Of a DNA stretch of 64,000 nt, positions 1 through 64,000 are shown one piece after another. Source of the stretch: Paenibacillus turpanensis. Its GTDB lineage: Bacteria > Bacillota > Bacilli > Paenibacillales > YIM-B00363. How positions within the stretch are numbered: the stretch's first letter is position 1; the number at the start of each line of letters is the position of its first letter. The stretch is from positions 42,232 to 106,231 of the forward strand of contig NZ_WTLI01000007.1 of the NCBI RefSeq assembly GCF_011421635.1, in the 5' to 3' direction. The position numbers and the translations under genes were made by a program. The notes below the pieces were generated by a model. That model was not told the DNA's origin, made no database searches, and saw nothing but the letters and a program-made list of their open reading frames with translations.

Positions 1-1
1 C

Positions 2-856
2 GACGTGCTTCTGCTTGAGAACGTACGCTTCTATCCGGGCGAAGAGAAGAACGATCCGGAGCTGGCAAAGCAGTTTGCTGAGCTTGCTGATCTGTTCGTT
101 AACGACGCATTCGGCGCAGCACACCGTGCACACGCATCGACAGAAGGAATCGCGCATCATCTTCCAGCCGTTTCCGGTCTTCTGATGGAGAAGGAGCTGG
201 ACGTTCTTGGCAAAGCGCTGAACAACCCGGACCGTCCGTTCACAGCGATCGTTGGCGGAGCGAAGGTAAAAGACAAGATCGACGTAATCAACAACCTGAT
301 CAACCTCGCAGATAACGTCATTATCGGCGGCGGTCTGTCCTACACGTTCCTGAAGGCACAGGGCCATGAGATCGGCAAATCCCTTGTGGATAACGAGAAG
401 CTGGACCTTGCGCTTAGCTTCATCCAAAAGGCGAAGGACCGCGGCGTAAACTTCCTGCTTCCTGTGGATATCGTGGTAGCAGACGATTTCAGCGCGAAGG
501 CAAACACGCAAATCGTTGACGTTGACGGCATCCCTGCAGATTGGGAAGGCATCGACATTGGACCGAAGACTCGCGAGCTCTACAGCAAAGTGATCAAGGA
601 ATCCAAGCTGGTCGTTTGGAACGGACCGATGGGCGTATTCGAAATCGAGCCGTTCTCCCACGGAACGCGTGCGGTTGGCGAAGCTTGCGCAGAAACTTCC
701 GGGTACACTGTCATCGGCGGCGGCGACTCCGCGGCAGCTACCGAGAAGTTCGGCTTGGCGGATAAGATGGACCACATCTCCACAGGCGGCGGTGCATCGC
801 TCGAGTTTATGGAAGGCAAGGCGCTTCCAGGCGTTGTTGCACTGAACGACAAGTAA
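2..856 (+). CDS. pgk: Phosphoglycerate kinase, C-terminal portion (5' end outside window)
   Basis: Translation reads ...[13 protein letters not shown]...GPMGVFE...GGGDSAAA...[20 protein letters not shown], typical of the Pgk C-domain. It is followed by tpiA, gpmI and eno, the classic gap operon order. Confidence 0.9.
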
Positions 857-987
857 GAACGGGCGCTTTGGTACCGTTCATAATAATATGGGCGTTTTAC
901 AGTTGGAGGGGCGGCTTTTCACAAGGGAATAGATCTTGATGGAAAGCCGTCTTTTACCACGATAGAGACCTTATACAAAGATAATAG

Positions 988-1823
<836 letters not shown>

Positions 1824-1824
<1 letters not shown>

Positions 1825-3362
1825 TGGCGAACCGACCGAAACCTGTTGCGTTAATTATTCTTGACGGCTTTGCGCTTCGCGGCGACACGCAGGGTAACGC
1901 GGTTGCCCAGGCGAATAAGCCGAACTTCGACCGCTACTGGTCGACATACCCGCACACGACACTAACCGCTTCCGGTGAAGCGGTTGGCCTGCCGGAAGGG
2001 CAAATGGGCAACTCGGAGGTTGGCCATTTGAACATTGGCGCGGGACGTATCGTGTATCAGGATTTGACCCGCATTTCGAAGTCGATTCGCGAAGGCGATT
2101 TTCACGATAACGAAACGCTGATCGGCGCTGTCCGCCATGCGAAGCAAAACGGCAAAAAGCTGCACCTGTACGGGCTGCTGTCCGACGGCGGCGTGCACAG
2201 CCATATCGAGCATCTGTATGCGCTGCTCGATCTTTGCAAGAAGGAACAGCTTGATGACGTGTATATCCACGCGTTTCTGGACGGCCGCGACGTCGCTCCG
2301 GACAGCGCGCGCAAGTATATGGAAGGCCTGCAGGCGAAGATCGCTTCCGTCGGCGTAGGCCGTATTGCAACGGTACAGGGCCGCTATTATGCGATGGATC
2401 GTGACAAGCGCTGGGAGCGTACGGAGAAATCGTACCGCGCCATGGTGTACGGCGACGGTCCAAAGTATACGGACCCGATGAAGGCGATTGTCGAGTCGTA
2501 CGAGAAATCGGTATTCGACGAGTTCGTCATGCCGACGGTCATCGTCGGCGAAGACGGCCAGCCAGTTGGCCTCGTGGAAAGCGGCGACGCGGTCGTATTC
2601 TTTAACTTCCGCCCGGATCGCGCGATCCAGCTGTCGCAGGTATTTACGAACAGCGATTTCCGCGGCTTCGACCGCGGCGACAAGGCGCCAAGCAGCCTGT
2701 ACTACGTGTGCTTGACGCTGTTCAGCGAATCGGTGGACGGCTATGTCGCCTACAAGCCGAAAAACCTCGACAACACGCTCGGCGAGGTGCTGGCGCAGAA
2801 CAACCTGAAGCAGCTTCGCATCGCGGAAACCGAGAAGTATCCGCACGTGACGTTCTTTTTCAGCGGCGGACGCGACGTCGAGCTTCCGGGCGAAACGCGC
2901 ATCCTTATTCCGTCGCCGAAGGTCGCAACCTACGACCTGCAGCCGGAAATGAGCGCATATGAGGTAGCGGCTGCGGCGGTTCAAGAAATTGAAGCCGGCC
3001 GTCAGGACGCGATCATCCTCAACTTCGCGAACCCGGATATGGTCGGTCACTCCGGCCTGCTGGAGCCAACCATTAAAGCGGTCGAAGCAACTGACGAGTG
3101 CCTAGGCAAAGTTGTGGACGCGGTGCTGGCGCAAGGCGGCGTAGCGATCATTACGGCGGACCACGGCAACGCGGACCTTGTGACGAACCCGGACGGCACG
3201 CGTAATACGGCGCACACGACGAATCCGGTGCCGATCATCGTGACGAAGCAGGATGCAAGCCTGCGTGACGACGGCATTCTAGCGGACATTGCGCCGACCA
3301 TTCTGCAGCTGCTTGGTGTTGCGCTGCCGGAGGAAATGAGCGGACGTACGCTGATTAAGTAA
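1824..3362 (+). CDS. gpmI: 2,3-bisphosphoglycerate-independent phosphoglycerate mutase
   Basis: 512 aa. ILDGFA, SEVGHLN, ADHGNAD motifs. Start overlaps the tpiA stop (TAATG). Confidence 0.95.
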
Positions 3363-3484
3363 GAGCCGATGTCCCTGTGAGGCGCTGTCCTTTGTAAATG
3401 AGCGAAGGGTATGCGCGAACAGCGGAGCTCGCCCGATTTGCCAACAATTGCCTCATTTCGATACAATAGAAGAAGTGTGTTTGA

Positions 3485-4813
<1,329 letters not shown>

Positions 4814-4831
4814 TCACCGAATATAGAAAAA

Positions 4832-4871
4832 GTACAGGCGGACGTTTTCACGTTCGCCTGTACTTTTTTTT
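4832..4871 (+). terminator. Rho-independent terminator after eno, between convergent eno and moaB
   Basis: GTACAGGCGGACG-ttttca-CGTTCGCCTGTAC followed by T8. A near-identical paralogous hairpin occurs at 11412-11451. Confidence 0.7.
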
Positions 4872-4934
4872 GCAAAGCAGCTTGGACCCTGTTTGAACAA
4901 TATAGGCTCCAAGCTGCTATATGTACATGGAAAA

Positions 4935-5465
4935 TTAGTTGAGGTCCTTATAAATCTCCCGCATCACATGCTTTAACTCCGGGATAATGATTCTGTTCAT
5001 CGCCAGCTTGACGGCCCCCGCTGATCCCGGCATAGAGAAAACAGCGGTGTTATTGCATACGCCGGCTACAGCGCGGCTGAGGATCGCGGCCGAGCCAATC
5101 TCCTCTACGAAGCTGAGGTAACGGAAAATTTCCCCGAAACCCGGAAGAACTTTATCAAGCACGTCGTGAACCGCCTCATAGGTTCTGTCTCGCTTGGCAA
5201 TTCCCGTTCCGCCATTAACCAATACCGCTTCCACTGCAGCTCCGCTCGCCGCTTCTCGAATAAGCGTTTGGATAGAATCGTAATTGTCTTTGACGATGCG
5301 ATAATCTACGATCTCATAGCCGCCTTCATGCAGTAGCAGCTCCTTCATGAGGCTTCCGCTCTTATCCGTTTCCGGCGTTCGGGTGTCAGACACCGTAATG
5401 ATCATGCAGCGAACCGAGGCGGGCGCTTGCCGTCGATGCTCATCCACCGAAGACATCGCTGACAT
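4935..5465 (-). CDS. moaB: Molybdenum cofactor biosynthesis protein B (MoaB/MogA family)
   Basis: 176 aa, co-linear with B. subtilis MoaB (RCMIITVSDTR..., NGGTGIAKRD, FSMPGSAGAV). Stop lies 3 nt from the upstream COG0523 gene. Confidence 0.85.
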   Translation of the reverse strand: MSAMSSVDEHRRQAPASVRCMIITVSDTRTPETDKSGSLMKELLLHEGGYEIVDYRIVKDNYDSIQTLIREAASGAAVEAVLVNGGTGIAKRDRTYEAVHDVLDKVLPGFGEIFRYLSFVEEIGSAAILSRAVAGVCNNTAVFSMPGSAGAVKLAMNRIIIPELKHVMREIYKDLN

Positions 5466-5468
5466 TTC

Positions 5469-6488
5469 TTATGTAACCTGAGCAGCGGAATCCGCAATAC
5501 AACCGGAAAACTGCTCCTGAAACCAGGCTTCATCCAAGTTTCGGCCGATAATCACAATTTCGCTCTTTCTCTGCTCATCAGGTCTCCATTCACGGTCCGG
5601 TGTGGATTCAAACAGCATGTGAATTCCTTGGAATACGATGCGCTGCTTAACGCCCTTGATATTCAAAATCCCTTTGTAACGGAACGTATCCGGTCCGTGA
5701 TCTTGAAGCCACATGCCAAGGAAGTCCTCCAGCTTGTTCAGATCAAGCGGACGTTCGTCGCTCATTACGATCGAGGTCACATCGTCATCATGGTCATGGT
5801 GCTCTTCCTCAAGAAAACCGGGATCGAACTCCAGCTTCTTATCGAGGTCAAAGGCGTTGATTCCAAGGATATGCTTACTATCAATGTTCGATTTATGTGT
5901 TCGGTACACTTTCGAATACGGATTCATGGCACGCAGCCGTTGCTCCAGCTTGTTCAATTCTTCCTCGTCGACAAGATCAGTCTTGTTGAGCAGGATGACG
6001 TCCGCGAAGGCTACCTGTTCTTGAGCTTCATGACCTTCATCCAAATGCTGCGGCGCATGCTTGGCATCTACCATCGTGATGATGGCGTCCAGCTTATAAA
6101 ATTCCGCCATCTCTTCGTCGACGAAGAAGGTCTGTGCTACCGGGGCGGGATCTGCGAGCCCTGTCGTTTCGATGACGACGCGATCAAAATCGACCTTCCG
6201 GTCGCTGAGTCCCCGTTTGGCATCCATAAGCTCGCCTAAAATCCGAATCAAATCTCCCCGAACAGTACAGCAGATACAGCCATTATTCATTTCAAAAATT
6301 TCCTCATCGGCTCCCACGACCAGCTGGTTATCAATTCCGACCTCACCGAATTCGTTCACAATAACTGCGATTTTTTGTCCGTGATCGGCCGTTAGGATAT
6401 GGTTAAGCAATGTCGTCTTTCCTGCGCCAAGAAAGCCGGTAAGAACGGAAACGGGAACGCGATGGTTTGAGTTTTCTACAGTAGACAT
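5469..6488 (-). CDS. COG0523-family metallochaperone GTPase (CobW/YciC/ZigA-like), paralog 1
   Basis: GFLGAGKTT P-loop, GCICCT metal-binding CxCC motif, acidic/His stretch EEEHHDHDDD, CobW C-terminal domain. The ORF track extends to a TTG at 6503. The ATG at 6488 has an AGGAG RBS. Confidence 0.85.
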   Translation of the reverse strand: MSTVENSNHRVPVSVLTGFLGAGKTTLLNHILTADHGQKIAVIVNEFGEVGIDNQLVVGADEEIFEMNNGCICCTVRGDLIRILGELMDAKRGLSDRKVDFDRVVIETTGLADPAPVAQTFFVDEEMAEFYKLDAIITMVDAKHAPQHLDEGHEAQEQVAFADVILLNKTDLVDEEELNKLEQRLRAMNPYSKVYRTHKSNIDSKHILGINAFDLDKKLEFDPGFLEEEHHDHDDDVTSIVMSDERPLDLNKLEDFLGMWLQDHGPDTFRYKGILNIKGVKQRIVFQGIHMLFESTPDREWRPDEQRKSEIVIIGRNLDEAWFQEQFSGCIADSAAQVT

Positions 6489-6519
6489 ATACACACTCCT
6501 CAACTAAGTTATAGCTTAA

Positions 6520-6534
6520 TCGTAATGTTTACTA
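6520..6534. promoter_or_regulatory. Candidate Zur box (degenerate) in the promoter of COG0523 paralog 1
   Basis: TCGTAATgTTTACTA against the Bacillus Zur 7-1-7 core TCGTAATnATTACGA. Left half is perfect, right half has 2 mismatches. It sits about 30 bp upstream of the ATG. Confidence 0.4.
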
Positions 6535-6700
6535 ATAAGAGTATATGTTCTTGGTAAGTCTCTGTCAAATCGAGGAAACCCAACGGATTGTATATTCGAT
6601 GTATGGTGGAAAGGGGGTTGAGCAGCAATGTTTGTTCCAACCGTAGTACATGTATGAGTTGAATAAGGAATTGAATTTTTCTGCGGCCGAGTGATGTAAT

Positions 6701-7759
6701 TTATCGACCGGTACGCTGAACGAACAGCTGGTTCCAATCCTGTTCAAGCTGCTGCCGATTCAAATCAATACCGATGAGGACGAGATAGGACGGACCGGAG
6801 TAATCGCTGATTTCCCAATGGATTCGCTTTCCGGCAAATTGAAACAGGATGTTGTTAGATTCGGAGTCGGAGAGTGCCACAAATCCTTTTGCCCTGAGCA
6901 GCCCGTCCCCCCAACGATGAAAAAATTGCTCTACTTGTTTCACGGTTACTTTCGTATATTCGGGAATAGGAAGTGTGATGGTTTGAACTCTGCTGAACGA
7001 AGCCTTTGCAGTCGATGTTGTTGTCTGATCTTTGTGCTCATGCTGATGATCGTGCACAGGGTCAGCGGAAGGCTCTGGCTTGCGCGCAGACATCATCACT
7101 CTAAATCCTGTTCTTTTTACCGGCACAGGGAGAGCAAGAGGCTCAATTCCCGAAAAGATGTGCGACAGATCCGCTTGGCTGTGCTGGGTAAAGTGGATGA
7201 CAGCCTTAGGGTTCTGCTTTTTTACTACAGCTTTGATTTTTAGCAGCTGGGATGACGAAGCAAGATCTGTTTTGTTGATCAGGATGATATCCGCGACATC
7301 CATCTGCCGATGTAGCGTGTGCTTCAATGCCTGATCCGTGTTAAACATGCTGTTATACTCCAGCACCCATTCGGAATCGAGCACCGTGATCATGTGTCTT
7401 AGCTCGACGCGGTTCAGCAGGTGTGGCTCAGTGAGAGCATCGGCTACTTCCTCCGGATTAGCCACACCGGTAAGCTCGATGAATAATACATCCGGATGTT
7501 GATCAATGAGCCGTTTGACGGATGCGGTTACTTCGGATTTTTTGCTGCAGCATATGCAGCCGTCCATTAATTTTTCGAGTGATTCGCTCGGCAAATCGGA
7601 CTGGATGAAGCCGCCGTCCACGTCCGTTTGCCCTAGCTCGTTCATCAATACAGCAGTCCTCAGCTGGCGGCTTTTCGCCTCTTGAAGAAGGCGCAGGAGT
7701 AATGTTGTTTTCCCGCTGCCCAGAAAACCGCTTAACAAGATGACAGGTACTTTATTCAT
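6701..7759 (-). CDS. COG0523-family metallochaperone GTPase with His-rich insert, paralog 2
   Basis: GFLGSGKTT, GCICCS, and His-rich PVHDHQHEHKDQ segment. Divergent from the ferredoxin gene. Confidence 0.85.
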   Translation of the reverse strand: MNKVPVILLSGFLGSGKTTLLLRLLQEAKSRQLRTAVLMNELGQTDVDGGFIQSDLPSESLEKLMDGCICCSKKSEVTASVKRLIDQHPDVLFIELTGVANPEEVADALTEPHLLNRVELRHMITVLDSEWVLEYNSMFNTDQALKHTLHRQMDVADIILINKTDLASSSQLLKIKAVVKKQNPKAVIHFTQHSQADLSHIFSGIEPLALPVPVKRTGFRVMMSARKPEPSADPVHDHQHEHKDQTTTSTAKASFSRVQTITLPIPEYTKVTVKQVEQFFHRWGDGLLRAKGFVALSDSESNNILFQFAGKRIHWEISDYSGPSYLVLIGIDLNRQQLEQDWNQLFVQRTGR

Positions 7760-7818
7760 TGTTGATCTCTCCTTTATTTGGGTTTACTCCTTGTATATGC
7801 ATTGTTTTATCAATATAA

Positions 7819-7833
7819 TCGTAATAATTACGA
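7819..7833. promoter_or_regulatory. Zur box (perfect 7-1-7 palindrome) in the divergent promoter region
   Basis: TCGTAATAATTACGA, extended aATCGTAATAATTACGAAt. Lies between the divergent starts at 7759 (-) and 7897 (+). Confidence 0.7.
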
Positions 7834-7896
7834 ATAAACAAAAACAGATAAGATTTGGGCTTGGTTTTGTCCAAAAAGAAGGGAGGAAGCATCCCC

Positions 7897-8253
7897 ATGA
7901 CAACATGGAATCTGCAGCAAACTCAATGCCATTTCCTACTATGTAACGGTGGAAGTTGTATGAAGCAGGGCGGTGAGGAAGTAACCCAAGCGATTCGGGA
8001 CGAGGTCACAAAGCTGGGCGCCGATAAGCTCATTCATACGACACGGACGCGCTGCAATGGTCGCTGTGCAGATGCTTGCGTCGTAATCGCTTATCCACAG
8101 GGAGTATGGTACAAGAACATTACCCCTGAAACAGGCAGGCTGCTAGTCCACAAGCATTTGGAAGGGAGCCGCCTGGAGGAGCAGATCGTTTACTCGTACG
8201 AACGGGAGTTTATTGCTTCAGGCTTATCCATCGAAGGTATAGCAAAGGGGTAG
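7897..8253 (+). CDS. Thioredoxin-like [2Fe-2S] ferredoxin (NuoE-like fold)
   Basis: Cys pattern C-x4-C ... C-x3-C (CHFLLCNGGSC ... RCNGRCADAC). GGGAGG RBS before the ATG at 7897. The ORF track's longer start at 7855 lacks an RBS. Stop is 7 nt before COG0523 paralog 3. Confidence 0.7.
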   Translation: MTTWNLQQTQCHFLLCNGGSCMKQGGEEVTQAIRDEVTKLGADKLIHTTRTRCNGRCADACVVIAYPQGVWYKNITPETGRLLVHKHLEGSRLEEQIVYSYEREFIASGLSIEGIAKG

Positions 8254-8259
8254 CAGAAC

Positions 8260-9306
8260 ATGAACAATAGTGTGCCGATTATCATCCTGTCGGGTTTTTT
8301 GGGCAGTGGAAAAACCACGTTGCTTACTAAGCTGCTGGAGCATTATACAAAGTCCGGGAAGCGCCCGGCCCTGATAATGAATGAGGTTGGAGATGTAAAT
8401 TTGGATGGTCAGCTCGTCGAGGATTCCGTTCCAATGCGAGAAATGCTGAGTGGCTGCATCTGCTGCAGTATTCGGGGAGACCTTGGGATGGAAATTCAAA
8501 AGCTGATCGAAGAGTCGGACCCGGATCTGATTTTCATTGAAGCAACCGGCGTGGCCAATCCGATGGAAATTTTGGATGCGGTGACCGAAGCGGCTCTGCT
8601 GGTTCGTATTGAAATCCAAGCAACCGTTGCAGTCGTGGACGCGCCTCATTTTTTGCATTGGCGGGGTAAGGGCGAGGGCAGGACGTACCGGCTTATGAAG
8701 GATCAAATTCGCTGTGCATCGCTTATTGTTTTGAACAAAACAGATTGTGTTCAAGGTGAGGAGCTGCAGCTGCTTGCGCAGGCGGCCAGGGAAATCAATG
8801 CGCACGCCTTCATTCGTACGACTGCTTTTTGTGAGGTGGATCCCGCATTACTGGAGCTGCCTTTTCAGAAAGAGAGTCTGGCAATGAGTACAAGCGAGAC
8901 GTTACAAGCTCCTCATCAGGAATCAAAAACAGCATGCTGCCACAACGATGAGAAGAACCATGCAAAGCCGCATCAGCATCACGATCTTGAACCTAAGGAG
9001 CATCACCATAATCATCACCATCATTCACACGATCATGTTATGGTTTGCACGCATTATTTCGAGCAGCCGATCGAGCCTTCTCGGCTGGAGGAAATCATCA
9101 GGAAGCTGCCGGACAATGTGTACCGTGGGAAAGGGATTTTTACGTCTGCTGAAACAGGAGAACGTGTATTATTTCAATTTGCCTATCGCCAAGTAGAGTT
9201 CGTTACCATCCGGCCGCAGGGCAACGTGCAAGATGTAGCGGTATTCATGGGAGAGCAGTTTTCAAGAGCGAATCTGATGGCAGACTTGGAGAGTCTCGTG
9301 CGGTAA
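8260..9306 (+). CDS. COG0523-family metallochaperone GTPase with long His-rich tract, paralog 3
   Basis: GFLGSGKTT, GCICCS, and HAKPHQHHDLEPKEHHHNHHHHSHDH. Confidence 0.85.
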   Translation: MNNSVPIIILSGFLGSGKTTLLTKLLEHYTKSGKRPALIMNEVGDVNLDGQLVEDSVPMREMLSGCICCSIRGDLGMEIQKLIEESDPDLIFIEATGVANPMEILDAVTEAALLVRIEIQATVAVVDAPHFLHWRGKGEGRTYRLMKDQIRCASLIVLNKTDCVQGEELQLLAQAAREINAHAFIRTTAFCEVDPALLELPFQKESLAMSTSETLQAPHQESKTACCHNDEKNHAKPHQHHDLEPKEHHHNHHHHSHDHVMVCTHYFEQPIEPSRLEEIIRKLPDNVYRGKGIFTSAETGERVLFQFAYRQVEFVTIRPQGNVQDVAVFMGEQFSRANLMADLESLVR

Positions 9307-9348
9307 GTATGGGATGCTGCAAGGGCGCATGTGAAGGAGGGGTGCCGG

Positions 9349-9807
9349 ATGACGGAGCGGAAGCTGCAGTCGATTCTGCGTCAGTTAGAAATCGAAGGCT
9401 TGCGAATCACGTCCCAACGGAAGATGCTGATCCGGATTTTGATTGAACAGAAGGGGTTTTTGCAAACGAGGGAGCTGTATGAGCAAATGAACCGCATGTT
9501 TCCCGGTGTAAGCTACGATACGATTTACCGGAACATTCGAATGATGAGGGATGTGGGTGTTGTCGAGCAATTCGATTTTGACGATGGAGTGAAGTTTAAG
9601 ATCGCTTGCCGGACACATCACCATCATCATTTGATTTGTCTTGGCTGCAGCAAAATTACCCCGCTTCCTTTTTGCCCGATGACGATGATTAAGGTCCCTT
9701 CATCCTTTACAGTGGTCAGTCACAAGTTTGAAGTTTACGGCTATTGCCGGCGCTGTGCGGGTAAGCAAGAGAAGAAAGAGAAGCTCCAATTTGATCTAAG
9801 GACTTGA
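9349..9807 (+). CDS. zur: Fur-family metalloregulator, probably the zinc uptake regulator Zur
   Basis: Fur-family size and layout. Contains HHHHH and CxxC...CxxC (CLGCS ... CRRCAG) motifs. Embedded among Zur-box genes. GGAGG RBS before the ATG at 9349. Confidence 0.8.
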   Translation: MTERKLQSILRQLEIEGLRITSQRKMLIRILIEQKGFLQTRELYEQMNRMFPGVSYDTIYRNIRMMRDVGVVEQFDFDDGVKFKIACRTHHHHHLICLGCSKITPLPFCPMTMIKVPSSFTVVSHKFEVYGYCRRCAGKQEKKEKLQFDLRT

Positions 9808-9851
9808 ATAAAAGGGTTGACGTTGGCGGTTCGCCTTGTTATAGTGCTTAA

Positions 9852-9866
9852 TAGTAATGATTACGA
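9852..9866. promoter_or_regulatory. Zur box upstream of the rpmG-paralog/COG0523 operon
   Basis: TaGTAATGATTACGA, one mismatch to the 7-1-7 consensus. Lies about 35 bp upstream of the L33 paralog start. Confidence 0.6.
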
Positions 9867-9899
9867 TTAAGCTGGATTGAAGGAAGGGGAGTTTTGTAT

Positions 9900-10049
9900 A
9901 TGCGTGTTATCGTAACCTTGGCTTGTACAGAAACCGGCGATCGGAACTATACGACGACGAAAAATAAGAAGACGCATCCAAACCGTTTGGAGCTGAAAAA
10001 ATACTGTCCGCGTTTGAAGCGGGTAACGCTGCATCGGGAAACAAGATAA
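9900..10049 (+). CDS. rpmG: Ribosomal protein L33 paralog, Cys-less zinc-independent form
   Basis: 49 aa, [49 protein letters not shown]. Matches B. subtilis L33 but has CTETG instead of CxxC. It is a classic Zur-regulon member. Not in the ORF track because it is shorter than 60 aa. Confidence 0.85.
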
Positions 10050-10065
10050 GAGAGGTAGAGAGGAA

Positions 10066-11286
10066 ATGACGACGAAGAAAATACCTGTTACCGTGCTGAG
10101 CGGCTACTTGGGTTCCGGCAAGACGACGGTAATGAATCATGTGCTGAATAACCGGCACGGACTCAAGGTTGCCGTTATTGTTAATGACATGAGCGAAGTC
10201 AATATTGATGCGGATTTGATCCGGGAGGGAAGTAATTTATCCCGCACGGAAGAAAAGCTTGTAGAGATGTCGAATGGCTGTATTTGCTGTACGCTGAGGG
10301 AAGATTTGCTTCAAGAGGTGGAACGGCTGGCGAAGGAAGGCCGGTTCGATTATATTCTCATCGAATCAACGGGGATCGGCGAGCCGGTGCCTGTTGCGCA
10401 GACCTTAACCTATGTTGATGAAGAGAAGGGGATCGACTTATCCACCTACTGCCGTCTGGATTGTATGGTTACCGTAGTGGATGCCTATCGGTTCTGGCAC
10501 GATTTCTCTTCCGGGGAAAGCCTTCTGGAGCGCAAACAGGCACTTGGTGAGGACGATACACGGGAAGTTGTTGATTTGCTTATTGATCAAATCGAGTTTT
10601 GCGATGTGCTGCTGCTCAATAAATGCGATCTGGTGAAGCCGGAGGAGCTGGACGAATTGGAGCAGGTGCTGCGAAAGCTGCAGCCGCGGGCGAAGTTTAT
10701 ACGGACGACGCGAGGCCAAGTGGATCCGGCGGAAATCTTAAACACGAACCGCTTTGACTTCGATGAGGCAAGCCAGTCGGCCGGTTGGCTGAACGAGCTG
10801 CGGAAGGAGAGTCACACGCCTGAGACAGAGGAATATGGGATCAGCTCCTTTGTCTATCGGAGGCAAAGGCCATTCCATACGGAACGGTTTGCGGCATTCT
10901 TGGAGGATTGGCCGGTGGAAGTGGTTCGGGCGAAAGGAATCCTGTGGCTGTCGAGCCGCAACGAAATTGCTGCGAGCCTGAGTCAGGCGGGGCCTTCCAT
11001 CCAATTCGGCCCTTCGGGCTATTGGGTGTCGGCGCTGCCGGATGAGGATAGGCGCCAAGTTCTTATCGAAGAACCGGAGCTCCTGGAGAGCTGGCATCCT
11101 GTGTGGGGTGACCGGGTGTCGGAGCTGGTCTTGATCGGTATCGACATGCAGCGGGATGAGATCATTCGCGGTTTAGATGGTTGCCTGCTGTCGGATGAAG
11201 AGATGAGCTTAGATTGGAATACCTTCCATGATCCTCTCCCGGCGTGGCAGCCGTCCTGTGAGCTGTCGACTGAAAATCTGGCATAA
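10066..11286 (+). CDS. COG0523-family metallochaperone GTPase (YciC-like), paralog 4
   Basis: GYLGSGKTT, GCICCT, CobW_C domain, no His tract. Directly downstream of the L33 paralog. Confidence 0.85.
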   Translation: MTTKKIPVTVLSGYLGSGKTTVMNHVLNNRHGLKVAVIVNDMSEVNIDADLIREGSNLSRTEEKLVEMSNGCICCTLREDLLQEVERLAKEGRFDYILIESTGIGEPVPVAQTLTYVDEEKGIDLSTYCRLDCMVTVVDAYRFWHDFSSGESLLERKQALGEDDTREVVDLLIDQIEFCDVLLLNKCDLVKPEELDELEQVLRKLQPRAKFIRTTRGQVDPAEILNTNRFDFDEASQSAGWLNELRKESHTPETEEYGISSFVYRRQRPFHTERFAAFLEDWPVEVVRAKGILWLSSRNEIAASLSQAGPSIQFGPSGYWVSALPDEDRRQVLIEEPELLESWHPVWGDRVSELVLIGIDMQRDEIIRGLDGCLLSDEEMSLDWNTFHDPLPAWQPSCELSTENLA

Positions 11287-11411
11287 GCCATACATTAAGG
11301 TATTGCGCCGCCAAGGGGTTTTATGCGCTTTCTCCAAACCTTAGAAGTAAAAAAATACAAATTTGGCTTAGAGGAATTACTCATAGAGGAACCTGGCCTC
11401 GCATAGAGAAA

Positions 11412-11451
11412 AAGTATAGGCGGACGTTACCCGTTCGCCTATACTTTTTTT
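11412..11451 (+). terminator. Rho-independent terminator, paralog of the eno terminator
   Basis: GTATAGGCGGACG-ttaccc-CGTTCGCCTATAC followed by a T-run. Compared with 4832-4871, C to T and G to A compensatory changes keep the stem intact. Confidence 0.65.
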
Positions 11452-11492
11452 ATGTTACGATGACTTGATACGCATCTTTGGGAGGCTGGCCG

Positions 11493-12197
11493 ATGACGCG
11501 CTGGATCATCACGATATTGTTTCTTGTCGGCTCCGCGTTTTTGACGCGGCTGCTGCCGTTTCATCCTTTTTTCCGCAACCTGAACACGATGATCCACGAG
11601 TTTGGTCACGCTCTAGCGACGCTGCTGCTGTCGGGAGATGTCATGTACATTCACTTGTACGAGGATCATAGCGGGTTGACTCTTTCGCAGGTGACGGCTG
11701 GCTGGCGGCTCATACCCGTGGCGCTAGCGGGATATTTCACGGCCTCGCTGTTTGGCGTGTATTTGTTCCGTTGTTATGCAAAAGGGCAAATTCGCCGGGG
11801 GTTGGCGGTCATTACGGTGCTCGCTGTGCTGAGTCTGCTGCTATTTGTGCGCAATGGGTTTGGGGTTCTGTGGCTGATCGGCTTTATCGGGCTGAATTTT
11901 ATGTTTATGCTTTTCCCGAGCCGGACGATCACGACGGGGTATTTCCTGCTGCTGGCGTTCTTAACCTTAGAAGAAGCGGTGTACAGCTCGGTGGATTTAC
12001 TGCTGCTGTCCTGGCTGCGGCCGGATGCGGCGGGGGATGCGACGAACTTAGCGGTGCATACGGGAACCTCGCCGGTGCTTTGGTCGGTGCTGTTTGTAGT
12101 CGTCGCGCTTTGGTGCGCGAGGTCGTGCATCCTATCCTTTATCCGTCCGAAGCGGAAAAAGGACGCACTCCCATCGTTTTCCGGGTACCGGGCGTAG
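11493..12197 (+). CDS. Integral membrane metalloprotease-like protein (M50B-like, HExxH)
   Basis: HEFGHAL zinc-binding motif within multiple predicted TM helices. RBS GGGAGG before the ATG at 11493. Confidence 0.55.
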   Translation: MTRWIITILFLVGSAFLTRLLPFHPFFRNLNTMIHEFGHALATLLLSGDVMYIHLYEDHSGLTLSQVTAGWRLIPVALAGYFTASLFGVYLFRCYAKGQIRRGLAVITVLAVLSLLLFVRNGFGVLWLIGFIGLNFMFMLFPSRTITTGYFLLLAFLTLEEAVYSSVDLLLLSWLRPDAAGDATNLAVHTGTSPVLWSVLFVVVALWCARSCILSFIRPKRKKDALPSFSGYRA

Positions 12198-12273
12198 GGG
12201 AAGGTTTGTTTTATAGTAAAAAATATGGTATACTTCCTACACGAATGTCTACGGACGGAGGTGTGATTCGGAC

Positions 12274-12507
12274 ATGGAAGTTTTCTTGAAAATTGTGTTG
12301 ATCGTATTCTCTCTTGGGCTGATTGCGGTTGTATTGCTGCAAAGCGGCAAGAGCGCAGGTCTGTCGGGTGCCATTTCTGGCGGCGCGGAGCAGCTGTTCG
12401 GAAGACAAAAGGCTCGCGGTATGGAGCTTGTGCTTTCCCGTGTAACGATGATTTTGGCGGCAGGCTTTTTCATTCTTTCTGCGGTCGTTGCTTACATGGT
12501 GAAATAA
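12274..12507 (+). CDS. secG: Preprotein translocase subunit SecG
   Basis: 77 aa, two TM helices, LLQSGKSAGLSGAISGGAEQLFG signature. Confidence 0.85.
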   Translation: MEVFLKIVLIVFSLGLIAVVLLQSGKSAGLSGAISGGAEQLFGRQKARGMELVLSRVTMILAAGFFILSAVVAYMVK

Positions 12508-12544
12508 TTACCGGTTGAAAAACGAGGGCAAAACCCCGAAAATA

Positions 12545-12581
12545 AACAGCAGGGTTTCTATTGATCCTGCTGTTTTTTTAT
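12545..12581 (+). terminator. Rho-independent terminator after secG
   Basis: AACAGCAGG-loop-CCTGCTGTT followed by T7. Confidence 0.5.
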
Positions 12582-12627
12582 TTGGGGAAAATAGAATATA
12601 GAGATGAGGATAGAGGGGGAATTGGTT

Positions 12628-13392
12628 ATGGAACAGCTGTTGCGTTCGGCCGAGCCCTTTTTCCTGCCGGGACATGGAGAAAATGAGAGCACGCTGATTA
12701 TGGCGGTGCATGGATTTACAGGTACCCCCTCCGAAATGCGCAGAGTCGGTTATTATCTGCAGGGGAATGGGTACACGGTGGACGGGCTGCGGTTGCCCGG
12801 TCACGGGACAAGCCCGGAGGAGATGAGCCGGACGAACTGGAACGACTGGTGGCAGTACGTGGTCGATCGTTACGATGAAGTTAAGCAGCAAGGATACAAG
12901 CGGATTGTCGTGCTTGGCCATTCAATGGGCGGACTGCTCAGCTTGAAGCTGGCGTCCGAGCGCGAGGTGCAGGGCGTGATCTCGATGGCGGCGCCGATCT
13001 TTCTGGCGACTCGCTTGAGCGTGCTGGCGCATCCGCTTCAGTATATGTTCAAATATATAGACCGCCGGCCGAGCGGCATTCCGGATATTGATGCGGAGTC
13101 GCTTGCGTATACGCGGACACCGGTGAATTGCGTGGTGAGCCTGCGCCAGCTGGTGCGGCTCGTGAAGGATTCGCTTGGCGCGGTCCATGCCCCGATTTTT
13201 GTCGGGCAGGGGGTCCGCGACGGCGCGGTGAAGCCTCTGAGCGCGGAGTTTATTTATCGCGGGGTGTCGTCGGCGCACCGTAAGCTGAAGTATTATGCGC
13301 AGTCGTCGCATGGGATTTTGCTGGACAAGGACCGCGACGAGGTGTATGCGGATATTTTGGGATTTGTGCAGGCGCTGCCGGTAAAGGTGTAG
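12628..13392 (+). CDS. est: Carboxylesterase (alpha/beta hydrolase, Est/YvaK-like)
   Basis: GHSMGG nucleophile elbow. Conserved secG-est-rnr-smpB order of Bacillaceae and Paenibacillaceae. Confidence 0.8.
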   Translation: MEQLLRSAEPFFLPGHGENESTLIMAVHGFTGTPSEMRRVGYYLQGNGYTVDGLRLPGHGTSPEEMSRTNWNDWWQYVVDRYDEVKQQGYKRIVVLGHSMGGLLSLKLASEREVQGVISMAAPIFLATRLSVLAHPLQYMFKYIDRRPSGIPDIDAESLAYTRTPVNCVVSLRQLVRLVKDSLGAVHAPIFVGQGVRDGAVKPLSAEFIYRGVSSAHRKLKYYAQSSHGILLDKDRDEVYADILGFVQALPVKV

Positions 13393-13629
13393 CGCCGTGA
13401 CCGTTTTTATTTTCACATCATAAACTAGCCTTGAAAATGCAGCTCCAGTGGTTGGGGCCGCGGCTTCGGGGCTTTTTTGCGTGAGGATTTGACGGCGGGA
13501 CAGGCGAATGTTACGGTAGGAAACATATACATCTTAGGGACGGCAGAGGCATTTTTGCATATGGGGACGCGATCTCGTAAAGATTATGAAATACATAAGG
13601 AAAAAAGAAAGGACGAAGTGGGTGAGCGT

Positions 13630-16152
13630 ATGGTAACGACACAAGAAGTCCTGGAATTTATGCGTGAAGAAGCGTATAAACCGATGACGGTGCAAGAGCT
13701 GGAAAAGCATTATGGAATCGAGGATTCCGACGATTTTAAGGATTTGGTGCGCGTGCTTAACGAGCTGGAGGAGTCCGGCCAAATTATGCGGACGCGTACG
13801 GACCGCTACGGCATTCCGGAGCGGATGAATTTGCTGCGCGGCAAGCTGCAGGTGCATGCGAAAGGGTTTGCGTTTTTTATTCCGGAGGACCGGGATCATC
13901 CCGATGTGTATATTCATGCAAATGATCTGAAAAGCGGTATGAACGGCGATATTGTGCTCATCCGCATTACACTGAAGGGCATGCACGGGGGCCGCATGGA
14001 AGGCGAGGTCGTCCGCATTGTTACGCGCGCGAACGATCAGCTTGTCGGCACGTTTACAAGCTACGAAAGCTATGGCTTTGTGCAGCCGGATGACAAGCGT
14101 CTTACGAAGGACGTATTTATTCCGCAGCATGCGTTTATGGGCGCCGTTTCCGGGCAAAAGGTTGTTGTTAAAATTGTTTCGTTCCCGGAAGGGCGTACGT
14201 CGGCCGAGGGAGAAATTGTCGAAGTTTTGGGGCATAAGGATGACCCGGGTGTCGATATTTTGTCGATTATTCGCAAGCATCGGCTGCCGGAAGCGTTTCC
14301 TGCTGAGGTCATGGCGGAAGCCGAGAAGGCGCCGGATACGATCCGCGAGCCGGAGCTGGCGGGACGCCGCGATTTGCGCGACCGCGTCATTGTGACGATT
14401 GACGGTGAAGACGCGAAGGACTTGGATGACGCTGTTAACGTGGAGCTGCTGGAAAACGGCAACTACCTGCTTGGCGTGCATATCGCCGACGTTGGTTATT
14501 ATGTGAAGGAAGGCTCTGAGCTGGATCGCGAAGCGTACAACCGGGGCTGCTCGGTGTACTTGGTTGACCGGGTGATTCCGATGCTGCCGCATCGTTTGTC
14601 CAACGGGATTTGTTCGTTGAATCCGAAGGTGGACCGCTTGACGATGTCCTGTGAGATGGAAATCGATCCGGAGACGGCGAAGGTTGTGCGGCATGATATT
14701 TTTACGAGTGTGATTCGGACCAAGGAGCGCATGACGTATACGAATGTGCGTAAAATCCTGATGGACGAAGAGCCGGAGCTGATGGAGCGGTACGCGGATT
14801 TGGTGCCGATGTTCCGCCATATGAAGGACTTGGCGATGAAGCTGCGCTGGCAGCGGATGCAGCGCGGGGCGATTGATTTTGACTTCACAGAAGCGAAGGT
14901 GATCGTCGACGAGAGCGGCAAGCCTGTCGACATCGTGAAGCGGGAACGCAGCATCGCCGAGATGATTATCGAGGAGTTTATGCTTGCGGCGAACGAGACG
15001 GTGGCGGAGCATTTCCACTGGATGAAGGTGCCGTTCTTATACCGGATTCACGAGGACCCGGATCCGGAGAAGCTGCTGCATTTCACGCAGTTTGTGTCGA
15101 ACTTCGGGTATGTGGTGCGCGGCAAGGGCAATAAGATTCATCCGCGTGCGCTGCAGTCCATTCTGGAGGAAATTAAAGGCGCGAAGGAAGAGACGGTCAT
15201 TTCGACCGTACTGCTGCGCTCGATGAAGCAGGCGAAGTATGACCATGAGAGCAAGGGGCATTTTGGCTTGGCGGCGGAGTATTATTCGCATTTTACGTCG
15301 CCGATCCGGCGTTACCCGGACTTAATCATTCACCGCGTGATGCGCGAGGTGTTTGAAAATGGCGGCGCGCTCACCGAGGAGCGGCAGGAGTACTTGCAGA
15401 CGCGCATGGCCGACATTGCGCAGCAGTCGTCGGAGCGGGAGCGCGTCGCGGTGGATGCGGAGCGCGATACGGAGGCGCTGAAGAAGGCCGAGTTTATGAT
15501 GGACAAAGTCGGCGAGGAATTCGAGGGCATTATCTCGAGCGTGACGTCGTTCGGCATGTTCATCGAGCTGGAAAATACGGTCGAGGGCCTCATTCGCTTG
15601 AGCGACTTGAACGACGATTATTATCACTTCCATGAGCAGTATTTGGCGCTGATCGGCGAGCGGACGTCGAAGATTTACCGCATCGGCGACGAGGTGCGCG
15701 TGCGCTGTGCCCGCGTGAGCATGGAGGAGCACTCGATTGATTTTGAGCTCGTGGATACGAAGCCCCGCGAGAACAAAATCTCTTTGGTGGACGGAGCGCT
15801 CCTGGAGTGGGCCGACCGTAAGAAGCGCGGCGCCGGGGGCGGCCGCGGAGGTAAGCGCGGCGGCGAAGGCCGGGGCGGTGACCGCGATCGAGGCGGGTCC
15901 AACGGCGGCGGCGGTCGTGGCGCGAAGCGCGGCGAGGGCGGTGCCCGGGGCGATTCCGCTGGCGGCGGCACGGAATCGGCGGGGCCGAGCGGCAAGAAGC
16001 GCAAGGCGACGGTGTTCCAGCCGCTGGGCACGGGCGTTGGCGCCGGCGAAGGCCGTAGCGGCGGCGGTGGGCGTCCGGGTGGCGGACGCGGCAAGCCGGG
16101 TGGCGGCAAGAAGAAGTCGGTGGCGCCGTCGGCTAAGCGTAAGCGGAAGTAA
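13630..16152 (+). CDS. rnr: Ribonuclease R with long Gly/Arg/Lys-rich C-terminal tail
   Basis: N-terminal [24 protein letters not shown] matches Bacillus RNase R. RNB catalytic domain and S1 domain present. About 125-aa RGG-like basic tail. Confidence 0.92.
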
Positions 16153-16345
16153 GGGTTAGGTATGGTTTTTGACTTTTTGAAGCGGCGCCCCTCCAGGCAG
16201 GCTTCATATGCTTGATGTGGGGGCGAATTGCTTCTGGCATACAGGTTTGATCTGCTGGCAAGGTGTACCATGGCACATGTGTCTCGGCTGCTTTTTCGGC
16301 GCTGGGGTGCATGTGCTTTTTCCAAAAAGGAGGAACGTACGCAGC

Positions 16346-16819
16346 ATGAGGAAGCTACGGATCGGGGTCGTTCTCTCACTTGTTTTGATGGCGGTATTTG
16401 TGGCTTCCGGCTGTACCCGCGACGTGCGGGAGCCGAGCATGTTTCTGATTCCGGAGGGATACACCGGCTGGATTCAGATTATATATAATCAAGAGGATGC
16501 AAAGCCTTTGGTTAAGGAAGGATCGTTCATCCGCTATGACATCCCGGAGGACGGCATTTTGCGGACGTCTACGAAGCAGCTCCAGTTTGGCAGCGCCATT
16601 GATTACTATGTGTATGTGGATGGGGAAGGGAGGCGCAAGCCGATTCCTTTTGCCCTGATTCAAGGAAATCACAATGGGAAAATGGAGTCTTATCAGAAGC
16701 CGCCGGTTCGGATGCTTGGGGGTCCGATCGTTCAACGTTTTTTTATCGGGACGGATGAAGAGCTTGAACAGGTAGGCCCGCCGCCTTTGCCGGAGGTGCT
16801 GAAGGAGCCCGTCTCTTGA
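16346..16819 (+). CDS. Putative lipoprotein of unknown function
   Basis: Lipobox LMAVFVASGC after a basic N-terminus. AAAGGAGG RBS. Start taken at the internal ATG of ORF 16208..16819. Confidence 0.55.
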   Translation: MRKLRIGVVLSLVLMAVFVASGCTRDVREPSMFLIPEGYTGWIQIIYNQEDAKPLVKEGSFIRYDIPEDGILRTSTKQLQFGSAIDYYVYVDGEGRRKPIPFALIQGNHNGKMESYQKPPVRMLGGPIVQRFFIGTDEELEQVGPPPLPEVLKEPVS

Positions 16820-16875
16820 TTTTCCAGCTCTCGGGTGATATCATTTTAGAACTGGATCAATAGGAGGTGGCGTAC

Positions 16876-17358
16876 ATGGGCAGCAAAAAAGCCGAAGGCA
16901 AGGTTCTCGCGCAAAATAAAAAAGCATCCCATGATTACTTCATCGAAGATACCTATGAGGCCGGGATGGTGTTGACCGGGACGGAAATTAAGTCGTTGCG
17001 TAACGGCAGGGCGAACATTTCCGACAGCTTTGCCACGATCCGTAATGGCGAAGCGTTTATCCACAACATGCACATCAGCCCTTTTGAACAGGGGAACCGG
17101 AACAATCCGACCGACCCGACCCGGGCCCGCAAGCTGCTGCTCAAGAGAGAGCAGATCATGAAGCTGCTCGGCACGGTGAAGCAGGAAGGGTACACAATTG
17201 TGCCGCTGAAGGTGTACGTGCGCAACGGTTACGCGAAGCTGCTGCTTGGCATCGGTAAGGGCAAGAAGCAGTACGATAAGCGTGAATCGGCTGCGAAGCG
17301 CGATGCACAGCGCGATATCCAGCGCGTGCTGCGCGAGAAGCAGAAGGTTGCGCGGTAA
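16876..17358 (+). CDS. smpB: SsrA-binding protein SmpB
   Basis: Co-linear with B. subtilis SmpB ([17 protein letters not shown]..., GTEIKSLR). AGGAGGTG RBS. Confidence 0.95.
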
Positions 17359-17497
17359 GGTGTTACTGGGCGATGCGCAGGTTGTTCCAGTGCTTCCACC
17401 AATCCGCATAAGCATGCGGAGAGGTTGTATGCTATAATTGTTTTTGCGACCATGACTCAGGCTTTGATGCCGTTCAGTCTTGGCGCCTTCTCATCTC

Positions 17498-17859
17498 GGG
17501 GGCGTTTTTGGATTCGACGGGGATAGTTCGAGCATGGGTAGCGGGTAGTGGGGACGCGTCCACTTCAACAACGCTAAAGCCTATTAAATGGCAAAGCTAA
17601 CACTTCCTACGCTGTAGCAGCTTAATAACCTGCACGCGTGCTCTATCTCTGTATCGCCCATGTACCGGGAATAGGGCTCAACCTTAAGTGGGATACGCCG
17701 TTTGGTCTCCGCCTGGGGTCGACGGAAGAAGATAATCAGGCTGACCCAACGCAGAGCCGGTTACGGGGCGCTGCTCGGGTGACATCAAAACTGTGACTAC
17801 ACCCGTAGAAGCCTATGTGGCGTTGTCTTCGGACAGGGGTTCGACTCCCCTCGCCTCCA
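17498..17859 (+). ncRNA. ssrA: tmRNA (transfer-messenger RNA)
   Basis: 5' GGGGGCGTTTTTGGATTCGACGGGG. Tag reading frame GKANTSYAVAA followed by TAATAA. 3' T-arm and acceptor GGGGTTCGACTCCCCTCGCCTCCA. The 7-bp acceptor stem pairs 17498-17504 with 17852-17858. Confidence 0.9.
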
Positions 17860-17865
17860 TACTGA

Positions 17866-17891
17866 AAACCCGCTCCTGGAGCGGGTTTTTG
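17866..17891 (+). terminator. Rho-independent terminator after ssrA
   Basis: AAACCCGCT-cctgg-AGCGGGTTT followed by T5. Confidence 0.6.
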
Positions 17892-18071
17892 GCTTTTCTG
17901 GGATGAAATTGTAGTCCAAATGTAGCCCAAACTTTTTTGGATCCCTCATTTTTGAGGTGTCTTGTAGTCCATTGGGCTACAGCCGGTTCACTAACGTTTT
18001 GATAAAGATGATGCTATCATAATCTTGAGGTAGGGGACTCCCCTACGATTAGCTTGAGATGAGGTGGTAGT

Positions 18072-19193
18072 GTGGCCGGTAATATTACAAAAGTCGGGAC
18101 AAAATTCAGGGTAACCTTCGATTTCGGAAGAGACAGTTCAGGGAAACGAATCAGACAATATACTACTGCCTCGTCCGAAGCAGAAGCCAAGAAGCTGCTG
18201 AATGAATTTGAGTATAATCAGCAGCGCAACCTACTCGTCCAGACATCTAAAATGACCTTTGCCGAGTTTTTGGAACACTGGATGGACAACTACGTGAAAT
18301 ACAACTGTGAAGAAACAACCAAGTACTCCAATGAAAACATCATTTATAATCATGTGGTTCCCTATCTCGGGGCCATCGAACTTCAGAAGCTTCAGCCGGC
18401 ATTTATTCAACAATACTACAAGCATCTGATGGATGACAAGGGCTTGAAACCGAACACAGTACATAAGCATCATGCATGTATTCGCAAGGCGTTGGATTAC
18501 GGACTGAAGCAGCAGTTCGTACACAGGAACGTATGTGACGCGGTCACACTACCCAAGAAAGAGCGCTTTGTTGGTCAATCCTATACCAGAGATCAGCTGA
18601 ATAGACTGCTTGATGCCGTCAAGGATACAAGGCTGGAGCTGCCGGTACATCTCGCCGGGTATTTGGGCTTGAGAAGAGAAGAAATCATGGGGCTACGATG
18701 GAAATACGTTGATCTTGATGAGAGGCTTATTCATATCGTAGAGGTTCGTACCTGTGCGGGCAGCCAAGAGGTTGTGAAGACTCCAAAGACGGAGAGAAGC
18801 AGAAGAGTACTCTATATTACAGATGAGCTGCTGGAGGTTCTCTTAAAGGTAAAGGAGCGGCAGGAAGCGAACAGACGTATTCTGGGCGACGAATATTTTG
18901 ATAGTGACTACGTATACGTTCAAGATAACGGCAAGCTTTATCGGGTGAATTCTGTGACGGAACGGTTTAAGGAGTTTCTGGAAAAGAACAACTTCCCGAA
19001 AATCAGGCTTCACGATTTGAGGCATACCTTCGCAAGCATCCTGTACGATGCGGGGATTGATTTGAAGGCCATCTCGGAGGCGCTGGGGCATTCCGATCTA
19101 GGGACAACCAACAAAATCTATACCCATCGGTTCGATAAGACGCATAAGAAGACTGTATCAGCAATGAGCCAGGCGCTGGGAAGACGGAACTGA
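18072..19193 (+). CDS. int: Tyrosine-type site-specific integrase (phage integrase family)
   Basis: 373 aa. N-terminal SAM-like domain, C-terminal catalytic domain with LRHTFAS...GHSDL...IYTH. GTG start with GAGGTGG RBS. Confidence 0.9.
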   Translation: MAGNITKVGTKFRVTFDFGRDSSGKRIRQYTTASSEAEAKKLLNEFEYNQQRNLLVQTSKMTFAEFLEHWMDNYVKYNCEETTKYSNENIIYNHVVPYLGAIELQKLQPAFIQQYYKHLMDDKGLKPNTVHKHHACIRKALDYGLKQQFVHRNVCDAVTLPKKERFVGQSYTRDQLNRLLDAVKDTRLELPVHLAGYLGLRREEIMGLRWKYVDLDERLIHIVEVRTCAGSQEVVKTPKTERSRRVLYITDELLEVLLKVKERQEANRRILGDEYFDSDYVYVQDNGKLYRVNSVTERFKEFLEKNNFPKIRLHDLRHTFASILYDAGIDLKAISEALGHSDLGTTNKIYTHRFDKTHKKTVSAMSQALGRRN

Positions 19194-19210
19194 TTGAATA
19201 GAAGAAACGT

Positions 19211-19253
19211 AGGCAAGCGAACCTGATTGTACTTTAGTCGGGTTCGCTTGCCT
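19211..19253. terminator. Bidirectional terminator hairpin between convergent int and xis
   Basis: AGGCAAGCGAACC-loop-GGTTCGCTTGCCT, a perfect 13-bp stem, flanked by T-rich sequence on both strands. Confidence 0.55.
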
Positions 19254-19262
19254 TATATATTT

Positions 19263-19442
19263 TTAAGCAATCAATTGCTTCTTCACCCAGTCTTCGAGCT
19301 CCTGCAGAGGGATTCGGATCTGCTTACCAATTTTGATATGAGGAACGCCGCCGGTTCGAATCAGTTCGTACATCACATTGCGGCCAACACGGAGGATCTC
19401 TCTAGCCTCATCGATTGTCAAAAGTTTAGTTTGTTGATTCAT
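19263..19442 (-). CDS. xis: Excisionase / AlpA-family HTH DNA-binding protein
   Basis: 59 aa, MNQQTKLLTIDEAREILRVGRNVMYELIRTGGVPHIKIGKQIRIPLQELEDWVKKQLIA. Classic Xis/MerR-like HTH. Below the 60-aa cutoff, so absent from the ORF track. Coordinates checked against the frame of the overlapping + ORF. Confidence 0.75.
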   Translation of the reverse strand: MNQQTKLLTIDEAREILRVGRNVMYELIRTGGVPHIKIGKQIRIPLQELEDWVKKQLIA

Positions 19443-20028
19443 ATGAATCGTGCTCCTGTTCGTATAAGTATAGTTGGTGCTGTGATCCCCCTTTCAGCCG
19501 CCATCATCTAAGGGGGTGGCGGCATACGATTTGTTTTTTTGAACGCAAAAAAGCCCATTTCAGCAGCAGAAGAAAGGCTTTCTACCAGAAATGGGCTTTG
19601 GTATACATAGGTGATCAAATTAATAGGATACAAAAAGATAAATTAGAACATCAATTAGAATGTTTCCGTCCGTCTGGTCGGAAATTGTGAAAGGGATAAA
19701 ACAAGTGGTATAGATTAAGTATATTGTCTGCTCTTAGTTGAGTCAAGCGTACTTTATAGGAGTAACGGTACATTAAGGTATGTTCATCATTTATGTTTAC
19801 TTAGGTTGTTACTTATTTGTTGTATATTGTAAATAAATAAGCATTATAGTTAGTGGATTTATATAACAAACATGTAGAAATGATTCATTAAACTGCTATA
19901 TTTCCAATGGAGGGTTATGTAAAATTATGTAGAAATATTAGATGATGTTCTTATGAAAGTAAAAAACCGTTAGACAAAGAACTGTTCCTTCAGGGGAAAA
20001 CTAAGGAAATAGGAGCCGGTGAAATAAC

Positions 20029-20787
20029 ATGGAAATTACTCAACCTAATAGACCCAAGAGAAATGATTTCAGTAAAACAACTACTTTAAAATTAGTAAAA
20101 CGTGCCGGTGCCATGTGTTCCAATCCAAAATGCAAAATACTAACGTTTGGTGCTGTTGATAATGAAAATGAATCATACGATGTTGGTGAAGCTGCACATA
20201 TTCATGCTGCCTCAAAAAATGGGCCACGATACAATAAAGAATTATTAAAGTCTTATGTTACAAGTTTAGAAAACGGGATTTGGCTGTGTAGTAATTGCCA
20301 TGATATGGTTGACACTGCCTTTGAATCGTACTCAGCAGAATTGCTTAGGAAATGGAAAAATGACCATGAAGAAGAAATGAAAAAATACGGCGGGAAAAAG
20401 ATACTTAAAACAAACGATGAAAGTCTAGCAAAATTAATCATAAGCAAATATGAAAATACTGGTGCGTTGTATTTATTAGAAGAGGCTGAAAACCCCCACT
20501 TTGTAATAGATTCATTCATAAAAATGAGGCATGATCTCGTTGAATGGCAAAGCGAAAAGTATTCACCATCCATTGAGTTTAAAAAACACTTGAAGAAGAT
20601 GGCGACAGCACTTCAAAAGTTCTGTAATAATCCAGATAATGACTTGACTAAAAAGGGGAATTGTATTTTTGAAAATATCTTAAATTTTAGAAAAGAATAT
20701 GGCTTATATATAAAGTGGATAGTTGAAACATACAAAATTGAAGTAGAAGCTAGTTTGCAGTCAATTTTTTTGGAAGCAGAAGTCTGA
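20029..20787 (+). CDS. HNH-nuclease-domain protein with unknown C-terminal domain (AT-rich cargo gene A)
   Basis: N-terminal C-x4-C ... AAHIHAASKNG ... N ... WLCSNCHDMVD motif. About 160-aa C-terminal region of unknown fold. GC about 30%. Confidence 0.6.
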   Translation: MEITQPNRPKRNDFSKTTTLKLVKRAGAMCSNPKCKILTFGAVDNENESYDVGEAAHIHAASKNGPRYNKELLKSYVTSLENGIWLCSNCHDMVDTAFESYSAELLRKWKNDHEEEMKKYGGKKILKTNDESLAKLIISKYENTGALYLLEEAENPHFVIDSFIKMRHDLVEWQSEKYSPSIEFKKHLKKMATALQKFCNNPDNDLTKKGNCIFENILNFRKEYGLYIKWIVETYKIEVEASLQSIFLEAEV

Positions 20788-20855
20788 ATCCCGTAAATGA
20801 TTGGCAATTTATTTTGCAAAAAATGAATTTTACTCAAAGTTAAGATTGCGCCGAA

Positions 20856-21674
20856 ATGGGAGAAGACATGAGTTCAAGAAAAAAAATACCTCAAGATGTA
20901 GAAACAGATGTTTTAATAAAATCAAAAAGAAGATGTTGTTTGTGTTTTGGTATTCAAAATGACCTTGATGAAAAGAATGGCCAGATTGCCCATATTGATA
21001 AAAATAGAGATAATAATAACTTTGATAACCTAGCTTTCTTATGTTTTAATCATCATGACAAATACGATGCAGTTACTAGTCAAAGTAAAAACTATACAAA
21101 AAATGAGGTTAAAAGATATAGGGATGATTTATACGGATATTATGAAAAACTCTATGATAATGACATAAGTAATAATGATTTTCTTGATTACTTAAATAAA
21201 ACAATTAGAATTACTTCGGAAAGACATGAGGTAAAAGATAATAAAGTTATAGTAACAGTAGATAACCTTGAATTGATGAATTCTAAAACAATTGAACTGG
21301 AGTTATGGAATGATGGTAAATACGAATTAGTAATAAATAAAATCATTATGCAGAATAAACTCCCGTTCCATTATAGTAGTGAACATTGGACTCCCCTTCC
21401 CTTTAAAGGATCCGATAAAGACAATACTTTTACGTCAATTAGATACATAAACAATCATTTTCATGGTTTTGAAATAGAAAGTAATAAGTATATCAACTTA
21501 TATTATAATTTCCCACAATTAAGGATAGGCTTTGCAAAGAAAGTGTACACCTTTCAATTTGATTTTTTGGTAGACATCACCATACCCTCGAAATCATTCA
21601 ATTATAAAATAACGGATGTTTCAAGAGAAGTCATGAAAACCATTTATTTTGATTTTGTTCTAAATGACGATTAA
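20856..21674 (+). CDS. HNH-nuclease-domain protein with unrelated unknown C-terminal domain (AT-rich cargo gene B)
   Basis: RRCCLCFG ... QIAHIDKNRDNNNFDNLAFLCFNHHDKYD. The internal ATG at 20868 has a GGGAGAAG RBS and is the likely true start. C-terminal 180 aa unrelated to gene A. Confidence 0.6.
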   Translation: MGEDMSSRKKIPQDVETDVLIKSKRRCCLCFGIQNDLDEKNGQIAHIDKNRDNNNFDNLAFLCFNHHDKYDAVTSQSKNYTKNEVKRYRDDLYGYYEKLYDNDISNNDFLDYLNKTIRITSERHEVKDNKVIVTVDNLELMNSKTIELELWNDGKYELVINKIIMQNKLPFHYSSEHWTPLPFKGSDKDNTFTSIRYINNHFHGFEIESNKYINLYYNFPQLRIGFAKKVYTFQFDFLVDITIPSKSFNYKITDVSREVMKTIYFDFVLNDD

Positions 21675-21774
21675 CTTAATTCTGGGATATTAAATATTTA
21701 GTGTAATATAAATTATAAAGAAATAACATAAATTCATAATATAGGTAATACGTGTGTGATCATAGAGACTGTAA

Positions 21775-23126
21775 AATATTTTGTGTAAACTCTCAAAACC
21801 AAATCTAGTAAACTAGAAGAAAGGTCGGTTTGAGAGGATGACACAAGTGGCACGGTTTAGCAAGGAACAGGTAAAAGTATTCGTTAAAGAAAACAACCTG
21901 AAGACCATGGATGACGTACAATCTGCACTCAAGGAATTGTTTGCAGAGACGCTTCAGTCCATGCTGGAAGCCGAACTCGACACGGAACTCGGTTACGAGA
22001 AGCACGATGTGAAGAGCAAGGTGACCGCTAACAGCCGCAACGGCAAAACGAAAAAGACCGTCATTAGCGAATATGGTGAAGTGGAGATCCAAGTTCCGCG
22101 TGATCGTAACGGTGAGTTTGAGCCCATGATCGTGAAGAAGCATCAGTCGAATGTGACGGGGATCGAGGACCAGATTATCGCCATGTACGCCAAGGGTGTA
22201 AGTACACGCGACATCCAAGACCATCTGAACCGGCTCTACGGTATTGACGTCTCTCCTACGATGATCTCAAACGTAACCAACAAGATCGTACCTTTGATCA
22301 AGGAGTGGCAGAATCGCCCGTTGCAAGGCGTATATGCCGTTGTGTTCCTGGATGCCATTCACTTTAAGGTCAAGCAGGACGGAGCGATTGTGAACAAGGC
22401 GGCCTACATGGTCATCGGGATTGATCTGGATGGCAACAAGGACGTGTTGGGCATGTGGATTGGCGAGAATGAGTCCGCCAAGTTCTGGCTCAGCGTTCTT
22501 AACGATCTCAAAAACCGCGGCGTACAAGACATCCTCATCACATGTGTAGACAACCTGACGGGCTTCTCTCAAGCGATTATTGCCTGCTATCCGAAGACCG
22601 AGATCCAGAAGTGTATTATCCACCAAATCCGAAATTCCACGCGGTACGTGTCCTACAAGGACTTAAAGAGGGTTACTGCCGACTTAAAGCCGATCTATAA
22701 AGCCGCTACAGAAGAGGCAGCCTTGGTCGAACTGGATCGTTTCGAAGAGGCATGGGGAACCAAGTACCCGCTCATTATCCGCTCCTGGCGTAACAATTGG
22801 GACGAGCTTGCTACGTTCTTCAAATATCCCCCAGAGATCCGGAAACTCATCTATACGACCAACATCATTGAGAGTTACCATCGCCAACTCCGCAAAGTCA
22901 CCAAAGGAAAAAGCATCTTTCCCTCCGACGAAGCGTTGTGGAAGATGCTCTATCTGTCCACCATGGATGTGGTTCGGAAATGGACGGGCCGGGTTCAGAA
23001 CTGGGGACAAATGCTGTTACAGCTGTCCGTCTTTTTCCCCGATCGGGTCGGTCAACATTTACGGTAGGTAGGCCAACTCCCCCTCCCCGGGGGAGTTCCC
23101 TATAAATGAGTTTACACAAAATTATT
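21775..23126. mobile_element. IS256-family insertion sequence
   Basis: Single mutator-type transposase. Terminal inverted repeats AATA-TTTTGTGTAAACTC (left) and GAGTTTACACAAAA-TTATT (right), a 14-bp perfect core. About 1.35 kb, typical for IS256. No clean 8-bp target-site duplication was resolved. Confidence 0.8.
21838..23067 (+). CDS. IS256-family transposase (mutator type)
   Basis: 409 aa. Conserved IS256 transposase layout with a DDE region. Confidence 0.92.
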   Translation: MTQVARFSKEQVKVFVKENNLKTMDDVQSALKELFAETLQSMLEAELDTELGYEKHDVKSKVTANSRNGKTKKTVISEYGEVEIQVPRDRNGEFEPMIVKKHQSNVTGIEDQIIAMYAKGVSTRDIQDHLNRLYGIDVSPTMISNVTNKIVPLIKEWQNRPLQGVYAVVFLDAIHFKVKQDGAIVNKAAYMVIGIDLDGNKDVLGMWIGENESAKFWLSVLNDLKNRGVQDILITCVDNLTGFSQAIIACYPKTEIQKCIIHQIRNSTRYVSYKDLKRVTADLKPIYKAATEEAALVELDRFEEAWGTKYPLIIRSWRNNWDELATFFKYPPEIRKLIYTTNIIESYHRQLRKVTKGKSIFPSDEALWKMLYLSTMDVVRKWTGRVQNWGQMLLQLSVFFPDRVGQHLR

Positions 23127-23170
23127 GACAGACCCTGATCATATAATTTGATTACTTGGCTTATATAAAT

Positions 23171-23200
23171 CCACAAGCGATAATGCTTGTGGATTTTTTG
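23171..23200 (+). terminator. Hairpin terminator just outside the IS256 right end
   Basis: CCACAAGC-gataat-GCTTGTGG followed by ATTTTTTG. Confidence 0.5.
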
Positions 23201-23213
23201 TTCAAGCCCCCTT

Positions 23214-23236
23214 CGTAATACTTTCACCATGTTCGT
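23214..23236 (+). repeat. 23-bp direct repeat, copy 1 (in the hen1 upstream region)
   Basis: CGTAATACTTTCaCCATGTTCGT. Copy 2 at 30935-30957 differs at one position. A shared GATATCGTT 9-mer follows both at different distances. Confidence 0.6.
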
Positions 23237-23290
23237 CAGCATATATCTAAGGTAAGATATCGTTAACAAGTAGATTAGGAGTCGATCCAT

Positions 23291-24556
23291 ATGGCAATCG
23301 TCCAAATCAGATCCACCAATCCGCAGTTTTCATTTTTGATCAAGAAAAATCCGAACACTGGCATGCAGCTTCGCTCGATCCGCAGGGGCATGGCGTACGG
23401 CTGGTACACGGATGAACAGACGTATAACGTGTATTTCAAAGATGCGGACAATGAGATTTCCTATAAACAGCACGAAAATGACAACTTCGAATATCTGAAC
23501 GTGTCGAGGTACAATACACCCTTGTTTCCGCTGAATGCAATTAATGAATTTTTCTCTGCACCGCTTAAGGCACAAGACGAACGTGATGGTGACGGCTATG
23601 AACATACCTTTTTCATCAATATGATACATATCGAACTCGTCCGGTATATTGACTACTTCGAAAAGCATCTCAAGGATTTCACTTTCGAAATCACTCATCA
23701 TGCGCATAAGAGCTACTCTCTCACCGTTACGACGCAGAAGAGTCTATACCAATTGCTCCATGTGGTTAGTGTATTATGCTTATTCCTCTCTATGTTCGGA
23801 AACGAATATATCGATATCTCGGAAAGCATCCTGGATAAGTACATTAAGAGCATGAATGTGATAGATGCGCCGTTTTATATTCGCAGCCTGTTTGTACGAA
23901 ACTTCCTGAACTCCAGAGACCGGTTTCAAAAATACAAAGCGGAGCTTGAGAAAACGGGACGCTATGAAATTCGATTCGCATACGGTGGCACAGCGCTGCA
24001 GCGGAGAAATTATATCGGAAGCGTGCTGGCTTTTGATAAGTCGATCTTGGACGTGGGCTGCGGAGAAGGATTCTATGCGATTCCTTTTGCGGGGAAAATT
24101 GAAGGCAGCTATTATGCGGTTGACGTTAATGAGGAGCTGCTGGAGAAGGTACAGCGTAAAGCGGAGGCCAAAGAGATCGATAACATCGTTACATTCGGCT
24201 CAATTGACCAATTCCTGGAGAGCTACAACGGGGAGCAGGTTGATGTGATCCTGACCGAGGTTATCGAACATATGAGCCAGGATGAGGCTAAACAGCTGAT
24301 TCACCAGATTTGTACTCATGTTGATTTTGACAGATTCATCATTACGACGCCTAATGCCGACTTTAACCGCTTCTACGAGCTGAGCGACTTCCGGCATGAT
24401 GATCACAAGTGGGAAATGGGCCAAGAGGCGTTCCAACATTGGATGCAAGATGTCATCCATGATACGAATTTACATGCCGAATTTGTTGCTGTCGGGGACG
24501 GCGTGAACAATATTCAAACTACACAGGGTGTTATTCTCAAGAAAAGGGGGGCCTGA
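23291..24556 (+). CDS. hen1: Bacterial Hen1-type RNA 3'-terminal 2'-O-methyltransferase
   Basis: 421 aa. C-terminal class I SAM methyltransferase (ILDVGCGEGFY, AVDVNEELL, ILTEVIEHM). N-terminal domain of about 240 aa. Adjacent to Pnkp with a 3-nt gap, the hallmark Pnkp/Hen1 pairing. Confidence 0.8.
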   Translation: MAIVQIRSTNPQFSFLIKKNPNTGMQLRSIRRGMAYGWYTDEQTYNVYFKDADNEISYKQHENDNFEYLNVSRYNTPLFPLNAINEFFSAPLKAQDERDGDGYEHTFFINMIHIELVRYIDYFEKHLKDFTFEITHHAHKSYSLTVTTQKSLYQLLHVVSVLCLFLSMFGNEYIDISESILDKYIKSMNVIDAPFYIRSLFVRNFLNSRDRFQKYKAELEKTGRYEIRFAYGGTALQRRNYIGSVLAFDKSILDVGCGEGFYAIPFAGKIEGSYYAVDVNEELLEKVQRKAEAKEIDNIVTFGSIDQFLESYNGEQVDVILTEVIEHMSQDEAKQLIHQICTHVDFDRFIITTPNADFNRFYELSDFRHDDHKWEMGQEAFQHWMQDVIHDTNLHAEFVAVGDGVNNIQTTQGVILKKRGA

Positions 24557-24559
24557 TCG

Positions 24560-27145
24560 ATGGATATCCAAACGAAGGTTCACACGATTTTCATGCTGGT
24601 TGGGTCAACGGAATGCGGCAAAACAACGTTCGCTAAGGAGGTACTGATTCCCGGTCTGCGATTTGAGGATATTAACCGGGGTGTCAGGGCCAATGTACAA
24701 TATTTATCCTCAGACCAGATCCGACAGGAGGTCCTTGGGTATGAGTATGACAAGTACGATCAGGTCATGCTCGAGGCTAGCGAACAAGCCTTTCACCTTT
24801 TATTTGAAAGATTGAGGATGACGACGTCTTTTCCGATCAATGCAGAGTTTGTTGTCGTAGATACAACTGGGCTCTCCGAGGATTTCCGGGCTAAGGTAAA
24901 GGAAATTGCATTTCAGAACAACTATAACCTTGAGGTCATCGTCTTCGATTACCGAAAGCGGGAAGATTACTATGCGTCGGAGCGCTCCAAGAAACTGATC
25001 ACCAATCACATCAATAGGCTGAAAAAGGAGGTCCTCCGCACGCTGCCCCGCGAGGGATACGGCAAGATTCATAAAGTGCGTGCAAAAGACTTTTATGTGG
25101 CCGAGGAGAGAAGGGCGAATCCCGAGTATAAAGTGATCACCGAAGATGTGGATGCGTACTTGGCGAGTATTCTCCCCCAGGACCAGCAGTACATTATAAT
25201 CGGTGACGTTCACGAATGTGTGGAGGATCTGAAGGGGCTGCTGCTCGACCATGGTTACAAGATCGAAGCAGGAAAGCTGGTCGTGGCTGATAAGCTGAAG
25301 CATACGAAGCTGATTTTGGTTGGCGACTGGATTGACAAGGGCAAGCAGACGAGGGAAACCGTCGAGTTTCTGTATGATAACCAAGAACATTTTTACTTTG
25401 TGCTTGGGAACCATGAAAATTTTGTTAGCAAGTACATCAAGGGTGAGATTAGCAGTGTTGATCAAGAGCTGCTCGAAACGTATTTTGACTCGACGCAAAT
25501 ATTACTGAATGATCCTGAACTGCTGCAGAAATTTGAACATCTAGTCTCGATCTCGAAGCCATTTTATCGGTATGTTGGGGCCAGGGGGTCATCCTTCTAT
25601 GTCACTCACGCTCCATGCCGGAACAAGTACATCGGTAAGCTGGATACGAATTCGGTCCGGCATCAAAGGAATTTCCGAATCGACCGGGATGCTCCACTGG
25701 AGGAGCAGCTTGTTTTTCTTCAGGAGGAATCGGTCAAAAACCATCCCTATCACATTTTCGGACACGTCGCGGCAAAACAGTCTTTCCGGATCGGAAATAA
25801 GCTTCATATCGACACGGGCAGCGTACATGGCAATCTCTTGACCTCTGTCTCGATTTCGTATAAACCGTTTATGAAGTCTCATAAGTCCAGACAAGCGGTG
25901 ATTACCGAGGAGCTGCAAACCTTATTTAAAGTGGAACGAAAGGTCTCCATTCAAGATCTTGGGGAGGATGACATCCGCCGACTCCACTACTGCTCGCGTA
26001 ATAAAATCAATTTCATCTCCGGCACGATGTCTCCGGCGGATAAGAACGACGAGACGAATGAACTCGAGTCGCTGAAGCGAGGTCTTGATTATTTCCGGGA
26101 GCACGGTGTTCAGCAGGTGGTGCTGCAGCCGAAGTATATGGGATCCCGATGCAACGTGTATCTGCATAAGGACCTGGATCAGTGTTATGCTGTCAGCCGC
26201 AATGGTTATAAGATTAACCAAGTCGATTTGACGGAGATTTACGGCAAGCTGCTTCATAAATTCGGTGAGTATATGGAACAACGGAAGATTGCCATGCTCA
26301 TTCTGGATGGAGAGCTTCTGCCGTGGAAGGCGCTCGGTGAAGGGTTGATCGATAGACAGTTCAAGCCCATTGAGAAAGCGCTGGAGACCGAGTTGACCTT
26401 TCTGCAGCTACACGGCTTTGAAGAAGCATACAACAAGCTTATTGCCAAATACGAAGCAAGCGGATTTGAAAAGGACCAGCATCATATCGGAAAATCCGCC
26501 TTAAGCGAGAAGTATGGTCCAAGTGTGTACCAAAACTATAAGTACGTCCATGAGATTCAGGACACGTATGTCCCGTTGTCGGGGCATATGGAGGCCTATC
26601 AAACGTACAGAAGACAGCTGGAGCTGTATGCAGAAGATGAAGCAATGACGTATAAGCCGTTTGCCTTATTAAAGATCGTATATGAGGACGGGATCGAAGA
26701 AATTCCGGCATGGAAGACCTCCGAGATGTACGGATTTCTGTCGGAGGACGTGGGACCTGTACTGGATCTCTCCGAGCCGGGGTATCTGGAGCAGGCGGAG
26801 CTTTACTTTTCGAAGCTGACGATGGAGAACCATATGGAGGGGATCGTAATCAAGCCCGAGCTGTGGAACGGTAAAACGGTGCCTTATATGAAGGTGCGAA
26901 ATCCCGATTATTTGTCCATCATCTATGGGTACGACTACAAGTTTCCGCACAAGTACCGAAAGCTGCTCAAGCAAAAGAATGTGAATCAAAAGCTTCGTAC
27001 CTCGCTTAATGAGTACCAGCTGGGAATGCAAATGCTGGCGGTGCCATTGGATGAGATTGCGCCTGAGCATGTTGCCTATAAGGAGATCGCTGCTAATCTC
27101 TTGTTTGAAGTTGCACAGGAGCGGGAGATCGATCCGCGTTTATAA
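24560..27145 (+). CDS. pnkp: Polynucleotide kinase-phosphatase-ligase (Pnkp) of the Pnkp/Hen1 RNA repair system
   Basis: 861 aa, tri-domain. N-terminal P-loop kinase GSTECGKTT. Central calcineurin-type phosphoesterase with GDVHEC, GDWIDKG and GNHEN. C-terminal adenylyltransferase/ligase-like domain with a candidate motif-I lysine in PKYMGSR. Size matches Clostridium-type Pnkp at about 870 aa. Confidence 0.85.
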   Translation: MDIQTKVHTIFMLVGSTECGKTTFAKEVLIPGLRFEDINRGVRANVQYLSSDQIRQEVLGYEYDKYDQVMLEASEQAFHLLFERLRMTTSFPINAEFVVVDTTGLSEDFRAKVKEIAFQNNYNLEVIVFDYRKREDYYASERSKKLITNHINRLKKEVLRTLPREGYGKIHKVRAKDFYVAEERRANPEYKVITEDVDAYLASILPQDQQYIIIGDVHECVEDLKGLLLDHGYKIEAGKLVVADKLKHTKLILVGDWIDKGKQTRETVEFLYDNQEHFYFVLGNHENFVSKYIKGEISSVDQELLETYFDSTQILLNDPELLQKFEHLVSISKPFYRYVGARGSSFYVTHAPCRNKYIGKLDTNSVRHQRNFRIDRDAPLEEQLVFLQEESVKNHPYHIFGHVAAKQSFRIGNKLHIDTGSVHGNLLTSVSISYKPFMKSHKSRQAVITEELQTLFKVERKVSIQDLGEDDIRRLHYCSRNKINFISGTMSPADKNDETNELESLKRGLDYFREHGVQQVVLQPKYMGSRCNVYLHKDLDQCYAVSRNGYKINQVDLTEIYGKLLHKFGEYMEQRKIAMLILDGELLPWKALGEGLIDRQFKPIEKALETELTFLQLHGFEEAYNKLIAKYEASGFEKDQHHIGKSALSEKYGPSVYQNYKYVHEIQDTYVPLSGHMEAYQTYRRQLELYAEDEAMTYKPFALLKIVYEDGIEEIPAWKTSEMYGFLSEDVGPVLDLSEPGYLEQAELYFSKLTMENHMEGIVIKPELWNGKTVPYMKVRNPDYLSIIYGYDYKFPHKYRKLLKQKNVNQKLRTSLNEYQLGMQMLAVPLDEIAPEHVAYKEIAANLLFEVAQEREIDPRL

Positions 27146-27152
27146 TCGTGAT

Positions 27153-27192
27153 AGAGTGTCTGAGCCATTCTGTGGTTCAGGCACTTTTTTTC
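27153..27192 (+). terminator. Candidate terminator after pnkp (imperfect)
   Basis: GTGTCTGAGCC-loop-GGTTCAGGCAC followed by T7. Two stem mismatches. Confidence 0.4.
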
Positions 27193-27305
27193 GTTGCGGA
27201 ACGTTTGGGTAAGAATTAATTATTCCCATCTTCAGGGCAAAAGGTAAAGGTATAATGAAATTACTAGAAGACGGGAATAAGTTCTACAGGAAGAGAAGTG
27301 TAGCC

Positions 27306-27899
27306 ATGTTAAATCAAGCAGTTGAAAAAAGCTTAAGTAAATTCATGACCAAGATTCTTCGGCATACCCCTGAGGATTTTGGTGTTGTCCTAGATCCCGT
27401 GGATGGTTCGTGTCCGCTAAGCACTTTGCTGGAAGTCATCCAAGCCCAATCTCAATGGGGGTGGGTGAAAAAGGAACATATCGAACAGGTGGTACGCCAT
27501 TCGGATAAGCAGCGCTTTGAGATCGAAGGCGACCGCATAAGAGCCAGGTACGGCCACAGTCATAATAAAGTGCAATACACACCGGGCGTGCCTCCAGAGT
27601 ACGTCTACCATGGCACAAACAAGAAAGCCCTCCCATTGATCTTGAAGGATGGCATACGTCCGATGAGCCGTCAGTATGTTCATTTGTCGGAAGGCACCCA
27701 TTTTGCAGCACTCGCGGGCAGCCGCAGAGGCGAACTGGTGATTCTTAAGGTAGACACCGTAAGCGCACAGCAGCTGGGAGTCACGTTTTATTATGCGGGT
27801 AACGAAGTGTGGTTGGCTAATAGCGTGCCGCCAGGTTGTTGCTCCGTGATGGATAACAAGGAAAAGGAGCACTCAAATCATGAATCATTCAATTATTGA
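27306..27899 (+). CDS. kptA: RNA 2'-phosphotransferase (Tpt1/KptA family)
   Basis: LSKFMTKILRHTPEDFG, HGT..., YVHLSE motifs co-linear with E. coli KptA. Start at 27306 chosen by alignment to KptA's N-terminus and an AGGAAGAG RBS. The ORF track's longer alternative begins at 27255. Confidence 0.85.
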   Translation: MLNQAVEKSLSKFMTKILRHTPEDFGVVLDPVDGSCPLSTLLEVIQAQSQWGWVKKEHIEQVVRHSDKQRFEIEGDRIRARYGHSHNKVQYTPGVPPEYVYHGTNKKALPLILKDGIRPMSRQYVHLSEGTHFAALAGSRRGELVILKVDTVSAQQLGVTFYYAGNEVWLANSVPPGCCSVMDNKEKEHSNHESFNY

Positions 27900-28668
27900 T
27901 ATCGGCATCAATTTGATGCATCGTACATTCCATCAAGATCGTGATCAGGTCGTCGAAAGGGCACTGGACAACCATGTGACACCTCTTATCATTACAGGGA
28001 CAAGTTTGAGGAGCAGTCTAGAAGCAGCACGCTACGCCGGACGGTACCCGGAAAAGCTGTACGCTACTGCAGGAGTTCATCCTCATGATGCGAAGAACTG
28101 CAACGAGGAGACCATCGCGAAGCTGAAAGAATTGGCGGCATTACCGCAGGTTGTAGCCATCGGCGAATGCGGGCTGGATTATAACCGGGATTTCTCGCCG
28201 CGGGATGTTCAGCGCAAATGGTTCACGGAGCAGGTTCAGTTGGCGGTGGAGCTTAAAATGCCGCTGTTTCTGCATGAGCGGGAGGCTTTTTCAGACTTTG
28301 TTGCAATCCTAAAGGATAACGCGGTTCAAAAAGCGGTCGTTCATTGTTTTACGGGAACCTATGCAGAGCTTAAAGCTTACCTAGAAATGGGCTTCCATAT
28401 TGGCATTACCGGATGGATTTGTGACGAACGAAGAGGGAAGCATCTGAGGGACCTTGTCCGAATGATTCCGCTCGACAGGCTGATGATCGAGACGGATGCC
28501 CCCTTTCTGACTCCGCGGGATCTAAAGGAAAAGCCAGCGGAGGGACGGAACGAGCCTGCATTCCTGCCGCACATTCTGCAAACCGTAGCAACATGCATCG
28601 GCAGACCCGTGGAAGAGGTTGCTAAAGCGACAACGGAGACTTCAGTGGACTTTTTCGGTCTTTCGTGA
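27880..28668 (+). CDS. tatD: TatD-family metal-dependent hydrolase/nuclease
   Basis: 262 aa. HxH start (MHRTFH), VHPHDAK, GECGLDY, ETDAPF. Overlaps the kptA 3' end by about 20 nt, implying translational coupling. Confidence 0.85.
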   Translation: MNHSIIDIGINLMHRTFHQDRDQVVERALDNHVTPLIITGTSLRSSLEAARYAGRYPEKLYATAGVHPHDAKNCNEETIAKLKELAALPQVVAIGECGLDYNRDFSPRDVQRKWFTEQVQLAVELKMPLFLHEREAFSDFVAILKDNAVQKAVVHCFTGTYAELKAYLEMGFHIGITGWICDERRGKHLRDLVRMIPLDRLMIETDAPFLTPRDLKEKPAEGRNEPAFLPHILQTVATCIGRPVEEVAKATTETSVDFFGLS

Positions 28669-28698
28669 TCACAAGAGGAAGTTCAAAGGAGGACAGGA

Positions 28699-29943
28699 GT
28701 GCGATTAAATCAATTTCGTTATGATTTGGCCCGCGGGTTAGGGAGCGTCATGCTTTACTTGAAGCAATCTCCCAGACTCGCTAATAAGCATATTGATGCT
28801 ATATATCATGCTTGTATCAAGAATACCGCTTATGACCCCCAATGTGATATAAGCAGGGAAGATTATCTTTGGGAGATCATTCAGCTCTCCGAAGAATCCG
28901 AACAGCTACAAAAACGGATACTCGCCGCCTTGGAGAGCGATATAGATGGTTGGGATTTGCTGCAGGTATACCGCTTAGCGAAAATTTTTGCCCTTAAAAG
29001 TCATTCAACAGCAGTAGAAGCCATGAAGAAAGGATTCCGTTACCACGAAGATTGGAACAGCTTCATTGGCGGGGAAGAGATCATAGCGGTTGAAGGGGAG
29101 CAGGGCTTCTTGTTTGTGGCAAGCCGAATTGGGGAGCAAATATTGTCCTCCGACTATGAGGAGAGTAAATTTCTGCTGGAGTTCGCATATGAAAAAATAG
29201 GGGAAGAAAAGGTGACGGCTCTCCTTGAGAGCCAAGGTGATGCGAATATTCAGGCATTCGTGCAATCGTCAGTCCACCAGCAAGAATATACCCAATCGAA
29301 GCCGCTTCACATAGTGTCTTACAATGAGTTGAAGTCGACCATAGGAACGGGATCTGGAGGTCTATATCGCTACACCAGATGGGGGAAGCATGCCTCTAAA
29401 GAAGATCTGTTAAAGGCAGCTAACGATCTGCTGCAAGAGAGTAATTCAAAAATACTATTGCCCTATCTCTATATCTTCGCCAAAGCGGTTTTCCCGCTTG
29501 ATCCACAAAAGCTAATTGAATTAGCGGGTTCGAAAAATAGGCGTTTGCGCTCGCAGGCCATTAGAGTCCTAAGTAATATTAAGGATGAGCGGATCCACAA
29601 GCTTGCGATTAAGCTTGCCACGGAGCGGGCAACTGAAATTGATGCATTGGACCTTTTTATCCACAATTGTTCCGATGAAGACGTACACCTATTCGAGCAA
29701 ATTGTTTTCAAGAATCATAGTAGGGATACGTTTCATAGTGCTGGGTTCAGCATTCTTAAAATATTCGAAAATAACCGAACTCCATTATGCCGGAAGATTC
29801 TAATTGAACTTTATAAGAAGGCACTTTGCACCTTTTGTCGACAGCGCAGTGTAGAAATCATGGTACTAAATGGCATACTGCCGGATTCTATTCAAAATGA
29901 AATCCTGCACGATTGTAATCCGGATATTCGTGTCTTGGGATAA
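28699..29943 (+). CDS. Hypothetical alpha-helical (HEAT/ARM-like?) protein in the RNA repair cassette
   Basis: 414 aa, no recognisable catalytic motifs. GTG start with AAGGAGGA RBS, 30 nt after tatD. Lower GC than neighbours. Confidence 0.6.
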   Translation: MRLNQFRYDLARGLGSVMLYLKQSPRLANKHIDAIYHACIKNTAYDPQCDISREDYLWEIIQLSEESEQLQKRILAALESDIDGWDLLQVYRLAKIFALKSHSTAVEAMKKGFRYHEDWNSFIGGEEIIAVEGEQGFLFVASRIGEQILSSDYEESKFLLEFAYEKIGEEKVTALLESQGDANIQAFVQSSVHQQEYTQSKPLHIVSYNELKSTIGTGSGGLYRYTRWGKHASKEDLLKAANDLLQESNSKILLPYLYIFAKAVFPLDPQKLIELAGSKNRRLRSQAIRVLSNIKDERIHKLAIKLATERATEIDALDLFIHNCSDEDVHLFEQIVFKNHSRDTFHSAGFSILKIFENNRTPLCRKILIELYKKALCTFCRQRSVEIMVLNGILPDSIQNEILHDCNPDIRVLG

Positions 29944-29982
29944 GAAGCACAAACGCCGGGCTTCCATGACCGGCGCATTTAC

Positions 29983-30270
29983 TTATTTTCTTCTATAGTA
30001 CCTTTCCCAATCTTGAATGACTTCTGCTTTATTCAATAACCGCTTCCTCAGGCACTGGGATGTTTCCCATTCATGTATTGCTTGCTGCTTTGTTTTGAAA
30101 AAGCGATAGTCACAGATATTCCAGGAGCAGAACAGCTTTCGGTACCATTTACCGTTTTGGACATTACCAGTGAAACGGCGAACAGCCTTATTTGCTTGTC
30201 GTTTGCTCCAGCGGGTGCCGGGTGTATGATGGTCTTTCCATGCGGGTGATTTTTTCACACTATTACTCAT
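29983..30270 (-). CDS. Hypothetical small basic protein
   Basis: 95 aa. AAGGAGGGG RBS 8 nt upstream on the minus strand. No recognisable family. Confidence 0.45.
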   Translation of the reverse strand: MSNSVKKSPAWKDHHTPGTRWSKRQANKAVRRFTGNVQNGKWYRKLFCSWNICDYRFFKTKQQAIHEWETSQCLRKRLLNKAEVIQDWERYYRRK

Positions 30271-30934
30271 TTGGCTCTCTAACCCCTCCTTACGGGAAGC
30301 TAGAGACCGTCTAATTTCTTCATTTACTCACCTCATCCAGAGTATAATGGCTTTTGAAAGTATTAAACGCTAACCATGAATATATGTTTCTTAGTGGATT
30401 TGTCTATAATGATTCTTTACTAACACTGGTCACAAGATATAGTACGATTTAGTTGGATTTTTTATGGAGGAAAGTGCATGAGGTTCCTATTTTGTTTTCA
30501 TTGACCTTTATCCTTTTCATCCATACTTTACTCCTCCAAGTTACGAAGATAGCTCTTTGTCGGCCGTAACAACCCCATAACGTTCCAAAGTTTTCGTCTA
30601 TGCTTCGAGCATTCTCCTCCTCAAATGATTACCCTCGATAACCCGAACCAGAACCCGATTCCCGTGAAAACGGATTTCTTCAGTCGGTTGCTCATAAAGG
30701 CTTGATACCGGGTGTGATACCGGAGCAAATACCATACCTGTTTGATCATGGAGTGTAGCAGCATAACTGCTGCCGATTGAAAGCACCGCTTGTCAGCATC
30801 AGCATCCGCAGGAACTGGATTTGTTTATCAAAAGCTCTCCTCTCCTTAACCAAAAGAATTATCCGCCCAAAATACATTTTCTTCCATTTTGATAGGGGTG
30901 GGATTTGGGTGAAATGGAAAAGTTTATGCCGCCT

Positions 30935-30957
30935 CGTAATACTTTCGCCATGTTCGT
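30935..30957 (+). repeat. 23-bp direct repeat, copy 2
   Basis: CGTAATACTTTCgCCATGTTCGT, 22 of 23 identical to 23214-23236. Together the two copies bracket the hen1-pnkp-kptA-tatD-orf414 block. Confidence 0.6.
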
Positions 30958-31107
30958 TCCGGTAGAAAGGTGCGATTATAGAACCTGTAAGACACAAGGT
31001 TCTTATTCGGACGGTCGTAACGAGGCAGGGATATCGTTGTATCCCGCAGTGCCGTGCCTGTTAGGCTGCGGTATCCTGTACAATCGGATCGGATGGAGTC
31101 CACTATT

Positions 31108-31131
31108 TGGGGTTCGATTCCCCACTCGCCT
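31108..31131 (+). repeat. attR-like imperfect copy of the tmRNA T-arm and acceptor 3' end
   Basis: tGGGGTTCGATTCCCCaCTCGCCT versus tmRNA aGGGGTTCGACTCCCC-TCGCCT. A T-loop sequence TTCGATT is present, but no matching 5' acceptor strand upstream, so it is not a full tRNA. It is followed at about 31141-31170 by a tRNA-Lys-like D-loop and anticodon-arm fragment (TGGTAGAGCACTCGACTTTCAATCGAG). Confidence 0.5.
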
Positions 31132-31442
31132 TTGACGCGATTCTGGTAGAGCACTCGACTTTCAATCGAGCGAAAAAGTTGAAGAAGGACCAAAGGATAG
31201 AATCCCTGGCGGCTAGCATATGCGCACTGCAGCTCAGCCATGTAATCCGTGGATACCGATGAGCGGAACGCCGAAGACTTTTTTGGGATGGAAGAGACAA
31301 AAGGTTGGCTGAACGAGGGTCAATCTTCTGAACCCGATGTCCTTCAAAAACACCGTCAGACCGCTTATCTCAAACGGGATTCCGCCGGAGCTGCAGTGGG
31401 ATTCTTTCATCCAATGGTCAAATCATGAAGGGGGTAACAAAG

Positions 31443-32558
31443 ATGTTTAACCAAGTAACCATTCAAGCCGACCAGCGCGGTTTACTCTTTCATAAAGGAA
31501 GCTATGTGAAAAAGCTCAATCCGGGGACCTACCGCTACTTAGCGTGGTCGCAAAATACCGTTGTCGTGCTGAATATCACGAAACCGTTCGTTGTAGAGGG
31601 AAAAGAGCTGCAATTGTTTTTTCAAGATGAAGACCTGGTGCGGGAGCTCGACATCGTACGGGTGCAGGACCACGAGTACGTGCTCCATTACGAGGACGGC
31701 CAATTCGTGCAGCTGCTTAAGCCTGGCACCTACGCCTACTGGAACATACTGAAGAAGCATACGTTCCTGCATGCGGATATTCGAAACCCCGAGCTGCCTG
31801 TCGGGGTAGACCGCTCGATCCTTCCGAAGCTTGCAGTCCACGTGCAGTCTTGCGAAATCGCAAGCTACGAGTCCGGATTTTTGTTTTACGATCATGTTCT
31901 GCAGCGGGAGCTTACTCCCGGCAGGTACTACTTTTGGAAAGGACCCGTTTCGGTTATGGTCAAGTCGGTTGATGGAAGACAGCAGCAAATGGATCTCGTT
32001 GGTCAGGAAATCATGACGGAAGACAAGGTCACGCTGCGCCTGAACTTCGTCTGCCAATACAAGATCGTGAACCCTTTACGAAGCTTGGAAATGAAATCGT
32101 TCGAGGAGCAGATCCACATCCAGCTTCAGCTCATGCTTCGGGAGTATGTCGGAACGCTGAAATTAGATGACCTCTTGAAACGGAAAGAGGACGTAGCATC
32201 CTTCGTCTTGTCCCGTTTACGTGAGAAGGGGGAAGAGTTTGGTGTGCAGTTCCTGAGCGCGGGAGTTAAGGATGTTATTTTGCCGGGGGAAATGAAAGAG
32301 ATCCTAAACACGGTCTTGCTGGCGGAGAAAAAAGCCCAGGCGAACCTCATCACCCGCCGGGAAGAAACGGCCTCGACTCGAAGTCTGCTGAACACGGCTA
32401 AGCTGATGGACGAGAACCAGACGCTCTTCCGTTTGAAGGAGCTGGAGTTCCTCGAGAAAATGTGCGAGAAAATCGGCTCTATCTCTGTAACGGGTGGCGG
32501 AGACCTGTTGGAGCGGTTAAGCTCCCTCATTGGGGAGAAAAGGGCGGCAAGTAAATAA
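31443..32558 (+). CDS. SPFH/Band-7 (slipin-like) domain protein with a novel N-terminal triple-repeat domain, no TM anchor
   Basis: C-terminal 200 aa resemble SPFH proteins (VTLRLNFVCQYKIVNP, AEKKAQANLI..., LKELEFLEKM coiled region). The N-terminal 190 aa contain three L-x-PG-T/R-Y-x-Y/F modules. GGGGG RBS before the ATG at 31443. Confidence 0.7.
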   Translation: MFNQVTIQADQRGLLFHKGSYVKKLNPGTYRYLAWSQNTVVVLNITKPFVVEGKELQLFFQDEDLVRELDIVRVQDHEYVLHYEDGQFVQLLKPGTYAYWNILKKHTFLHADIRNPELPVGVDRSILPKLAVHVQSCEIASYESGFLFYDHVLQRELTPGRYYFWKGPVSVMVKSVDGRQQQMDLVGQEIMTEDKVTLRLNFVCQYKIVNPLRSLEMKSFEEQIHIQLQLMLREYVGTLKLDDLLKRKEDVASFVLSRLREKGEEFGVQFLSAGVKDVILPGEMKEILNTVLLAEKKAQANLITRREETASTRSLLNTAKLMDENQTLFRLKELEFLEKMCEKIGSISVTGGGDLLERLSSLIGEKRAASK

Positions 32559-32586
32559 AGGAGATCGAATCGGCTGTTGGTGCTGA

Positions 32587-32718
<132 letters not shown>

Positions 32719-32796
32719 ATGAGCGGGATCATAAGCTGCGTGAGGCAAAAGGATTGTAGAAGAAGTGAATGATTGATGGATACAGGAGTTGATCTT

Positions 32797-34023
32797 ATGG
32801 CTTATCAAACGATAAACGGCGTTCGTGTCTGGGGGAACCCAGACGACGGAGCAATGACTCAAGCTAAGACATGTGCAGAACACGGTAATGTGGTTCAGAC
32901 CCTTCTCATGGCGGATCATCATAAAGGGTACAGCCAGCCGATCGGTGGGGTCGTGGTCTATGACGGGCAGATTTCCCCATCCGGCGTTGGGTATGATATC
33001 GCTTGCGGGAATAAGGCAGTGCGCACCTGCTTGACCGCAGCAGATGTAAAACCCAAATTGAATAAGGTGATGGATGAGATTGCCCGCAGAATATCTTTTG
33101 GCGTGGGACGCGTTAACAATGAAAAGGTGGACCATGAGCTTTTTGATGATCCGGATTGGGACGTTTATAAGGCGGTAGGCAAGCAGGAGCATAACAAGCT
33201 GAAGGCATTGGCGCGAGACCAGCTCGGAACAGTCGGAAGCGGTAACCACTTCGTAGACCTGTTTGTGGAAATGGAAACAGGCCGATTGTGGATTGCCAAC
33301 CACTTCGGAAGCAGAGGGTTCGGACATAAAACAGCGAGCGGGTTTATCAACCTGGCTGCTGGTAGGAAGTTTCTCGCTAATGCCCCCGGGGAAAAGATGG
33401 ACCAAGCGCCTGTGCTGCTTGATCTTGGTAGTGAGCTGGGGGATATGTATTACCGGGCGATGAAGCTGGCGGGACGCTACGCTTATGCAGGACGGGATTA
33501 TGTGATCCGTCAGGTGTTAGACATTCTGGGGACGGAAGCCGACCTTGAAGTGCATAACCATCATAACTATGCCTGGAAAGAGGTGCATGACGGCAAGGAG
33601 GTCATGGTTGTGCGTAAAGGAGCGACCCCTTCTTCGCCAGGCCAGGTTGGTTTTATCGGTGGCAGCATGGGGGATATCTCCGTTATCGTCAAAGGGAAGG
33701 ACAGCGAAGAGAATCGGGACGCTTACTACAGCACCGTTCATGGAGCGGGACGGATCATGAGCCGGACTCAGGCAGCAGGAAAAATGAACTGGAAAACCCG
33801 CACCAGAAGCGGCGGCCAAATCAGTACAGAGCAGATGATGGAGGCCGTTCGGGGTTATGGTGTGGAGCTGCGTGGCGCAGGTACGGATGAGAGTCCGTTT
33901 GTATACCGGAAGCTTCAAGAGGTGCTTGATGCGCATGCCGAAACGATTGAGGTCCTGCATGTGTTGAAGCCTATCGGTGTTTGCATGGCCGGTGCGGATG
34001 AATTTGATCCGTACAAGGATTAA
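32797..34023 (+). CDS. rtcB: RNA 3'-phosphate/2',3'-cyclic phosphate ligase RtcB
   Basis: HHKGYSQPIGGV, GYDIACG, GSGNHF, HNHHNYAWKE and VHGAGR motifs. Start ambiguous between 32773, 32776 and 32797. Confidence 0.9.
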   Translation: MAYQTINGVRVWGNPDDGAMTQAKTCAEHGNVVQTLLMADHHKGYSQPIGGVVVYDGQISPSGVGYDIACGNKAVRTCLTAADVKPKLNKVMDEIARRISFGVGRVNNEKVDHELFDDPDWDVYKAVGKQEHNKLKALARDQLGTVGSGNHFVDLFVEMETGRLWIANHFGSRGFGHKTASGFINLAAGRKFLANAPGEKMDQAPVLLDLGSELGDMYYRAMKLAGRYAYAGRDYVIRQVLDILGTEADLEVHNHHNYAWKEVHDGKEVMVVRKGATPSSPGQVGFIGGSMGDISVIVKGKDSEENRDAYYSTVHGAGRIMSRTQAAGKMNWKTRTRSGGQISTEQMMEAVRGYGVELRGAGTDESPFVYRKLQEVLDAHAETIEVLHVLKPIGVCMAGADEFDPYKD

Positions 34024-34167
34024 TGGGCGGGTAACTGAATTCTTGCAGCATTTGAGGTGATTACGTGATTCTTTATAAGAACAGTCGCATCACACCCGGC
34101 CTGTAGGGGAAGACATAGATCTCTTGGCTCCCTTGCAGGCTGGGCTTTTCCCAAGGGGTGTGATGGA

Positions 34168-34398
34168 ATGAAGAGAAAAGGCGTGAATCGTTCTCGTGCC
34201 TATTACCGGCATCATCGTAGTAGGGTGATCCAGCGGAAAAGCAGACTTGCTCAACAGCTTGGCTGGCATGAGAAGTGTAAAGGGATTTTTGCTAAGGGCA
34301 AAATCCATTGTTCCTGTTCGTATTGCAGGAAGAAGACGAGCGAAATGGGGCTGCCTAAGTCTGAGTTGGTAAGGTTGGAAGGACTGAACGAAAAGTAA
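34168..34398 (+). CDS. Hypothetical small basic Cys-containing protein
   Basis: 76 aa, pI very high, HCSCSYC cluster. Weak RBS. Confidence 0.35.
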   Translation: MKRKGVNRSRAYYRHHRSRVIQRKSRLAQQLGWHEKCKGIFAKGKIHCSCSYCRKKTSEMGLPKSELVRLEGLNEK

Positions 34399-34459
34399 AT
34401 TTTGTTGCTGCGTGAGCTGTCCCTTAGCTTCATGGTATAAGGACAGCTTTCTTTTTTGA

Positions 34460-34756
34460 CTAATAGTTTTTTCGAATTCTGCTCAGTGTAACGAAGGATA
34501 TAACATTTGAAACGATCATTATTACCGCAACCAATAGTTTGTAAACCTGTAATGAATACTGCAAAAATGTATCAGTTAGGAGCAAAAGGCTAATGAGCAG
34601 GCAAATAATTGAAAACGAAAGCCGTGCTGAATCACCCCTTATGATCTGCCCGCGTTCGTCCATGCCCTCTTCTCTGGAAAACCTTCTATCGTAGTATAAG
34701 TTATAAACTACAGCAACTATGGCAATGGACCAGACCGCAACTTCCAACCAATTCAT
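34460..34756 (-). CDS. Small membrane protein co-transcribed with an XRE regulator
   Basis: 98 aa, three predicted TM helices. Start overlaps the upstream XRE gene's stop by 4 nt. Confidence 0.5.
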   Translation of the reverse strand: MNWLEVAVWSIAIVAVVYNLYYDRRFSREEGMDERGQIIRGDSARLSFSIICLLISLLLLTDTFLQYSLQVYKLLVAVIMIVSNVISFVTLSRIRKNY

Positions 34757-34986
34757 TCTGTTTCCTCCTTTTCATATTCTTCAAATTGGAACACTTCAGT
34801 AATCTCAACCTTAAACAGCTTGGCGATCTTGAAGGCTAAGATTAAAGACGGGTTGTATTTATTTGCTTCGATTGAGGCAATTGTTTGTCTGCTCACACCT
34901 AAACGGTCGGCCATTTCCTGCTGGGACCATTTTCTTGTTGCTCTTAAGAGATAAACATTGTTTTGAAGCTCTCCATTGATCTCCAT
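34753..34986 (-). CDS. XRE-family helix-turn-helix transcriptional regulator
   Basis: LRATRKWSQQEMADRLGVSRQTIASIEANKYNPSLILAFKIAKLF, a canonical Cro/C1 HTH. GGAGGGGG RBS before the ATG at 34986. Confidence 0.75.
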   Translation of the reverse strand: MEINGELQNNVYLLRATRKWSQQEMADRLGVSRQTIASIEANKYNPSLILAFKIAKLFKVEITEVFQFEEYEKEETE

Positions 34987-35504
34987 TTTCCCCCTCCTCA
35001 AATTCATTGTAATAAATTTCATGCAATTTGTAAACTATTTATAACATAACGTAATTTATTTTACTCAAATGGCTTGTAATTTTGATTAGAAGCACTCCGG
35101 TGGGTGAATAGACTTTATCGTGGGTGGACGAATTCGACTTGGGTTTATGACGTTTGAAACTGAAAAAGAAAAAAGATGCCGTTGGAGGCACCTTTTAATA
35201 CTGAAGCCCAGACGCAAAATAAAACAAGCTAACCTGGTTACATAAAAGGCAGAAGCTTAATGACGCCTCCATAGTATAGACAGGTGCTTTTTATGAGATA
35301 GATATCAACTCAGGGTGATCTAACTTCAATAAAAAATTGCTAAGATAACTAAAGTGTGTTATGATAAATTTATTGAAATTTTGACCTGAACTCACATATT
35401 GTAGAGGGTTGTGATTTTAAATTCAGAACCTTGTACAATATGTGATTTTTTATTTTTACGAAAATGTAGAGGTCATGTAAATAAAAATTAGGAGGTAATT
35501 TTTT

Positions 35505-35705
35505 ATGCAAACAGGAACAGTTAAATGGTTTAACGCAGAAAAAGGTTTTGGTTTTATCGAGGTTGAAGGTGGCAATGACGTATTCGTTCATTTTAGTGCG
35601 ATTGTAAGTGATGGCTTCAAATCGCTAGATGAAGGTCAACGCGTTGAATTCAACGTGGTACAAGGCAATCGCGGTCCACAAGCTGAGAATGTTGTAAAGT
35701 TGTAA
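35505..35705 (+). CDS. cspA: Cold-shock protein (CspA family)
   Basis: 66 aa. [35 protein letters not shown]-rich leader of about 480 nt, typical of csp 5' UTRs. Confidence 0.95.
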
Positions 35706-35785
35706 ATTGATCAAAAGTCCCAAACGTCGCGTTTGGGATTTTTTATTTTCTGCCCGTAATTCTAAGAGAGAAAGAAGGATGCATC

Positions 35786-35998
35786 TTGTACTATTCACGG
35801 AAAAGGCCAACGGAAGATCTTCCAGAGGAAATAACGGCCATTTGGTCGTGCACCAATGAAAAGTGCAACGGATGGATGAGAGATAATTTTGTGTTTTTGA
35901 TTCAGCCGACATGTGTCCAATGCCAATCCCTTATGGAGAAAGGCGAAAAAAAGCTTTCAATCGTGGTAAATACGAGCCCTTTTCAAAAGAAACGTTGA
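35786..35998 (+). CDS. ydjO: YdjO-like cold-inducible zinc-ribbon protein
   Basis: 70 aa. WSCTNEKCNGW...PTCVQCQ Cys4 ribbon like B. subtilis YdjO. TTG start with AGAAGGA RBS. Placed next to csp. Confidence 0.55.
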   Translation: MYYSRKRPTEDLPEEITAIWSCTNEKCNGWMRDNFVFLIQPTCVQCQSLMEKGEKKLSIVVNTSPFQKKR

Positions 35999-36023
35999 TT
36001 TACTAAGGCATCGGGAGACTTTT

Positions 36024-36060
36024 GGGGCTCAGGTGACATCAAATCTGTCCCTGCACCATA
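36024..36060 (+). repeat. Copy of an internal tmRNA segment (ssrA positions about 17765-17804)
   Basis: GGGGC..TCaGGTGACATCAAAtCTGTccCTgCACC versus tmRNA GGGGCgctgcTCgGGTGACATCAAAaCTGTgaCTaCACC. About 30 of 35 identical, allowing for a 5-nt gap. Highly unlikely by chance in 64 kb. Confidence 0.45.
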
Positions 36061-36359
36061 GAATTCGTGCCCTTAAATCCTTCGTGGATCCTATTATCTG
36101 AACCCGGCTGGACTGGGCGCTGCGGATATTCCGGCGGTGGAGAAGCGGGTGGGGGACGGTAGAGGTAGGTAAGAAGCTCAAGGTACCCTTAGGGGTGCCT
36201 TTTTTCGTTTTTCCGAGGGTTGGTAAGGGACTTGCCACAGACTTAGGCCAACAATTGGGAAGAGGGATTTTGTCGAAGGCTGACGAAACAGTGAGTAGGG
36301 TATTGTGAAAGCAGTATTCAACCGGCGACGGATGACATAGGAAAGCGGAGGACGAATTC

Positions 36360-39300
36360 TTGCTTAGAAAGCGTAAAGTATTGATGCTGCTGCTGGGTCT
36401 TGGGATCGCTGCTTTTCTGGCTCTGTATTACATAGGGCAAGCGTATCTCTCCCGAAGCATGCAGACTCCGCAGGTTCGTGATGGTGTAATCGATCTGACA
36501 GAGTGGGACTTCACGAAAGAGGAAACGGTAAAGCTGCAAGGATCATGGCAGTTTTATTGGAACCAGCTTCTTTTACCTAATCAGGAGGGGGAGCGAACAG
36601 GCTATCTGAACGTACCAGGGCAATGGAACCGGGACGGCTATCCTGCAAAAGGCGCCGTAACCTATCGGATGCTCGTCAAAGTGAAGCCTTCCTCCATGAT
36701 TTACGGCATGCGAGTTTCGAATGTGCAAATGGCCAGCGCCGTCTATGTCAATGGGGTGGAGCTGGGCCGGAGCGGCCAGCCTGCCATGACGAAAAATGAG
36801 TACAAGCCGGAAAACAAACCGTATACTCTCTATTTTCCCATTGAAGGGGATACAGCGGAAATTATTTTACATGCGGCAAACTTTGATTTTATTAATGGCG
36901 GAATCACGTATAACATTCATTTCGGCAGCATGAAGGCAATTAACCATTTGGATAAAAGGATTACGGGTCTGGATGTTCTTGTTGTGATGGCGCTCGGGCT
37001 GATCGGGCTCTACCATCTGGGGATATTTTTGAAGCGGAGACAAGAGAAGAGTTTACTTTATTTCGGTCTATATTGCATCGTTGCGGCATTTGCCTTTGGC
37101 TGTTTAAGCGACAAGCTGTTCATACAAATATTTTACTGGCTTCCTTTTGAGCTTTCACACAAATTACAGCTGATCGTGATCAACGGCTCGATAATCATGC
37201 TTGCATTGTTTATTCGAACCCTGTGCTCTACCATTGTGCCTGCATGGTTTTTTAGATCGGTCTTTATCATCTACGGTCTCTTTTCACTGTTTGGCGCGCT
37301 TGTTCCATTTCAGATATACTCCCATTTTACTTTTATATTCAGTGCGCTTCAGGTGGTCGTTTATGTGTCCGTGATCTGGATGCTGTCGGCCTCGAAGGAA
37401 AACCGCTACGGGAATTATAACCGACAAAGCATCATTATTCTGATCCTCGGCTTTTACGCGCTGTTAATCTGTCTGATTGACAATTCCTTATATATATTAG
37501 GGCAATTGCCTAACAATTATTTAGGGAACTTTAGCACGATGGCATTTGCATTTCTCATTTCGATGATGCTGTCCTTCCGCTTCTCTGACGCCTATAAGAC
37601 GATCGAAACGATGACCGAAAAGCTGCTGGAATCGGATCGACTGAAGGATGAATTTTTGATTAATACGTCTCATGAGCTCCAAACGCCTTTGAACGGGATT
37701 TTGAATATATCCCAATCGATGCTGGAGGAAGCGGGTGGAAGTATCAGCGAAAAGCAGCATTTGAATTTAATCATCGTTCAGGAATCGGCACGAAGATTGT
37801 CGGCGCTTGTGGGAGACATTCTGGATATGGAAAGAATCAAGCGAAATGATCTGCTCTTGCACATGGCCGCTGTTGATGTCAGGGTTACGGTATCGATTGT
37901 TCTTGAGGTGGCAAAGCACCTTGCCTCCGGCAAAGAGATCCGCATCGTCAATCGGATTCCGGAGGACCTACCGCCCGTCCATGCAGATGAAAATCGGCTG
38001 AGACAGATTCTTCTTAACCTAATCGGGAACGCGATTAAGTTTACCGATCAGGGAGAAGTGGAGATTATAGCAGAACCCGATGGGGACCGCATGAAAATCA
38101 TCGTTCAGGATTCCGGAATAGGTATCGCTCTTTCGGACTGGAAGCATGTTTTCGAACCGTTTAATCAAGCGGAGGGAGAACGTTCACAGGGGTATGGCGG
38201 CGTCGGCTTGGGACTGTCCATATCGCGCCAGCTGGTTCATTTGATGGACGGGGACATTTTCATTGAAAGGTCAGAGCCTGGGGTGGGGACTCGTATTGCT
38301 TTTGTATTGCCTGTATCAGAAGCTCGGTCTGCCCCAGTCCGGCTGCCGCGTAAGCACGAGATGTCGGTGCAGCCTGCGCAAAAAGAGCCTCTTAACGGTG
38401 GAGACTCCAAGCCGGGTGTGTTTACTTTGCTGGCCGTGGATGATGAGGAATCCAATCTACAAGTGTTAAGGAACCTGTTCGCAGGGGAGGAATACAGTCT
38501 TTATACGGCAGCCAACGGGCGGGAAGCGCTTCGTATTTTACAAACCAATCGAACGATTGATTTGGTTTTGCTTGATGTCATGATGCCGCAGCTATCTGGG
38601 TATGAGGTATGCCGAGAAATTCGCAGCAAGCATACGTTGTTTGACCTGCCGGTAATTATCCTGACGGTTCGGAGTACGCCACAAGATATTGCAGCGGGCC
38701 TCGCGGCCGGAGCCAACGATTTTATCGCCAAGCCCTTCAATGCTGTGGAAGTAAGGGCCAGGGTGAAGACGCTGCTGGAGCTGAAAAAGTCGGTGCGGGA
38801 TGCGATGGATGCGGAGATGGCTTTTTTGCAGGCGCAGATAAAGCCTCATTTCTTGTATAATGCCTTGAGCAGCGTGATATCATTCTGTTACTCAGACGGG
38901 GAAAAGGCGGCGTTTCTGCTATCGCGGCTCAGCCAGTACCTCCGGCATATTCTGGATATGGACAGGCATGAAATGCTGGTGCCCTTGAGCCGGGAGATGG
39001 AGCTGATCGAGGCTTATGTGGATATCGAGAAAGCTCGCTTCGATGACAGCTTTGAGTTCGTGAGCCATGTGGAGGAAGGGCTGAGGGTGATGTCGATACC
39101 TTCCCTTTGCATTCAACCGTTTGTGGAAAATGCCATCCGGCACGGCCTCTTCAACAAGGGGGGCCGGGGAACGGTTACCCTGACCGTGAAGAGTGATGCG
39201 GATGCAGTAGAGGTGACGATCGAAGATGACGGTGCAGGCATGCCTGAAGATATTCTGTTACGAATCACAAACACCGGTGCCAGTCCGGGGAACGGAGCAG

Positions 39301-39425
39301 GTATCGGAATCCGTAATGTACAGCGCCGATTGGATTCGATCTTTGGTGCATCTCTAAAAGTGGCTTCGGGTCCGGATTGGGGAACACGGATCACTATGCG
39401 GATCCCGACGGATACGGGAGTATAA
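36360..39425 (+). CDS. Hybrid sensor kinase: 7TMR-DISM-type sensor, HisKA/HATPase_c, REC, then a second LytS/YesM-type His_kinase/HATPase_c core
   Basis: 1021 aa. Periplasmic N-domain, then about 7 TM helices. H-box SHELQTPLNGI with G1/G2 boxes. Receiver domain with LLAVDDEESN...LLDVMMP. Then FLQAQIKPHFLYNAL, a PF06580-type H-box, with a second HATPase. TTG start. Confidence 0.85.
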   Translation: MLRKRKVLMLLLGLGIAAFLALYYIGQAYLSRSMQTPQVRDGVIDLTEWDFTKEETVKLQGSWQFYWNQLLLPNQEGERTGYLNVPGQWNRDGYPAKGAVTYRMLVKVKPSSMIYGMRVSNVQMASAVYVNGVELGRSGQPAMTKNEYKPENKPYTLYFPIEGDTAEIILHAANFDFINGGITYNIHFGSMKAINHLDKRITGLDVLVVMALGLIGLYHLGIFLKRRQEKSLLYFGLYCIVAAFAFGCLSDKLFIQIFYWLPFELSHKLQLIVINGSIIMLALFIRTLCSTIVPAWFFRSVFIIYGLFSLFGALVPFQIYSHFTFIFSALQVVVYVSVIWMLSASKENRYGNYNRQSIIILILGFYALLICLIDNSLYILGQLPNNYLGNFSTMAFAFLISMMLSFRFSDAYKTIETMTEKLLESDRLKDEFLINTSHELQTPLNGILNISQSMLEEAGGSISEKQHLNLIIVQESARRLSALVGDILDMERIKRNDLLLHMAAVDVRVTVSIVLEVAKHLASGKEIRIVNRIPEDLPPVHADENRLRQILLNLIGNAIKFTDQGEVEIIAEPDGDRMKIIVQDSGIGIALSDWKHVFEPFNQAEGERSQGYGGVGLGLSISRQLVHLMDGDIFIERSEPGVGTRIAFVLPVSEARSAPVRLPRKHEMSVQPAQKEPLNGGDSKPGVFTLLAVDDEESNLQVLRNLFAGEEYSLYTAANGREALRILQTNRTIDLVLLDVMMPQLSGYEVCREIRSKHTLFDLPVIILTVRSTPQDIAAGLAAGANDFIAKPFNAVEVRARVKTLLELKKSVRDAMDAEMAFLQAQIKPHFLYNALSSVISFCYSDGEKAAFLLSRLSQYLRHILDMDRHEMLVPLSREMELIEAYVDIEKARFDDSFEFVSHVEEGLRVMSIPSLCIQPFVENAIRHGLFNKGGRGTVTLTVKSDADAVEVTIEDDGAGMPEDILLRITNTGASPGNGAGIGIRNVQRRLDSIFGASLKVASGPDWGTRITMRIPTDTGV

Positions 39426-39450
39426 ACCTTTTTAGGAAGAGGGAAAAGCA

Positions 39451-40566
39451 ATGTTCAGCGTCGTAATCGTGGAGGATGAAAAACCGATTTTGGAGCTAAT
39501 GAAGGTTATCGTTGGCCGCAGCCCACATTGTCGGATTATAGCCTCTTTCAGCAATCCCCAGGAAGCGCTGGAACAGCTGCCGGAGCTGCAGCCGGATATT
39601 GCATTTCTAGATATAGAGATGCCCAAGCTCTCCGGTCTTGAGCTGGCACGGAAGCTTAATGAGTGCTGCGAAGGCACTCGCATTGTCTTCACCACCGCGT
39701 ACAAGGATTATGCGCTGGAGGCATTTCAGGTTTTTGCCTTCGATTACCTGTTGAAGCCGGTTATGCCGGACGCGATCGACCGGATTACGAGCCGCTTGCT
39801 GAAGGAGGCGGCCCGTGCGGACGTCTCGGTAACGCCTTCGCGGAAGGTCTCCATACGCTGCTTCGGCAGCTTTGAGGTGCGAGGCGCCGAAGGCGAGCTG
39901 GTGCGGTGGCCTACTCGAAAGACAGAAGAATTATTCGCGTATCTGCTGTGCTGGCCCAATCAGGACATCAGCAAGTGGAAGCTGGTGGACATGCTCTGGC
40001 CGGAGTTGGACGAACAGCGTGCCGTTCATAACTTGCATAACAACGTGTACCGTCTAAAAAAGCTCTTGAAGGAGCAAGAAATCGGGATGGGAGTCATCCG
40101 AACGGTGGACGGATACATGCTGAACACGATGAATGTAACCTATGATCTGCAGGAATTCCAGGACAACCTTCCGGTGCAGGGCGAGCTGGAGCGGTCGGAA
40201 ACGGAGCGGTTGGAGGCTCTGTGTGCCATGTACAGCGGCCCGCTGCTGGGCCACAAGGATTACATGTGGAAGGTTCAGCTCGAGGAAAATTGCAGCAAGC
40301 AGTACAGAGCTGCCGGCGGTCGGTTAGCTGAACAATACATGGCGGGAAGGGAATGGGATAAAGCCGAGCAGCGGCTAATGTCCTGTCTCTCACTATTTCC
40401 GCTGGATGAGGAGCTCCATCTGCTTCTTCTGAGGGTGTTGGCGGCAACAGGAAAAAAGGAACAGATCGCCCGCCATTTCTCTCTTTTCGTTGAACAACAC
40501 CGGAGGGAGCTGGGAATGGAGGTTCCGGTTGAATTCAGCCGAAAAGCCGGGCTGCTTATGAAATAG
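39451..40566 (+). CDS. Response regulator: REC plus OmpR-like winged helix plus BTAD (SARP-like)
   Basis: VIVEDEKPILELM...FLDIEMP receiver. The C-terminus carries an OmpR-type DNA-binding segment and a TPR-like BTAD region. Confidence 0.8.
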   Translation: MFSVVIVEDEKPILELMKVIVGRSPHCRIIASFSNPQEALEQLPELQPDIAFLDIEMPKLSGLELARKLNECCEGTRIVFTTAYKDYALEAFQVFAFDYLLKPVMPDAIDRITSRLLKEAARADVSVTPSRKVSIRCFGSFEVRGAEGELVRWPTRKTEELFAYLLCWPNQDISKWKLVDMLWPELDEQRAVHNLHNNVYRLKKLLKEQEIGMGVIRTVDGYMLNTMNVTYDLQEFQDNLPVQGELERSETERLEALCAMYSGPLLGHKDYMWKVQLEENCSKQYRAAGGRLAEQYMAGREWDKAEQRLMSCLSLFPLDEELHLLLLRVLAATGKKEQIARHFSLFVEQHRRELGMEVPVEFSRKAGLLMK

Positions 40567-40926
40567 CTGCGGCCCGTCAGAGTTAAGGATAAATGATAAT
40601 ATGGAAGGAAGTCTCGCCCTTGCAGCTGATATTCTGCAAGGGTTATTTCTGTTTAAGGAAATTCCAACCTCTGTAACTTTATGGCAAATGCTAAAATATA
40701 GGTCTATAGGACTATTTGTTAGAGGTAAATGCTCGGGTTTGAGAGAATTTTGAGAGAAGGTTGTTCTATAATTAGAACGATAATTAGCGAATGAAGTCAC
40801 AGGAGAGAAAATGATGTTGAAAGATGTCGAATATTCAGGTTCGGTTTGTGACTAGCCTCGTTAGTGTCGATTGCGTAAGGAAATGCAGAAAATTTTCGTG
40901 ATAAACGAAGAGGAGAGAACAGCAAG

Positions 40927-43569
40927 ATGAAAAGCAAAATGAAATCGGCATTGTCGATGCTTCTTAGTGCAGTGCTTGCAACAGGGATGCTTCTGACGTC
41001 TCTTGTATGGCTGCCGAATGAAGTCAAGGCAGCAGGCACGGGGACGGTGGAAGATCCGTTCATTATTACGACCGCAGAAGATCTGAATAATGTGCGCAAT
41101 GCACGGAGCGCCCATTACCGTCTTGGCAATGATATCGATCTGGGAGCGTATACCGATAACTGGCTGCCAATTGGAGAGCCGGGAGGAGGCAAGGATTTCG
41201 TCGGAACCTTCGACGGAGCCGGTTATGTTATCCGGGGACTGAAGGTCAATTCGACAAGCAACTTCGCCAGCTTGTTCGGCATCATTGGTACAAGCGGCCA
41301 TGTCCACAATGTCGGCTTACTGGATGTCCAAGTGTCCGGCAGCAACTATGTCGGTGGTCTTGCCGGAACGAGCAGCGGCACCGTCAGTGACAGTTATGTG
41401 TCCGGTGTCGTTAGTGGCACCGGCGATTACGTCGGCGGGTTGCTAGGGAGGAACTCCTACGCTGAAGTTACTGGGAGCTACGCCGTCGGAACCGTAACGG
41501 GAGGCAGCTATGTCGGCGGCCTAGTGGGGGCCAGTGAGGGGTATTATCCCGATTATCCGTTGATTGGCGAGAGCTATGCAACGGTAGACGTGACGGGGGC
41601 CGGGGATTATGTCGGCGGGTTGACAGGAACCAACAAAGGAGAAGTTCGCAACAGCTACGCGGTTGGCCATATAACGGGAAGTGGTTTGAATGTTGGCGGA
41701 GTGTTCGGCCGCAATGAATACAGTGTCAGCAACTCCTACTACGCCTACGATGTCGCGGGAATCGGTACAGATGAAAGCTATGGGGGAATGACGTCTGCGG
41801 CCATGAAGTCGCAAATCACCTTCTACGGGTGGGATTTCGCTAACATCTGGTCGATTAAAGAGGGACAAGACTACCCGAAGCTCAAGAAAATTTCAGGTGA
41901 AGGTGACCCGATTATGACGGGATCGGGCAAAGAAACCGATCCGTACATCATTAAGACGCCTGCACAATTGAGTTCCGTGAGGTACAGTATTCCCCACATT
42001 GTGACGCATTTTAAGTTAGGCAATGATATTGATCTTTCGGTTTATCCGAACTGGGAGCCGATTGCAGGTCAAGCAGATGAATCGTTCAACGGTAAGTTTG
42101 ATGGCGCCGGGTATGCGATTACCGGACTTACCATCGATTCCGGGCTGGAAAACGTCGGCTTATTCGGCAATATTCGCATGGACAGCACCATACGTAACGT
42201 TCGCCTGACCGGTGTTAATGTCAAGGGCACCCAAAATGTCGGCGCTATCGCCGGGCAGAATGCCGGGTACATCGTATACAGCTATGCGAGCGGCAGCGTG
42301 TCATTGGTTGGAAATGGGGTAAGCGGCAATGCGGGAGGATTGGTAGGGCGCCATTCCGCCGGCGGTTCACTTTCCGGCAACTACTCCGATGTCAATGTGG
42401 TCGGAACCGGCTTGGCCGGTGCGAATGCCGGCATTGGCGGTCTTGCCGGACATCTTGAAGGGCAAATCTTCAACGGCTATGCAACCGGCAGCGTCTCGGC
42501 GGATGCCGGGTACGTCGGCGGACTTGTTGGCAAGGGAAACGGTAGCATTAATTACGGATATGCAATCGGTTCGGTAAATGCGGGAAGTGGTGTTGCCGGT
42601 GGTCTGGCAGGAGATAGAAGCCAGATTTATGTCCACTCCAGCTATTACGATGCAATAACCACGGGAATGAGCGATTCGGATAAAGGTGCTCCGAAGACGA
42701 CGACGGAGATGCAAACACAATCGACTTTTACGGGTTGGGATTTCACTACAAATTGGTATATGAAACCTGAAAGCTACCCCAAGCTTCGTGCGTTCTTAAA
42801 GACCTATGCCGTTACCTATAACGGGAACGGCAGCACGTCCGGCTCGGCACCGGTTGACGCTAAGCAATACGAAGCCGGAGATCTGGCTGCCGTATTGGCT
42901 AAGCCAAGCACATTGACACGTGAGGGGTACTCGTTCGAGGGCTGGAACACAGCGGCCGACGGAAGCGGCACGACTTACCGTGCAGGGGACTCGATCAGCA
43001 TCGCCGGCGGTGTTACGCTGTATGCACAGTGGCAGTTTATCCGGACCTATACAATCGGCCAGTTGGAGAACCTGACGCTTGCGGAACTTACAGAAGAGTA
43101 TACTTCCGGTACGCAGGAAAAGAGGACCGTTACCGTTACGAAAACAGGTACGGAAGCTTTAACGAATTTGACGGCGACATTAAGCGGTGCAGGTGCAGGT
43201 AACTTTGAGCTTGAGGGTCCGGTACTATCCACGTTGGATAACGTAACGACCTCCACGACGTTTACCGTCAGGGCGAAAGATGCACTGCCTGCAGAAACCT
43301 ATACCGCGACGGTTACGGTGTCAGCAGACAACATGGCCGACGTGAGCTTTACCGTCAAGCAGATCGTCCAGTCAAACGTACTCAAGGGCGACGGTAATGA
43401 CGACGGTCTGATCACACCCGCGGATGCCTTGATGATTACGCAATACTTATCGGGGACGAGAACGCTGACCCCTAAGCAAATTCAGGCTTTGGACGTGAAT
43501 AACGATGGGACACTCAGCAGTCTGGATGTACAAATGATTATGGCGATTTACTTGGGGAGGGCAAGATAA
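40927..43569 (+). CDS. Secreted dockerin-bearing protein with GLUG repeats and a Listeria-Bacteroides (Flg_new) repeat
   Basis: Signal peptide with AAG cleavage region. Many GGLxG/GLUG-type repeats. Flg_new-like YAVTYNGNGSTSGSAP...EGYSFEGWNT...LYAQW. C-terminal type-I dockerin with two Ca-binding loops, DGNDDGLITPADA and DVNNDGTLSSLDV. Confidence 0.8.
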   Translation: MKSKMKSALSMLLSAVLATGMLLTSLVWLPNEVKAAGTGTVEDPFIITTAEDLNNVRNARSAHYRLGNDIDLGAYTDNWLPIGEPGGGKDFVGTFDGAGYVIRGLKVNSTSNFASLFGIIGTSGHVHNVGLLDVQVSGSNYVGGLAGTSSGTVSDSYVSGVVSGTGDYVGGLLGRNSYAEVTGSYAVGTVTGGSYVGGLVGASEGYYPDYPLIGESYATVDVTGAGDYVGGLTGTNKGEVRNSYAVGHITGSGLNVGGVFGRNEYSVSNSYYAYDVAGIGTDESYGGMTSAAMKSQITFYGWDFANIWSIKEGQDYPKLKKISGEGDPIMTGSGKETDPYIIKTPAQLSSVRYSIPHIVTHFKLGNDIDLSVYPNWEPIAGQADESFNGKFDGAGYAITGLTIDSGLENVGLFGNIRMDSTIRNVRLTGVNVKGTQNVGAIAGQNAGYIVYSYASGSVSLVGNGVSGNAGGLVGRHSAGGSLSGNYSDVNVVGTGLAGANAGIGGLAGHLEGQIFNGYATGSVSADAGYVGGLVGKGNGSINYGYAIGSVNAGSGVAGGLAGDRSQIYVHSSYYDAITTGMSDSDKGAPKTTTEMQTQSTFTGWDFTTNWYMKPESYPKLRAFLKTYAVTYNGNGSTSGSAPVDAKQYEAGDLAAVLAKPSTLTREGYSFEGWNTAADGSGTTYRAGDSISIAGGVTLYAQWQFIRTYTIGQLENLTLAELTEEYTSGTQEKRTVTVTKTGTEALTNLTATLSGAGAGNFELEGPVLSTLDNVTTSTTFTVRAKDALPAETYTATVTVSADNMADVSFTVKQIVQSNVLKGDGNDDGLITPADALMITQYLSGTRTLTPKQIQALDVNNDGTLSSLDVQMIMAIYLGRAR

Positions 43570-46500
43570 TGATGGTTCGCACGGATGGTATTACAAGCCG
43601 GTTGAAATTCGTGGTCTCGGTGTTTATGGCACTGATCTTGATGCTGGCTCCCTTCCTCTCCAGCGTCCAAGCGGCACCACAGGTATCCGTTGCGGTGGGA
43701 AGTGTATCGGGCGCACCAGGGGAGACGGTAGATGTAGCGGTAACCTTGGACCCGGGGGATGGTGTGTATAAGTATGCAATCGATATAGCCTATGATTCGA
43801 ACATCCTTGAACCTGTAGCGGTGAATCCGGTAACAGATAAAGCTTCATCAGCAATATTCACAGTGGATACAACGACAAGCGAGACCATTAAGGTATCTGC
43901 GGAAAGTTTTGGCGATATGGTATTCCTGATGGCCAAGCAAGAGATTTTTACTATCCATTTTAAAATAAAGGAGAGCGCAGGCGCTGTTGTATCCAATGTG
44001 AATGCTGTCTCCGGAACTTATACTCAAGATGACGAAACATGGCCCAGCATCACGCAATTCACTTCCGGGTCCGTCACGGTAACTCCTGTCCCGGAAACCA
44101 TCAACGTCGGAATTGGGACTGCGGCCGGAATTCCCGGAGGAACGGTGGATGTTCCGGTCTCCATACTGACAGCTTCGGGGGGCGCGGGCGCGTATGGCAT
44201 GCAGCTGAATTTTGACCCGAGTGCGCTTGAAGTGGTAAACATTTTAGGAAAATCCGGTAATTATTTCGATTTTACTTATGATAATATTGCAGGCGAGCTA
44301 AAAACGGCATGGGCAGATGGCGGCGGCGGTGATAATGCGGTTCAAGCGGGTTCTGAGCTGTTTACAGTCACTTTTAAGATTAAAGCCGATGCAGCATTGG
44401 GCGATAAGACGATTACTGTCATCAATCAAACGGATCCGCAGTACCTTACCTTTACGGATACCCGGCTCGTTGAGATGCAGAAAACCGTTACGGCCGGTAA
44501 GGTAACGGTTAATGCGCCGACGAATGCGGAAGCGCCGGTGATCTCGATGCAGCCGGAAGACCGTACGGTAAGCGTAGGTGGGACAGCTGACTTGGTTGCA
44601 GCGGCAACGGGCAGCGGAACGGTGAGCTATCAATGGTACAGCTATAGCACGAACGGCGGCACGCTGTTGACGGGCGAGACGAATGCAACCTTCTCCGCAC
44701 CGACCCAAACTGCGGGCACCACCTACTATTATGTAGTGATGACAAACACGGATAACAGCAAAACCGGCCAGAAGACAGCGACGGTAACGAGTAGAGTGGC
44801 AATGGTGACGGTCAACGAGCTGTCGAACGCGGAAGCGCCGGTGATCTCGATGCAGCCGGAAGACCGTACGGTAAGCGTAGGTGGGACAGCTGATCTGATT
44901 GCAGCAGCAACGGGCAGCGGAACGGTGAGCTACCAATGGTATAGCTATAGCACGAACGGCGGCACGCTGTTGGCGGGCGAGACGAATGCAACCCTCTCCG
45001 TGCCGACCCAAACAGCGGGCACCACCTATTATTATGTAGTGATAACGAACACGGATGACAGCAAAACCGGCCAGAAGACAGCGACGGTAACAAGTACAGT
45101 GGCTAAGGTGACGGTCAACGAGCTGTCGAACGCGGAAGCGCCGGTGATCTCGATGCAGCCGGAAGACCGGACGGTGATCATGGGCAGCCCGGCCAACTTG
45201 AGTGTTGCGGCAACCGGCACCGGCACACTGGGCTACCAATGGTACAGCCATACCATGAACAGCACGCTCGGTGGAGCATTGTTGGCTGGCGAGACGAGCA
45301 GCACCTTCTCCGCACCGACGACAGTGACAGGCGCTGTGTACTACTACGTTGTAGTGACCAACACTGACGTCAGCAAAACCGGCGAGAAGAGCGCATCGGT
45401 AACAAGTACTGCGGCTAAGGTGACGGTCAACGAGTTGATTAACGCGGAAGCGCCGGTCATTGTGACCCATCCGGAAGACCGGACGGTGAGCATAGACGGC
45501 CCAGCTAACTTGAGTGTTGCAGCAACTGGCAACGGTGTATTGAGCTACCAATGGTACAGCCAAGCCGTAAATAGCACGATCGGTGGAGCACTGTTGGCAG
45601 GCGAGATGAGCAGCACCTTCTCCGCACCGACGACAGTAACAGGTACAACGTATTACTACGTCACAGTAACCAACACGATTGATAGCTTGTTCGGCGTGAA
45701 GACTGCCTCGGTAACAAGTGCTGCGGCTAAAGTAACCGTCAATGAGCTGACAAACGCCGAAGCACCGACCATTGTGACCCAACCGGAAGACCGGACGGTG
45801 AGCACAGGCGGGTTAGCGGACTTGAGTGTTACAGCCACGGCCAGCGGTACGCTGAGTTACCAATGGTACAGCAACCTGGAGAACAGCACGATCGGCGGTA
45901 CGTTGTTGGCGGACGAGATAACCAAGACGTTCTTCGCGCCGACGACAGTGACCGGCACAACGTATTACTACTACGTTGTAGTGACCAACACCGACAATAG
46001 CAAAACCGGGGAAATCACAGCATCGGTGACAAGTGCTGCGGCAAAAGTAACCGTCAACGAACTGACAAACGCCGAAGCACCGACCATCGTGACCCAACCG
46101 GAAGACCGGTCGGTGAGTACAGGCAGCGCAGCCAACTTGAGTGTTGCAGCAACGGCCAGCGGAACGCTGACCTACCAATGGTACAGCAATACGGAGAACA
46201 GTACGGCTGGCGGCACACTGCTGACAGGCGCGACAAGCAGCACGTTCTCCGCTCCGACAAACGTAACAGGCACTGTGTACTACTATGTTGAAGTAACTAA
46301 TACGAACAACAGCATGACCGGTATGAAGACGGCAACGGCAACGAGCTCCGCAGCAAAGGTAACAGTAATGCAGTCACCTTCGTCTACATCGGAAACAAAC
46401 GATAACGCACCTTCTGCTGCGCCTTCCGCTGCACCTGCTGCCGTACCTAATACCAACACGGGTGTCGATGTACTGGTTAACGGCAAGGCGGAAAGTGCGG

Positions 46501-47708
46501 GTACTGCAGAAACAACCCAGGTTGACGATAAGAAAATGATTACCGTAAAAATCGATCAGCAAAAGCTGGAGGACAAACTGGCGGCTGAAGGCAGCGGTGC
46601 TATCGTAACCGTCCCTGTCCGCGCGGAATCCAACATTGTTGTTGGCGAACTGAACGGTCAAATGGTCAAAAATATGGAGAAGCAGCAAGCGAAGCTGGTC
46701 ATCCAAACGAACAAGGCTACCTACACCCTGCCGGCAGGTCAGATCAATATCGATGCCGTATCCGAACAGATTGGCAGTGCGGTATCTCTACAGGATATTA
46801 AGGTACAGATCAAAATTGCTGAACCTGCCGCTGATCAGGTTAAGCTTGTGCAGTCGGTTTCCAGGCAAGGGGAATTTGAAGTGGTTGTTCCGCCAATGGA
46901 TTTTACCGTCACCGGCAGATACGACGGAAAGACGGTCGATGTCACCAACTTCAACGCATATGTGGAACGGACCATGGCCCTTCCCCAAGGTGTTGACCCT
47001 AGCCAAGTAACCACAGGTGTCGTTATTGAGCCGGATGGCACGGCTCGTCATGTGCCTACACAAATCACAATGATTGCCGGCGCATATTACGCTAAGATTA
47101 ACAGCTTAACAAACAGTATCTATACCGTCATCTGGCACCCAACTTCATTTAAGGACGTTGAGAGCCATTGGGCAAAATCAGCAGTTAACGATATGGGCTC
47201 CCGGATGGTCATTAACGGCGTAGGGAATGAGGAGTTCAATCCAGATCAAGATATTACCCGTGCGGAGTTCGCCGCCATTATCGTTCGTGGATTGGGATTG
47301 AAGCTGGACAAGCATTCGAATCCATTCTCGGACGTAAAGTCGACGGATTGGTATAGCAACGTTATTAGTACGGCCTATTCGCATGAGCTGATTAACGGTT
47401 TTGAGGATGGTTCCTTCCGTCCGATGGAGAAGATTACTCGGGAACAGGCGATGGCGATTATCGCAAACGCAATGAAAATTACCGGGCTGAAAGCGAAGCT
47501 TTCAATGGAACAAAGCGGTGAGAGGCTGAATGCTTTCGCAGATGCCGACCAACTTTCGCAATGGGCAAAGGCTCATGCTGCTGATAGCTTGCAAGCGGGA
47601 ATTGTATCCGGCCGAAACGGCAATAAGCTTGCTCCGACAGCTAACATCACAAGAGCTGAAGTTGCGGTCCTGGTACAGCGATTGCTTCAAAAGTCTGAAC
47701 TGATCTAA
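43569..47708 (+). CDS. Cell-surface scaffoldin-like protein: 2 cohesin domains, 6 Ig-like repeats, linker, 3 SLH domains
   Basis: Signal peptide. Cohesin-like VAVGSVSGAPGETVDVAVTL and GIGTAAGIPGGTVDVPVSIL modules. Six about 102-aa YQWY Ig-like repeats. Three C-terminal SLH motifs (FKDVESHWAK..., FSDVKSTDWY..., FADADQLSQWAK...). ATG overlaps the upstream stop (TAATG). Confidence 0.8.
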   Translation: MMVRTDGITSRLKFVVSVFMALILMLAPFLSSVQAAPQVSVAVGSVSGAPGETVDVAVTLDPGDGVYKYAIDIAYDSNILEPVAVNPVTDKASSAIFTVDTTTSETIKVSAESFGDMVFLMAKQEIFTIHFKIKESAGAVVSNVNAVSGTYTQDDETWPSITQFTSGSVTVTPVPETINVGIGTAAGIPGGTVDVPVSILTASGGAGAYGMQLNFDPSALEVVNILGKSGNYFDFTYDNIAGELKTAWADGGGGDNAVQAGSELFTVTFKIKADAALGDKTITVINQTDPQYLTFTDTRLVEMQKTVTAGKVTVNAPTNAEAPVISMQPEDRTVSVGGTADLVAAATGSGTVSYQWYSYSTNGGTLLTGETNATFSAPTQTAGTTYYYVVMTNTDNSKTGQKTATVTSRVAMVTVNELSNAEAPVISMQPEDRTVSVGGTADLIAAATGSGTVSYQWYSYSTNGGTLLAGETNATLSVPTQTAGTTYYYVVITNTDDSKTGQKTATVTSTVAKVTVNELSNAEAPVISMQPEDRTVIMGSPANLSVAATGTGTLGYQWYSHTMNSTLGGALLAGETSSTFSAPTTVTGAVYYYVVVTNTDVSKTGEKSASVTSTAAKVTVNELINAEAPVIVTHPEDRTVSIDGPANLSVAATGNGVLSYQWYSQAVNSTIGGALLAGEMSSTFSAPTTVTGTTYYYVTVTNTIDSLFGVKTASVTSAAAKVTVNELTNAEAPTIVTQPEDRTVSTGGLADLSVTATASGTLSYQWYSNLENSTIGGTLLADEITKTFFAPTTVTGTTYYYYVVVTNTDNSKTGEITASVTSAAAKVTVNELTNAEAPTIVTQPEDRSVSTGSAANLSVAATASGTLTYQWYSNTENSTAGGTLLTGATSSTFSAPTNVTGTVYYYVEVTNTNNSMTGMKTATATSSAAKVTVMQSPSSTSETNDNAPSAAPSAAPAAVPNTNTGVDVLVNGKAESAGTAETTQVDDKKMITVKIDQQKLEDKLAAEGSGAIVTVPVRAESNIVVGELNGQMVKNMEKQQAKLVIQTNKATYTLPAGQINIDAVSEQIGSAVSLQDIKVQIKIAEPAADQVKLVQSVSRQGEFEVVVPPMDFTVTGRYDGKTVDVTNFNAYVERTMALPQGVDPSQVTTGVVIEPDGTARHVPTQITMIAGAYYAKINSLTNSIYTVIWHPTSFKDVESHWAKSAVNDMGSRMVINGVGNEEFNPDQDITRAEFAAIIVRGLGLKLDKHSNPFSDVKSTDWYSNVISTAYSHELINGFEDGSFRPMEKITREQAMAIIANAMKITGLKAKLSMEQSGERLNAFADADQLSQWAKAHAADSLQAGIVSGRNGNKLAPTANITRAEVAVLVQRLLQKSELI
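44512..46372 (+). repeat. Six tandem coding repeats of about 300-313 bp (Ig-like modules of the scaffoldin)
   Basis: Units begin near 44506, 44806, 45107, 45420, 45733 and 46037. Units 1-3 are almost identical at the DNA level, e.g. GTGACGGTCAACGAGCTGTCGAACGCGGAAGCGCCGGTGATCTCGATGCAGCCGGAAGACCG. Units 4-6 are progressively diverged. Confidence 0.85.
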
Positions 47709-47783
47709 ACGGTATAGTGATCTCAACCTGAAAGCCATCCGAATGGTTGTAGGGTTGAATCACTACATGGTCAAGAAGTTCCC

Positions 47784-47838
47784 AAAACACCTGCTTTTCC
47801 TCCACAATTGTTGGAGCGAAGCAGGTGTTTTTTTGTTT
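47784..47838 (+). terminator. Rho-independent terminator after the scaffoldin gene
   Basis: AAAACACCTGCTT-loop-AAGCAGGTGTTTT followed by a T-run. Confidence 0.5.
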
Positions 47839-47964
47839 TATAATAAATCGAGCGCCAGTGGACGCCCCCGCCGAAATCGACCACAAGGCTGTCCGCATTG
47901 ATTGAGCATCGGCAGCAGGATCAATTTTCTCCCCCTCAGCGTGCCTCTCCTTCAAATGGAATAA

Positions 47965-47990
47965 GAAAAAACGACCTTTGCAGGTCGCTC
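47965..47990 (-). terminator. Terminator for the lacI-family gene (minus strand)
   Basis: CGACCTttgcAGGTCG palindrome, followed on the minus strand by TTTTTTCTTATT. Confidence 0.45.
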
Positions 47991-48106
47991 CGTTTTAAAG
48001 CCTATTCGATATCCACGAGAAGGGAGGGCGTCACTGCCACGCACTAGCGTGATCCGATCCTCAGCCTGAAAAACTCCAGAACCATCAAGTCTTAACCGTT
48101 CATTTT

Positions 48107-49153
48107 CTACTTAACTTGAATCTCTCTGCATGAATCTCGGATCACCAAATGGGTGTCGATCCACATCTTACTTCTTACCTGCTCGCGCCCATCCGCACCG
48201 GCTATCAGCTTCGCAATGGCGAGTTCGGCGATTTTCAGCTTTTCGACGTGAACCGTGGTCAACTCAGGTGTAACGATCCTCGATTCCTGAATATTGTCAA
48301 AGCCAATAATCGAAATATCATCGGGAACACGGTACCCCATTTCATATAGCGATTTCATCGTGCTGATAGCAATGTAATCACACTCGCAGAAAAGAACGGT
48401 AGGCACATCATCTTCCAAGCGCATGAAGCTGTTTTTTAACTCTTCCTGCGAAGAGACGACCGTCGGTGAAACCGTAAAAGTATATTTTTCCGGTAAGTGG
48501 ACTCCCTCTTCCGAAAGGGCTTGCAGAAAGCCTTGCTTGCGGGAGTCGAAGTTGTACATTCGCGAGTTGGACTGCACGTAGCCGATTTGGCGGTGGCCGA
48601 GATCGAGCAGGTATTTTCCTGCTTGATAGGCGCCCATTTTGTTATTCATTACGATGAAATTGGCATCCATCGTCTCTATGCATGTATCGATCACGACTAA
48701 GTTCGGTTGCTTGCGCTCCACCATTTCAATCTGCTGACGGCTTAAATTCGTGCCAAGAAGCAGGATGCCATTTGATTTATGCTCCGTCTCCAATTCTTCA
48801 ACAGTCTGTTCAAACTGATCGTAAGGAACTGAGGAGAAGAACAGCGAGTACCCGTTGGCCCGACACTGCTCCTCGATATGGTGAATGAGCTCCATGAAAA
48901 AGGGCTGCTGATAAAAATGGTCCGAGACAATACCAGAATTGGTGCAGGCAACAAAGCGGAGAGTTCGGCTCAAACCATACACTTGATCAGCTTTGACCAT
49001 AGCACGGGGCAAATAACCGGTTTCCTTCACGATAGCCAATATTTTCGCACGCGTTTCATCGCTAATTCCCGGTTTGCCGCTAAGGGCTAAGGATACGGCG
49101 GCTTTGGATACATTGGCCATTTTGGCGATATCGGTCATTTTCACAATGTGCAC
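48107..49153 (-). CDS. LacI-family transcriptional regulator
   Basis: N-terminal HTH (DIAKMANVSKAAVSLALSG) plus a periplasmic-binding-protein-like sugar-binding domain. The true start is possibly the internal M at about 49138. Confidence 0.85.
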   Translation of the reverse strand: MHIVKMTDIAKMANVSKAAVSLALSGKPGISDETRAKILAIVKETGYLPRAMVKADQVYGLSRTLRFVACTNSGIVSDHFYQQPFFMELIHHIEEQCRANGYSLFFSSVPYDQFEQTVEELETEHKSNGILLLGTNLSRQQIEMVERKQPNLVVIDTCIETMDANFIVMNNKMGAYQAGKYLLDLGHRQIGYVQSNSRMYNFDSRKQGFLQALSEEGVHLPEKYTFTVSPTVVSSQEELKNSFMRLEDDVPTVLFCECDYIAISTMKSLYEMGYRVPDDISIIGFDNIQESRIVTPELTTVHVEKLKIAELAIAKLIAGADGREQVRSKMWIDTHLVIRDSCREIQVK

Positions 49154-49546
49154 CTCGAAACAATACTAAAATATTTAAGTTATAAGTTTACAACGCGGTT
49201 TAGGATTATACAAGTAAATCTTATAGGGCGTAAAAAAGCACAGGGCGCGAAGCCTATTATGACTATAACATGTTAGGGGTCTTACCGATTATATAAAAAA
49301 GTTTAGTTATAATGCGCGAAACATATAAACAAATTTATTAAAACCATTGACCGCACGCCGATTCTGGTGATATGATCCAAGTGAATACGACAAGTCTATG
49401 AATTTAACTAAAAAAGTTTAGTGACAGGTTGCTGTACTGCTTCTGAATCGATAAATCGGAAGCGCCCTCTGCTCACTGGCACATTTCTTTTGATGGACCC
49501 CATGCGTTCAGATGGAACCCTAACCACGATAATGGAGGATGCGGAG

Positions 49547-50779
49547 ATGAAAGCGCTTAAACTCGGTTATGCACCAACCCGCAGATTTGTATTCAGTGCG
49601 GAGGATGCGTTTACCTACAAGGTCAAGATCAGGGAGAAAATCGAAAGCTTCGGTCTCGACATCGATATTGTCGATCTCGAAGGATTGAACAGCGAAGGGC
49701 TCTTATACGACGACCATGTCAATGCGGAGGAAATTGTGGAACGGTTTAAGCGGGAGAATGTGGACGCTGTATTTTTCCCGCACTGCAATTTCGGTACGGA
49801 GGATACGGTTGCCCGTGTAGGAAAGGCGCTCGGTAAACCGGTGCTGCTGTGGGGGCCGCGCGACGAATCGCCGCTGCAGGATGGCATGCGCCTGCGCGAC
49901 ACGCAGTGCGGCTTGTTCGCTACGGGGAAAGTGCTGCGCCGCTTCAACGTACCTTTCACCTACGTGACCAACTGCCGGGTGAATGATCCGGTATTCGAGC
50001 GGGGCTTCGCCAACTTTATTGCCGCAGCCAACGTGGTGCGTCATTTCCGCAGCTTGCGGATTTTGCAAATCGGTCCTCGGCCGGCCTCGTTCTGGACGAT
50101 GATGTGCAACGAAGGCGAGCTGTTGGAGCGGTTCGGCATCGAGCTTCATCCGATTACCCTAATCGACATTCAACGGGCGTCGAAGCAGATCGAGAAAGGG
50201 AACGGCGACGCCCTGCAAGAAGCAATCGAATATATAAAGGCAAAACTGGACTATTCCGAAGTGACCGAGGACGACATTCGGAGAATCGCCGCCCTGAAGG
50301 TCGCCATGAAGCAGTATGCCGTACAAACTGGCAGCACTGCGATCGCCATTCAATGCTGGTCGTCGCTGCAGGAGGTTATGGGCATCATGCCTTGTCTCGC
50401 CAATGCCATTCTTACCGACGAACAAATTCCGGTTACCTGTGAAACCGACATTCACGGTGCCATCACTTCGATCATGGTACAGGCTGCAGCGATGAATCAG
50501 GCCCCGACGTTTTTCGCCGATTTGACGATCCGTCATCCCGAGAATGAAAACGGGGAGCTGCTGTTTCACTGCGGCAATTTTCCCGTGTCGCTAAGCGAGG
50601 AGAACAAGCCGAAGCTGCGCAAGCATTTTCTGTTTGACGATCATTCTCCCGGTACACACGAGGGGAAAATTAAGGGTGGAAGCATGACACTCGCCCGCTT
50701 CGACGGAGACCATGGTGAATACCAGTTATTTCTTGGCCGCGCCCGCGGTATTGAAGGGCCTTATACCCGAGGCTCCTAA
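49547..50779 (+). CDS. L-fucose/L-arabinose isomerase-like protein, interrupted by an in-frame TAA (C-terminal 67 codons continue to 50980)
   Basis: FucI_C-like domain. GGAGG RBS before the ATG at 49547. ORF 50786..50980 is in the same frame, separated only by TAA at 50777-50779, and has protein-like composition. The gene is either a nonsense pseudogene or a base-call error. Confidence 0.6.
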   Translation: MKALKLGYAPTRRFVFSAEDAFTYKVKIREKIESFGLDIDIVDLEGLNSEGLLYDDHVNAEEIVERFKRENVDAVFFPHCNFGTEDTVARVGKALGKPVLLWGPRDESPLQDGMRLRDTQCGLFATGKVLRRFNVPFTYVTNCRVNDPVFERGFANFIAAANVVRHFRSLRILQIGPRPASFWTMMCNEGELLERFGIELHPITLIDIQRASKQIEKGNGDALQEAIEYIKAKLDYSEVTEDDIRRIAALKVAMKQYAVQTGSTAIAIQCWSSLQEVMGIMPCLANAILTDEQIPVTCETDIHGAITSIMVQAAAMNQAPTFFADLTIRHPENENGELLFHCGNFPVSLSEENKPKLRKHFLFDDHSPGTHEGKIKGGSMTLARFDGDHGEYQLFLGRARGIEGPYTRGS

Positions 50780-50997
50780 GTATGGGTGGAAGTAAACGAC
50801 TGGCCGTTATGGGAAGAAAAACTGGTGAGAGGGCCATACGTACATCACGCCGTCGGGATTCATGCGAATGTGATTCCGGCGCTGTATGAGGCATGCCGCT
50901 ACATTCCGGGGCTTACTCCCGATCCGGTGGACCCCGATGAGCGGGAAATTCAAGCCTGGCTTCGTGGCGGAGCACTTTAGTGGAGGGGGAGAGTGTC

Positions 50998-51840
50998 ATG
51001 GAAATCGCGGAGCTTAAGGCCAAAGCAGCACAAATTAGAATGGAGCTGCTGACGATGATTCATCGCGCCAAGACGGGACATACCGGCGGCTCGCTCAGCA
51101 ATACGGATATTTTGACGGCTCTATACTATCGGGTAATGAAAATCGATCCGAACGATCCCAAATGGCCGGAGCGTGACCGTTTTATCGCCAGCAAAGGCCA
51201 TTCGGTGGAATCACTTTGGTGTATCCTGGCGGATCTCGGTTTCTTCCCGAAGGAGGAGCTGCTGACCTTCAGCCAGTTTGGAACGAGGCTTATTGGTCAT
51301 CCGAACAATAAGGTGCCGGGAATCGAAATGAATACCGGGGCTCTGGGCCACGGTCTAGCGATTGGCGTCGGCATGGCGCTGGCCGCCAAACGGGACGGAA
51401 ACGCTTATCGTGTGTTCTGTCTAATGGGAGACGGCGAGCAGGCGGAGGGTTCGGTATGGGAAGCGGCAATGGCCGGCGCCCATTATAAATTGGATAATCT
51501 GATCGGCATTATCGACCGTAACCGGCTGCAGATCAGCGGCTCGACCGAAGACGTGATGGGTCTTGAACCGCTTCAGGGAAAATGGGAGGCCTTCGGCTGG
51601 AAGGTGGTGTCCGTCGACGGGAACGATATGGGTGAGCTGGTGCAGGTGCTGGAAGCTGTGCCCGAGGAACGACGGCCGACGCTGGTGCTTGCAAATACAA
51701 TCAAGGGCAAGGGAGTGTCCTTTGCGGAAAATGCTGCGCACTGGCATCACCACGTGCCGAATGATGCTGAACTGGAGCAAGCCTTGAGCGAACTTACAGC
51801 TGCGCGTGAGGTAATCCTGCGGGAGGGGCGGAACGTATGA
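50998..51840 (+). CDS. Transketolase, N-terminal (thiamine-PP binding) subunit
   Basis: GHTGGSLS, GHPN, GALGHGL, and the MGDGEQAEGSVWEA TPP motif. GGAGGGGGAG RBS. Confidence 0.9.
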   Translation: MEIAELKAKAAQIRMELLTMIHRAKTGHTGGSLSNTDILTALYYRVMKIDPNDPKWPERDRFIASKGHSVESLWCILADLGFFPKEELLTFSQFGTRLIGHPNNKVPGIEMNTGALGHGLAIGVGMALAAKRDGNAYRVFCLMGDGEQAEGSVWEAAMAGAHYKLDNLIGIIDRNRLQISGSTEDVMGLEPLQGKWEAFGWKVVSVDGNDMGELVQVLEAVPEERRPTLVLANTIKGKGVSFAENAAHWHHHVPNDAELEQALSELTAAREVILREGRNV

Positions 51841-52775
51841 TCAACAACATTGCGAATCGGCAAGTTATTTGTGAAACGCTGTTAGAGCTAGGGCGTCAAG
51901 ACCGAGACATTATGGTGCTGGCCAGCGATTCACGAGGCTCCGCTGCTATGGGGCCGTTTGCAAAGGAGTTTCCCGGGCAGTTCGTAGAGGTCGGGATCGC
52001 GGAGCAAAATATTGTGGGCATAGCGGCTGGGCTTGCCCACAGCGGCAAAAAACCGTTCGTCACCTCTCCGGCCTGTTTTCTCAGTATGCGCAGCATCGAG
52101 CAGATTAAGGTTGACGTGGCTTATTCCGGTACCAATGTGAAGCTGATTGGCATCAGTGGTGGCGTCAGCTACGGGGCCCTCGGCATGTCGCATCATTCCG
52201 TGCAGGATCTCGCGGTGGCCCGCGCTATTTCGGGGCTGGCGGTGATGATGCCGGCAGACCGCCACGAGACGAAGAAAATGACGGCTGCGCTCGTGCAGCA
52301 TTACGGCGGCGCCTATGTCCGTACCGGCCGTAATCCGGTCGAGGATGTTTACGATTCGGATGAATACGAATTCGAGATCGGCAAGGCGGTGGAGCTGCGG
52401 AAGGGAGACGATCTGACGGTAATTGCCTCCGGCGAGACGGTGCGTGTAGCGCTGGATGCGCATACCGCCTTGAAGGAGGCGGGCGTTTCGTGCCGGGTGC
52501 TAAACATGCATACGATCAAGCCGCTGGACGTTGAGGCGATTATCCGCGCAGCCCGCGAAACCGGTACGATCATTACGGTGGAAGAGCATAGCATCCACGG
52601 GGGACTAGGCGCCGCAGTGGCTGAGACGGTCGTCCAGCATCACCCGGTGCCGGTAAAGATTATGGGCATTCCGGATGAGCCTGCCGTGGCAGGAAAGACG
52701 GCGGAAGTGTTCGAGCATTACGGCATTACGGCGGCTAACATCAAGCGCGTTGCGCTTGAGCTGCTGGATCGTTAG
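51837..52775 (+). CDS. Transketolase, C-terminal (pyrimidine-binding) subunit
   Basis: 312 aa. Overlaps the upstream stop (ATGA). Pyr and C-terminal domains typical of split transketolases. Confidence 0.9.
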   Translation: MINNIANRQVICETLLELGRQDRDIMVLASDSRGSAAMGPFAKEFPGQFVEVGIAEQNIVGIAAGLAHSGKKPFVTSPACFLSMRSIEQIKVDVAYSGTNVKLIGISGGVSYGALGMSHHSVQDLAVARAISGLAVMMPADRHETKKMTAALVQHYGGAYVRTGRNPVEDVYDSDEYEFEIGKAVELRKGDDLTVIASGETVRVALDAHTALKEAGVSCRVLNMHTIKPLDVEAIIRAARETGTIITVEEHSIHGGLGAAVAETVVQHHPVPVKIMGIPDEPAVAGKTAEVFEHYGITAANIKRVALELLDR

Positions 52776-52785
52776 GAGCTGCACG

Positions 52786-54285
52786 ATGACGAAGGAATAC
52801 ATTCTGACCATTGACCAGAGCACGTCAGGAACCAAGGCGCTGGTCGTCCATCGGGACGGAAGTATTGTCGCGCGCGGCTTCAAGGAACATAAGCAGTATT
52901 TTCCCCGTGCCGGCTGGGTGGAACATGACCCTTTGGAGATCTATAACCATGTGAAGGAAACTTCGCTCAGGGCGTTGCAATCGGCTGGCATTCAACCCGT
53001 GCAGCTTGCTGCACTGACGATTACCAACCAGCGGGAAACGGCTGTCCTATGGGATCGCCATAACGGGATGCCGGTGTACCCGGCAATTGTGTGGCAATGC
53101 CAGCGAACGGCCGGCCAGTGCGCGAAGCTTCAAGCCGCAGGGTATGAAAAGACAGTGCGCACGAAAACCGGACTGCTGCTGGATCCTTATTTTTCAGCTG
53201 CGAAATGGAGCTGGATGCTGGATCACGTGGAAGGAGCGCGCTCGAAGCTCGAAGAAGGCAGGCTGCTGGCCGGGACGATGGATAGCTGGCTGCTTTGGAA
53301 GCTGACGAACGGAAAGGTACATGCTACCGATTATACGAATGCGAGCCGTACTTCTCTGTTTAACATTCATACGTTGGAATGGGACGAGGAGCTGTGCCGT
53401 CTGTTCGGCGTGCCGTCCGAGCTACTGCCTGCAGTGAAATTTTCCGATGAGGGGTTCGGCTATACGGAGGATGCCGGGCTGTTCGACGAACGTATTCCGA
53501 TTACAGGCATCATCGGCGATTCCCAGGGCGCGATGTTTGGCAACCGTTGCTTTACGGAGGGGATGGCCAAAGCGACTTACGGGACGGGAACCTCCGTGCT
53601 GATGAATGTAGGGGAGAAGCCGCCGTCTGCGAAAAACGGACTTGTCGCTGCCATTGCATGGGGGATGAGCGGCAAGGTAACCTACGCTCTCGAGGCCGTC
53701 GTTCGGACAACCGGCGACAGCATCAAATGGGTACGGGATCAGCTCGGCTTATTCCGCTCGTTTGAAGAAATGGAACGTCTTCTTCAATCCGCAGCGGACA
53801 ATGAGGGCGTATATATGGTCCCCGCCTTTGTCGGATTGGGCGCCCCCTATTGGGATCCTTATGCCAGGGCGGCGATTACAGGTATGAACCGGGGTACAGG
53901 CAAGGCGCATATCGTTCGCGCGGCGATCGAGTCCATTGCTTACCAAGTTTGCGATGCGGTAGAGTTGATGCAATCGGTAACGGGCAACGCTCTTGTTGAG
54001 CTTCGTGCCGACGGCGGCGCATCCGATAACTCCTTGCTGATGCAGTTCCAGGCGGATCTTCTGCGATGTCCGGTGGTCAAATCGGAGGTGGCCGAGTTAT
54101 CTGCACTAGGCTCCTATTATATGGGCGGGCTCGGGATAGGATGGTGGACATCTCCGGACGATATAAAGAACCGGCAGCAAAGCTACCGCACATACGAGCC
54201 AGTGATGGGAACCGGGGAGCGGGAGCGCCACTACGCAGGTTGGAAACGCGCCGTCGCGTCCGTGTTGAAAAGTGGGAATTTGTGA
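52786..54285 (+). CDS. FGGY-family carbohydrate kinase (glycerol-kinase-like)
   Basis: N-terminal MTKEYILTIDQSTSGTKALV...WVEHDP, as in glycerol kinase. FGGY N and C domains. Confidence 0.85.
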   Translation: MTKEYILTIDQSTSGTKALVVHRDGSIVARGFKEHKQYFPRAGWVEHDPLEIYNHVKETSLRALQSAGIQPVQLAALTITNQRETAVLWDRHNGMPVYPAIVWQCQRTAGQCAKLQAAGYEKTVRTKTGLLLDPYFSAAKWSWMLDHVEGARSKLEEGRLLAGTMDSWLLWKLTNGKVHATDYTNASRTSLFNIHTLEWDEELCRLFGVPSELLPAVKFSDEGFGYTEDAGLFDERIPITGIIGDSQGAMFGNRCFTEGMAKATYGTGTSVLMNVGEKPPSAKNGLVAAIAWGMSGKVTYALEAVVRTTGDSIKWVRDQLGLFRSFEEMERLLQSAADNEGVYMVPAFVGLGAPYWDPYARAAITGMNRGTGKAHIVRAAIESIAYQVCDAVELMQSVTGNALVELRADGGASDNSLLMQFQADLLRCPVVKSEVAELSALGSYYMGGLGIGWWTSPDDIKNRQQSYRTYEPVMGTGERERHYAGWKRAVASVLKSGNL

Positions 54286-54312
54286 TAAAACGATGAAAAG
54301 GTGGATGACCTA

Positions 54313-55206
54313 ATGGAAATTCGTATCCCGGATGAGAAGAAAACAAGAGTGATCATCAACACCGATGCTAAAAACGAAGTTGATGATCAATTTGCCATAG
54401 TACATGCCGTGCTGACGCCTTCGTTTGAATTGCATGGCATTATCCCCGCACATTTCGGCGACCGGAAGTCGGCGACAAGCTTAAAGGACAGTCACGATGA
54501 AACGATGCTGGTGCTCAGATTGATGGGGATGGAAGGCCAGATCCGGGTTGAAGATGGTGCGGAACATGCGATGCCGGACGAACAAACACCGGTGGATTCC
54601 GCGGGGGCTCGATTCATTATTGAGGAAGCGATGAAAGACGATGAACGGCCGCTTTATATCGCTTTTTACGGTCCTTTGACGGATATGGCGTCCGCCCTAT
54701 TGCTTGAACCGCGGATTGCAGACCGGGACATTAAGGTAATTTGGATCGGTGGCGGCGACTGGCCGGCTGGCGGCTGGGAATATAATTTAGCCAACGATGT
54801 CCATGCTGCAAACGTCATCTTCAAATCGAAGCTCGAATTGTGGCAAATTTCCCGCGCTGTGTATCGGCAGATGCCGGTTAGCTTTGCGGAGCTGGTCGAG
54901 AGGGTTTACCCTCATGGGGAAATCGGAAGGTATTTGGTTGAAGAGCTGATCGCGTTCAATAATGCAAGTGTTCAAAGGCCGGCTGAATATCGTATCTTGG
55001 GTGATTCTCCTGCGGTTGGCGTCATTCTTTTTCCGGATTGCGGCCGGTGGTCGTGGAAGCCTGCTCCTGAATTAGACGAACAGATGAAGTATATCCACAA
55101 CGGAAAACATCGCCCGATCCGAGTATATGAAACCATGGATGCGCGTTTTATAATGGAGGATTTTTACGCCAAGCTGGCTCAGTTTCATAGAAAATTCGGT
55201 CGGTAG
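54313..55206 (+). CDS. Nucleoside hydrolase (IU-NH family)
   Basis: N-terminal IINTDAKNEVDDQFAI aspartate cluster, and overall length. Confidence 0.7.
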   Translation: MEIRIPDEKKTRVIINTDAKNEVDDQFAIVHAVLTPSFELHGIIPAHFGDRKSATSLKDSHDETMLVLRLMGMEGQIRVEDGAEHAMPDEQTPVDSAGARFIIEEAMKDDERPLYIAFYGPLTDMASALLLEPRIADRDIKVIWIGGGDWPAGGWEYNLANDVHAANVIFKSKLELWQISRAVYRQMPVSFAELVERVYPHGEIGRYLVEELIAFNNASVQRPAEYRILGDSPAVGVILFPDCGRWSWKPAPELDEQMKYIHNGKHRPIRVYETMDARFIMEDFYAKLAQFHRKFGR

Positions 55207-55245
55207 AGGCGAAAAATCAAGCATGGATTCAGGAGGATATGCTTT

Positions 55246-56403
55246 ATGAACAGTCAAAAATGGTTTGCCATGGCTGAAACCATCATGTCGGCATCCGATT
55301 CGAAGGGCTACCATCCGGAAATTACGGAGCGGTGGGCTTACGTACCGGGTATGATGCTATTGGCGCTGCTGCGAGTCTGGGAAATGACAAAGGACACGAA
55401 GTATTACGATTATGTCAAAAAGCATATGGATTTGTTCATCGAATCGGACGGGGCCATTCGAACCTACGAGCTGGAAGAATATAATTTGGATCAGATTAAT
55501 CAAGGAAAAGTTCTTTTTCATTTGTTCAAGCAGACAGGGGAGGAGCGTTATAGCAAGGCAGCGCACTTGCTGGCCGATCAATTGGAAGGTCATCCGCGTA
55601 CGACGGAAGGCGGGTTTTGGCATAAAAAGGTATACCCGTTCCAAATGTGGCTGGATGGGCTATATATGTCCTCTCCGTTTCTGGCTGAGTACGCGAAAAT
55701 TTTCAATAGGCCCGAACTGTTTGACGAGGTTGCCCATCAGATTCTGACGGTGGAACAGCGTACACGTGATAAAAAAACGGGCTTATTGTACCATGGCTGG
55801 GATGAAAGCAAGGAGGAGGAATGGTGTAATCCGGCGACAGGGACATCTTTTCATTTTTGGAGCCGAGCTATGGGGTGGTATGCGATGGCGATCGTGGACT
55901 CCCTGGAGCATTTTCCGAAAAATCATAGGAAGCGCGGAACGATTGCCGGAATCTTTTTGCGTATGGTGAGAGCACTGGAGAGCGTACAGGATGCGGAAAG
56001 CGGGCTTTGGTATCAAGTGCTTGATCAAGGGAAGCGGGAAGGGAATTACTTGGAGGCCTCCGGCTCCTGCATGTTCGTGTATGCGATTGCCAAAGGGGTC
56101 AGACTCGGTTACTTGCCGCGCAATTACCGCAAGCTCGCGGTCCGTGGGTATGAAGGTCTGCTGGCGCATCTGGTAACCCATGATGAGTCAGGCGTTCATT
56201 TGCATCAAATTTGCAAAGGAGCAGGGCTCGGCAATCGGCCATACCGGGATGGGTCGTACACTTATTACATCAATGAGAGAATCGTAAGTGATCAATTCAT
56301 TGGTCAGGCACCGTTTATACTGGCAGGTGTTGAGATGGAGCGATTGGAATCGGTGCCGGAAGGTAATGTTGGGGACAGCGGAAATAACCAATTGGTATTT
56401 TAA
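55246..56403 (+). CDS. Glycoside hydrolase family 105/88 (unsaturated rhamnogalacturonyl/glucuronyl hydrolase, YteR-like)
   Basis: 385 aa. (alpha/alpha)6 signature, WLDGLYM, and the conserved Asp/His region. Pectin-degradation context. Confidence 0.8.
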   Translation: MNSQKWFAMAETIMSASDSKGYHPEITERWAYVPGMMLLALLRVWEMTKDTKYYDYVKKHMDLFIESDGAIRTYELEEYNLDQINQGKVLFHLFKQTGEERYSKAAHLLADQLEGHPRTTEGGFWHKKVYPFQMWLDGLYMSSPFLAEYAKIFNRPELFDEVAHQILTVEQRTRDKKTGLLYHGWDESKEEEWCNPATGTSFHFWSRAMGWYAMAIVDSLEHFPKNHRKRGTIAGIFLRMVRALESVQDAESGLWYQVLDQGKREGNYLEASGSCMFVYAIAKGVRLGYLPRNYRKLAVRGYEGLLAHLVTHDESGVHLHQICKGAGLGNRPYRDGSYTYYINERIVSDQFIGQAPFILAGVEMERLESVPEGNVGDSGNNQLVF

Positions 56404-56609
56404 TCGTCATTTAAATAAGATCCCAAAGTCTGGTTAACCGGCATTTTAATGAAGCAGCTCTGGAAAGCATTTCAGAGCATGAAAAAAATCGCTCGTGTTA
56501 TAATGTTAAAAACACAGCCTTGAACAGAAAAACTCTCCCCTGTGCCTCCGCGATACATAACCATGAATGAATAATGCGCGGTTATGATTCCAATATTGGG
56601 GGGAGACTA

Positions 56610-57032
56610 ATGATAACGGTCCTAAATGTCGATGGCCAAGAGCTAACGCCATGCTTGCCTCACCGAGCGGAACGGGAAGTGAATCGGGCCCGTGCGGTTT
56701 GGATTGATGACGAGACCATCCAGCTACTTTATAATCCATTTACGTTCCGCGACTATCGAAAAGCTGCTCTAAAACGAGATCATTTCATTTGTTTATGGTG
56801 CGGTAATCCTGCAACGACCGTCGATCATATTGTTCCATCGAGCAAAGGCGGCTCAGACCTGCCTTTGAACCTGCTCGCTTCATGCGGCGATTGCAACTCA
56901 AGACGAGGGAACCGCTCGGCGTTCCTTTTTCTAAGAGAAAAAGCACATTCCGTGCCGAACCGCATCAAGCTTTCCTACCGTATCCTAAAAGCGGTTATCA
57001 GTCCATCGGCAAAGGTGAAGATGATCAAATAA
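56610..57032 (+). CDS. Small stand-alone HNH endonuclease
   Basis: CLWCG...DHIVPSSKGG...NL...SCGDCNSRRG. RBS GGGGGGAG. Confidence 0.7.
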   Translation: MITVLNVDGQELTPCLPHRAEREVNRARAVWIDDETIQLLYNPFTFRDYRKAALKRDHFICLWCGNPATTVDHIVPSSKGGSDLPLNLLASCGDCNSRRGNRSAFLFLREKAHSVPNRIKLSYRILKAVISPSAKVKMIK

Positions 57033-57242
57033 CGAGTATACAGGCCCTGGAATTCCTAATTAGGAATACGGGCTTTTTTGTGCTTCTCAAGTAATTAGTA
57101 GTAAGGGTCTGAGTGGTTCCGTGCGAGAGTTGCGTTTTAGCAATGTTCTGTAATCATCGACGTTTTCTCTCATTTCATACTGCAAAAGTTAACGATATAA
57201 TCAAAGATAAGCCGTTTACTTAAAGTACCGATGGAGGTTTAT

Positions 57243-58058
57243 ATGAGATATAAGATCAGTGAATTATCTACACTCCTTCACGTTACAACAAACACAATCA
57301 GAAGATATGAAAAGATGGGCTATATCACGTCAAAAAGATGTGAAACTAGTAATTACCGATATTTTACCGAAGAAGACATCACCATTTTTATGAATATAAG
57401 GTTATTGCGAAAGTATGGGTTTACCCATTCAGAAATAGCCGAGATGAAGAAAAGCGAATTGTCAACCTTAATTTCGACATACGAGAAACGGATGGAAACC
57501 ATCGACGAGCAAATTTATTATTTAAGCAACCTAAGACATAGACTCAAGGATGATTTGGTTCTGATGAAGAAAACGGATGAATTGAATCAGCAATGCTACA
57601 TAAGAGATTGCGTTGCCTTATCGTACGTGCTTTATCAGAGAGGGGACAAAATTTTAACAGAACCCGACAGAGTGATGGCCGTACAAGAGTATTTATACCG
57701 ATCACCGGAAGTACAGCGAATGTATTTGATCCGAAAAGAAGATATAGAGAATGACAAGTTCACGCTCCATGCGGGTTGGGCCGTAAAAAGGTCAGATGTA
57801 GATAAATATAAGATGAAAGAAAATGAATACACGGAACGATACGAAAAACGTAAATCTCTTCTTCGTGTGGTTAAGCTTCCCGTCCATGCAGAAAACCATA
57901 GGATGCATGTAAAAGAATCGCTGCTTAAAGAGTCTTTTACATATATGAAAGAGCATCATTTAATAATTGCCGGTGATATTATTGGCATTGTCATTGCGAA
58001 TGTAGAAGAAGAAAACCGGCAAATGCAGTATGTTTTAATCGGTATCCCAATCGAATAA
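57243..58058 (+). CDS. MerR-family transcriptional regulator with C-terminal effector domain
   Basis: MRYKISELSTLLHVTTNTIRRYEKMGYI HTH. AT-rich gene. Confidence 0.8.
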   Translation: MRYKISELSTLLHVTTNTIRRYEKMGYITSKRCETSNYRYFTEEDITIFMNIRLLRKYGFTHSEIAEMKKSELSTLISTYEKRMETIDEQIYYLSNLRHRLKDDLVLMKKTDELNQQCYIRDCVALSYVLYQRGDKILTEPDRVMAVQEYLYRSPEVQRMYLIRKEDIENDKFTLHAGWAVKRSDVDKYKMKENEYTERYEKRKSLLRVVKLPVHAENHRMHVKESLLKESFTYMKEHHLIIAGDIIGIVIANVEEENRQMQYVLIGIPIE

Positions 58059-58183
58059 ATGTAAACGCTTTATTGACTGTGACACTGTGTCAGCCTTCAT
58101 AATAATCAGGAATGGAAATGATTTGAAGGAGGAGCTGACACGTGGGGAAGCAAGCAAAAAGACAAGCCAGGAGCAAGCCAAGC

Positions 58184-61100
58184 ATGTTCATGAGGTCAAA
58201 GAAAGCGATGAGTAAGGTACTGACATTCATCATGCTTTTCACTTTAGCCTTCAGCAGTATGGGTGAACTGAAAGTCTTGGCCAATGAACCATTGAACAGC
58301 CGAAACATTGACGTGTGGGATTTTGGGGGAATTCAAACCTCCGGAGAGCTATACAACAATCATATTACACCGGAAATGTTGGACAGCCAAACGACCATCA
58401 AATCGGGGACGTTTGCGACAACGGTATATGGAGATTTGACCGTAGCGAATCCGGTTTCAAGTGACAGATCGTATTATTATGGGCCGGATGGGACGACCCC
58501 AGGTGTGAATTCTTCCGGTTCATCGGGAACGCAGACGTTTAGTTATGATGACGGCTATACGGCAAACGGAATGTATTACGCCAATGGAACGGGAGGTACA
58601 GGGAGAAGGTTCTTGACTCTTGATCATGTGGTTGCAGGAGACAAAATTACGGTTTATGGCGGAACACATAATGCGTCAAGCGAAACCATTCACCTGGTTC
58701 ATGCAGCAGTTAGCGTCGATGGAACCAACGTAACCGTAACGCCGGATCCTTCGGAAGCTCAGGATCATACCGCTGCTTTTGGCGGAATCGGACAAAAGGT
58801 TGAATTGGTCGCACAATACTCCGGCTCCTATCAAATCTATGTTTCGGCTGGTGCTGGCGGGAAACCTTATTTTCAAAGAGTGGTAAGAACTCCTGGAGTT
58901 AAGGTTAGCGGCTCTGTAAATTTGAACGGCAGTGACATTGACGCGGGCTACCTCGTCAGCTTCACCAACCAGACAACAGGGGACGCAACAACCGTTCATG
59001 TGAATGCCGACAATACCTTTGATGCCGTTCTTGCAACGGGCTATGATTATATTGCTACGCTTAAGGATGTAACGAGTTATCGATTTTCCGATGAAACGAA
59101 ACTAATAAGCACCTCGACCTCTGATATTGCGTCGGGGAAAAGTGTTAGCTTAGATGTGATCGCTAACCAGCTTGTTACTGTAAGCGGTAACATTAAGGGC
59201 TTTGACAGCAGCTATGATGTTCGTGGATTGGAGATCACTTTTACTCCACCAGAAGGAAGCCTGGCATCTCCGATTGCCGCGACCATAAATACAGACGCGA
59301 TGACATTTTCGGCTGATGTTCAGGATGGGATCGAGTATACAGCTGTGATGTCCGGCGTTAATGATTATGAAATTACGGATGGCGGCAGTATTCATGTAAG
59401 CGTTGACACCGTTCAGGATATTACAGTCGATGCAAAGGCGGTATATACGGCAGCGGGCCTATACCAGGGGTTTCCATCTACAGCTCAAGTTTCAAGCATT
59501 ACATTTACTAATGTTGATGATGGATACATATACAAAGGCACTGTGACAAACGGCGGGTATTCGGTAAGCCTGAGAAACGGTGCGTACAGCGTTACAGCGG
59601 TAACCTCCGAGAATTACAGCACAAGCTCTCATGTCGTGATTAATGGTCAAAATACCAATAAGGATATTTTGTTTGTGAACAATACGGCCCCGGAGCCTCT
59701 CCCCTGGGTTCCAGACTTATATGTTGGGGATAGCTCCAAGCAAAATAACTACAATACCGTGAAGGAAGCTCTTGCTGCGGCAGCAAGAATGAACCCGACA
59801 GGAGAAGCCAAACGAATCACCATTCATATCGCTCCGGGCGTTTACAGGGAACAGCTTGTCATCAAAACTCCATTTATTACCCTTGTGAATTCCCATCCAA
59901 ACCCAACCAGTGATCCAAGTACGCAGGCGAAGATTACGTGGTATTACGGGATTGGCTATAAGTACTACAGTATCGGAGCAGACGGGTTCTATAACGAGGA
60001 AAAGGCATTTGATAAGTATTCCAAGAATATCGCCAGTAAGTGGGGAGGTACCGTTTATCTCACCAGTACGGCTACCGATTTTAAAGCGCAAAACATCGTA
60101 TTTGAGAATTCTTTTAATAAATACATTACTGAAGAGGAATTAGCAGATGGCGTGGAGCTTGCCAATGCAGAGGCAGGAACCACGATCAGTGTAGATCGAA
60201 AGATTTTCACAGACGTGACTTCAAAAACTGCGACAGAAAGAGCAGCGGCAATGCTGATCGAAGGAAACCGGGCAGAATTTGTGGGCTGTAGTTTCCTTGG
60301 AAGTCAGGACACTCTCTTTACCGGCGGCAGCGGTACGAATAGCAGCTACTTTAAAGACTCCTTTATCGAAGGAAATACAGACTATATTTTCGGTGATGGA
60401 AATGTAGTGTTTGATAATGTGACGTTGAACTTTGCCGGTTATAGTGATAAGGCTGTAGGTGGCTATATCACGGCGGCCCGAGATTCAGCAGCCTATGGCT
60501 ATTTATTTCGAAATGCTACGGTAACTGCCGGCAGCAAAAATCTGCAGACCTCGGGATTTTTCGGAAGACCTTGGGGGGCAGGGGCAAAGGTAACGTTCGT
60601 AAACACCAAGCTGCAAAACGGCTCCATGATCGACCCTAGAGGCTGGACGGATATGTCGGGCCCGGCTGAAAATGCGAATTTTGCAGAGTACAACACGACT
60701 TATAATGGTGGAGCAGTAGATACCGCCCAAAGAAGAGCACCTGTTTTAACAGACACACAAGCTGCCGCAATCGATGTTACGGATTACTTTGGAGGCTGGA
60801 CACCAACCTTCTATGCGGCTGACACGGAAACACCGCCAACTTTTAAAACGGCTCCTTTCTTTACAACAGACGATGATATTAACATTCCGTACACCGGAAA
60901 TACCATTAGCTTAGGCTATGAATTTGAGCATACGAACGATAACCTGAACGACAGCTCGTTAATCCAGTGGTACAGAGTAAGTCCGGATGGAACAGAAACG
61001 TTGATCCAAGCAACAAAAGCGTATATTTCGAAAACCTACAAAATTACAAGTGGTGATATCGGCTTTTATATTAAAGCTGTGGTTACCCCTGAAACGGTGA

Positions 61101-64000
61101 AAGGCTTAAAGGGTACGCCGAATTCTATTCAGCTTGATAACCTGGTGCGAAAAGGGTCATCGGGTGGCGGCGGAAATGAAATTCCCGACGGGCAGCGTGT
61201 AAATATTTATGTAGCCGGCGATTCGACGGTGAAGACATACGGCCCAAGCTCAGATACAGGGGGCTGGGGAGAATATTTACAAAGCTTTTTTAACTCGGAA
61301 AAGGTGAATGTCGTTAATTATGCCAATGGGGGCAGAAGCTCCAGAAGCTTTATCAATGAGGGAAGTTTGGATAAAATTGCTTCGACCATTAAAGCCGGTG
61401 ATTATTTGCTGGTTCAGTTCGCCCACAATGATTCCGCGAATCAGCAAGGATATTTGCTGGATAGATTCGTTTCCGTGGGAGAACCGGATGCAAATGGTAT
61501 TTATCCTTCCATTCCGGGTGTGAAGGAAGCTACTCCGTTAACGCTTCCAGCGCAGTACGGGGCAGAGTATTATACTTATACAAGCGGTACCTTTAAGTGG
61601 TATTTGCAGCAGTATATCGATGTAGCGCGAAATGCGGGTGCGACACCGATCTTGGTAACTCCTGTTTCAAGACAATATTTTAACTCGGACGGCACCATCC
61701 GAACTCATCATGATGCAACCGATACAGCAACGGGAACCATTACAAGCGTCAACAATGCTTATGTAAGAGCTGTGGAGCAGCTGGGTGAGGAGCAAGGGGT
61801 TAAGGTTGTTGATATGTTTAGCTTAACAAGGGATGCTTTTGAAAAAGCGTACAAGAATGACCCTGCAGCCAGCAATGGATCGTCGCCATTAGCCAAGGCC
61901 GTAATGGTTGCCGGAGATTCGACCCACAATAATAAAATTGGCGGCTTTTATAACGGCGGTCTCCTTGCCAAGGAAATACAGGGACTCGGATATAACATCT
62001 CGAATTATGTCATTCCACCGATAAGAGTAGGCGGTCTGGATAGCAAGAACAGCGTGCAATTTGTAGTGGATTCACACAGTAATGTAAGTGTATACACTCC
62101 CGATGAAAGCGGGGTTTATACAACTCAGCCTGATACGTATTGGACGGATGAGACACAGGCTCTAATTGATCAGCTTTCTCCGGGATCGGAGCAGCCTATC
62201 ATAACTTCCATCGTAAAGCCAGCCGATCGGACCGTCATGCAAGGGAATACAGCTGTTCTTCCACAAACGGTAACAGCCGTATATAGTGACGGAGCTCAAA
62301 AGGCTGTAGGAGTAATTTGGGATACGGTTGATACTTCCAAGGTTGGAACGATAGAGGTTCATGGAACCGTAGACGGTTTTGCCGCAGGAGTGACAATCAA
62401 GGTGACCATAACGGCAAAAACGAATCCGACCTCTACGATTTGGATCGTTGGGGACTCGACGGTAAGCTCTTTCTCGGATCATTATTATTATCCGCGTTAC
62501 GGTTGGGGCACTCAGATTGGAAATTACCTGGACGGTTCATTCCATATCCAAAATATCGCCTTGTCCGGAAGAAGCTCAAAGAGCTATACCCTCGATCCGG
62601 AATATCAGACATTGCGGAACGGAATGAAGAGCGGAGATTATTTGATCATCGGATTCGGTCATAATGATGAAAAAGCTGAGGCGGAAAGGTACACGAATCC
62701 GAATGGAACTTATTTGGATTCAGGCTCCTTTGCGAATTCCTTGTATGAAAACTATATTAAACCGGCCCAGGCGGCAGGAACAAAAGTCATCCTTTCTACG
62801 CCAATTGTGAGAAGAACGGATTCCGGGGTATGGAGCAATTCTAATCTTCATATCACAGGCACATCAGGAGCGTTTGAAGGCGGAGATTATGCGCAAGCGA
62901 TCAGGGATTTGGGAACAGCGCTTCAGGTGCCGGTTGTGGATATGACTACATTAACGAAAGCGCTATATGACGAGCTCGGTCCGGCAGAGACTCTCTATTT
63001 GCATGCGTGGACCTCATCCAAACCGGTCAGTGTAGATAACACACACACCAATATCTGGGGCGGGAAATACAATGCATTCCTTGTAACCAAGACGATAAAA
63101 GAACTTGGCGTAAGCGGACTTTCTGAACATGTGATTGATGCTGCGGCGCCAACGAAAGCAGATACATTAGTTTCTAATCCTGATTACCAAGACGCGCCAT
63201 ATACCGGTGAATTGCCGCAAAGCAGCTTATGGCCGGACCATGGGATCTGGAAAGGGACCGTATTTGGCGACGTAGGGGGGACTCCAAGCTCTGAAAACCA
63301 AACCCTCGAAACCGATGGCGATGGGAACATGCATATTTCAGTAGCCAATAATAAAGGAAAAATAGCAGGTTCGTCCGATGGAATCGCTATGTATTACTAT
63401 AAAGTGCCTGCAAACAGCACATTCACGCTAACAGCGAAAGCGAAGTTGAATCGCTTTGAGCTGAATGACCAGGTATCCTTTGGTTTGATGGTTAGGGATG
63501 CCATGTTTATTGATTCCTATACAAAGGATGCTGTCGGCGATTATGTGGCAGCAGCACCTTTAAAGCTCACGAAGGCAGCGGCAGGAGGATTTTGGAATAG
63601 CTTCGCTAGAAAGAGCGGGGTTCTTACCCAGGGCGGAACCGCTGTAAACCCAATTGCTGCAGGAGATACGGTTGAGCTACGCATCGAAGGTACTGCGGAT
63701 GGGTATATGGCTAAATTCGGTAACGAGGCAGCGGTTACCGGAGGATTTGATTTTAAGCTTACGAGTATTGATCCGGATTACGTATATGTAGGGATGTTTG
63801 CTGCAAGAAATGCGGATGTAACCTTTAGCGACATCAAGCTGCTGGTGGATGGTGTTGAGGTGACAGGAGACGACGTTGTCGAGACCCCGTCCGATGTGGC
63901 TGACCCGAATTCTACGAAAGACAGAGCATTGCGGAAATATGCGCTTGAAGGCTATGCAGCTGCTCAGGAGGTAACAGGAGGCGGATTGCTTTTAGAAACG
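58184..64000 (+). CDS. Giant secreted pectin-modifying esterase: CE8 pectin methylesterase plus two CE12 SGNH/GDSL rhamnogalacturonan acetylesterase domains plus Big-like domains; 3' end outside window
   Basis: Signal peptide MFMRSKKAMSKVLTFIMLFTLAFSS. Pectinesterase motifs GSQDTL, DYIFGDG and GRPWG. Two GDSL blocks (YVAGDSTV...GGRSSRSF and WIVGDSTVSS...GRSSKSY). No stop before the window end, which is why the ORF track lacks it. Start coordinate approximate. Confidence 0.7.
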   Translation, partial: MFMRSKKAMSKVLTFIMLFTLAFSSMGELKVLANEPLNSRNIDVWDFGGIQTSGELYNNHITPEMLDSQTTIKSGTFATTVYGDLTVANPVSSDRSYYYGPDGTTPGVNSSGSSGTQTFSYDDGYTANGMYYANGTGGTGRRFLTLDHVVAGDKITVYGGTHNASSETIHLVHAAVSVDGTNVTVTPDPSEAQDHTAAFGGIGQKVELVAQYSGSYQIYVSAGAGGKPYFQRVVRTPGVKVSGSVNLNGSDIDAGYLVSFTNQTTGDATTVHVNADNTFDAVLATGYDYIATLKDVTSYRFSDETKLISTSTSDIASGKSVSLDVIANQLVTVSGNIKGFDSSYDVRGLEITFTPPEGSLASPIAATINTDAMTFSADVQDGIEYTAVMSGVNDYEITDGGSIHVSVDTVQDITVDAKAVYTAAGLYQGFPSTAQVSSITFTNVDDGYIYKGTVTNGGYSVSLRNGAYSVTAVTSENYSTSSHVVINGQNTNKDILFVNNTAPEPLPWVPDLYVGDSSKQNNYNTVKEALAAAARMNPTGEAKRITIHIAPGVYREQLVIKTPFITLVNSHPNPTSDPSTQAKITWYYGIGYKYYSIGADGFYNEEKAFDKYSKNIASKWGGTVYLTSTATDFKAQNIVFENSFNKYITEEELADGVELANAEAGTTISVDRKIFTDVTSKTATERAAAMLIEGNRAEFVGCSFLGSQDTLFTGGSGTNSSYFKDSFIEGNTDYIFGDGNVVFDNVTLNFAGYSDKAVGGYITAARDSAAYGYLFRNATVTAGSKNLQTSGFFGRPWGAGAKVTFVNTKLQNGSMIDPRGWTDMSGPAENANFAEYNTTYNGGAVDTAQRRAPVLTDTQAAAIDVTDYFGGWTPTFYAADTETPPTFKTAPFFTTDDDINIPYTGNTISLGYEFEHTNDNLNDSSLIQWYRVSPDGTETLIQATKAYISKTYKITSGDIGFYIKAVVTPETVKGLKGTPNSIQLDNLVRKGSSGGGGNEIPDGQRVNIYVAGDSTVKTYGPSSDTGGWGEYLQSFFNSEKVNVVNYANGGRSSRSFINEGSLDKIASTIKAGDYLLVQFAHNDSANQQGYLLDRFVSVGEPDANGIYPSIPGVKEATPLTLPAQYGAEYYTYTSGTFKWYLQQYIDVARNAGATPILVTPVSRQYFNSDGTIRTHHDATDTATGTITSVNNAYVRAVEQLGEEQGVKVVDMFSLTRDAFEKAYKNDPAASNGSSPLAKAVMVAGDSTHNNKIGGFYNGGLLAKEIQGLGYNISNYVIPPIRVGGLDSKNSVQFVVDSHSNVSVYTPDESGVYTTQPDTYWTDETQALIDQLSPGSEQPIITSIVKPADRTVMQGNTAVLPQTVTAVYSDGAQKAVGVIWDTVDTSKVGTIEVHGTVDGFAAGVTIKVTITAKTNPTSTIWIVGDSTVSSFSDHYYYPRYGWGTQIGNYLDGSFHIQNIALSGRSSKSYTLDPEYQTLRNGMKSGDYLIIGFGHNDEKAEAERYTNPNGTYLDSGSFANSLYENYIKPAQAAGTKVILSTPIVRRTDSGVWSNSNLHITGTSGAFEGGDYAQAIRDLGTALQVPVVDMTTLTKALYDELGPAETLYLHAWTSSKPVSVDNTHTNIWGGKYNAFLVTKTIKELGVSGLSEHVIDAAAPTKADTLVSNPDYQDAPYTGELPQSSLWPDHGIWKGTVFGDVGGTPSSENQTLETDGDGNMHISVANNKGKIAGSSDGIAMYYYKVPANSTFTLTAKAKLNRFELNDQVSFGLMVRDAMFIDSYTKDAVGDYVAAAPLKLTKAAAGGFWNSFARKSGVLTQGGTAVNPIAAGDTVELRIEGTADGYMAKFGNEAAVTGGFDFKLTSIDPDYVYVGMFAARNADVTFSDIKLLVDGVEVTGDDVVETPSDVADPNSTKDRALRKYALEGYAAAQEVTGGGLLLET

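Follow-up and report, generated by a model that had tools for sequence, protein, structure and literature searches.

Two adjacent predicted HNH-nuclease genes, one carrying a divergent DUF6650 domain, in a low-GC patch of Paenibacillus turpanensis

The DUF6650 effector ThsG of type VI Thoeris responds specifically to 2′cADPR and has been modelled as a homo-hexamer, and the mechanism by which ThsG effectors without membrane helices kill was not known to the authors of that work (bioRxiv 10.64898/2025.12.03.692087). A DUF6650-like domain is also found in DS-27, which combines it with SMEK and, encoded by one gene only, gives protection in E. coli (DefensePredictor, PMC13092281); its similarity to DUF6650 is remote, and the authors give an HHpred value of 0.88 (PMC13092281). 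In a 64-kb stretch of DNA, referred to here as the window, we analyzed two neighboring genes, ORF-A and ORF-B, whose source is Paenibacillus turpanensis, since each product is 100% identical to a protein of that species. ORF-A is predicted to join an HNH nuclease domain to DUF6650, a fusion of which no description was found in PADLOC-DB v2 or the searchable literature. We judge it rather probable that the segment consists of two evolutionarily independent single-gene nuclease cassettes, adjacent by chance and probably co-transcribed, ORF-A being a DUF6650-gated nuclease and ORF-B a separate one-protein system. The features of the locus are as follows.

17498–17859, plus strand: tmRNA gene (ssrA), found by ARAGORN and matching Rfam RF00023 with 190 bits
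18072–19193, plus strand: tyrosine integrase (Pfam Phage_integrase, 3e-27, with SAM-like N-terminal domains)
19263–19442, minus strand: excisionase-type HTH_17 protein of 59 aa (Pfam HTH_17, 4.6e-16; weak Tn916-Xis match)
19544–19599, minus strand: intrinsic terminator hairpin upstream of xis, with a 12-bp outer stem and a 7-bp inner stem, then a U-run
19600–20028, plus strand: AT-rich intergenic region upstream of ORF-A, 27–33% GC in the composition profile
20029–20787, plus strand: ORF-A, 252 aa
20029–20379, plus strand: predicted Cap5/SPARHA-type HNH nuclease domain, ORF-A residues 1–117 (Pfam, PADLOC and PDB matches)
20380–20787, plus strand: predicted divergent DUF6650 (ThsG-type) helical domain, ORF-A residues 118–252 and stop
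20856–21674, plus strand: ORF-B in its longer reading, 272 aa
20868–21143, plus strand: predicted compact HNH module, ORF-B residues 1–92 in the 268-aa model (C23xxC26, H42, N54, C59xxH62-H63)
21204–21674, plus strand: acidic, family-specific Ig-like beta-sandwich, ORF-B residues ~113–268 and stop
21765–23135, plus strand: IS256/Mutator-family insertion sequence of 1371 bp, with its transposase at 21838–23067 (Pfam Transposase_mut, 2.8e-118)
23167–23200, plus strand: intrinsic terminator, a 12-bp stem then a T-run, dG −17.5 kcal/mol

Much of the outline drawn in an earlier note on this DNA was borne out. It had described two intact ORFs of 252 and 272 aa on the same strand, both with HNH motifs, in an AT-rich segment of foreign composition between an integrase/excisionase pair and an IS256 copy. 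The ORFs are present as described, except that ORF-B more probably has 268 aa; Pfam matches identify the flanking elements; and the catalytic and zinc-binding residues of both HNH motifs are intact. The GC content is 33.3% for ORF-A, 27.6% for ORF-B and 34.6% for the intergenic region upstream, against a window mean of 49.4%, while the integrase, excisionase and insertion sequence have 46–49%, so that a low-GC patch (28–35%) with both ORFs sits between the tmRNA-side integrase/excisionase and the IS256-family element. This composition and the adjacent integrase support the conclusion that both genes are horizontally acquired low-GC cargo, and the note's view of them as defence-type cargo is consistent with the mobile-element and defence-type neighborhoods in which relatives are found.

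To the left, the integrated element is bounded by the 3′ end of the tmRNA gene. For attR, we searched the window with exact 14-mers of the tmRNA 3′ region, with the 24-nt 3′ end allowing up to 3 mismatches and by repeat finding, and no convincing second copy of the tmRNA 3′ end was obtained; a 31-nt match at 36027–36057 was rejected as attR because it does not extend. DNA similarity searches, of the cassette against plasmids and of the integrase region against phages, gave no match. In keeping with the IS256 family, the insertion sequence encodes a Mutator-type transposase and has terminal inverted repeats, and it is flanked on both sides by an 8-bp target duplication, TGATCATA (21757–21764 and 23136–23143). 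No terminator-like site was found in the gap separating ORF-A from ORF-B or immediately beyond ORF-B, and the terminator at 23167–23200 is probably the original one of the ORF-A/ORF-B transcript, parted from ORF-B by the IS insertion.

Upstream of the genes, the hairpin that had been assigned to their leader does exist, with 12-bp arms at 19550–19561 and 19588–19599, a dG of −27.8 kcal/mol and a z of −3.83, none of 200 shuffles being equally stable. Its T-run, nevertheless, follows the stem on the minus strand only, which makes it a minus-strand intrinsic terminator outside the leader of the HNH genes; together with the lack of any Rfam match for 19550–19599, this rules out a leader or riboswitch function. 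The region at 19600–20028 is presumed to be the promoter region of ORF-A and contains one sigma-70-like match with a TG extension (19875–19902), although such matches are no commoner than in shuffled sequences.

The N-terminal half of ORF-A was assigned from motif, Pfam and PDB evidence, which places it in the HNH (beta-beta-alpha-metal) nuclease superfamily. The motif reads C30-x4-C35 ... A-H57-I-H59 ... N82 ... C87-x2-C90-H91, in which C30, C35, C87 and C90 form the zinc finger and H57, N82 and H91 are the HNH residues; C30, C35, H57, N82, C87 and C90 are invariant across the family. The protein scores 22.4 bits against Pfam HNH_2 (cut-off 21) and matches PADLOC models of CBASS and Shedu HNH effectors, including SAVED_HNH and SduA-HNH, and the PDC-M68A model, at 1e-12 to 6.5e-26. 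Its family profile finds PDB entries at 4e-16 to 3e-8, led by 9om4 (4.4e-16, residues ~10–110) and including Cap5 (7rwk, 7rwm, 8fm1). On this evidence, ORF-A is predicted to be a Cap5/SPARHA-type HNH nuclease with intact catalytic and zinc-binding residues.

[quoted passage not shown] Run directly on the two ORFs, Pfam, NCBIfam and PHROGs gave weak HNH matches only and left both C-terminal halves unmatched; ORF-A alone had no local match to Pfam DUF6650 (PF20355) at E≤10, and its relatives reached only 0.0045–0.24. Membership in DUF6650 holds at the family level: among 1.84 billion representatives, a profile built from the C-terminal domain alone recovers genuine DUF6650 proteins with E down to 1e-15, of which 10/10 were above the Pfam cut-off, and PF20355 is listed for ORF-A in the precomputed Pfam column of the protein collection. 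ORF-A keeps the core DUF6650 residues E154, S162, R167, R221 and G225, and the arginines conserved in the EDRR and MRAACRKF motifs are missing from it; ENTG stands in place of EDRR, with T and G for the arginines that are present in 86–96% of stand-alone DUF6650 proteins. Because of these losses, ORF-A may recognise another ligand, or no ligand at all. The monomer model of the domain is a helical bundle (pLDDT 62).

Of the 150 best-scoring representatives, at least 17 clusters carry the HNH-DUF6650 fusion, and elsewhere DUF6650 is joined to SMEK, TIR, transmembrane helices or an Mrr-type nuclease. Such a range would be expected if a sensor were combined with exchangeable effectors, and it argues that DUF6650 is a sensing/assembly module and that the toxic activity comes from a swappable partner. 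ORF-A is most likely a nuclease gated by its own DUF6650 domain. The N-terminal HNH would be the killing part and DUF6650 the regulatory and oligomerising part, which would hold back nuclease activity until infection is signalled, either by a small nucleotide such as 2′cADPR or by a phage-derived trigger. The signal would then lead to assembly or a conformational change of ORF-A, upon which the HNH domain would cut DNA indiscriminately and the infection would be aborted.

For ORF-B, ATG 20868 is most likely the start (20868–21674, 268 aa), because a GGGAG ribosome-binding site lies 5 nt upstream, the NCBI model has 268 aa and all homologues start at that column. In this numbering its motif, C23-x2-C26 ... 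A-H42 ... N54 ... C59-x2-H62-H63, is invariant in 23 sequences, which supports a prediction of an HNH-type nuclease with intact catalytic and zinc residues, the HNH assignment lying below curated thresholds: 16 bits against Pfam HNH_3 (cut-off 24.8), 1e-5 against the phrog_333 HNH, and best PDB matches to Cap5 7rwm (E=0.088) and 9om4 (E=0.76). The HNH region was modelled poorly (pLDDT 30–40). Compared by hhalign with the HNH of the ORF-A family, it gave E=0.005 but a probability of 7%, and another profile comparison gave 0.17%; the two HNH domains appear related only through the common motif, the same best PDB matches and bridging tblastn matches, in which both ORFs hit one shared HNH gene in each of two loci (L085 and L088).

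The C-terminal domain of ORF-B gave a confident structure model of a beta-sandwich and no specific fold match. This Ig-like domain is confined to 14 protein clusters, a small Bacillota family, and the named relatives are Bacillota; it is acidic in nearly all members (pI ~5–5.8). In all hosts the gene has 24–31% GC, even where the host itself has 46–47%. The HNH module is joined elsewhere to many other C-termini, among them a lipase-like domain (DUF2235) and an AAA ATPase. Neighbor clustering of the seven ORF-B-family neighborhoods found no conserved partner gene. Their defence-type neighbors are a type I R-M system with EVE-HNH, Dcm with HinfI, an HNH gene with MutH/NucS-like and Dcm genes, and SIR2_2; three neighborhoods lack recognised defence genes, two being uninformative and one prophage-like. 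ORF-B would act as a separate one-protein system made of a compact HNH module and a family-specific acidic beta-sandwich, the latter most likely a sensing or partner-binding domain.

The ORF-A family was sampled at 42 loci, representing 25 distinct neighborhoods, and neighbor clustering of these likewise found no conserved partner gene. Named full-length relatives are mostly in Pseudomonadota. Some members sit in Tn7-like and ICE cargo and some are lone insertions amid housekeeping genes; neighbors across the family include AAA_15/AAA_21, OLD-TOPRIM, MazG_C, Multi_ubiq with DUF6527, Abi_C, HicB and HipA. In one subgroup only, a 377-aa gene follows the HNH-DUF6650 gene (enterobacterial loci L009 and L011, metagenome contigs L042 and L049). 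The putative anti-phage role of ORF-A and ORF-B is drawn from such neighborhoods and from domain homology.

The earlier note had read the two genes as one cooperative defence or abortive-infection module, either as sensor and executor or as nucleases acting jointly. They lie on the same strand of one low-GC patch, the 80-bp gap contains no terminator-like site, and they have a terminator candidate in common downstream. However, no locus with separate homologues of both was found in the 25 ORF-A-family and 7 ORF-B-family neighborhoods, and this genome is the only one in which ORF-A stands next to ORF-B: among ~15 billion proteins, either exact sequence occurs on just one contig. In addition, the differences in gene GC (33% versus 28%) and in the taxonomy of the relatives indicate separate origins. 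A two-gene module is therefore very improbable, though the 80-bp spacing without an intervening terminator means that a functional interplay peculiar to this genome may exist. Less probable still, and hardly to be expected, is an origin as HNH homing endonucleases left over from a degraded prophage, which the note named as something that would refute its proposal, or from a mobile-intron set, in either case without a function in the host. The adjoining integrase/excisionase could be a prophage remnant, attR being undetectable; ORF-B weakly matches homing-endonuclease or HNH models of PADLOC/PHROG (1e-4 to 1e-5), and one of its homologues lies in the prophage-like stretch. Yet both ORFs are intact and the full two-domain architecture is conserved across the families, neither protein has the location or the NUMOD/AP2-type DNA-binding modules (Pfam, NCBIfam) of phage, intron or intein HNH homing endonucleases, and the relatives are lone genes in Tn7/ICE cargo or beside R-M systems. 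Moreover, tblastn in 50,697 phage records gave no match for ORF-B, and the ORF-A matches fall in P2-like "lysogenic conversion" cargo loci of prophages and not at homing-endonuclease positions.

The two remaining alternatives concern the single proteins. ORF-A could be a Thoeris-like effector without an adjacent partner, for which a TIR protein encoded elsewhere in the genome, or by another element, responds to infection by making 2′cADPR or an isomer related to it, which activates the HNH domain through DUF6650. This agrees with the 2′cADPR specificity of type VI Thoeris, whose effector domain is DUF6650, and with TIR genes directly beside HNH-DUF6650 genes in 2 of the 25 neighborhoods: in L018 the TIR gene is divergent and 530 bp away, and its product shares 32% identity (E 3e-14) with the TIR part of a protein in which TIR is fused to DUF6650, while in L038 the gene is convergent and 243 bp away. 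The other 23 neighborhoods contained no TIR in a Pfam census and a search with a local, not very sensitive TIR profile, and none flanks ORF-A, where the adjoining TIR gene of type VI Thoeris is missing, or was found among the tested ORFs of the 64-kb window; a Thoeris-type trigger would thus be without an identified source here. Considering also that some family members are lone insertions, that ORF-A lacks the EDRR arginines and that two adjacencies could be coincidence, TIR genes being common in defence islands, we regard this explanation as unlikely. We hold equally doubtful the broader proposition that HNH-DUF6650 proteins are nuclease-type ThsG effectors, that is, DNases under the control of a cyclic ADP-ribose isomer, most of which, including ORF-A, have no TIR partner and so would be fired by signals in trans from an unlinked Thoeris TIR, another mobile element or phage infection itself. 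For ORF-B, the alternative is a type IV/McrA-like restriction nuclease acting on its own, whose beta-sandwich would recognise modified or otherwise foreign DNA and guide the HNH domain to it without abortive-infection logic. Against this, an acidic C-terminal domain is unusual for DNA binding, no specific fold match was found, and the occurrence of the same HNH module on DUF2235 and AAA ATPase proteins looks more like an effector with swappable sensors; we find this quite unlikely, somewhat more so than an unlinked TIR for ORF-A.

If the proposition on ThsG-type DNases were true, DUF6650 would be a general sensor of TIR-derived nucleotides, comparable to SAVED in CBASS, on which killing domains (HNH, Mrr-type nuclease, TIR, SMEK, membrane helices) are swapped, and HNH-DUF6650 would bring a nuclease effector into the ADP-ribose-derived immune signalling common to bacteria and plants. 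The output of the fusion, DNA cleavage, is easy to measure, which makes the ligand specificity and assembly of DUF6650 testable in vitro. ORF-B represents a rare Bacillota HNH family with an orphan Ig-like domain and, as a single protein, may be a new phage sensor. Both points are specific and can be tested, and neither alters a major paradigm.

Compared with known systems, ORF-B, a predicted HNH protein with a separate non-catalytic domain, resembles McrA-like/type IV HNH restriction enzymes and Septu PtuB, and it has R-M-rich neighborhoods in its family and a very weak PADLOC match to PtuB (E=0.02); it shows no significant sequence or fold match to either, and its Ig-like domain is acidic. 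Cap5, the CBASS HNH-SAVED effector, belongs to the HNH subfamily of ORF-A and likewise has an N-terminal HNH and a C-terminal ligand-sensing/oligomerising domain, but its sensor is SAVED, whereas ORF-A has DUF6650 and matches only the HNH portions of SAVED_HNH models; nor did domain scans of the neighboring genes find a cyclase (CD-NTase) partner such as that adjacent to Cap5. Among solved structures, the HNH domain nearest to the ORF-A family is that of the SPARHA HNH-APAZ effector (PDB 9om4; PMC12738770), which is activated by assembly and partners a short Argonaute via APAZ, nothing of the kind being present at ORF-A. The best PADLOC match of ORF-A, the PADLOC-DB v2 candidate PDC-M68A (6.5e-26), is limited to profile positions 4–111 of 253, the HNH part, in ORF-A as in four further members of its family (P0004, P0071, P0154 and P0008), and the C-terminal halves differ. 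With ThsG, ORF-A has in common the DUF6650 homology and the core residues named above; ThsG, however, consists of DUF6650 alone or with transmembrane helices and has an adjoining TIR gene, while ORF-A has an N-terminal HNH, no TIR neighbor, ENTG for EDRR, and no counterpart of the N-terminal G..S.P..G..W.P segment. For DS-27, hhalign of the ORF-A family profile against the single sequence gave no meaningful match, so the parallel is drawn from the authors' HHpred result and from architecture only. In that architecture, DS-27 has the one-gene layout of ORF-A, an N-terminal putative effector (SMEK in DS-27, HNH in ORF-A) followed by a C-terminal DUF6650-like domain, and it functions without a TIR partner.

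The island that carries the two HNH genes, ORF-A and ORF-B, is flanked on the left by a tmRNA gene, left of which lie what we take to be the RNase R and SmpB genes, each identified from its own sequence. Its elements and those that follow are:

17498-17859, tmRNA gene, left flank (Rfam, 190 bits)
18072-19193, tyrosine integrase gene
19263-19442, minus strand, excisionase gene (HTH_17, 59 aa)
between the excisionase gene and ORF-A, intergenic region of 586 bp
20029-20787, plus strand, ORF-A (252 aa)
20868-21674, plus strand, ORF-B (268 aa)
21765-23135, IS256/Mutator-family insertion sequence (IS), 1371 bp
23167-23200, plus strand, strong terminator just past the IS (dG -17.5)
23291-34023, RNA-repair gene cluster directly after the IS, comprising:
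23291-24556, Hen1
24560-27145, Pnkp
27255-27899, Tpt1/KptA 2'-phosphotransferase
27880-28668, TatD
28699-29943, 414-aa protein with no Pfam match
31425-32558, SPFH protein
32773-34023, RtcB ligase

ORF-A and ORF-B are of foreign origin. The composition profile showed about 46% GC across the integrase and excisionase genes, 23-36% over 19600-21764 and about 50% again inside the IS, which bears out the low-GC patch that an earlier note, made from the sequence alone, had placed between the integrase/excisionase genes and the IS256 copy. The GC contents of ORF-A and ORF-B are 33.3% and 27.6%, and that of the whole window is 49.4%. Both proteins are 100% identical to Paenibacillus turpanensis records, and the exact sequence of each was found on one contig only in the protein collection. 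The terminal inverted repeats of the IS, which begins 90 bp 3' of ORF-B, are imperfect and its 8-bp target duplication, TGATCATA, is perfect; the element is therefore a simple insertion in the AT-rich patch. No clean attR to mark the right end of the island was found in the window. A 31-nt stretch at 36027-36057 shares 84% identity with positions 17773-17803, inside the tmRNA gene; as the similarity stops short of the tmRNA 3' end, it may reflect chance or the decayed remnant of an old attachment site. Pnkp/Hen1, Tpt1 and RtcB in one cluster near ssrA and smpB form an unusual combination, which may counter ribotoxin damage.

Residues 1-117 of ORF-A are an HNH domain. The Pfam HNH_2 score slightly exceeded the cut-off, and the PADLOC matches, all restricted to residues ~10-120, were far stronger: PDC-M68A (6.5e-26), CBASS "Effector/Endonuclease" and SAVED_HNH models (1e-9 to 3e-20) and the HNH-bearing SduA model (4e-12). 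When compared with PDB, the family profile matched the HNH effector of SPARHA (9om4; PMC12738770) at 4.4e-16, together with several structures of Cap5, the HNH-SAVED effector of CBASS. No member of the family deviates at the four zinc-binding cysteines (C30, C35, C87, C90), at the general base H57 or at N82, and H91 is also present in ORF-A, so the HNH motif proposed earlier holds for ORF-A.

The C-terminal half of ORF-A, which the earlier note had called unknown, proved to be assignable. PF20355 (DUF6650) is given for ORF-A in the precomputed Pfam column of the protein collection; our own Pfam scan returned no DUF6650 for ORF-A and only weak matches for its relatives (E 0.0045-0.24), and a separate profile (A4) was therefore built from the C-terminal domain alone of eight family members. 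Searching 1.84 billion representative proteins with A4 yielded 566 proteins at E<=1e-3, of which 102 reached E<=1e-10, and among the matches listed were many stand-alone proteins of ~155-180 aa. All 10 of the stand-alone matches tested passed the Pfam DUF6650 cut-off (33-91 bits), and thus, by profile comparison, homology of residues 118-252 to DUF6650 is established at the family level. ORF-A retains the most conserved positions (E154, P156, S162, R167, R221 and G225), while the motifs LEDRRVLY and MRAACRKF read YENTGALY and MATALQKF; ED[KR]G also occurs in a subgroup of other HNH fusions. HNH-DUF6650 fusions of this type form at least 17 representative clusters. Other partners fused to DUF6650 among the proteins found with the profile are TIR/SEFIR (P0133, P0145), an Mrr-type nuclease (P0211), membrane helices (P0121, P0152) and a beta-solenoid (P0208), which indicates a modular domain with swappable partners.

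To evaluate the genomic setting of ORF-A relatives, 42 loci with full-length members, representing 25 distinct neighbourhoods, were compared. No neighbour was conserved across the 25, and a Pfam survey of 84 neighbouring ORFs found each family at most three times. The settings include Tn7-like cargo in Pseudomonas, ICE cargo in Pectobacterium, a stand-alone copy inserted between the genes for a transporter and a malic enzyme, and a site adjoining a HipA toxin module; among the genes nearby are AAA_15/AAA_21, OLD-TOPRIM, MazG_C, Multi_ubiq with DUF6527, Abi_C and HicB. In phage records, ORF-A matched solely "lysogenic conversion" loci of P2-like prophages and a few unannotated records. A TIR-domain gene directly adjoined the HNH-DUF6650 gene in only 2/25 neighbourhoods, a count that for metagenome loci is a lower bound because the TIR profile held three sequences; none was found in the 64-kb window. 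With no conserved neighbour and a TIR gene in two neighbourhoods only, the family is mainly a one-gene cassette, and a minority of its members may belong to genuine Thoeris-like pairs.

The two TIR-bearing loci, on unrelated contigs (one from an alphaproteobacterial MAG, the other from a metagenome), may be Thoeris-like pairs in which the effector is a nuclease-type ThsG. In L018 (locus span 3510-5780), the TIR gene is divergent at 530 bp and its TIR is 32% identical (E 3e-14) to that of the TIR-DUF6650 fusion P0145; in L038 (4001-6093), a pentapeptide-repeat-TIR gene is convergent at 243 bp. A beta-strand-rich N-terminus distinguishes one of the two TIR proteins and pentapeptide repeats the other. 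In four loci only, a 377-385-aa protein lies downstream of the HNH-DUF6650 gene on the same strand: the enterobacterial records L009 (Pectobacterium, 6873-8006) and L011 (Lonsdalea, 4385-5542) and the metagenome contigs L042 (4870-5985) and L049 (2288-2695). This protein, whose copies share 66-75% identity with the one in L009, has no match in Pfam or PADLOC and may be a subgroup-specific partner or merely linked cargo.

The start of ORF-B is most likely 20868 (268 aa), not 20856, because it is preceded by a GGGAG ribosome-binding site and is used both in the public gene model and by all homologues. Residues 1-92 carry a compact HNH signature (C23xxC26 ... AH42 ... N54 ... C59xxH62H63), invariant in 23 sequences, so that the motif noted earlier stands here too. 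Curated models matched weakly (Pfam HNH_3, 16 bits; phrog_333, 1e-5; PADLOC homing-endonuclease models, ~1e-4), the best solved relatives of a deeper profile were Cap5 (E 0.088) and 9om4 (E 0.76), and both ORF-A and ORF-B matched the same HNH genes in two loci (L085 and L088). We accept this N-terminus as an HNH domain, with less certainty than for ORF-A. Proteins with quite different remainders, among them a DUF2235 lipase-like domain and an AAA ATPase, share 49-67% identity with this module at their N-termini. Beyond a helical linker, residues ~113-268 are confidently predicted to form a beta-sandwich (pLDDT ~90), acidic in nearly all members, whose profile found only 14 clusters among 5.8 billion; ORF-B is a rare family with an orphan domain. 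All named hosts are Bacillota (Clostridium, Brevibacillus, Bacillus, Peribacillus, Petromonas and Paenibacillus), the genes stay at 24-31% GC in every host, even in Brevibacillus and Paenibacillus, where the loci have 46-47% GC, and 50,697 phage records gave no match.

In all seven ORF-B-family neighbourhoods the gene stands alone with no conserved neighbour. Four contain restriction-modification (R-M) or SIR2 genes within a few kb (type I R-M with EVE-HNH; HNH with MutH/NucS-like and Dcm; Dcm with HinfI; SIR2_2), two are uninformative and one is prophage-like. ORF-A and ORF-B are independent genes, and the two-gene defence module suggested earlier found no support in the 25 and seven neighbourhoods of their families. 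Before the IS arrived they were probably one transcript ending at the 23167-23200 terminator, because no terminator-like site lies between them or directly 3' of ORF-B and a strong one lies beyond the IS.

The hairpin reported in the intergenic region exists (arms 19550-19561 and 19588-19599; z = -3.8 against shuffles), but its assignment to the leader of the HNH genes was ruled out: the U-run is on the minus strand only, which makes it a minus-strand terminator upstream of xis, and Rfam gave no match at 19550-19599. The region's best sigma-70-like match (TTGACT-17-TATACT, 10/12, 19746-19718, minus strand) lies ~120 nt upstream of this terminator (19599-19544), and a short transcript of ~160 nt or an attenuator before xis is possible on the minus strand of 19544-19746; promoter-like matches were not enriched over shuffles.

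Elsewhere in the window, another small HNH endonuclease, the third (152 aa; 1.7e-9 to Pfam HNH), adjoins a MerR-family regulator at 56574-58058, in a further low-GC patch (38% at 57-58 kb). A possible toxin-antitoxin or regulator pair lies at 34460-35022 on the minus strand, in a low-GC stretch (36-43% at 34-36 kb): a small XRE-type HTH protein of 89 aa and, overlapping it, an ORF of 98 aa that weakly matches DUF6442. Within a 1379-aa ORF (43569-47708), 5-6 tandem copies of a ~303-315-nt unit, 63-92% identical, span 44501-46265 and point to a repeat-domain protein, probably at the cell surface; it comes after a protein of 880 aa whose domains are GLUG, Listeria-Bacteroides repeat and dockerin.

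Overall, two independent one-gene nuclease cassettes lying side by side in island cargo are the explanation that we favour with moderate confidence. ORF-B would be an HNH effector controlled by its own Ig-like domain, the main alternative being an McrA-like restriction enzyme. For ORF-A, the fusion of one conserved domain to interchangeable toxic domains is the signature expected of a sensor or assembly module, which DUF6650 would therefore be, and our mechanistic reading is based on this pattern.

In type VI Thoeris, a TIR protein is paired with the DUF6650 effector ThsG; the TIR produces 2'cADPR upon infection, and cells carrying the system stop growing when 2'cADPR is added, but not with 3'cADPR or cADPR (December 2025 preprint, bioRxiv 10.64898/2025.12.03.692087). 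The model of ThsG is a homo-hexameric tube whose inter-protomer pockets are positively charged, some ThsG proteins have N-terminal membrane helices, and the authors describe the toxicity mechanism of helix-less ThsG as unclear (bioRxiv 10.64898/2025.12.03.692087). The DefensePredictor study counts DUF6650 among domains newly implicated in defence, and its single-gene DS-27 (299 aa; N-terminal SMEK, DUF6650 at 169-292, HHpred 0.88) reduces plating of phage RB69 in E. coli (PMC13092281). The searchable literature yielded no mention of ThsG together with HNH, and PADLOC-DB v2 models matched the HNH part alone of the ORF-A family; the HNH-DUF6650 fusion thus appears undescribed in searchable sources. 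With Cap5, SPARHA and ThsG serving as examples, ORF-A would be a non-specific HNH DNase that is gated by DUF6650 and acts through abortive infection, triggered either by a nucleotide signal made in trans or by direct sensing, as DS-27 must do.

Follow-up and report, generated by a model that had tools for sequence, protein, structure and literature searches.

Burroughs and Aravind (NAR 2016) predicted a Band-7/b7a-tRNA/RtcB system, and in a summary of that work (bioRxiv 10.1101/312249) the b7a-tRNA is said to "strongly resemble an authentic tRNA" and the system to swap occasionally with Ro60/YrlA. The Rsr (Ro60)-YrlA-RtcB operons of Salmonella and other bacteria place a scaffold protein and a tRNA-mimic RNA beside an RNA ligase, and the literature describes YrlA as mimicking a permuted tRNA whose acceptor stem is closed. 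In Pnkp/Hen1 systems, including Pnkp1-Rnl-Hen1 of C. gingivalis (PDB 4XRP/4XRU), hen1 and pnkp are adjacent. A repair cluster of Runella slithyformis specifies HD-Pnk, a ligase, Tpt1 and MTase-HIT (PMC6097658).

The window analysed here is a 64,000 nt stretch of the Paenibacillus turpanensis genome (GCF_011421635.1, contig NZ_WTLI01000007.1, nt 42,232–106,231 of the forward strand); features described below lie on the plus strand unless stated otherwise. Profile searches located all of the genes named in a preliminary description of this DNA (Hen1, Pnkp, Tpt1, TatD, SPFH (slipin), RtcB and an RlaP remnant) at the positions given there, and Pfam searches showed the enzyme assignments to be correct throughout. 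That description had grouped the genes into a composite module, but the region is made up of three transcription units rather than one, as a terminator with a 16-bp stem follows pnkp, and tpt1-tatD-orf414, with a separate TATAAT box, is not preceded by the conserved 24-nt block that fronts the other two units. As read from these signals, unit A runs from the block through hen1-pnkp to the strong terminator, unit B comprises tpt1-tatD-orf414 with a candidate TATAAT promoter, and unit C consists of the block, an ncRNA of ~310 nt, the SPFH gene, the RlaP remnant and rtcB. The repair genes seem to belong together as a co-ordinated set, not to have been gathered by chance on an island, because two repair systems have a near-invariant control sequence in common and one of them carries a tRNA-shaped RNA. 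We assign a probability of roughly 0.6 to the reading that the region belongs to a class of modular RNA-repair superclusters widespread among Paenibacillaceae, and that units A and C form a block-defined regulon, which may be induced by RNA damage. The locus bears on the inducer of bacterial RNA repair, the substrate of bacterial Tpt1, and the function of SPFH and its tRNA-like RNA.

Unit A specifies Hen1, an RNA 3'-terminal 2'-O-methyltransferase (nt 23291–24556) with an N-terminal Hen1_N domain (PF22032, 3.4e-109 over residues 3–223) and C-terminal SAM methyltransferase domains (residues 246–384), and Pnkp (nt 24560–27145), in which Pfam recognises a 5'-kinase (AAA_33), a metallophosphoesterase (Metallophos) and an adenylyltransferase/ligase domain (PNKP_ligase, 8e-32). 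The ligase domain also matches C. gingivalis Rnl (4xrp_B, 3e-55) and retains the lysine motif KYMGS. The pair thus has the full domain complement of Hen1-Pnkp, yet scores far under the curated NCBIfam equivalog cut-offs of TIGR04074 and TIGR04075 (73.3 vs 340 bits and 179.4 vs 750 bits), so that the two are placed with Pnkp/Hen1 systems by their domain architecture and by the pairing of the genes; by these scores, the two proteins belong to a divergent subfamily. Gene adjacency and equivalent modules are shared with the C. gingivalis system, where Rnl is separate, whereas here an Rnl-like ligase domain is fused into Pnkp. Further differences from known Pnkp/Hen1 loci are the divergent sequences, the block in front, and tpt1-tatD-orf414 beyond the terminator. 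The encoded enzymes would heal, 2'-O-methylate and seal RNA cut by transesterifying nucleases, and the predicted terminator after pnkp (nt 27153–27187, 16-bp stem and T-run) would close the unit.

The 24-nt block occurs in two exact copies in the window, where none is expected by chance. Copy 1 (TCGTAATACTTTCACCATGTTCGT, nt 23213–23236) is the proposed promoter/operator of hen1-pnkp and is followed 21–23 nt downstream by an ATA (nt 23257–23259); copy 2 (TCGTAATACTTTCGCCATGTTCGT, nt 30934–30957) lies before the ncRNA and has a conserved ATA at nt 30978–30980. The match between the copies upstream of hen1-pnkp and SPFH-rtcB is direct evidence of coupling. The block was found in 78 of 79 SPFH loci, the SPFH proteins of which share just 68–93% identity, and the pattern AAAT..AGCGA..ATA is conserved ~20 nt 3' of it. 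It is also present 5' of Hen1 in a Gorillibacterium locus (L001) and five others, and ~500 nt upstream of Ro60 in three loci (L121–L123). The cassettes downstream of it on 35 metagenome contigs are ncRNA-SPFH, Hen1-Pnkp, Pnkp, RlaP-RtcB, RlaP-Hen1-Pnkp, RtcB2-ncRNA-SPFH and YrlA-Ro60. Because the block mostly precedes RNA-repair cassettes across the 79 Paenibacillaceae genomes and these contigs, its presence before ncRNA-SPFH, Hen1-Pnkp, RlaP-RtcB and YrlA-Ro60 argues for a common regulon. Units A and C would then be one block-defined regulon, which in relatives would extend to RlaP-RtcB and YrlA-Ro60-RlaP-Hen1 cassettes. The block is missing from the Hen1-Pnkp loci of the P. elgii group, P. 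macerans and locus L084, and the regulon is therefore not universal. A cis-element common to these cassettes offers a handle on the regulator, the full regulon and damage reporters.

A promoter function for the block is suggested by its position. An intrinsic terminator (hairpin and T-run, nt 23167–23196), also kept in L001, sits just 13–16 nt upstream of copy 1, so transcription probably starts 3' of the block, where the block and the downstream ATA element would together drive hen1-pnkp. Alternatively, the block could act in RNA, as a common 5' leader or as a processing or protein-binding site. Its orientation is always that of the genes downstream, its conservation exceeds what is usual for promoters, and none of the sigma-factor consensuses tried fits it, all of which would suit an RNA element. 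Such a role is nonetheless improbable: upstream of copy 1, no sigma-70-like promoter was predicted outside the terminator hairpin, the spacing from the block to the ATA-containing element, which resembles a -10 box, is fixed, and inspection of alignments revealed no complementary segment covarying with the block. The sequences that follow it are also very diverse, including mRNA leaders, YrlA and the tRNA-like RNA.

In unit C, the block would drive the ncRNA (nt 30958–31270), which is conserved in all 59 aligned loci, and then SPFH and RtcB; no terminator was found between ncRNA and SPFH. RNAalifold predicts 39 base pairs, 18 of them with compensatory changes, including covarying helices in a 5' domain, and the interval contains no long ORF and matches no Rfam family. 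Within it lies a circularly permuted tRNA-like domain (nt 31108–31171) with a T-arm, a loop-capped acceptor stem, a reduced D-arm and an anticodon-like hairpin with the loop CUUUCAA. A covariance model (R1) scores this domain at 87.9 bits (E = 5e-25) and detects one copy 5' of SPFH in nearly all loci. In an alignment that was fitted to the covariance model and in which several pairs are nearly invariant, 96.3% of cells are paired and 11 of 15 pairs have changed on both sides. The covariation lies above all slid controls and was equalled in none of 500 shuffles. For example, the capped acceptor stem has U-A in place of C-G as its innermost pair in 26 of 73 sequences. ARAGORN and the Rfam tRNA models found no tRNA at the ncRNA, the fold found there being a permuted one. 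The YrlA model (RF02553) gave no match at nt 30930–31430 with E values up to 10, and YrlA was detected (E ~1e-6) 3' of the block in four Ro60 loci. The tRNA-like RNA does not appear in the preliminary description. The T-arm-like sequence at nt 31108 had been considered as an att site and was rejected, as it belongs to the conserved RNA. For the predicted RNA, exact coordinates and a covariance model are now available, together with a fold that can be tested.

Judged by gene content and predicted RNA, unit C matches the already predicted Band-7/b7a-tRNA/RtcB system as the summary describes it: SPFH (nt 31443–32558) and RtcB (nt 32797–34023) are neighbours on the same strand, RlaP is present in relatives, and a predicted tRNA-like RNA with T-arm, capped acceptor stem, D-loop GG and anticodon-like hairpin adjoins SPFH. 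Both the Band-7/b7a version and the Ro60/YrlA version with which it swaps were seen under the same block among the loci compared. The best-supported fold here is a permuted tRNA mimic within a ~310-nt RNA and not a free-standing tRNA look-alike, and the RlaP of the described system is reduced in the window to a remnant of ~150 nt (intact in 23 of the 79 related loci). Neither the 24-nt block nor the WYL regulator pair described below is mentioned in that summary. The locus also resembles the Rsr-YrlA-RtcB operons, and the order of T stem-loop, acceptor stem-loop and D stem-loop is that of YrlA. It differs in that its scaffold is an SPFH protein and not a TROVE protein, its RNA retains a closed anticodon-like hairpin and has no Rfam YrlA match, and no RtcR/sigma-54 control is evident in the window. 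By analogy with Ro60-Y RNA, an SPFH oligomer and the tRNA mimic might help RtcB to reseal cleaved RNAs whose ends carry 2',3'-cyclic phosphate and 5'-OH groups.

The SPFH/Band-7 protein (Band_7, 8.6e-21) is of the slipin family, has no obvious membrane segment, and has more than 7,900 homologues under the NCBI name slipin. RtcB, a 3'-phosphate RNA ligase (PF01139, 6.2e-72), carries the motifs HHKGY, GYDIACG, GSGNHF, HFGSRGFGH and HGAGR, which align with P. horikoshii RtcB (4dwr). Because of homologue lengths and ribosome-binding sites, the two genes probably start at nt 31443 and 32797 instead of 31425 and 32773. The truncated RlaP reported before rtcB is a genuine remnant (PF10127, nt 32565–32713), which matches the start of the intact Gorillibacterium gene; in comparison with Gorillibacterium, it is followed by a clean 2166-bp deletion (junction 32713/32715) that took the rest of RlaP and a gene for a 527-aa protein (p527). 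Blastn against L001 and L004 picked up what is left of two WYL-domain regulator genes, now deleted (nt 30496–30762, minus strand); their intact counterparts in relatives encode proteins of 274 aa and of 437 aa, the latter with an HTH-WYL-WCX architecture (Pfam). By these comparisons, the window copy is decayed, having lost both WYL regulators, the larger part of RlaP and the 527-aa gene. With the regulators next to them gone, the units in this genome may be either silent or deregulated.

Unit B begins with the RNA 2'-phosphotransferase Tpt1/KptA (nt 27306–27899, PF01885, 3.2e-37). Its start is most likely at nt 27306, giving 197 aa and agreeing with the NCBI annotation (protein P0140); an in-frame ATG further 5', at nt 27255, overlaps the TATAAT box (nt 27251–27256). 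The motifs LRHTPE, RIRARYGHS and MSRQYVHLS align with a solved Tpt1 (9ld4_A, E = 1.5e-34), and those bearing the catalytic Arg-His-Arg-Arg tetrad, the roles of which are taken from PMC6097658, are identical or nearly so. The tpt1 stop is overlapped by 20 nt by the gene for a TatD-family metal-dependent nuclease/hydrolase (nt 27880–28668, PF01026, 1.7e-75), a full-length TatD_DNase TIM-barrel protein that passes TIGR00010 (215 vs a cut-off of 206 bits) and falls below the E. coli TatD equivalog cut-off (308 vs 395 bits). The 414-aa product of orf414 (nt 28699–29943), earlier called an unknown helical protein, matched no Pfam family and is a HEAT/ARM-type alpha-solenoid repeat protein, a candidate scaffold. 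It is not the fixed partner of Tpt1-TatD that had been supposed; its steadiest neighbour is the convergent orf95 (nt 29983–30270, minus strand), which specifies a small basic protein of 95 aa for which profile searches found no family. Homologues of orf95 occur in 8 of the 79 SPFH loci; the same convergent pair is present in L121–L123, and in the P. chitinolyticus group it lies near Ro60/Rsr without Tpt1.

Unit B would be a mobile accessory cassette transcribed from its own promoter, and may clear repaired ends of 2'-phosphate or ADP-ribose-linked by-products, for which orf414 would be the scaffold. The link to repair is weaker than for the rest of the locus, and a rival view, which we regard as somewhat unlikely, is that Tpt1-TatD-orf414 is independent of RNA end repair (e.g., serving NAD/ADP-ribose-linked nucleic-acid modification or housekeeping) and adjoins Hen1-Pnkp through variable DNA. 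It would account for the terminator and separate TATAAT box between pnkp and tpt1, for the absence of the block upstream of standalone Tpt1-TatD pairs in other genomes, and for neighbours of Tpt1-TatD that include ADP-ribosylglycohydrolase, Macro and NADAR genes. Tpt1 is, moreover, a common chromosomal gene throughout Paenibacillus, Cohnella has the Tpt1-TatD pair by itself, and orf414 homologues are found without Tpt1. Against this, Pnkp is directly followed by Tpt1 in at least three operon types (the window and L001; L022; and L084, with a different Hen1 subfamily), Tpt1 lies less than 10 kb from SPFH in 10 of 79 loci and in several arrangements, and in P. macerans only 2.4 kb separate Hen1-Pnkp from Tpt1-TatD. 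The Runella cluster is a precedent for a bacterial Tpt1 beside healing and sealing enzymes and a methyltransferase, although those enzymes are different ones, and Tpt1 in the window has TatD and a HEAT-repeat protein as partners and lies in a separate unit. The repeated siting of Tpt1(-TatD) near cassettes points to culturable organisms for genetics of the physiological role of bacterial Tpt1. Returning to the supercluster reading, a more detailed version can be put forward tentatively, in which a Paenibacillaceae RNA-repair regulon under one near-invariant 24-nt promoter/operator would couple two interchangeable scaffold/tRNA-mimic pairs (SPFH/permuted tRNA-like RNA and Ro60/YrlA) to RtcB, RlaP and Hen1-Pnkp. 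The WYL pair may control it, and Tpt1-TatD, orf414 and orf95 would be a hitherto unrecognised accessory branch stripping 2'-phosphate or ADP-ribose adducts from repaired ends.

Gene-neighbourhood comparison bears out the earlier suggestion that the co-localisation goes beyond random cargo, as it recurs in many Paenibacillaceae: Hen1-Pnkp, Tpt1-TatD, RlaP, RtcB and the WYL regulator pair are found beside SPFH in shuffled order, and relatives retain the pairing of SPFH with RtcB. A count over 79 species-level loci placed Hen1-Pnkp within 10 kb of SPFH 12 times, Tpt1 10, TatD 9, RtcB 27 and RlaP 23, against an expectation of ~0.3% of loci for a single-copy gene, counts that overstate the number of independent events as the loci share phylogeny. 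Many SPFH loci have no repair enzyme nearby. The opposing explanation is that unrelated RNA-repair genes gathered in this lineage at an ssrA hotspot as incidental cargo, with no functional or regulatory tie. The tmRNA gene (ssrA, nt 17498–17862; ARAGORN, and Rfam RF00023 at 190 bits) is the island insertion point and is followed directly 3' by a tyrosine integrase gene (nt 18072–19193; Phage_integrase, 3e-27), the product of which is 97% identical to the same-position integrase in L001. An IS256-family element (nt 21764–23136; transposase nt 21838–23067, Transposase_mut, 2.8e-118) with 29-nt inverted repeats at both ends is missing from L001. The integrase, IS256 element and tmRNA reported near the repair genes are thus present. 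In favour of incidental cargo, the integrase, the IS256 element and HNH genes adjoin the unit A/B segment, this segment has a G+C content below that of its flanks and is replaced by unrelated DNA in a close relative (L066), and just two of the 79 genome loci, besides the window, have SPFH close to ssrA. Units A and B probably came in with an island that integrated at ssrA. As an account of the whole gene set, incidental cargo is very improbable and is largely refuted, on the sequence evidence, by recurrent linkage and the common block: the repair families next to SPFH recur far away from ssrA across many species, in varied orders, and the block fronts units A and C here and mostly repair cassettes elsewhere. 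The att-like repeats reported earlier were not found in the window, where the tmRNA 3' end has no second copy at up to 3 mismatches that could serve as attR. A tmRNA-derived remnant is present at nt 36027–36057 and agrees with an internal ssrA segment in 26 of 31 positions.

The region carrying the RNA-repair genes consists of three units and not, as proposed in the preliminary description, of a single composite module. Unit A begins with a terminator hairpin (nt 23167–23196) that ends 16 nt before the first copy of a conserved 24-nt block (TCGTAATACTTTCACCATGTTCGT, nt 23213–23236, plus strand); downstream of the block lie hen1 (nt 23291–24556, plus strand) and pnkp (nt 24560–27145, plus strand), which are separated by 3 nt, and a terminator with a 16-bp stem (nt 27153–27187) closes the unit after pnkp and before tpt1. 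Unit B (plus strand) comprises tpt1, tatD and orf414. The most likely start of tpt1 is nt 27306, giving a protein of 197 aa in agreement with the NCBI annotation, and a perfect TATAAT box (nt 27251–27256) lies upstream of it. The tpt1 stop is overlapped by tatD over 20 nt, and a gap of 30 nt separates tatD from orf414. In unit C, about 1.1 kb beyond nt 30300 is without a long ORF. The unit carries remnants of two WYL-domain regulator genes (nt 30496–30762, minus strand), the second block copy (nt 30934–30957, plus strand) and, 3' of this, about 310 nt of conserved non-coding sequence, followed on the plus strand by the gene for an SPFH/Band-7 protein, an RlaP remnant and rtcB. No terminator was predicted between the non-coding stretch and the SPFH gene.

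Profile searches recovered all of the enzymes named from the initial reading, specifically Hen1 (Hen1_N, 3.4e-109, together with methyltransferase domains), Pnkp (kinase, metallophosphoesterase and PNKP ligase domains), Tpt1 (PF01885, 3e-37), TatD (1.7e-75), SPFH and RtcB (6e-72). Between the SPFH gene and rtcB, the truncated RlaP gene was also seen, as a remnant of 150 nt. Alignment to solved Tpt1 structures showed that the motifs with the catalytic Arg-His-Arg-Arg residues are conserved, and the motifs of RtcB match those of the Pyrococcus enzyme. The ligase domain of Pnkp contains a KYMGS motif, and its nearest relative is the Rnl chain of the Capnocytophaga gingivalis Pnkp1-Rnl-Hen1 complex. 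Hen1 and Pnkp score far below the NCBIfam equivalog cut-offs; they are a divergent subfamily, and it is their domain architecture and the pairing of the two genes that identify them. When the repair proteins were compared with the PADLOC defence models, only generic domain matches were returned (TatD resembles QatD, and the methyltransferase match is generic).

The two copies of the block are exact and were the only ones found when the whole window was searched with up to three mismatches, where none is expected by chance. Its distribution was assessed by an SPFH alignment scan of one genome per species, which yielded 79 loci with 10-kb flanks. When up to four mismatches were allowed, the block was recovered from 78 of these 79 loci, and in every case it points the same way as the SPFH gene; the SPFH proteins of these loci are only 68–93% identical. 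A second element, AAAT..AGCGA..ATA, is conserved about 20 nt 3' of the block. Second block copies occur 5' of Hen1 in the window and in loci L001, L002, L006, L017, L022 and L058. The block can also directly precede protein genes (RtcB2, DUF6847), with the ncRNA lying further down, and is therefore separable from the ncRNA. An exact-pattern scan of metagenome contigs detected 35 block sites and, where there was enough DNA, the next features were ncRNA-SPFH, Hen1-Pnkp, Pnkp, RlaP-RtcB, RlaP-Hen1-Pnkp, RtcB2-ncRNA-SPFH or YrlA-Ro60. In the last arrangement the block is followed by a YrlA-like RNA (Rfam RF02553, E ~1e-6) and then by a Ro60/Rsr protein with TROVE and Ro60 vWA domains, after which one contig carries RlaP and Hen1. 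The block was absent from viral contigs and from the DNA upstream of standalone Tpt1-TatD pairs.

The best reading of the block, as judged from its sequence setting, is that of a promoter/operator, because a terminator lies just upstream, the spacing to the ATA element is fixed and the first downstream feature follows after 25–90 nt. By-eye inspection against the LexA/Cheo, sigma-54, sigma-A, ECF, sigma-D and sporulation-sigma consensus sequences found none that fits. One candidate for reading the block is the WYL pair encoded divergently from it, although the block is also found without a WYL gene nearby. This pair (274 aa with WYL, and 437 aa with HTH-WYL-WCX; nt 15693–17817, minus strand, in L001) is divergent from the block in 28/79 loci, mostly those that also carry RlaP or RtcB, and its two-protein layout resembles that of PafBC. 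A sequence search found no relative of the WYL regulator among solved structures. In the Paenibacillus elgii group (L053, L054 and L061, nt ~8750–9285) the block lies directly 5' of a DUF6847 protein of 154–177 aa, and in P. kobensis (L018, nt 6083–7426) directly 5' of an unannotated 447-aa protein; each of the two may also belong to the regulon. The genome of Paenibacillus sp. CCS19 (L024) has duplicated SPFH genes and three blocks (at nt 701, 2882 and 8423), and a tRNA-like RNA copy lies 3' of every one of these blocks.

The non-coding sequence 3' of block copy 2 (nt 30958–31270) is conserved in all 59 directly alignable loci. Folding of the single sequence was uninformative (z = −0.2). RNAalifold predicted 39 pairs, and 18 of these show compensatory changes. 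Its 3' part (nt 31108–31171) is a tRNA-like RNA with a permuted order of elements: first a T-arm (GGGGTTCGATTCCCC); next an acceptor-like stem whose strands, ATCGC and GCGAT, are joined by a closing loop of 5–8 nt; then a D-region in which a GG is invariant and which in a distant clade is a canonical GCTCAGTGGTAGAGC arm; and finally a hairpin of 5 bp whose anticodon-like loop of 7 nt reads CUUUCAA here and CUUUUAA or CUUCCAA elsewhere. In 26 of the 73 distinct sequences U-A takes the place of C-G as the innermost acceptor pair, and pairs of the T-stem and D-stem covary as well. With a covariance model built from 14 sequences, almost every locus gave one copy, situated about 310–350 nt 5' of SPFH (35–95 bits; 87.9 bits in the window); the only other matches, all weak, were to tandem true tRNAs and to the 3' end of the tmRNA. 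In an alignment fitted to this model, and among loci that are related, 96.3% of cells pair, compared with 90.6% in shuffles and 31–54% in slid controls, and 11 of 15 pairs change on both sides, a number matched by 0/500 shuffles. Searches against YrlA, tRNA and other Rfam families, and with ARAGORN, gave no significant match.

Two other foldings were considered. An open acceptor stem, in which ATCGC would pair with an upstream GCGAT, was rejected: the upstream GCGAT does not covary, whereas the downstream acceptor strand does, with an ATCGT-ACGAT pairing in 26 sequences. The upstream GCGAT is also found after Hen1-type block copies and is therefore part of the promoter-like unit. The long-range or pseudoknot pairings GCAGTGC-GCACTGC and GGTATCC-GGATACC were not supported, as the changes in distant loci are uncompensated and fit the local RNAalifold helix. 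The permuted, loop-closed RNA appears to correspond to the Band-7-associated tRNA-like RNA that Burroughs and Aravind (2016) predicted beside Band-7 and RtcB genes; a 2018 study (10.1101/312249) gives this prediction as being without experimental validation at that date. In Gordoniibacillus kamchatkensis (L002, nt ~16100–18100), where SPFH is missing or degraded, tRNA-like pieces lie 3' of the block (a T-arm, then GGAATAGCTCAGTTGGTAGAGC). They were missed by both ARAGORN and the covariance model, and may be a divergent version of the ncRNA.

Repair genes recur beside SPFH. Within 10 kb of it were found the WYL pair (28/79 loci), RtcB (27/79; 12 of a close and 15 of a distant type), RlaP (23/79), Hen1-Pnkp (12/79), Tpt1 (10/79), TatD (9/79) and orf95, a small basic protein gene (8/79); by chance, a single-copy gene would be expected within that distance in about 0.3% of genomes. 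Their places vary. Hen1-Pnkp lies upstream of the WYL pair, directly upstream of DUF6847-ncRNA-SPFH, or downstream of SPFH, and Tpt1(-TatD) lies 3' of Pnkp, beside the WYL pair, or 2–8 kb downstream. Independent look-ups that started from Tpt1 added three contexts: in P. macerans, Hen1 and Pnkp are followed by three opposite-strand genes, Tpt1, TatD and an ADP-ribosylglycohydrolase; a second lineage with another Hen1 subfamily has the order RlaP, Hen1, Pnkp, Tpt1; and in Cohnella the Tpt1-TatD pair stands by itself. Many SPFH loci have no repair enzyme nearby, and therefore the constant core is the block, ncRNA and SPFH, with the enzymes as modular additions. The composite RNA-repair grouping suggested at the outset thus holds as a linkage that recurs in shuffled order, but not as one module.

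In the kptA-tatD-orf414 neighbourhood, orf414 is not a constant member. The orf414 product is 100% identical to a hypothetical protein of Paenibacillus turpanensis, which places the window in that species or in a strain very near to it. Only 19 relatives of the orf414 product were found among 5.8 billion proteins, almost all from Paenibacillaceae, and fold searches returned only generic HEAT/ARM solenoids. The neighbourhood is kept in Gorillibacterium, with a Macro gene about 4 kb downstream, and in Gordoniibacillus, where NADAR is next. In three genomes of the P. chitinolyticus group, however, the orf414 homologue occurs without Tpt1, together with a convergent orf95 and a block-driven Ro60 gene 3–4 kb away, and in Dictyobacter the context is unrelated. 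In the window, orf95 (nt 29983–30270, minus strand) is convergent with orf414 and specifies a very basic 95-aa protein of no family; its homologues in SPFH loci often adjoin Hen1-Pnkp or the block.

Transesterifying ribotoxins produce 2',3'-cyclic phosphate and 5'-OH ends. From the biochemistry of their families, RtcB would seal such ends directly, Pnkp would heal and seal them, and Hen1 would methylate the 2'-OH so that the junction resists re-cleavage. By analogy with Ro60 and Y RNA, an SPFH oligomer and the tRNA mimic may assist or target RtcB. More speculatively, Tpt1 could clear 2'-phosphates at ends or junctions, TatD could trim ends or process the ADP-ribose cyclic phosphate by-product, and orf414 and orf95 could supply adaptors. 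The ADP-ribose-processing neighbours (Macro, NADAR and ADP-ribosylglycohydrolase) are compatible with this scheme but do not prove it. Shuffled RNA-repair clusters, the Pnkp/Hen1 system, RtcB and the Band-7/tRNA-like RNA/RtcB association were already known or predicted. To our knowledge, four points are new to the searchable literature. One is the near-invariant block that joins Hen1-Pnkp, RlaP-RtcB, YrlA-Ro60 and ncRNA-SPFH in a single putative regulon. The others are an explicit permuted fold, with its covariance model, for the RNA associated with SPFH, the recurrence of a Tpt1-TatD cassette next to these repair systems, and the pairing of orf414 with orf95.

The closest arrangement is that of Gorillibacterium sp. 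sgz5001074 (L001, L004), with a nucleotide identity of 84–92%. Its gene order is ssrA, integrase, protein kinase, hen1, pnkp, tpt1, tatD and the orf414 homologue, then several small genes, Macro, WYL (274 aa) and WYL-WCX (437 aa), with SPFH, RlaP, a gene for a 527-aa protein (p527) and RtcB running divergently from the WYL genes. By comparison, both WYL genes are mostly deleted in the window, 0.5 kb stands in place of the Macro-containing segment, and 2166 bp covering RlaP and p527 are gone, leaving a clean junction at nt 32713/32715. Because the adjacent WYL genes, RlaP and p527 are missing, the window copy may be deregulated or only partly functional. The p527 gene, which lies between RlaP and RtcB in L004 (nt 12030–13613), was found in 4/79 loci, and its product matches no Pfam or NCBIfam family. 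On the Gorillibacterium contig JBPPGJ010000010 there are two tpt1 genes, whose products share 86% and 72% identity with the Tpt1 of the window; the island copy is therefore an additional one next to a resident copy.

The tmRNA gene, adjoining integrase and IS256-family element were all confirmed in the window. In a close metagenome-assembled relative (L066) the order is rnr, smpB, ssrA, 3.7 kb of unrelated DNA, the WYL pair, SPFH, RlaP and cspA. Units A and B are therefore within a variable, island-type segment (17.86–30.56 kb), which is lower in G+C, and unit C is outside it. The att-like repeats reported initially could not be substantiated, since the tmRNA 3' end is unrepeated at the far boundary of the island, and no clean attR was found in the window. 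The T-arm-like sequence at nt 31108 was rejected as an attR of the ssrA island, being conserved upstream of SPFH in about 77 loci without a nearby ssrA. A 31-nt stretch (nt 36027–36057, plus strand) matches an internal part of the tmRNA gene (nt 17773–17803) at 26 of 31 positions and includes neither T-arm nor acceptor part. One possibility is that an older ssrA-linked insertion left it behind, in which case the whole 17.9–36.1 kb region would be an island array. Two island genes (nt 20029–21674, plus strand) are of very low G+C (30–33%). The first resembles candidate-defence HNH endonuclease effectors (PADLOC PDC-M68A, 6.5e-26) and CBASS-type HNH effectors, and for the second there is no more than a weak similarity to HNH or homing endonucleases. 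The cspA thermoregulator model gave a match below threshold (nt 35363–35745, plus strand; 41.5 bits against a gathering score of 78, E = 3e-8) that spans a cold-shock protein gene (nt 35505–35705) and its leader; a YdjO cold-inducible gene comes after it.

Follow-up and report, generated by a model that had tools for sequence, protein, structure and literature searches.

The window analysed here, the whole stretch of 64,000 nucleotides of Paenibacillus turpanensis DNA, contains a compact run of three co-oriented genes, kptA (tpt1), tatD and orf414, lying just behind hen1 and pnkp (Table 1). The end of kptA overlaps the start of tatD by 20 nt (27880-27899), and an AAGGAG at 27864-27869, still inside kptA, is found 10 nt upstream of the tatD ATG. 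The tatD stop codon is separated by 30 nt from the GTG of orf414, which is preceded by AAAGGAGG (28685-28692) with a spacer of 6 nt. The overlap, the internal AAGGAG and the GTG start had all been pointed out in a first-pass annotation of this DNA, and they are read directly in the sequence. A longer kptA reading frame, from an ATG at 27255, was rejected in favour of 27306, because NCBIfam models and homologues begin there and because the upstream ATG shares nucleotides with the conserved -10 hexamer (27251-27256).

Table 1. Position of the genes and predicted regulatory features in the window
Feature	Position	Strand	Description
kptA/tpt1	27306..27899	+	ATG 27306, stop TGA 27897-27899; 197 aa; NAD+-dependent RNA 2'-phosphotransferase (predicted)
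tatD	27880..28668	+	ATG 27880, stop 28666-28668; 262 aa; Group I TatD metal-dependent 3'-5' exonuclease/hydrolase (predicted)
orf414	28699..29943	+	GTG 28699-28701, stop 29941-29943; 414 aa; variable third gene
hen1	23291..24556	+	421 aa; 3'-terminal RNA 2'-O-methyltransferase; opens separate upstream transcription unit
pnkp	24560..27145	+	861 aa; polynucleotide kinase / 2',3'-phosphatase / ligase
orf95	29983..30270	-	Small basic Trp-rich protein, convergent on the kptA-tatD-orf414 unit
WYL regulator pair remnants	30574..30841	-	c2 C-terminus 30574-30678; WYL-WCX N-terminus 30761-30841
SPFH/Band-7 protein	31425..32558	+	Pfam Band_7 8.6e-21; island context
rtcB RNA ligase	32773..34023	+	Pfam RtcB 6.2e-72; island context
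RlaP remnant	32626-32712		5' of rtcB; 29 aa, 79% identity
hen1-pnkp intrinsic terminator	27153..27194	+	16-bp stem, then T-run
Imperfect palindrome	27198..27228	+	Candidate operator/activator site of the kptA unit
-10 hexamer TATAAT	27251..27256	+	kptA-tatD-orf414 promoter (predicted)
Weak hairpin	29954..29975		Between convergent orf414 and orf95; possible bidirectional terminator

KptA matches the Pfam family PTS_2-RNA (PF01885) at 3e-37 (128.7 bits for a cut-off of 26) over profile positions 4-176 of 177, and solved Tpt1 structures at 1e-34; it scores below the NCBIfam PRK00819 equivalog cut-off (164 vs. 231 bits). The catalytic Arg-His-Arg-Arg tetrad, which in Runella Tpt1 consists of Arg16, His17, Arg64 and Arg119 (PMC6097658, PMC6573784), is present as R19-H20 (ILRH), R79 (RARYGHS) and R122 (RQYVHLS). 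Alignment with a solved Tpt1 shows the same residues at these positions, the correspondence being one of motifs rather than of superposed structures. From its family and residues, KptA is predicted to be an NAD+-dependent RNA 2'-phosphotransferase. TatD belongs to the Pfam family TatD_DNase (PF01026; 2e-75, 254 bits for a cut-off of 27), passes the TIGR00010 cut-off (215 vs. 206 bits), and matches Pseudomonas putida TatD (3rcm) at 1.7e-81 and, over its full length, the Escherichia coli TatD chains 1xwy, 4pe8 and 4p5u at about 1e-75. The E. coli enzyme (ExoXI) digests single-stranded RNA in the 3'-5' direction; its metal-binding and catalytic residues are H62, E91, H127, H152, E201 and D203, and it has no N-terminal HxH (PMC4176340). 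The same residues are present in the window protein, within GVHPHD (H67, H69), IGECGLD (E96), FLHERE (H132), VVHCFTG (H155) and IETDAP (E204, D206), while its N-terminus reads DIGINL and likewise lacks the HxH. Its score against NF007745, the NCBIfam equivalog of E. coli TatD, is 307.8 bits for a cut-off of 395, and it is accordingly assigned on sequence to a related subfamily and not called an equivalog.

The kptA-tatD unit is predicted to be transcribed separately from hen1-pnkp, since a strong terminator follows pnkp, kptA has a conserved promoter and palindrome of its own, and the element conserved upstream of hen1 is a different one. The terminator was identified by a terminator scan and by RNA folding (-24.5 kcal/mol, z = -4.8), and its hairpin is kept 5' of kptA in most of the related loci (numbered L001 onwards), including those without pnkp. 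Twelve loci keep the imperfect palindrome (consensus GGAACGTTTGG-N-CCAAA-N-TTCCCGT), each in a single copy about 21 nt 5' of the -10; the L009 and L011 copies can be read on either strand. In an alignment of 14 upstream regions, five of the six TATAAT positions are invariant and the sixth is more than 90% conserved. Both elements also precede kptA in loci without hen1-pnkp. In L114, from which kptA is deleted, the right half of the palindrome still precedes tatD, and the same promoter is predicted to serve tatD-orf414. No sigma-70-like -35 is found upstream of the kptA -10, so the promoter may depend on an activator. RNA folding detects no stable structure in the tatD-orf414 spacer, which fits co-transcription of the third gene.

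Is this pairing peculiar to one strain? Among 20 Paenibacillaceae kptA loci, tatD lies directly 3' of kptA in 13, with both genes intact in 11 of these. At the junctions the two genes overlap by up to 20 nt or stand up to 20 nt apart, in forms that include ATGA, ATGAATAA and overlaps of 17-20 nt. In Saccharibacillus the two genes are fused: the KptA::TatD proteins, of 602-611 aa, form three sequence clusters (one from a complete genome), have a low-complexity linker, keep all motifs and adjoin RtcB, not Pnkp. A divergent, unfused pair occurs in L036 (KptA 47% and TatD 68% identity), and some 38 TatD clusters were matched by hand to KptA clusters through longest contigs of equal size, some of 2.1-7.7 kb. 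By adjacency across divergent genomes and flanks, and by gene fusion, tatD is thus a neighbourhood partner of kptA. Adjacency in this strain alone, which the first-pass annotation had named as grounds for rejecting its proposal, is not what the related loci show. The operon partnership proposed in the first-pass annotation is borne out by these loci, by the tight junctions, by the fusion and by the conserved promoter and operator. That the association is "fixed", as was also suggested, does not hold: seven of the 20 loci and two outgroup kptA loci are without tatD, and close relatives of tatD are found without kptA in three metagenomic loci (L033-L035) and in L114. All pairs come from Paenibacillaceae-like genomes; so far the association is limited to a single bacterial family. 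A literature search turned up no paper that connects TatD to Tpt1.

Adjacency might in principle be an accident of history, the genes hitch-hiking on one mobile island without any functional link. The island adjoins ssrA, behind an integrase, and the window and Gorillibacterium blocks are, to judge by their divergence, one horizontally transferred island (integrase 98% identical, dS of 0.2-0.35 between the two genera). However, the pair survives in different flanks that have neither integrase nor hen1-pnkp (L009, L011, L012, L014, L019 and L020), keeps its own promoter, is fused beside RtcB instead of Pnkp in Saccharibacillus, and persists down to 47% identity of KptA; the accidental reading, already disfavoured, can be given hardly any credence.

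The wider neighbourhood is one of RNA repair. Hen1 matches Pfam Hen1_N at 3.4e-109, carries methyltransferase domains and is 97% identical in amino acids to the Gorillibacterium copy, while Pnkp combines AAA_33, Metallophos and PNKP_ligase. With all five domains found in two co-oriented genes 3 nt apart, this is a hen1-pnkp cassette with the same domain set as the adjacent genes of Clostridium thermocellum, which are described as two genes, with no KptA/TatD extension in the published description (PMC3675462). Hen1 and Pnkp score so far below their NCBIfam equivalog cut-offs (73 vs. 340 and 179 vs. 750 bits) that they appear to represent a divergent subfamily. In six of the 20 loci, the window included, pnkp directly precedes kptA, and three further ones have broken, displaced or divergent copies; 3' pnkp remnants adjoin kptA in three loci. 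Besides Hen1-Pnkp or its remnants, the genes that recur around kptA encode a WYL-WCX regulator pair (intact in 7 related loci), RlaP, Ro60, RtcB, the SPFH protein (L007, L017 and L019), an ADP-ribosylglycohydrolase (ARH) directly 3' of kptA or tatD (L010, L015 and L018), NADAR (L005, L008 and L024) and Macro (L004). No DNA-repair gene recurs in the kptA loci, and no 2H phosphoesterase is seen in the islands. The P. turpanensis island has lost the WYL pair and RlaP except for remnants; a tblastn search that used the intact proteins of P. aestuarii as queries detected those of the WYL pair (66% identity over 35 aa and 63% over 27 aa). The genes are all under purifying selection (dN/dS 0.06-0.27), but these deletions, together with the decay of the cassette in some relatives (L005, L024 and L025), suggest that selection on it is intermittent.

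The role of bacterial Tpt1 where there is no tRNA splicing of the fungal type is an acknowledged puzzle (PMC6097658, PMC6573784). The first-pass annotation treated the enzyme as one without a pathway, which underplays its context: the locus immediately follows Hen1-Pnkp, the RNA-repair island also includes RtcB, and a bacterial Tpt1 in a repair cluster has a precedent in Runella slithyformis (PMC6097658). There too, in a cluster of ligase, HD-Pnk, Tpt1 and methyltransferase, Tpt1 stands beside end-healing, ligase and methyltransferase genes, and the Tpt1 cassette is also a separate unit, after a spacer of about 150 nt. However, that cluster, from another phylum, has HD-Pnk and a separate ligase where the window has trifunctional Pnkp and Hen1, and the partner of its Tpt1 is a methyltransferase, TatD being absent. 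The RtcR/Ro60/RtcB operons and the DRB0098-0100 operon of Deinococcus radiodurans (ligase-PARG-HD-Pnk) are damage-regulated and likewise combine ligase with end healing (PMC7790460, PMC11833690); the Deinococcus operon includes an ADP-ribose hydrolase, and Ro60 and RtcB recur beside kptA-tatD. The regulator is in our case presumably a WYL protein pair rather than the sigma-54 activator RtcR, and neither of those operons, as described, includes KptA-TatD.

As for orf414, the helical character proposed from its sequence is confirmed by an AlphaFold model, which is all alpha (pLDDT 90.3, pTM 0.83). No Pfam or NCBIfam model matched the protein; with a sub-threshold HEAT_2 match in 13 of 16 family members, the model suggests a HEAT/ARM-like alpha-solenoid. 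The conserved residues are C39, D46, Q48, H346, C377-x-x-C380-R381, E401 and D405, and the invariant Cys/His/CxxC-R signature makes a zinc site probable. We flag this large HEAT/Cys-His family, which comprises about 2,900 clusters and is without a Pfam model. Five contexts were examined at 66% identity or more (the window, L004, L005, L113 and L114/115), and in each of them orf414 lies directly 3' (30-44 nt) of kptA and/or tatD, whereas relatives at 61% or less (L001, L002, L006, L028, L031 and L116) are unlinked to either gene; such distant members occur alone or among toxin-immunity genes. In the genome census it is found in two of the 13 tatD-linked kptA loci and is missing from the other eleven, where the third slot may be empty or filled by ARH (L015 and L018) or CdiI_ImmP (L012, 2.3e-29). 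It accompanies kptA without tatD in L113 and tatD without kptA in L114, and in L005 its reading frame is whole beside frameshifted or truncated copies of hen1, pnkp, kptA and tatD.

If KptA, TatD and orf414 were an obligate three-component system, with orf414 as the missing partner, for instance a recruiter of substrate RNA, one could understand the five close contexts with their differing flanks, the strong ribosome-binding site, the unstructured spacer and the purifying selection on orf414 (dN/dS 0.27). Such a system is nevertheless improbable given the eleven tatD-linked loci without orf414, its survival of the broken cassette in L005, the unlinked members of so large a family, and the loss of kptA or tatD singly while the other stays with orf414, which argues against an obligate complex. 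Of the partnership first proposed for orf414, only the association within the subclade of at least 66% identity therefore stands, and the gene is an occasional add-on, not a core component. Most likely its product is co-induced with the cassette and has a binding, adaptor or immunity-like role. An orphan protein of immunity type, directed against an incoming RNase or ADP-ribosyltransferase toxin and sharing the island because both counter the same attacks, would account for CdiI_ImmP in the same slot, for CdiI-like genes in L017 and L024, for the occurrence of distant relatives among Imm19 and Sel1 genes (L116) and SUKH/SMI1_KNR4 and DUF6985 genes (L006), and for the modelled repeat-protein binding fold. 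However, the protein matches neither PADLOC models nor any of the Pfam immunity families, an adjacent toxin gene is not seen, and several family members occupy unrelated housekeeping contexts. In addition D46, Q48, R381, E401, D405 and the Cys/His cluster are kept over the roughly 2,900 clusters, so the protein looks more like one with a conserved ligand or active site than like a fast-evolving immunity surface. We consider this immunity role rather unlikely; it concerns orf414 alone and is compatible with an RNA-end-processing function of the cassette.

For kptA-tatD itself, the pairing, the fusion, the active-site residues, the separate promoter with its palindrome and the island context make it probable that the two genes are a conserved two-enzyme cassette, which serves the RNA-repair islands of Paenibacillaceae as an accessory module for processing RNA ends. 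At the core of these islands would be an RNA ligase system, Hen1-Pnkp in the window and RtcB in Saccharibacillus, and they would normally be governed by the PafBC-like WYL protein pair that this strain has lost. We infer that, after RNA breakage of the ribotoxin type, KptA would use NAD+ to strip 2'-phosphates that the ligation pathway cannot tolerate, at junctions and possibly also at ends, as does C. thermocellum Tpt1, which removes terminal 2'- and 3'-phosphates (PMC6573784). On the same 3' end, TatD, as a Mg2+-dependent single-strand 3'-5' exonuclease, would trim damaged or blocked terminal nucleotides; RlaP, which extends damaged RNA ends by 1-2 nt (PMC12776372), would then restore the end for sealing by Hen1-Pnkp or RtcB. 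The Pnkp phosphatase itself removes 2'-phosphate, 3'-phosphate and 2',3'-cyclic phosphate ends (PMC3675462), so it is not evident that end healing requires KptA, and none of the island genes was recognised as encoding an enzyme that generates a junction 2'-phosphate. Nor would one expect a trimming exonuclease in precise tRNA repair.

More tentatively, KptA and TatD may be dedicated to the damaged 3' ends of RNA as an "unblock-and-trim" or "unblock-and-clear" pair, in which NAD+-dependent removal of the 2'(3')-phosphate by KptA would license TatD to act on that end, the two enzymes would be in physical contact, as is implied by their fusion in Saccharibacillus, and orf414, a Zn-HEAT protein, would serve as substrate-recruiting adaptor in one sublineage. 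If so, the pair would be the first physiological pathway for a bacterial Tpt1, and the orf414 family a new class of nucleic-acid-end or ADP-ribose-binding proteins.

Alternatively, TatD could clear the NAD-derived products of KptA and leave RNA untouched. This would suit the repeated presence of ADP-ribose-processing genes (ARH, NADAR and Macro) near kptA in islands without a visible 2H phosphoesterase, and fusion and translational coupling would suit product channelling; C. thermocellum Tpt1, moreover, accumulates 3'-phospho-ADP-ribosylated RNA and caps 5'-phosphate ends (PMC6573784). Against it, the protein is a typical Group I TatD, close to an E. coli enzyme characterised as a 3'-5' exonuclease of single-stranded DNA and RNA (PMC4176340). 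TatD and ARH also co-occur in L015 and L018 and so do not substitute for each other. We know of no TatD that hydrolyses a nucleotide cyclic phosphate, and product clearance is an unlikely function. In fungal and plant tRNA splicing, Trl1 ligase is followed by Tpt1 and by clean-up through Cpd1 and Poa1 (PMC6097658, PMC9503650), and the Macro, ARH and NADAR neighbours parallel Poa1; in contrast, the islands have no Trl1-type ligase to create the junction 2'-phosphate and no 2H phosphodiesterase, and the coupled partner is a TatD hydrolase.

A role at DNA ends, in a DNA-damage response rather than in RNA repair, seems very doubtful. WYL regulator pairs such as PafBC do respond to DNA damage. E. 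coli TatD has been implicated in the repair of H2O2-induced DNA damage, TatD proteins have AP-endonuclease activity (PMC4176340, PMC10085689), and Tpt1 enzymes can ADP-ribosylate DNA 5'-phosphates (PMC6182162, PMC11833690). Yet the other recurrent neighbours are all RNA-repair components (Hen1, Pnkp, RtcB, Ro60 and RlaP), and DNA-repair genes never recur in these loci. The literature consulted ties E. coli tatD to DNA repair and not to kptA, while the tatD genes of these loci are translationally coupled or fused to kptA. The proposed RNA-end-processing cassette points to a possible RNA-repair role for a Group I TatD, a group whose activity is well described and whose cellular function is uncertain. 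The locus and its relatives give Tpt1 a tractable context: a TatD partner, a defined promoter and operator, and a surrounding set of repair enzymes (Hen1-Pnkp or RtcB, RlaP, Ro60 and ADP-ribose hydrolases).

Downstream of the unit, the hairpin between orf414 and orf95 is a weak signal (-12.7 kcal/mol, z = -2.05). The orf95 product has no match in Pfam, NCBIfam or PADLOC; the gene is kept convergent after orf414 (L002/3 and L115) or directly after tatD (L008, L024 and L033), at 67-83% identity.

The gene kptA (tpt1), which encodes a putative NAD+-dependent RNA 2'-phosphotransferase, is followed in the window by the nuclease gene tatD and by orf414, a third gene of 414 codons. The geometry described in the first-pass annotation is reproduced exactly by the ORF table and by the sequence itself: kptA and tatD overlap by 20 nt, with an AAGGAG motif carried within kptA, and the GTG start of orf414 lies 30 nt past the tatD stop and 6 nt past AAAGGAGG. 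The trio has hen1 and pnkp directly upstream, and a convergent 95-aa gene (orf95), an SPFH/Band-7 gene and rtcB downstream; together with the tmRNA gene ssrA and a tyrosine integrase, these neighbours place it in an RNA-repair island, which is the proper frame for the three genes. The same annotation proposed a fixed association of all three as a lead to the pathway of bacterial Tpt1. What it observed holds, while its interpretation holds in part, since TatD stands as a partner and the fixed trio does not.

Features of the window and of comparison loci (L-numbers; ARH, ADP-ribosylglycohydrolase)
Feature	Position	Strand	Remarks
ssrA (tmRNA gene)	17498-17859/62		Rfam 190 bits
tyrosine integrase	18072-19190		~210 nt or less after ssrA
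HNH_2 protein, 272-aa unknown ORF, Mutator-family transposase	20029-23067		between integrase and hen1; transposase 395 bits
22-nt element	23214-23235		upstream of hen1
hen1	23291-24556		Hen1_N 3e-109
pnkp	24560-27145		kinase, metallophosphoesterase, PNKP_ligase
palindrome	27198-27228		upstream alignment
TATAAT hexamer	27251-27256		
kptA	27306-27899	+	Pfam PTS_2-RNA 3e-37
AAGGAG	27864-27869		within kptA
tatD	27880-28668	+	Pfam TatD_DNase 2e-75
orf414	28699-29943	+	GTG start
orf95	29983-30270	-	95 aa, basic, Trp-rich; convergent on kptA unit end
WYL regulator pair remnants	30574-30841		short; genes intact in related islands
RlaP remnant	32626-32712		short; gene intact in related islands
ARH, three species	L015 11323-12318; L018 11351-12271; L010 5182-6078		PF03747, 7e-66; slot of orf414
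CdiI_ImmP-type immunity protein	L012 11413-11925; L017 10659-11117; L024 15460-15981		in or beside kptA unit
orf95 relatives	L002 11292-11579; L008 11443-11730; L024 11445-11792; L033 6865-7152; L115 2589-2876		67-83% identity
Gordoniibacillus kamchatkensis locus	L005 5212-9963		orf414 and NADAR intact; tatD lacks first ~170 codons
metagenome TatD locus	L038 57-6782		TatD, rtcR, Ro60, RtcB

At the head of the Gorillibacterium island stands an integrase with 98% identity to that of the window. With this and with ssrA beside the window's copy, the RNA-repair island has the look of an integrative element at that gene. The far boundary was sought as a repeat of the ssrA 3' terminus, with no convincing match (best 22 nt, 91% identity, E 0.03). 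The island is variable on its left side: between integrase and hen1, Gorillibacterium carries a Ser/Thr kinase instead of the window's genes. When the window is compared with the Gorillibacterium block, dN/dS is 0.06 for Hen1, 0.09 for Pnkp, 0.15 for TatD, 0.25 for KptA and 0.27 for orf414, and purifying selection acts on every gene compared. Across these five and the integrase, dS is 0.21-0.35, and SPFH stands at 0.54. Such uniformly low dS across two genera, together with the near-identical integrase, indicates a recent horizontal transfer of the entire island, so the five-gene order shared by the window and Gorillibacterium is one event, not two. Although their Pfam domains are complete, Hen1 (421 aa) and Pnkp fall far short of the NCBIfam equivalog thresholds, Hen1 reaching 73 bits where 340 are needed and Pnkp 179 where 750 are needed; by sequence the two form a divergent Pnkp-Hen1 subfamily in which Hen1 is short. 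Of the island's genes, the window strain has lost the presumed regulator and the RlaP nucleotidyltransferase, and has kept Hen1, Pnkp, KptA, TatD, SPFH and RtcB.

How general the pairing is can be judged from a KptA scan of GTDB species genomes, whose 21 loci were searched by tblastn with the window proteins. tatD lies immediately 3' of kptA at 13 of the 20 Paenibacillaceae loci, window included, from Paenibacillus, Gorillibacterium and one misnamed 'Bacillus'. Eleven of these 13 carry an intact kptA and an intact tatD, the exceptions being P. puldeungensis, where a premature stop interrupts tatD, and P. periandrae, where both are lost. The junction is tight throughout: the genes overlap by 20 nt in the window and in P. 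piri and by 17 nt in one other locus, ATGAATAA forms the junction in three loci and ATGA in a single one, and gaps of 4-20 nt separate the genes in the other unfused loci. Further upstream, six loci (again counting the window) have hen1-pnkp directly 5' of kptA. P. piri, P. periandrae and P. albidus have a broken, displaced or divergent hen1-pnkp, and short pnkp 3' remnants adjoin kptA in three species, P. allorhizosphaerae, P. puldeungensis and P. periandrae. Because intact copies, broken copies or remnants recur in this way, hen1-pnkp-kptA-tatD looks like the ancestral order for the clade. On a metagenome contig, a divergent pair is also found unfused (KptA 47%, TatD 68% identity), and some 38 TatD clusters could be matched by hand to KptA clusters through equal longest-contig size, a rough proxy for a shared contig, some of these contigs measuring only 2.1-7.7 kb.

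The link is recurrent and specific to the clade, but it is not fixed as had been proposed: tblastn over the KptA census gave seven kptA loci without tatD, and three close TatD relatives (72-89% identity) have no kptA within their 2.7-6 kb of upstream sequence. A TatD-centred metagenome scan (80 loci, 52-89% identity) found kptA upstream in one, and tatD was found in neither outgroup kptA locus (Saccharothrix and a proteobacterial MAG). TatD is a genuine, though non-obligate, partner of KptA. Three metagenome contigs (L038, L048 and L070) with TatD near RtcR, Ro60 or RtcB were set aside as anecdotal, their association being loose (convergent genes, 3.6-kb spacing or no Pfam support). In L038, a Group I TatD (65% identity) converges on rtcR, followed by Ro60 and RtcB, an arrangement that may be coincidence or a link between TatD and RNA repair beyond Paenibacillaceae. 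Gorillibacterium sp. sgz5001074 apparently has two KptA (86% and 72% identity to the window) and two TatD on one 264-kb contig (P0021/P0311 and P0063/P0354), possibly a resident and an island-borne pair.

When a 452-aa KptA-TatD protein of P. puerhi was used as query, Saccharibacillus brassicae yielded KptA::TatD proteins 602-611 aa long. The P. puerhi protein itself was set aside as evidence of fusion, its kptA frame entering tatD through one single-base deletion relative to its relatives, possibly an assembly error; the fusion argument is therefore placed on Saccharibacillus. There the two enzymes are joined by a low-complexity linker of ~75 aa, with complete catalytic motifs, in three sequence clusters, of which one comes from a complete genome. 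The fused gene stands after Ro60 and RtcB and before a P-loop kinase, near a WYL/WCX pair. With RtcB beside it and hen1-pnkp absent at this locus, the kptA-tatD module thus accompanies one or the other of the two ligase systems.

The pair also has its own regulatory signals. pnkp is followed by a terminator with a 16-bp stem (-24.5 kcal/mol, z -4.8), and alignment of 14 kptA upstream regions gives an imperfect palindrome, GGAACGTTTGG...CCAAA..TTCCCGT, then after ~21 nt a TATAAT hexamer invariant at 5/6 positions, and a leader of ~50 nt before kptA; in the window, transcription is predicted to begin near 27263. The palindrome occurs once per locus, also where hen1-pnkp is missing, and kptA-tatD is predicted to be a separate conserved transcription unit. 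No -35-like hexamer was found in the aligned regions, so the promoter is probably activator-dependent. The 11-mer half-site is not enriched in the window (26 matches with <=2 mismatches, 20 expected), and thus gives no sign of a wider regulon there. Upstream of hen1, the 22-nt element CGTAATACTTTCACCATGTTCG, conserved in five hen1 loci, is unlike the kptA palindrome; the hen1 and kptA units may therefore have separate operators.

The third gene behaves otherwise. A word-index homologue search had made orf414 an orphan with 19 members, a picture overturned by an exhaustive profile search that returned 2,937 cluster representatives, mostly full length and 1,362 of them at E <= 1e-30. No relative was found in the viral contigs searched, and neither orf414 nor orf95 has a match in PADLOC, Pfam or NCBIfam. 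The first-pass description of the protein as helical is borne out by a confident, wholly helical AlphaFold model (pLDDT 90.3, pTM 0.83). Across 147 representatives (median identity 29%), C39, D46, Q48, H346, C377, C380, R381, E401 and D405 are 95-100% conserved, a Cys/His/CxxC pattern suggestive of a metal site, with zinc the expected ligand partner of C39, H346, C377 and C380. The Gorillibacterium sp. relative (81%) lies in the same five-gene block as the window's, and that of Gordoniibacillus (74%) is intact, preceded by hen1, pnkp and kptA with frameshifts and by a tatD that is truncated, and followed by NADAR; an intact TatD (P0390) is reported elsewhere on that contig. On a Logan contig (66%), kptA-orf414 occurs without tatD or hen1-pnkp, and on a second contig (67%) the conserved promoter leads into tatD-orf414 with no kptA and with orf95 convergent. 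Other members are unlinked: in P. sanfengchensis (61%), whose kptA is elsewhere behind hen1-pnkp; in a Paenibacillus sp. (57%), where orf95 is the neighbour and Ro60 lies 3.5 kb off; in a member at 41%, surrounded by Imm19, Sel1 and Pol-beta NTase genes; and in Dictyobacter and two distant members. As the KptA census has orf414 in only two of the 13 paired loci, the third slot being filled elsewhere by ARH (L015, L018) or CdiI_ImmP (L012) or left empty, its role as a fixed partner is not supported, and orf414 is a lineage-restricted accessory.

Both core enzymes appear competent. KptA aligns to solved Tpt1 structures at 1e-34 and keeps the motifs of the Arg-His-Arg-Arg tetrad (PMC6097658; PMC6573784) as R19-H20, R79 and R122. 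TatD matches P. putida TatD at 1.7e-81 and E. coli TatD at ~1e-75. The equivalents of H62, E91, H127, H152, E201 and D203 are kept in it, and the absence of an N-terminal HxH makes it a Group I member (residues as in PMC4176340). The E. coli enzyme digests single-stranded DNA and RNA as a 3'-5' exonuclease that depends on Mg2+ (PMC4176340). Tpt1 removes 2'-PO4 by means of NAD+; certain bacterial Tpt1s, the C. thermocellum enzyme among them, take off terminal 2'/3'-PO4 as well and cap 5'-PO4 ends (PMC6573784). The Pnkp phosphatase by itself clears 2'-PO4, 3'-PO4 and cyclic phosphate ends (PMC3675462), and the non-redundant part of KptA would then be junction 2'-PO4 removal or ADP-ribosyl-phosphate chemistry. 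TatD would work on the same 3' end, by trimming or clearing, and RlaP, which adds 1-2 nt at damaged RNA 3' ends and is required under excessive tRNA damage (PMC12776372), would finish the repair with the ligases. The Saccharibacillus fusion argues for close cooperation of the two enzymes, and the loss of one gene with the other persisting (L113, kptA-orf414 without tatD; L114, tatD-orf414 without kptA) argues against an obligate complex. The main alternative to action on a common 3' end is that TatD clears the NAD-derived products of KptA, as hinted by the ARH, NADAR and Macro genes near kptA.

Full-text searches found no paper linking TatD with Tpt1/KptA: TatD with Tpt1 gave only unrelated papers, and KptA with TatD and RNA repair none containing TatD. 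An earlier comparative-genomics review, that of Burroughs and Aravind (NAR, 2016), is the likeliest catalogue of KptA neighbourhoods and might include the pair. There is precedent in Runella, where a bacterial Tpt1 lies in a putative repair cluster (PMC6097658), comparative-genomic work treats KptA as an RNA-repair component (PMC9503650), and Pnkp-Hen1 is well characterised (PMC3675462); kptA-tatD is therefore a variation on a known kind of RNA-repair system.

Clustering of the ORFs around kptA, followed by cluster annotation, gives the recurrent company of these islands. An HTH-WYL-WCX regulator occurs in seven loci, always with a second WYL protein, a pair that resembles PafB/PafC. RlaP is present in six loci and Ro60 in four; RtcB, SPFH, NADAR, Macro, an R2K ATP-grasp protein, SF0329 and the CdiI-type immunity protein also recur. 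ARH is directly 3' of kptA in P. aestuarii and overlaps the tatD end in G. timonense and P. puldeungensis. The CdiI_ImmP gene of L012 stands 47 nt beyond tatD on the same strand, and the presence of such genes in or beside kptA units suggests that the islands gather defences against contact-dependent toxins too. As for orf95, it is always convergent on the unit end, either past orf414 or directly past tatD.
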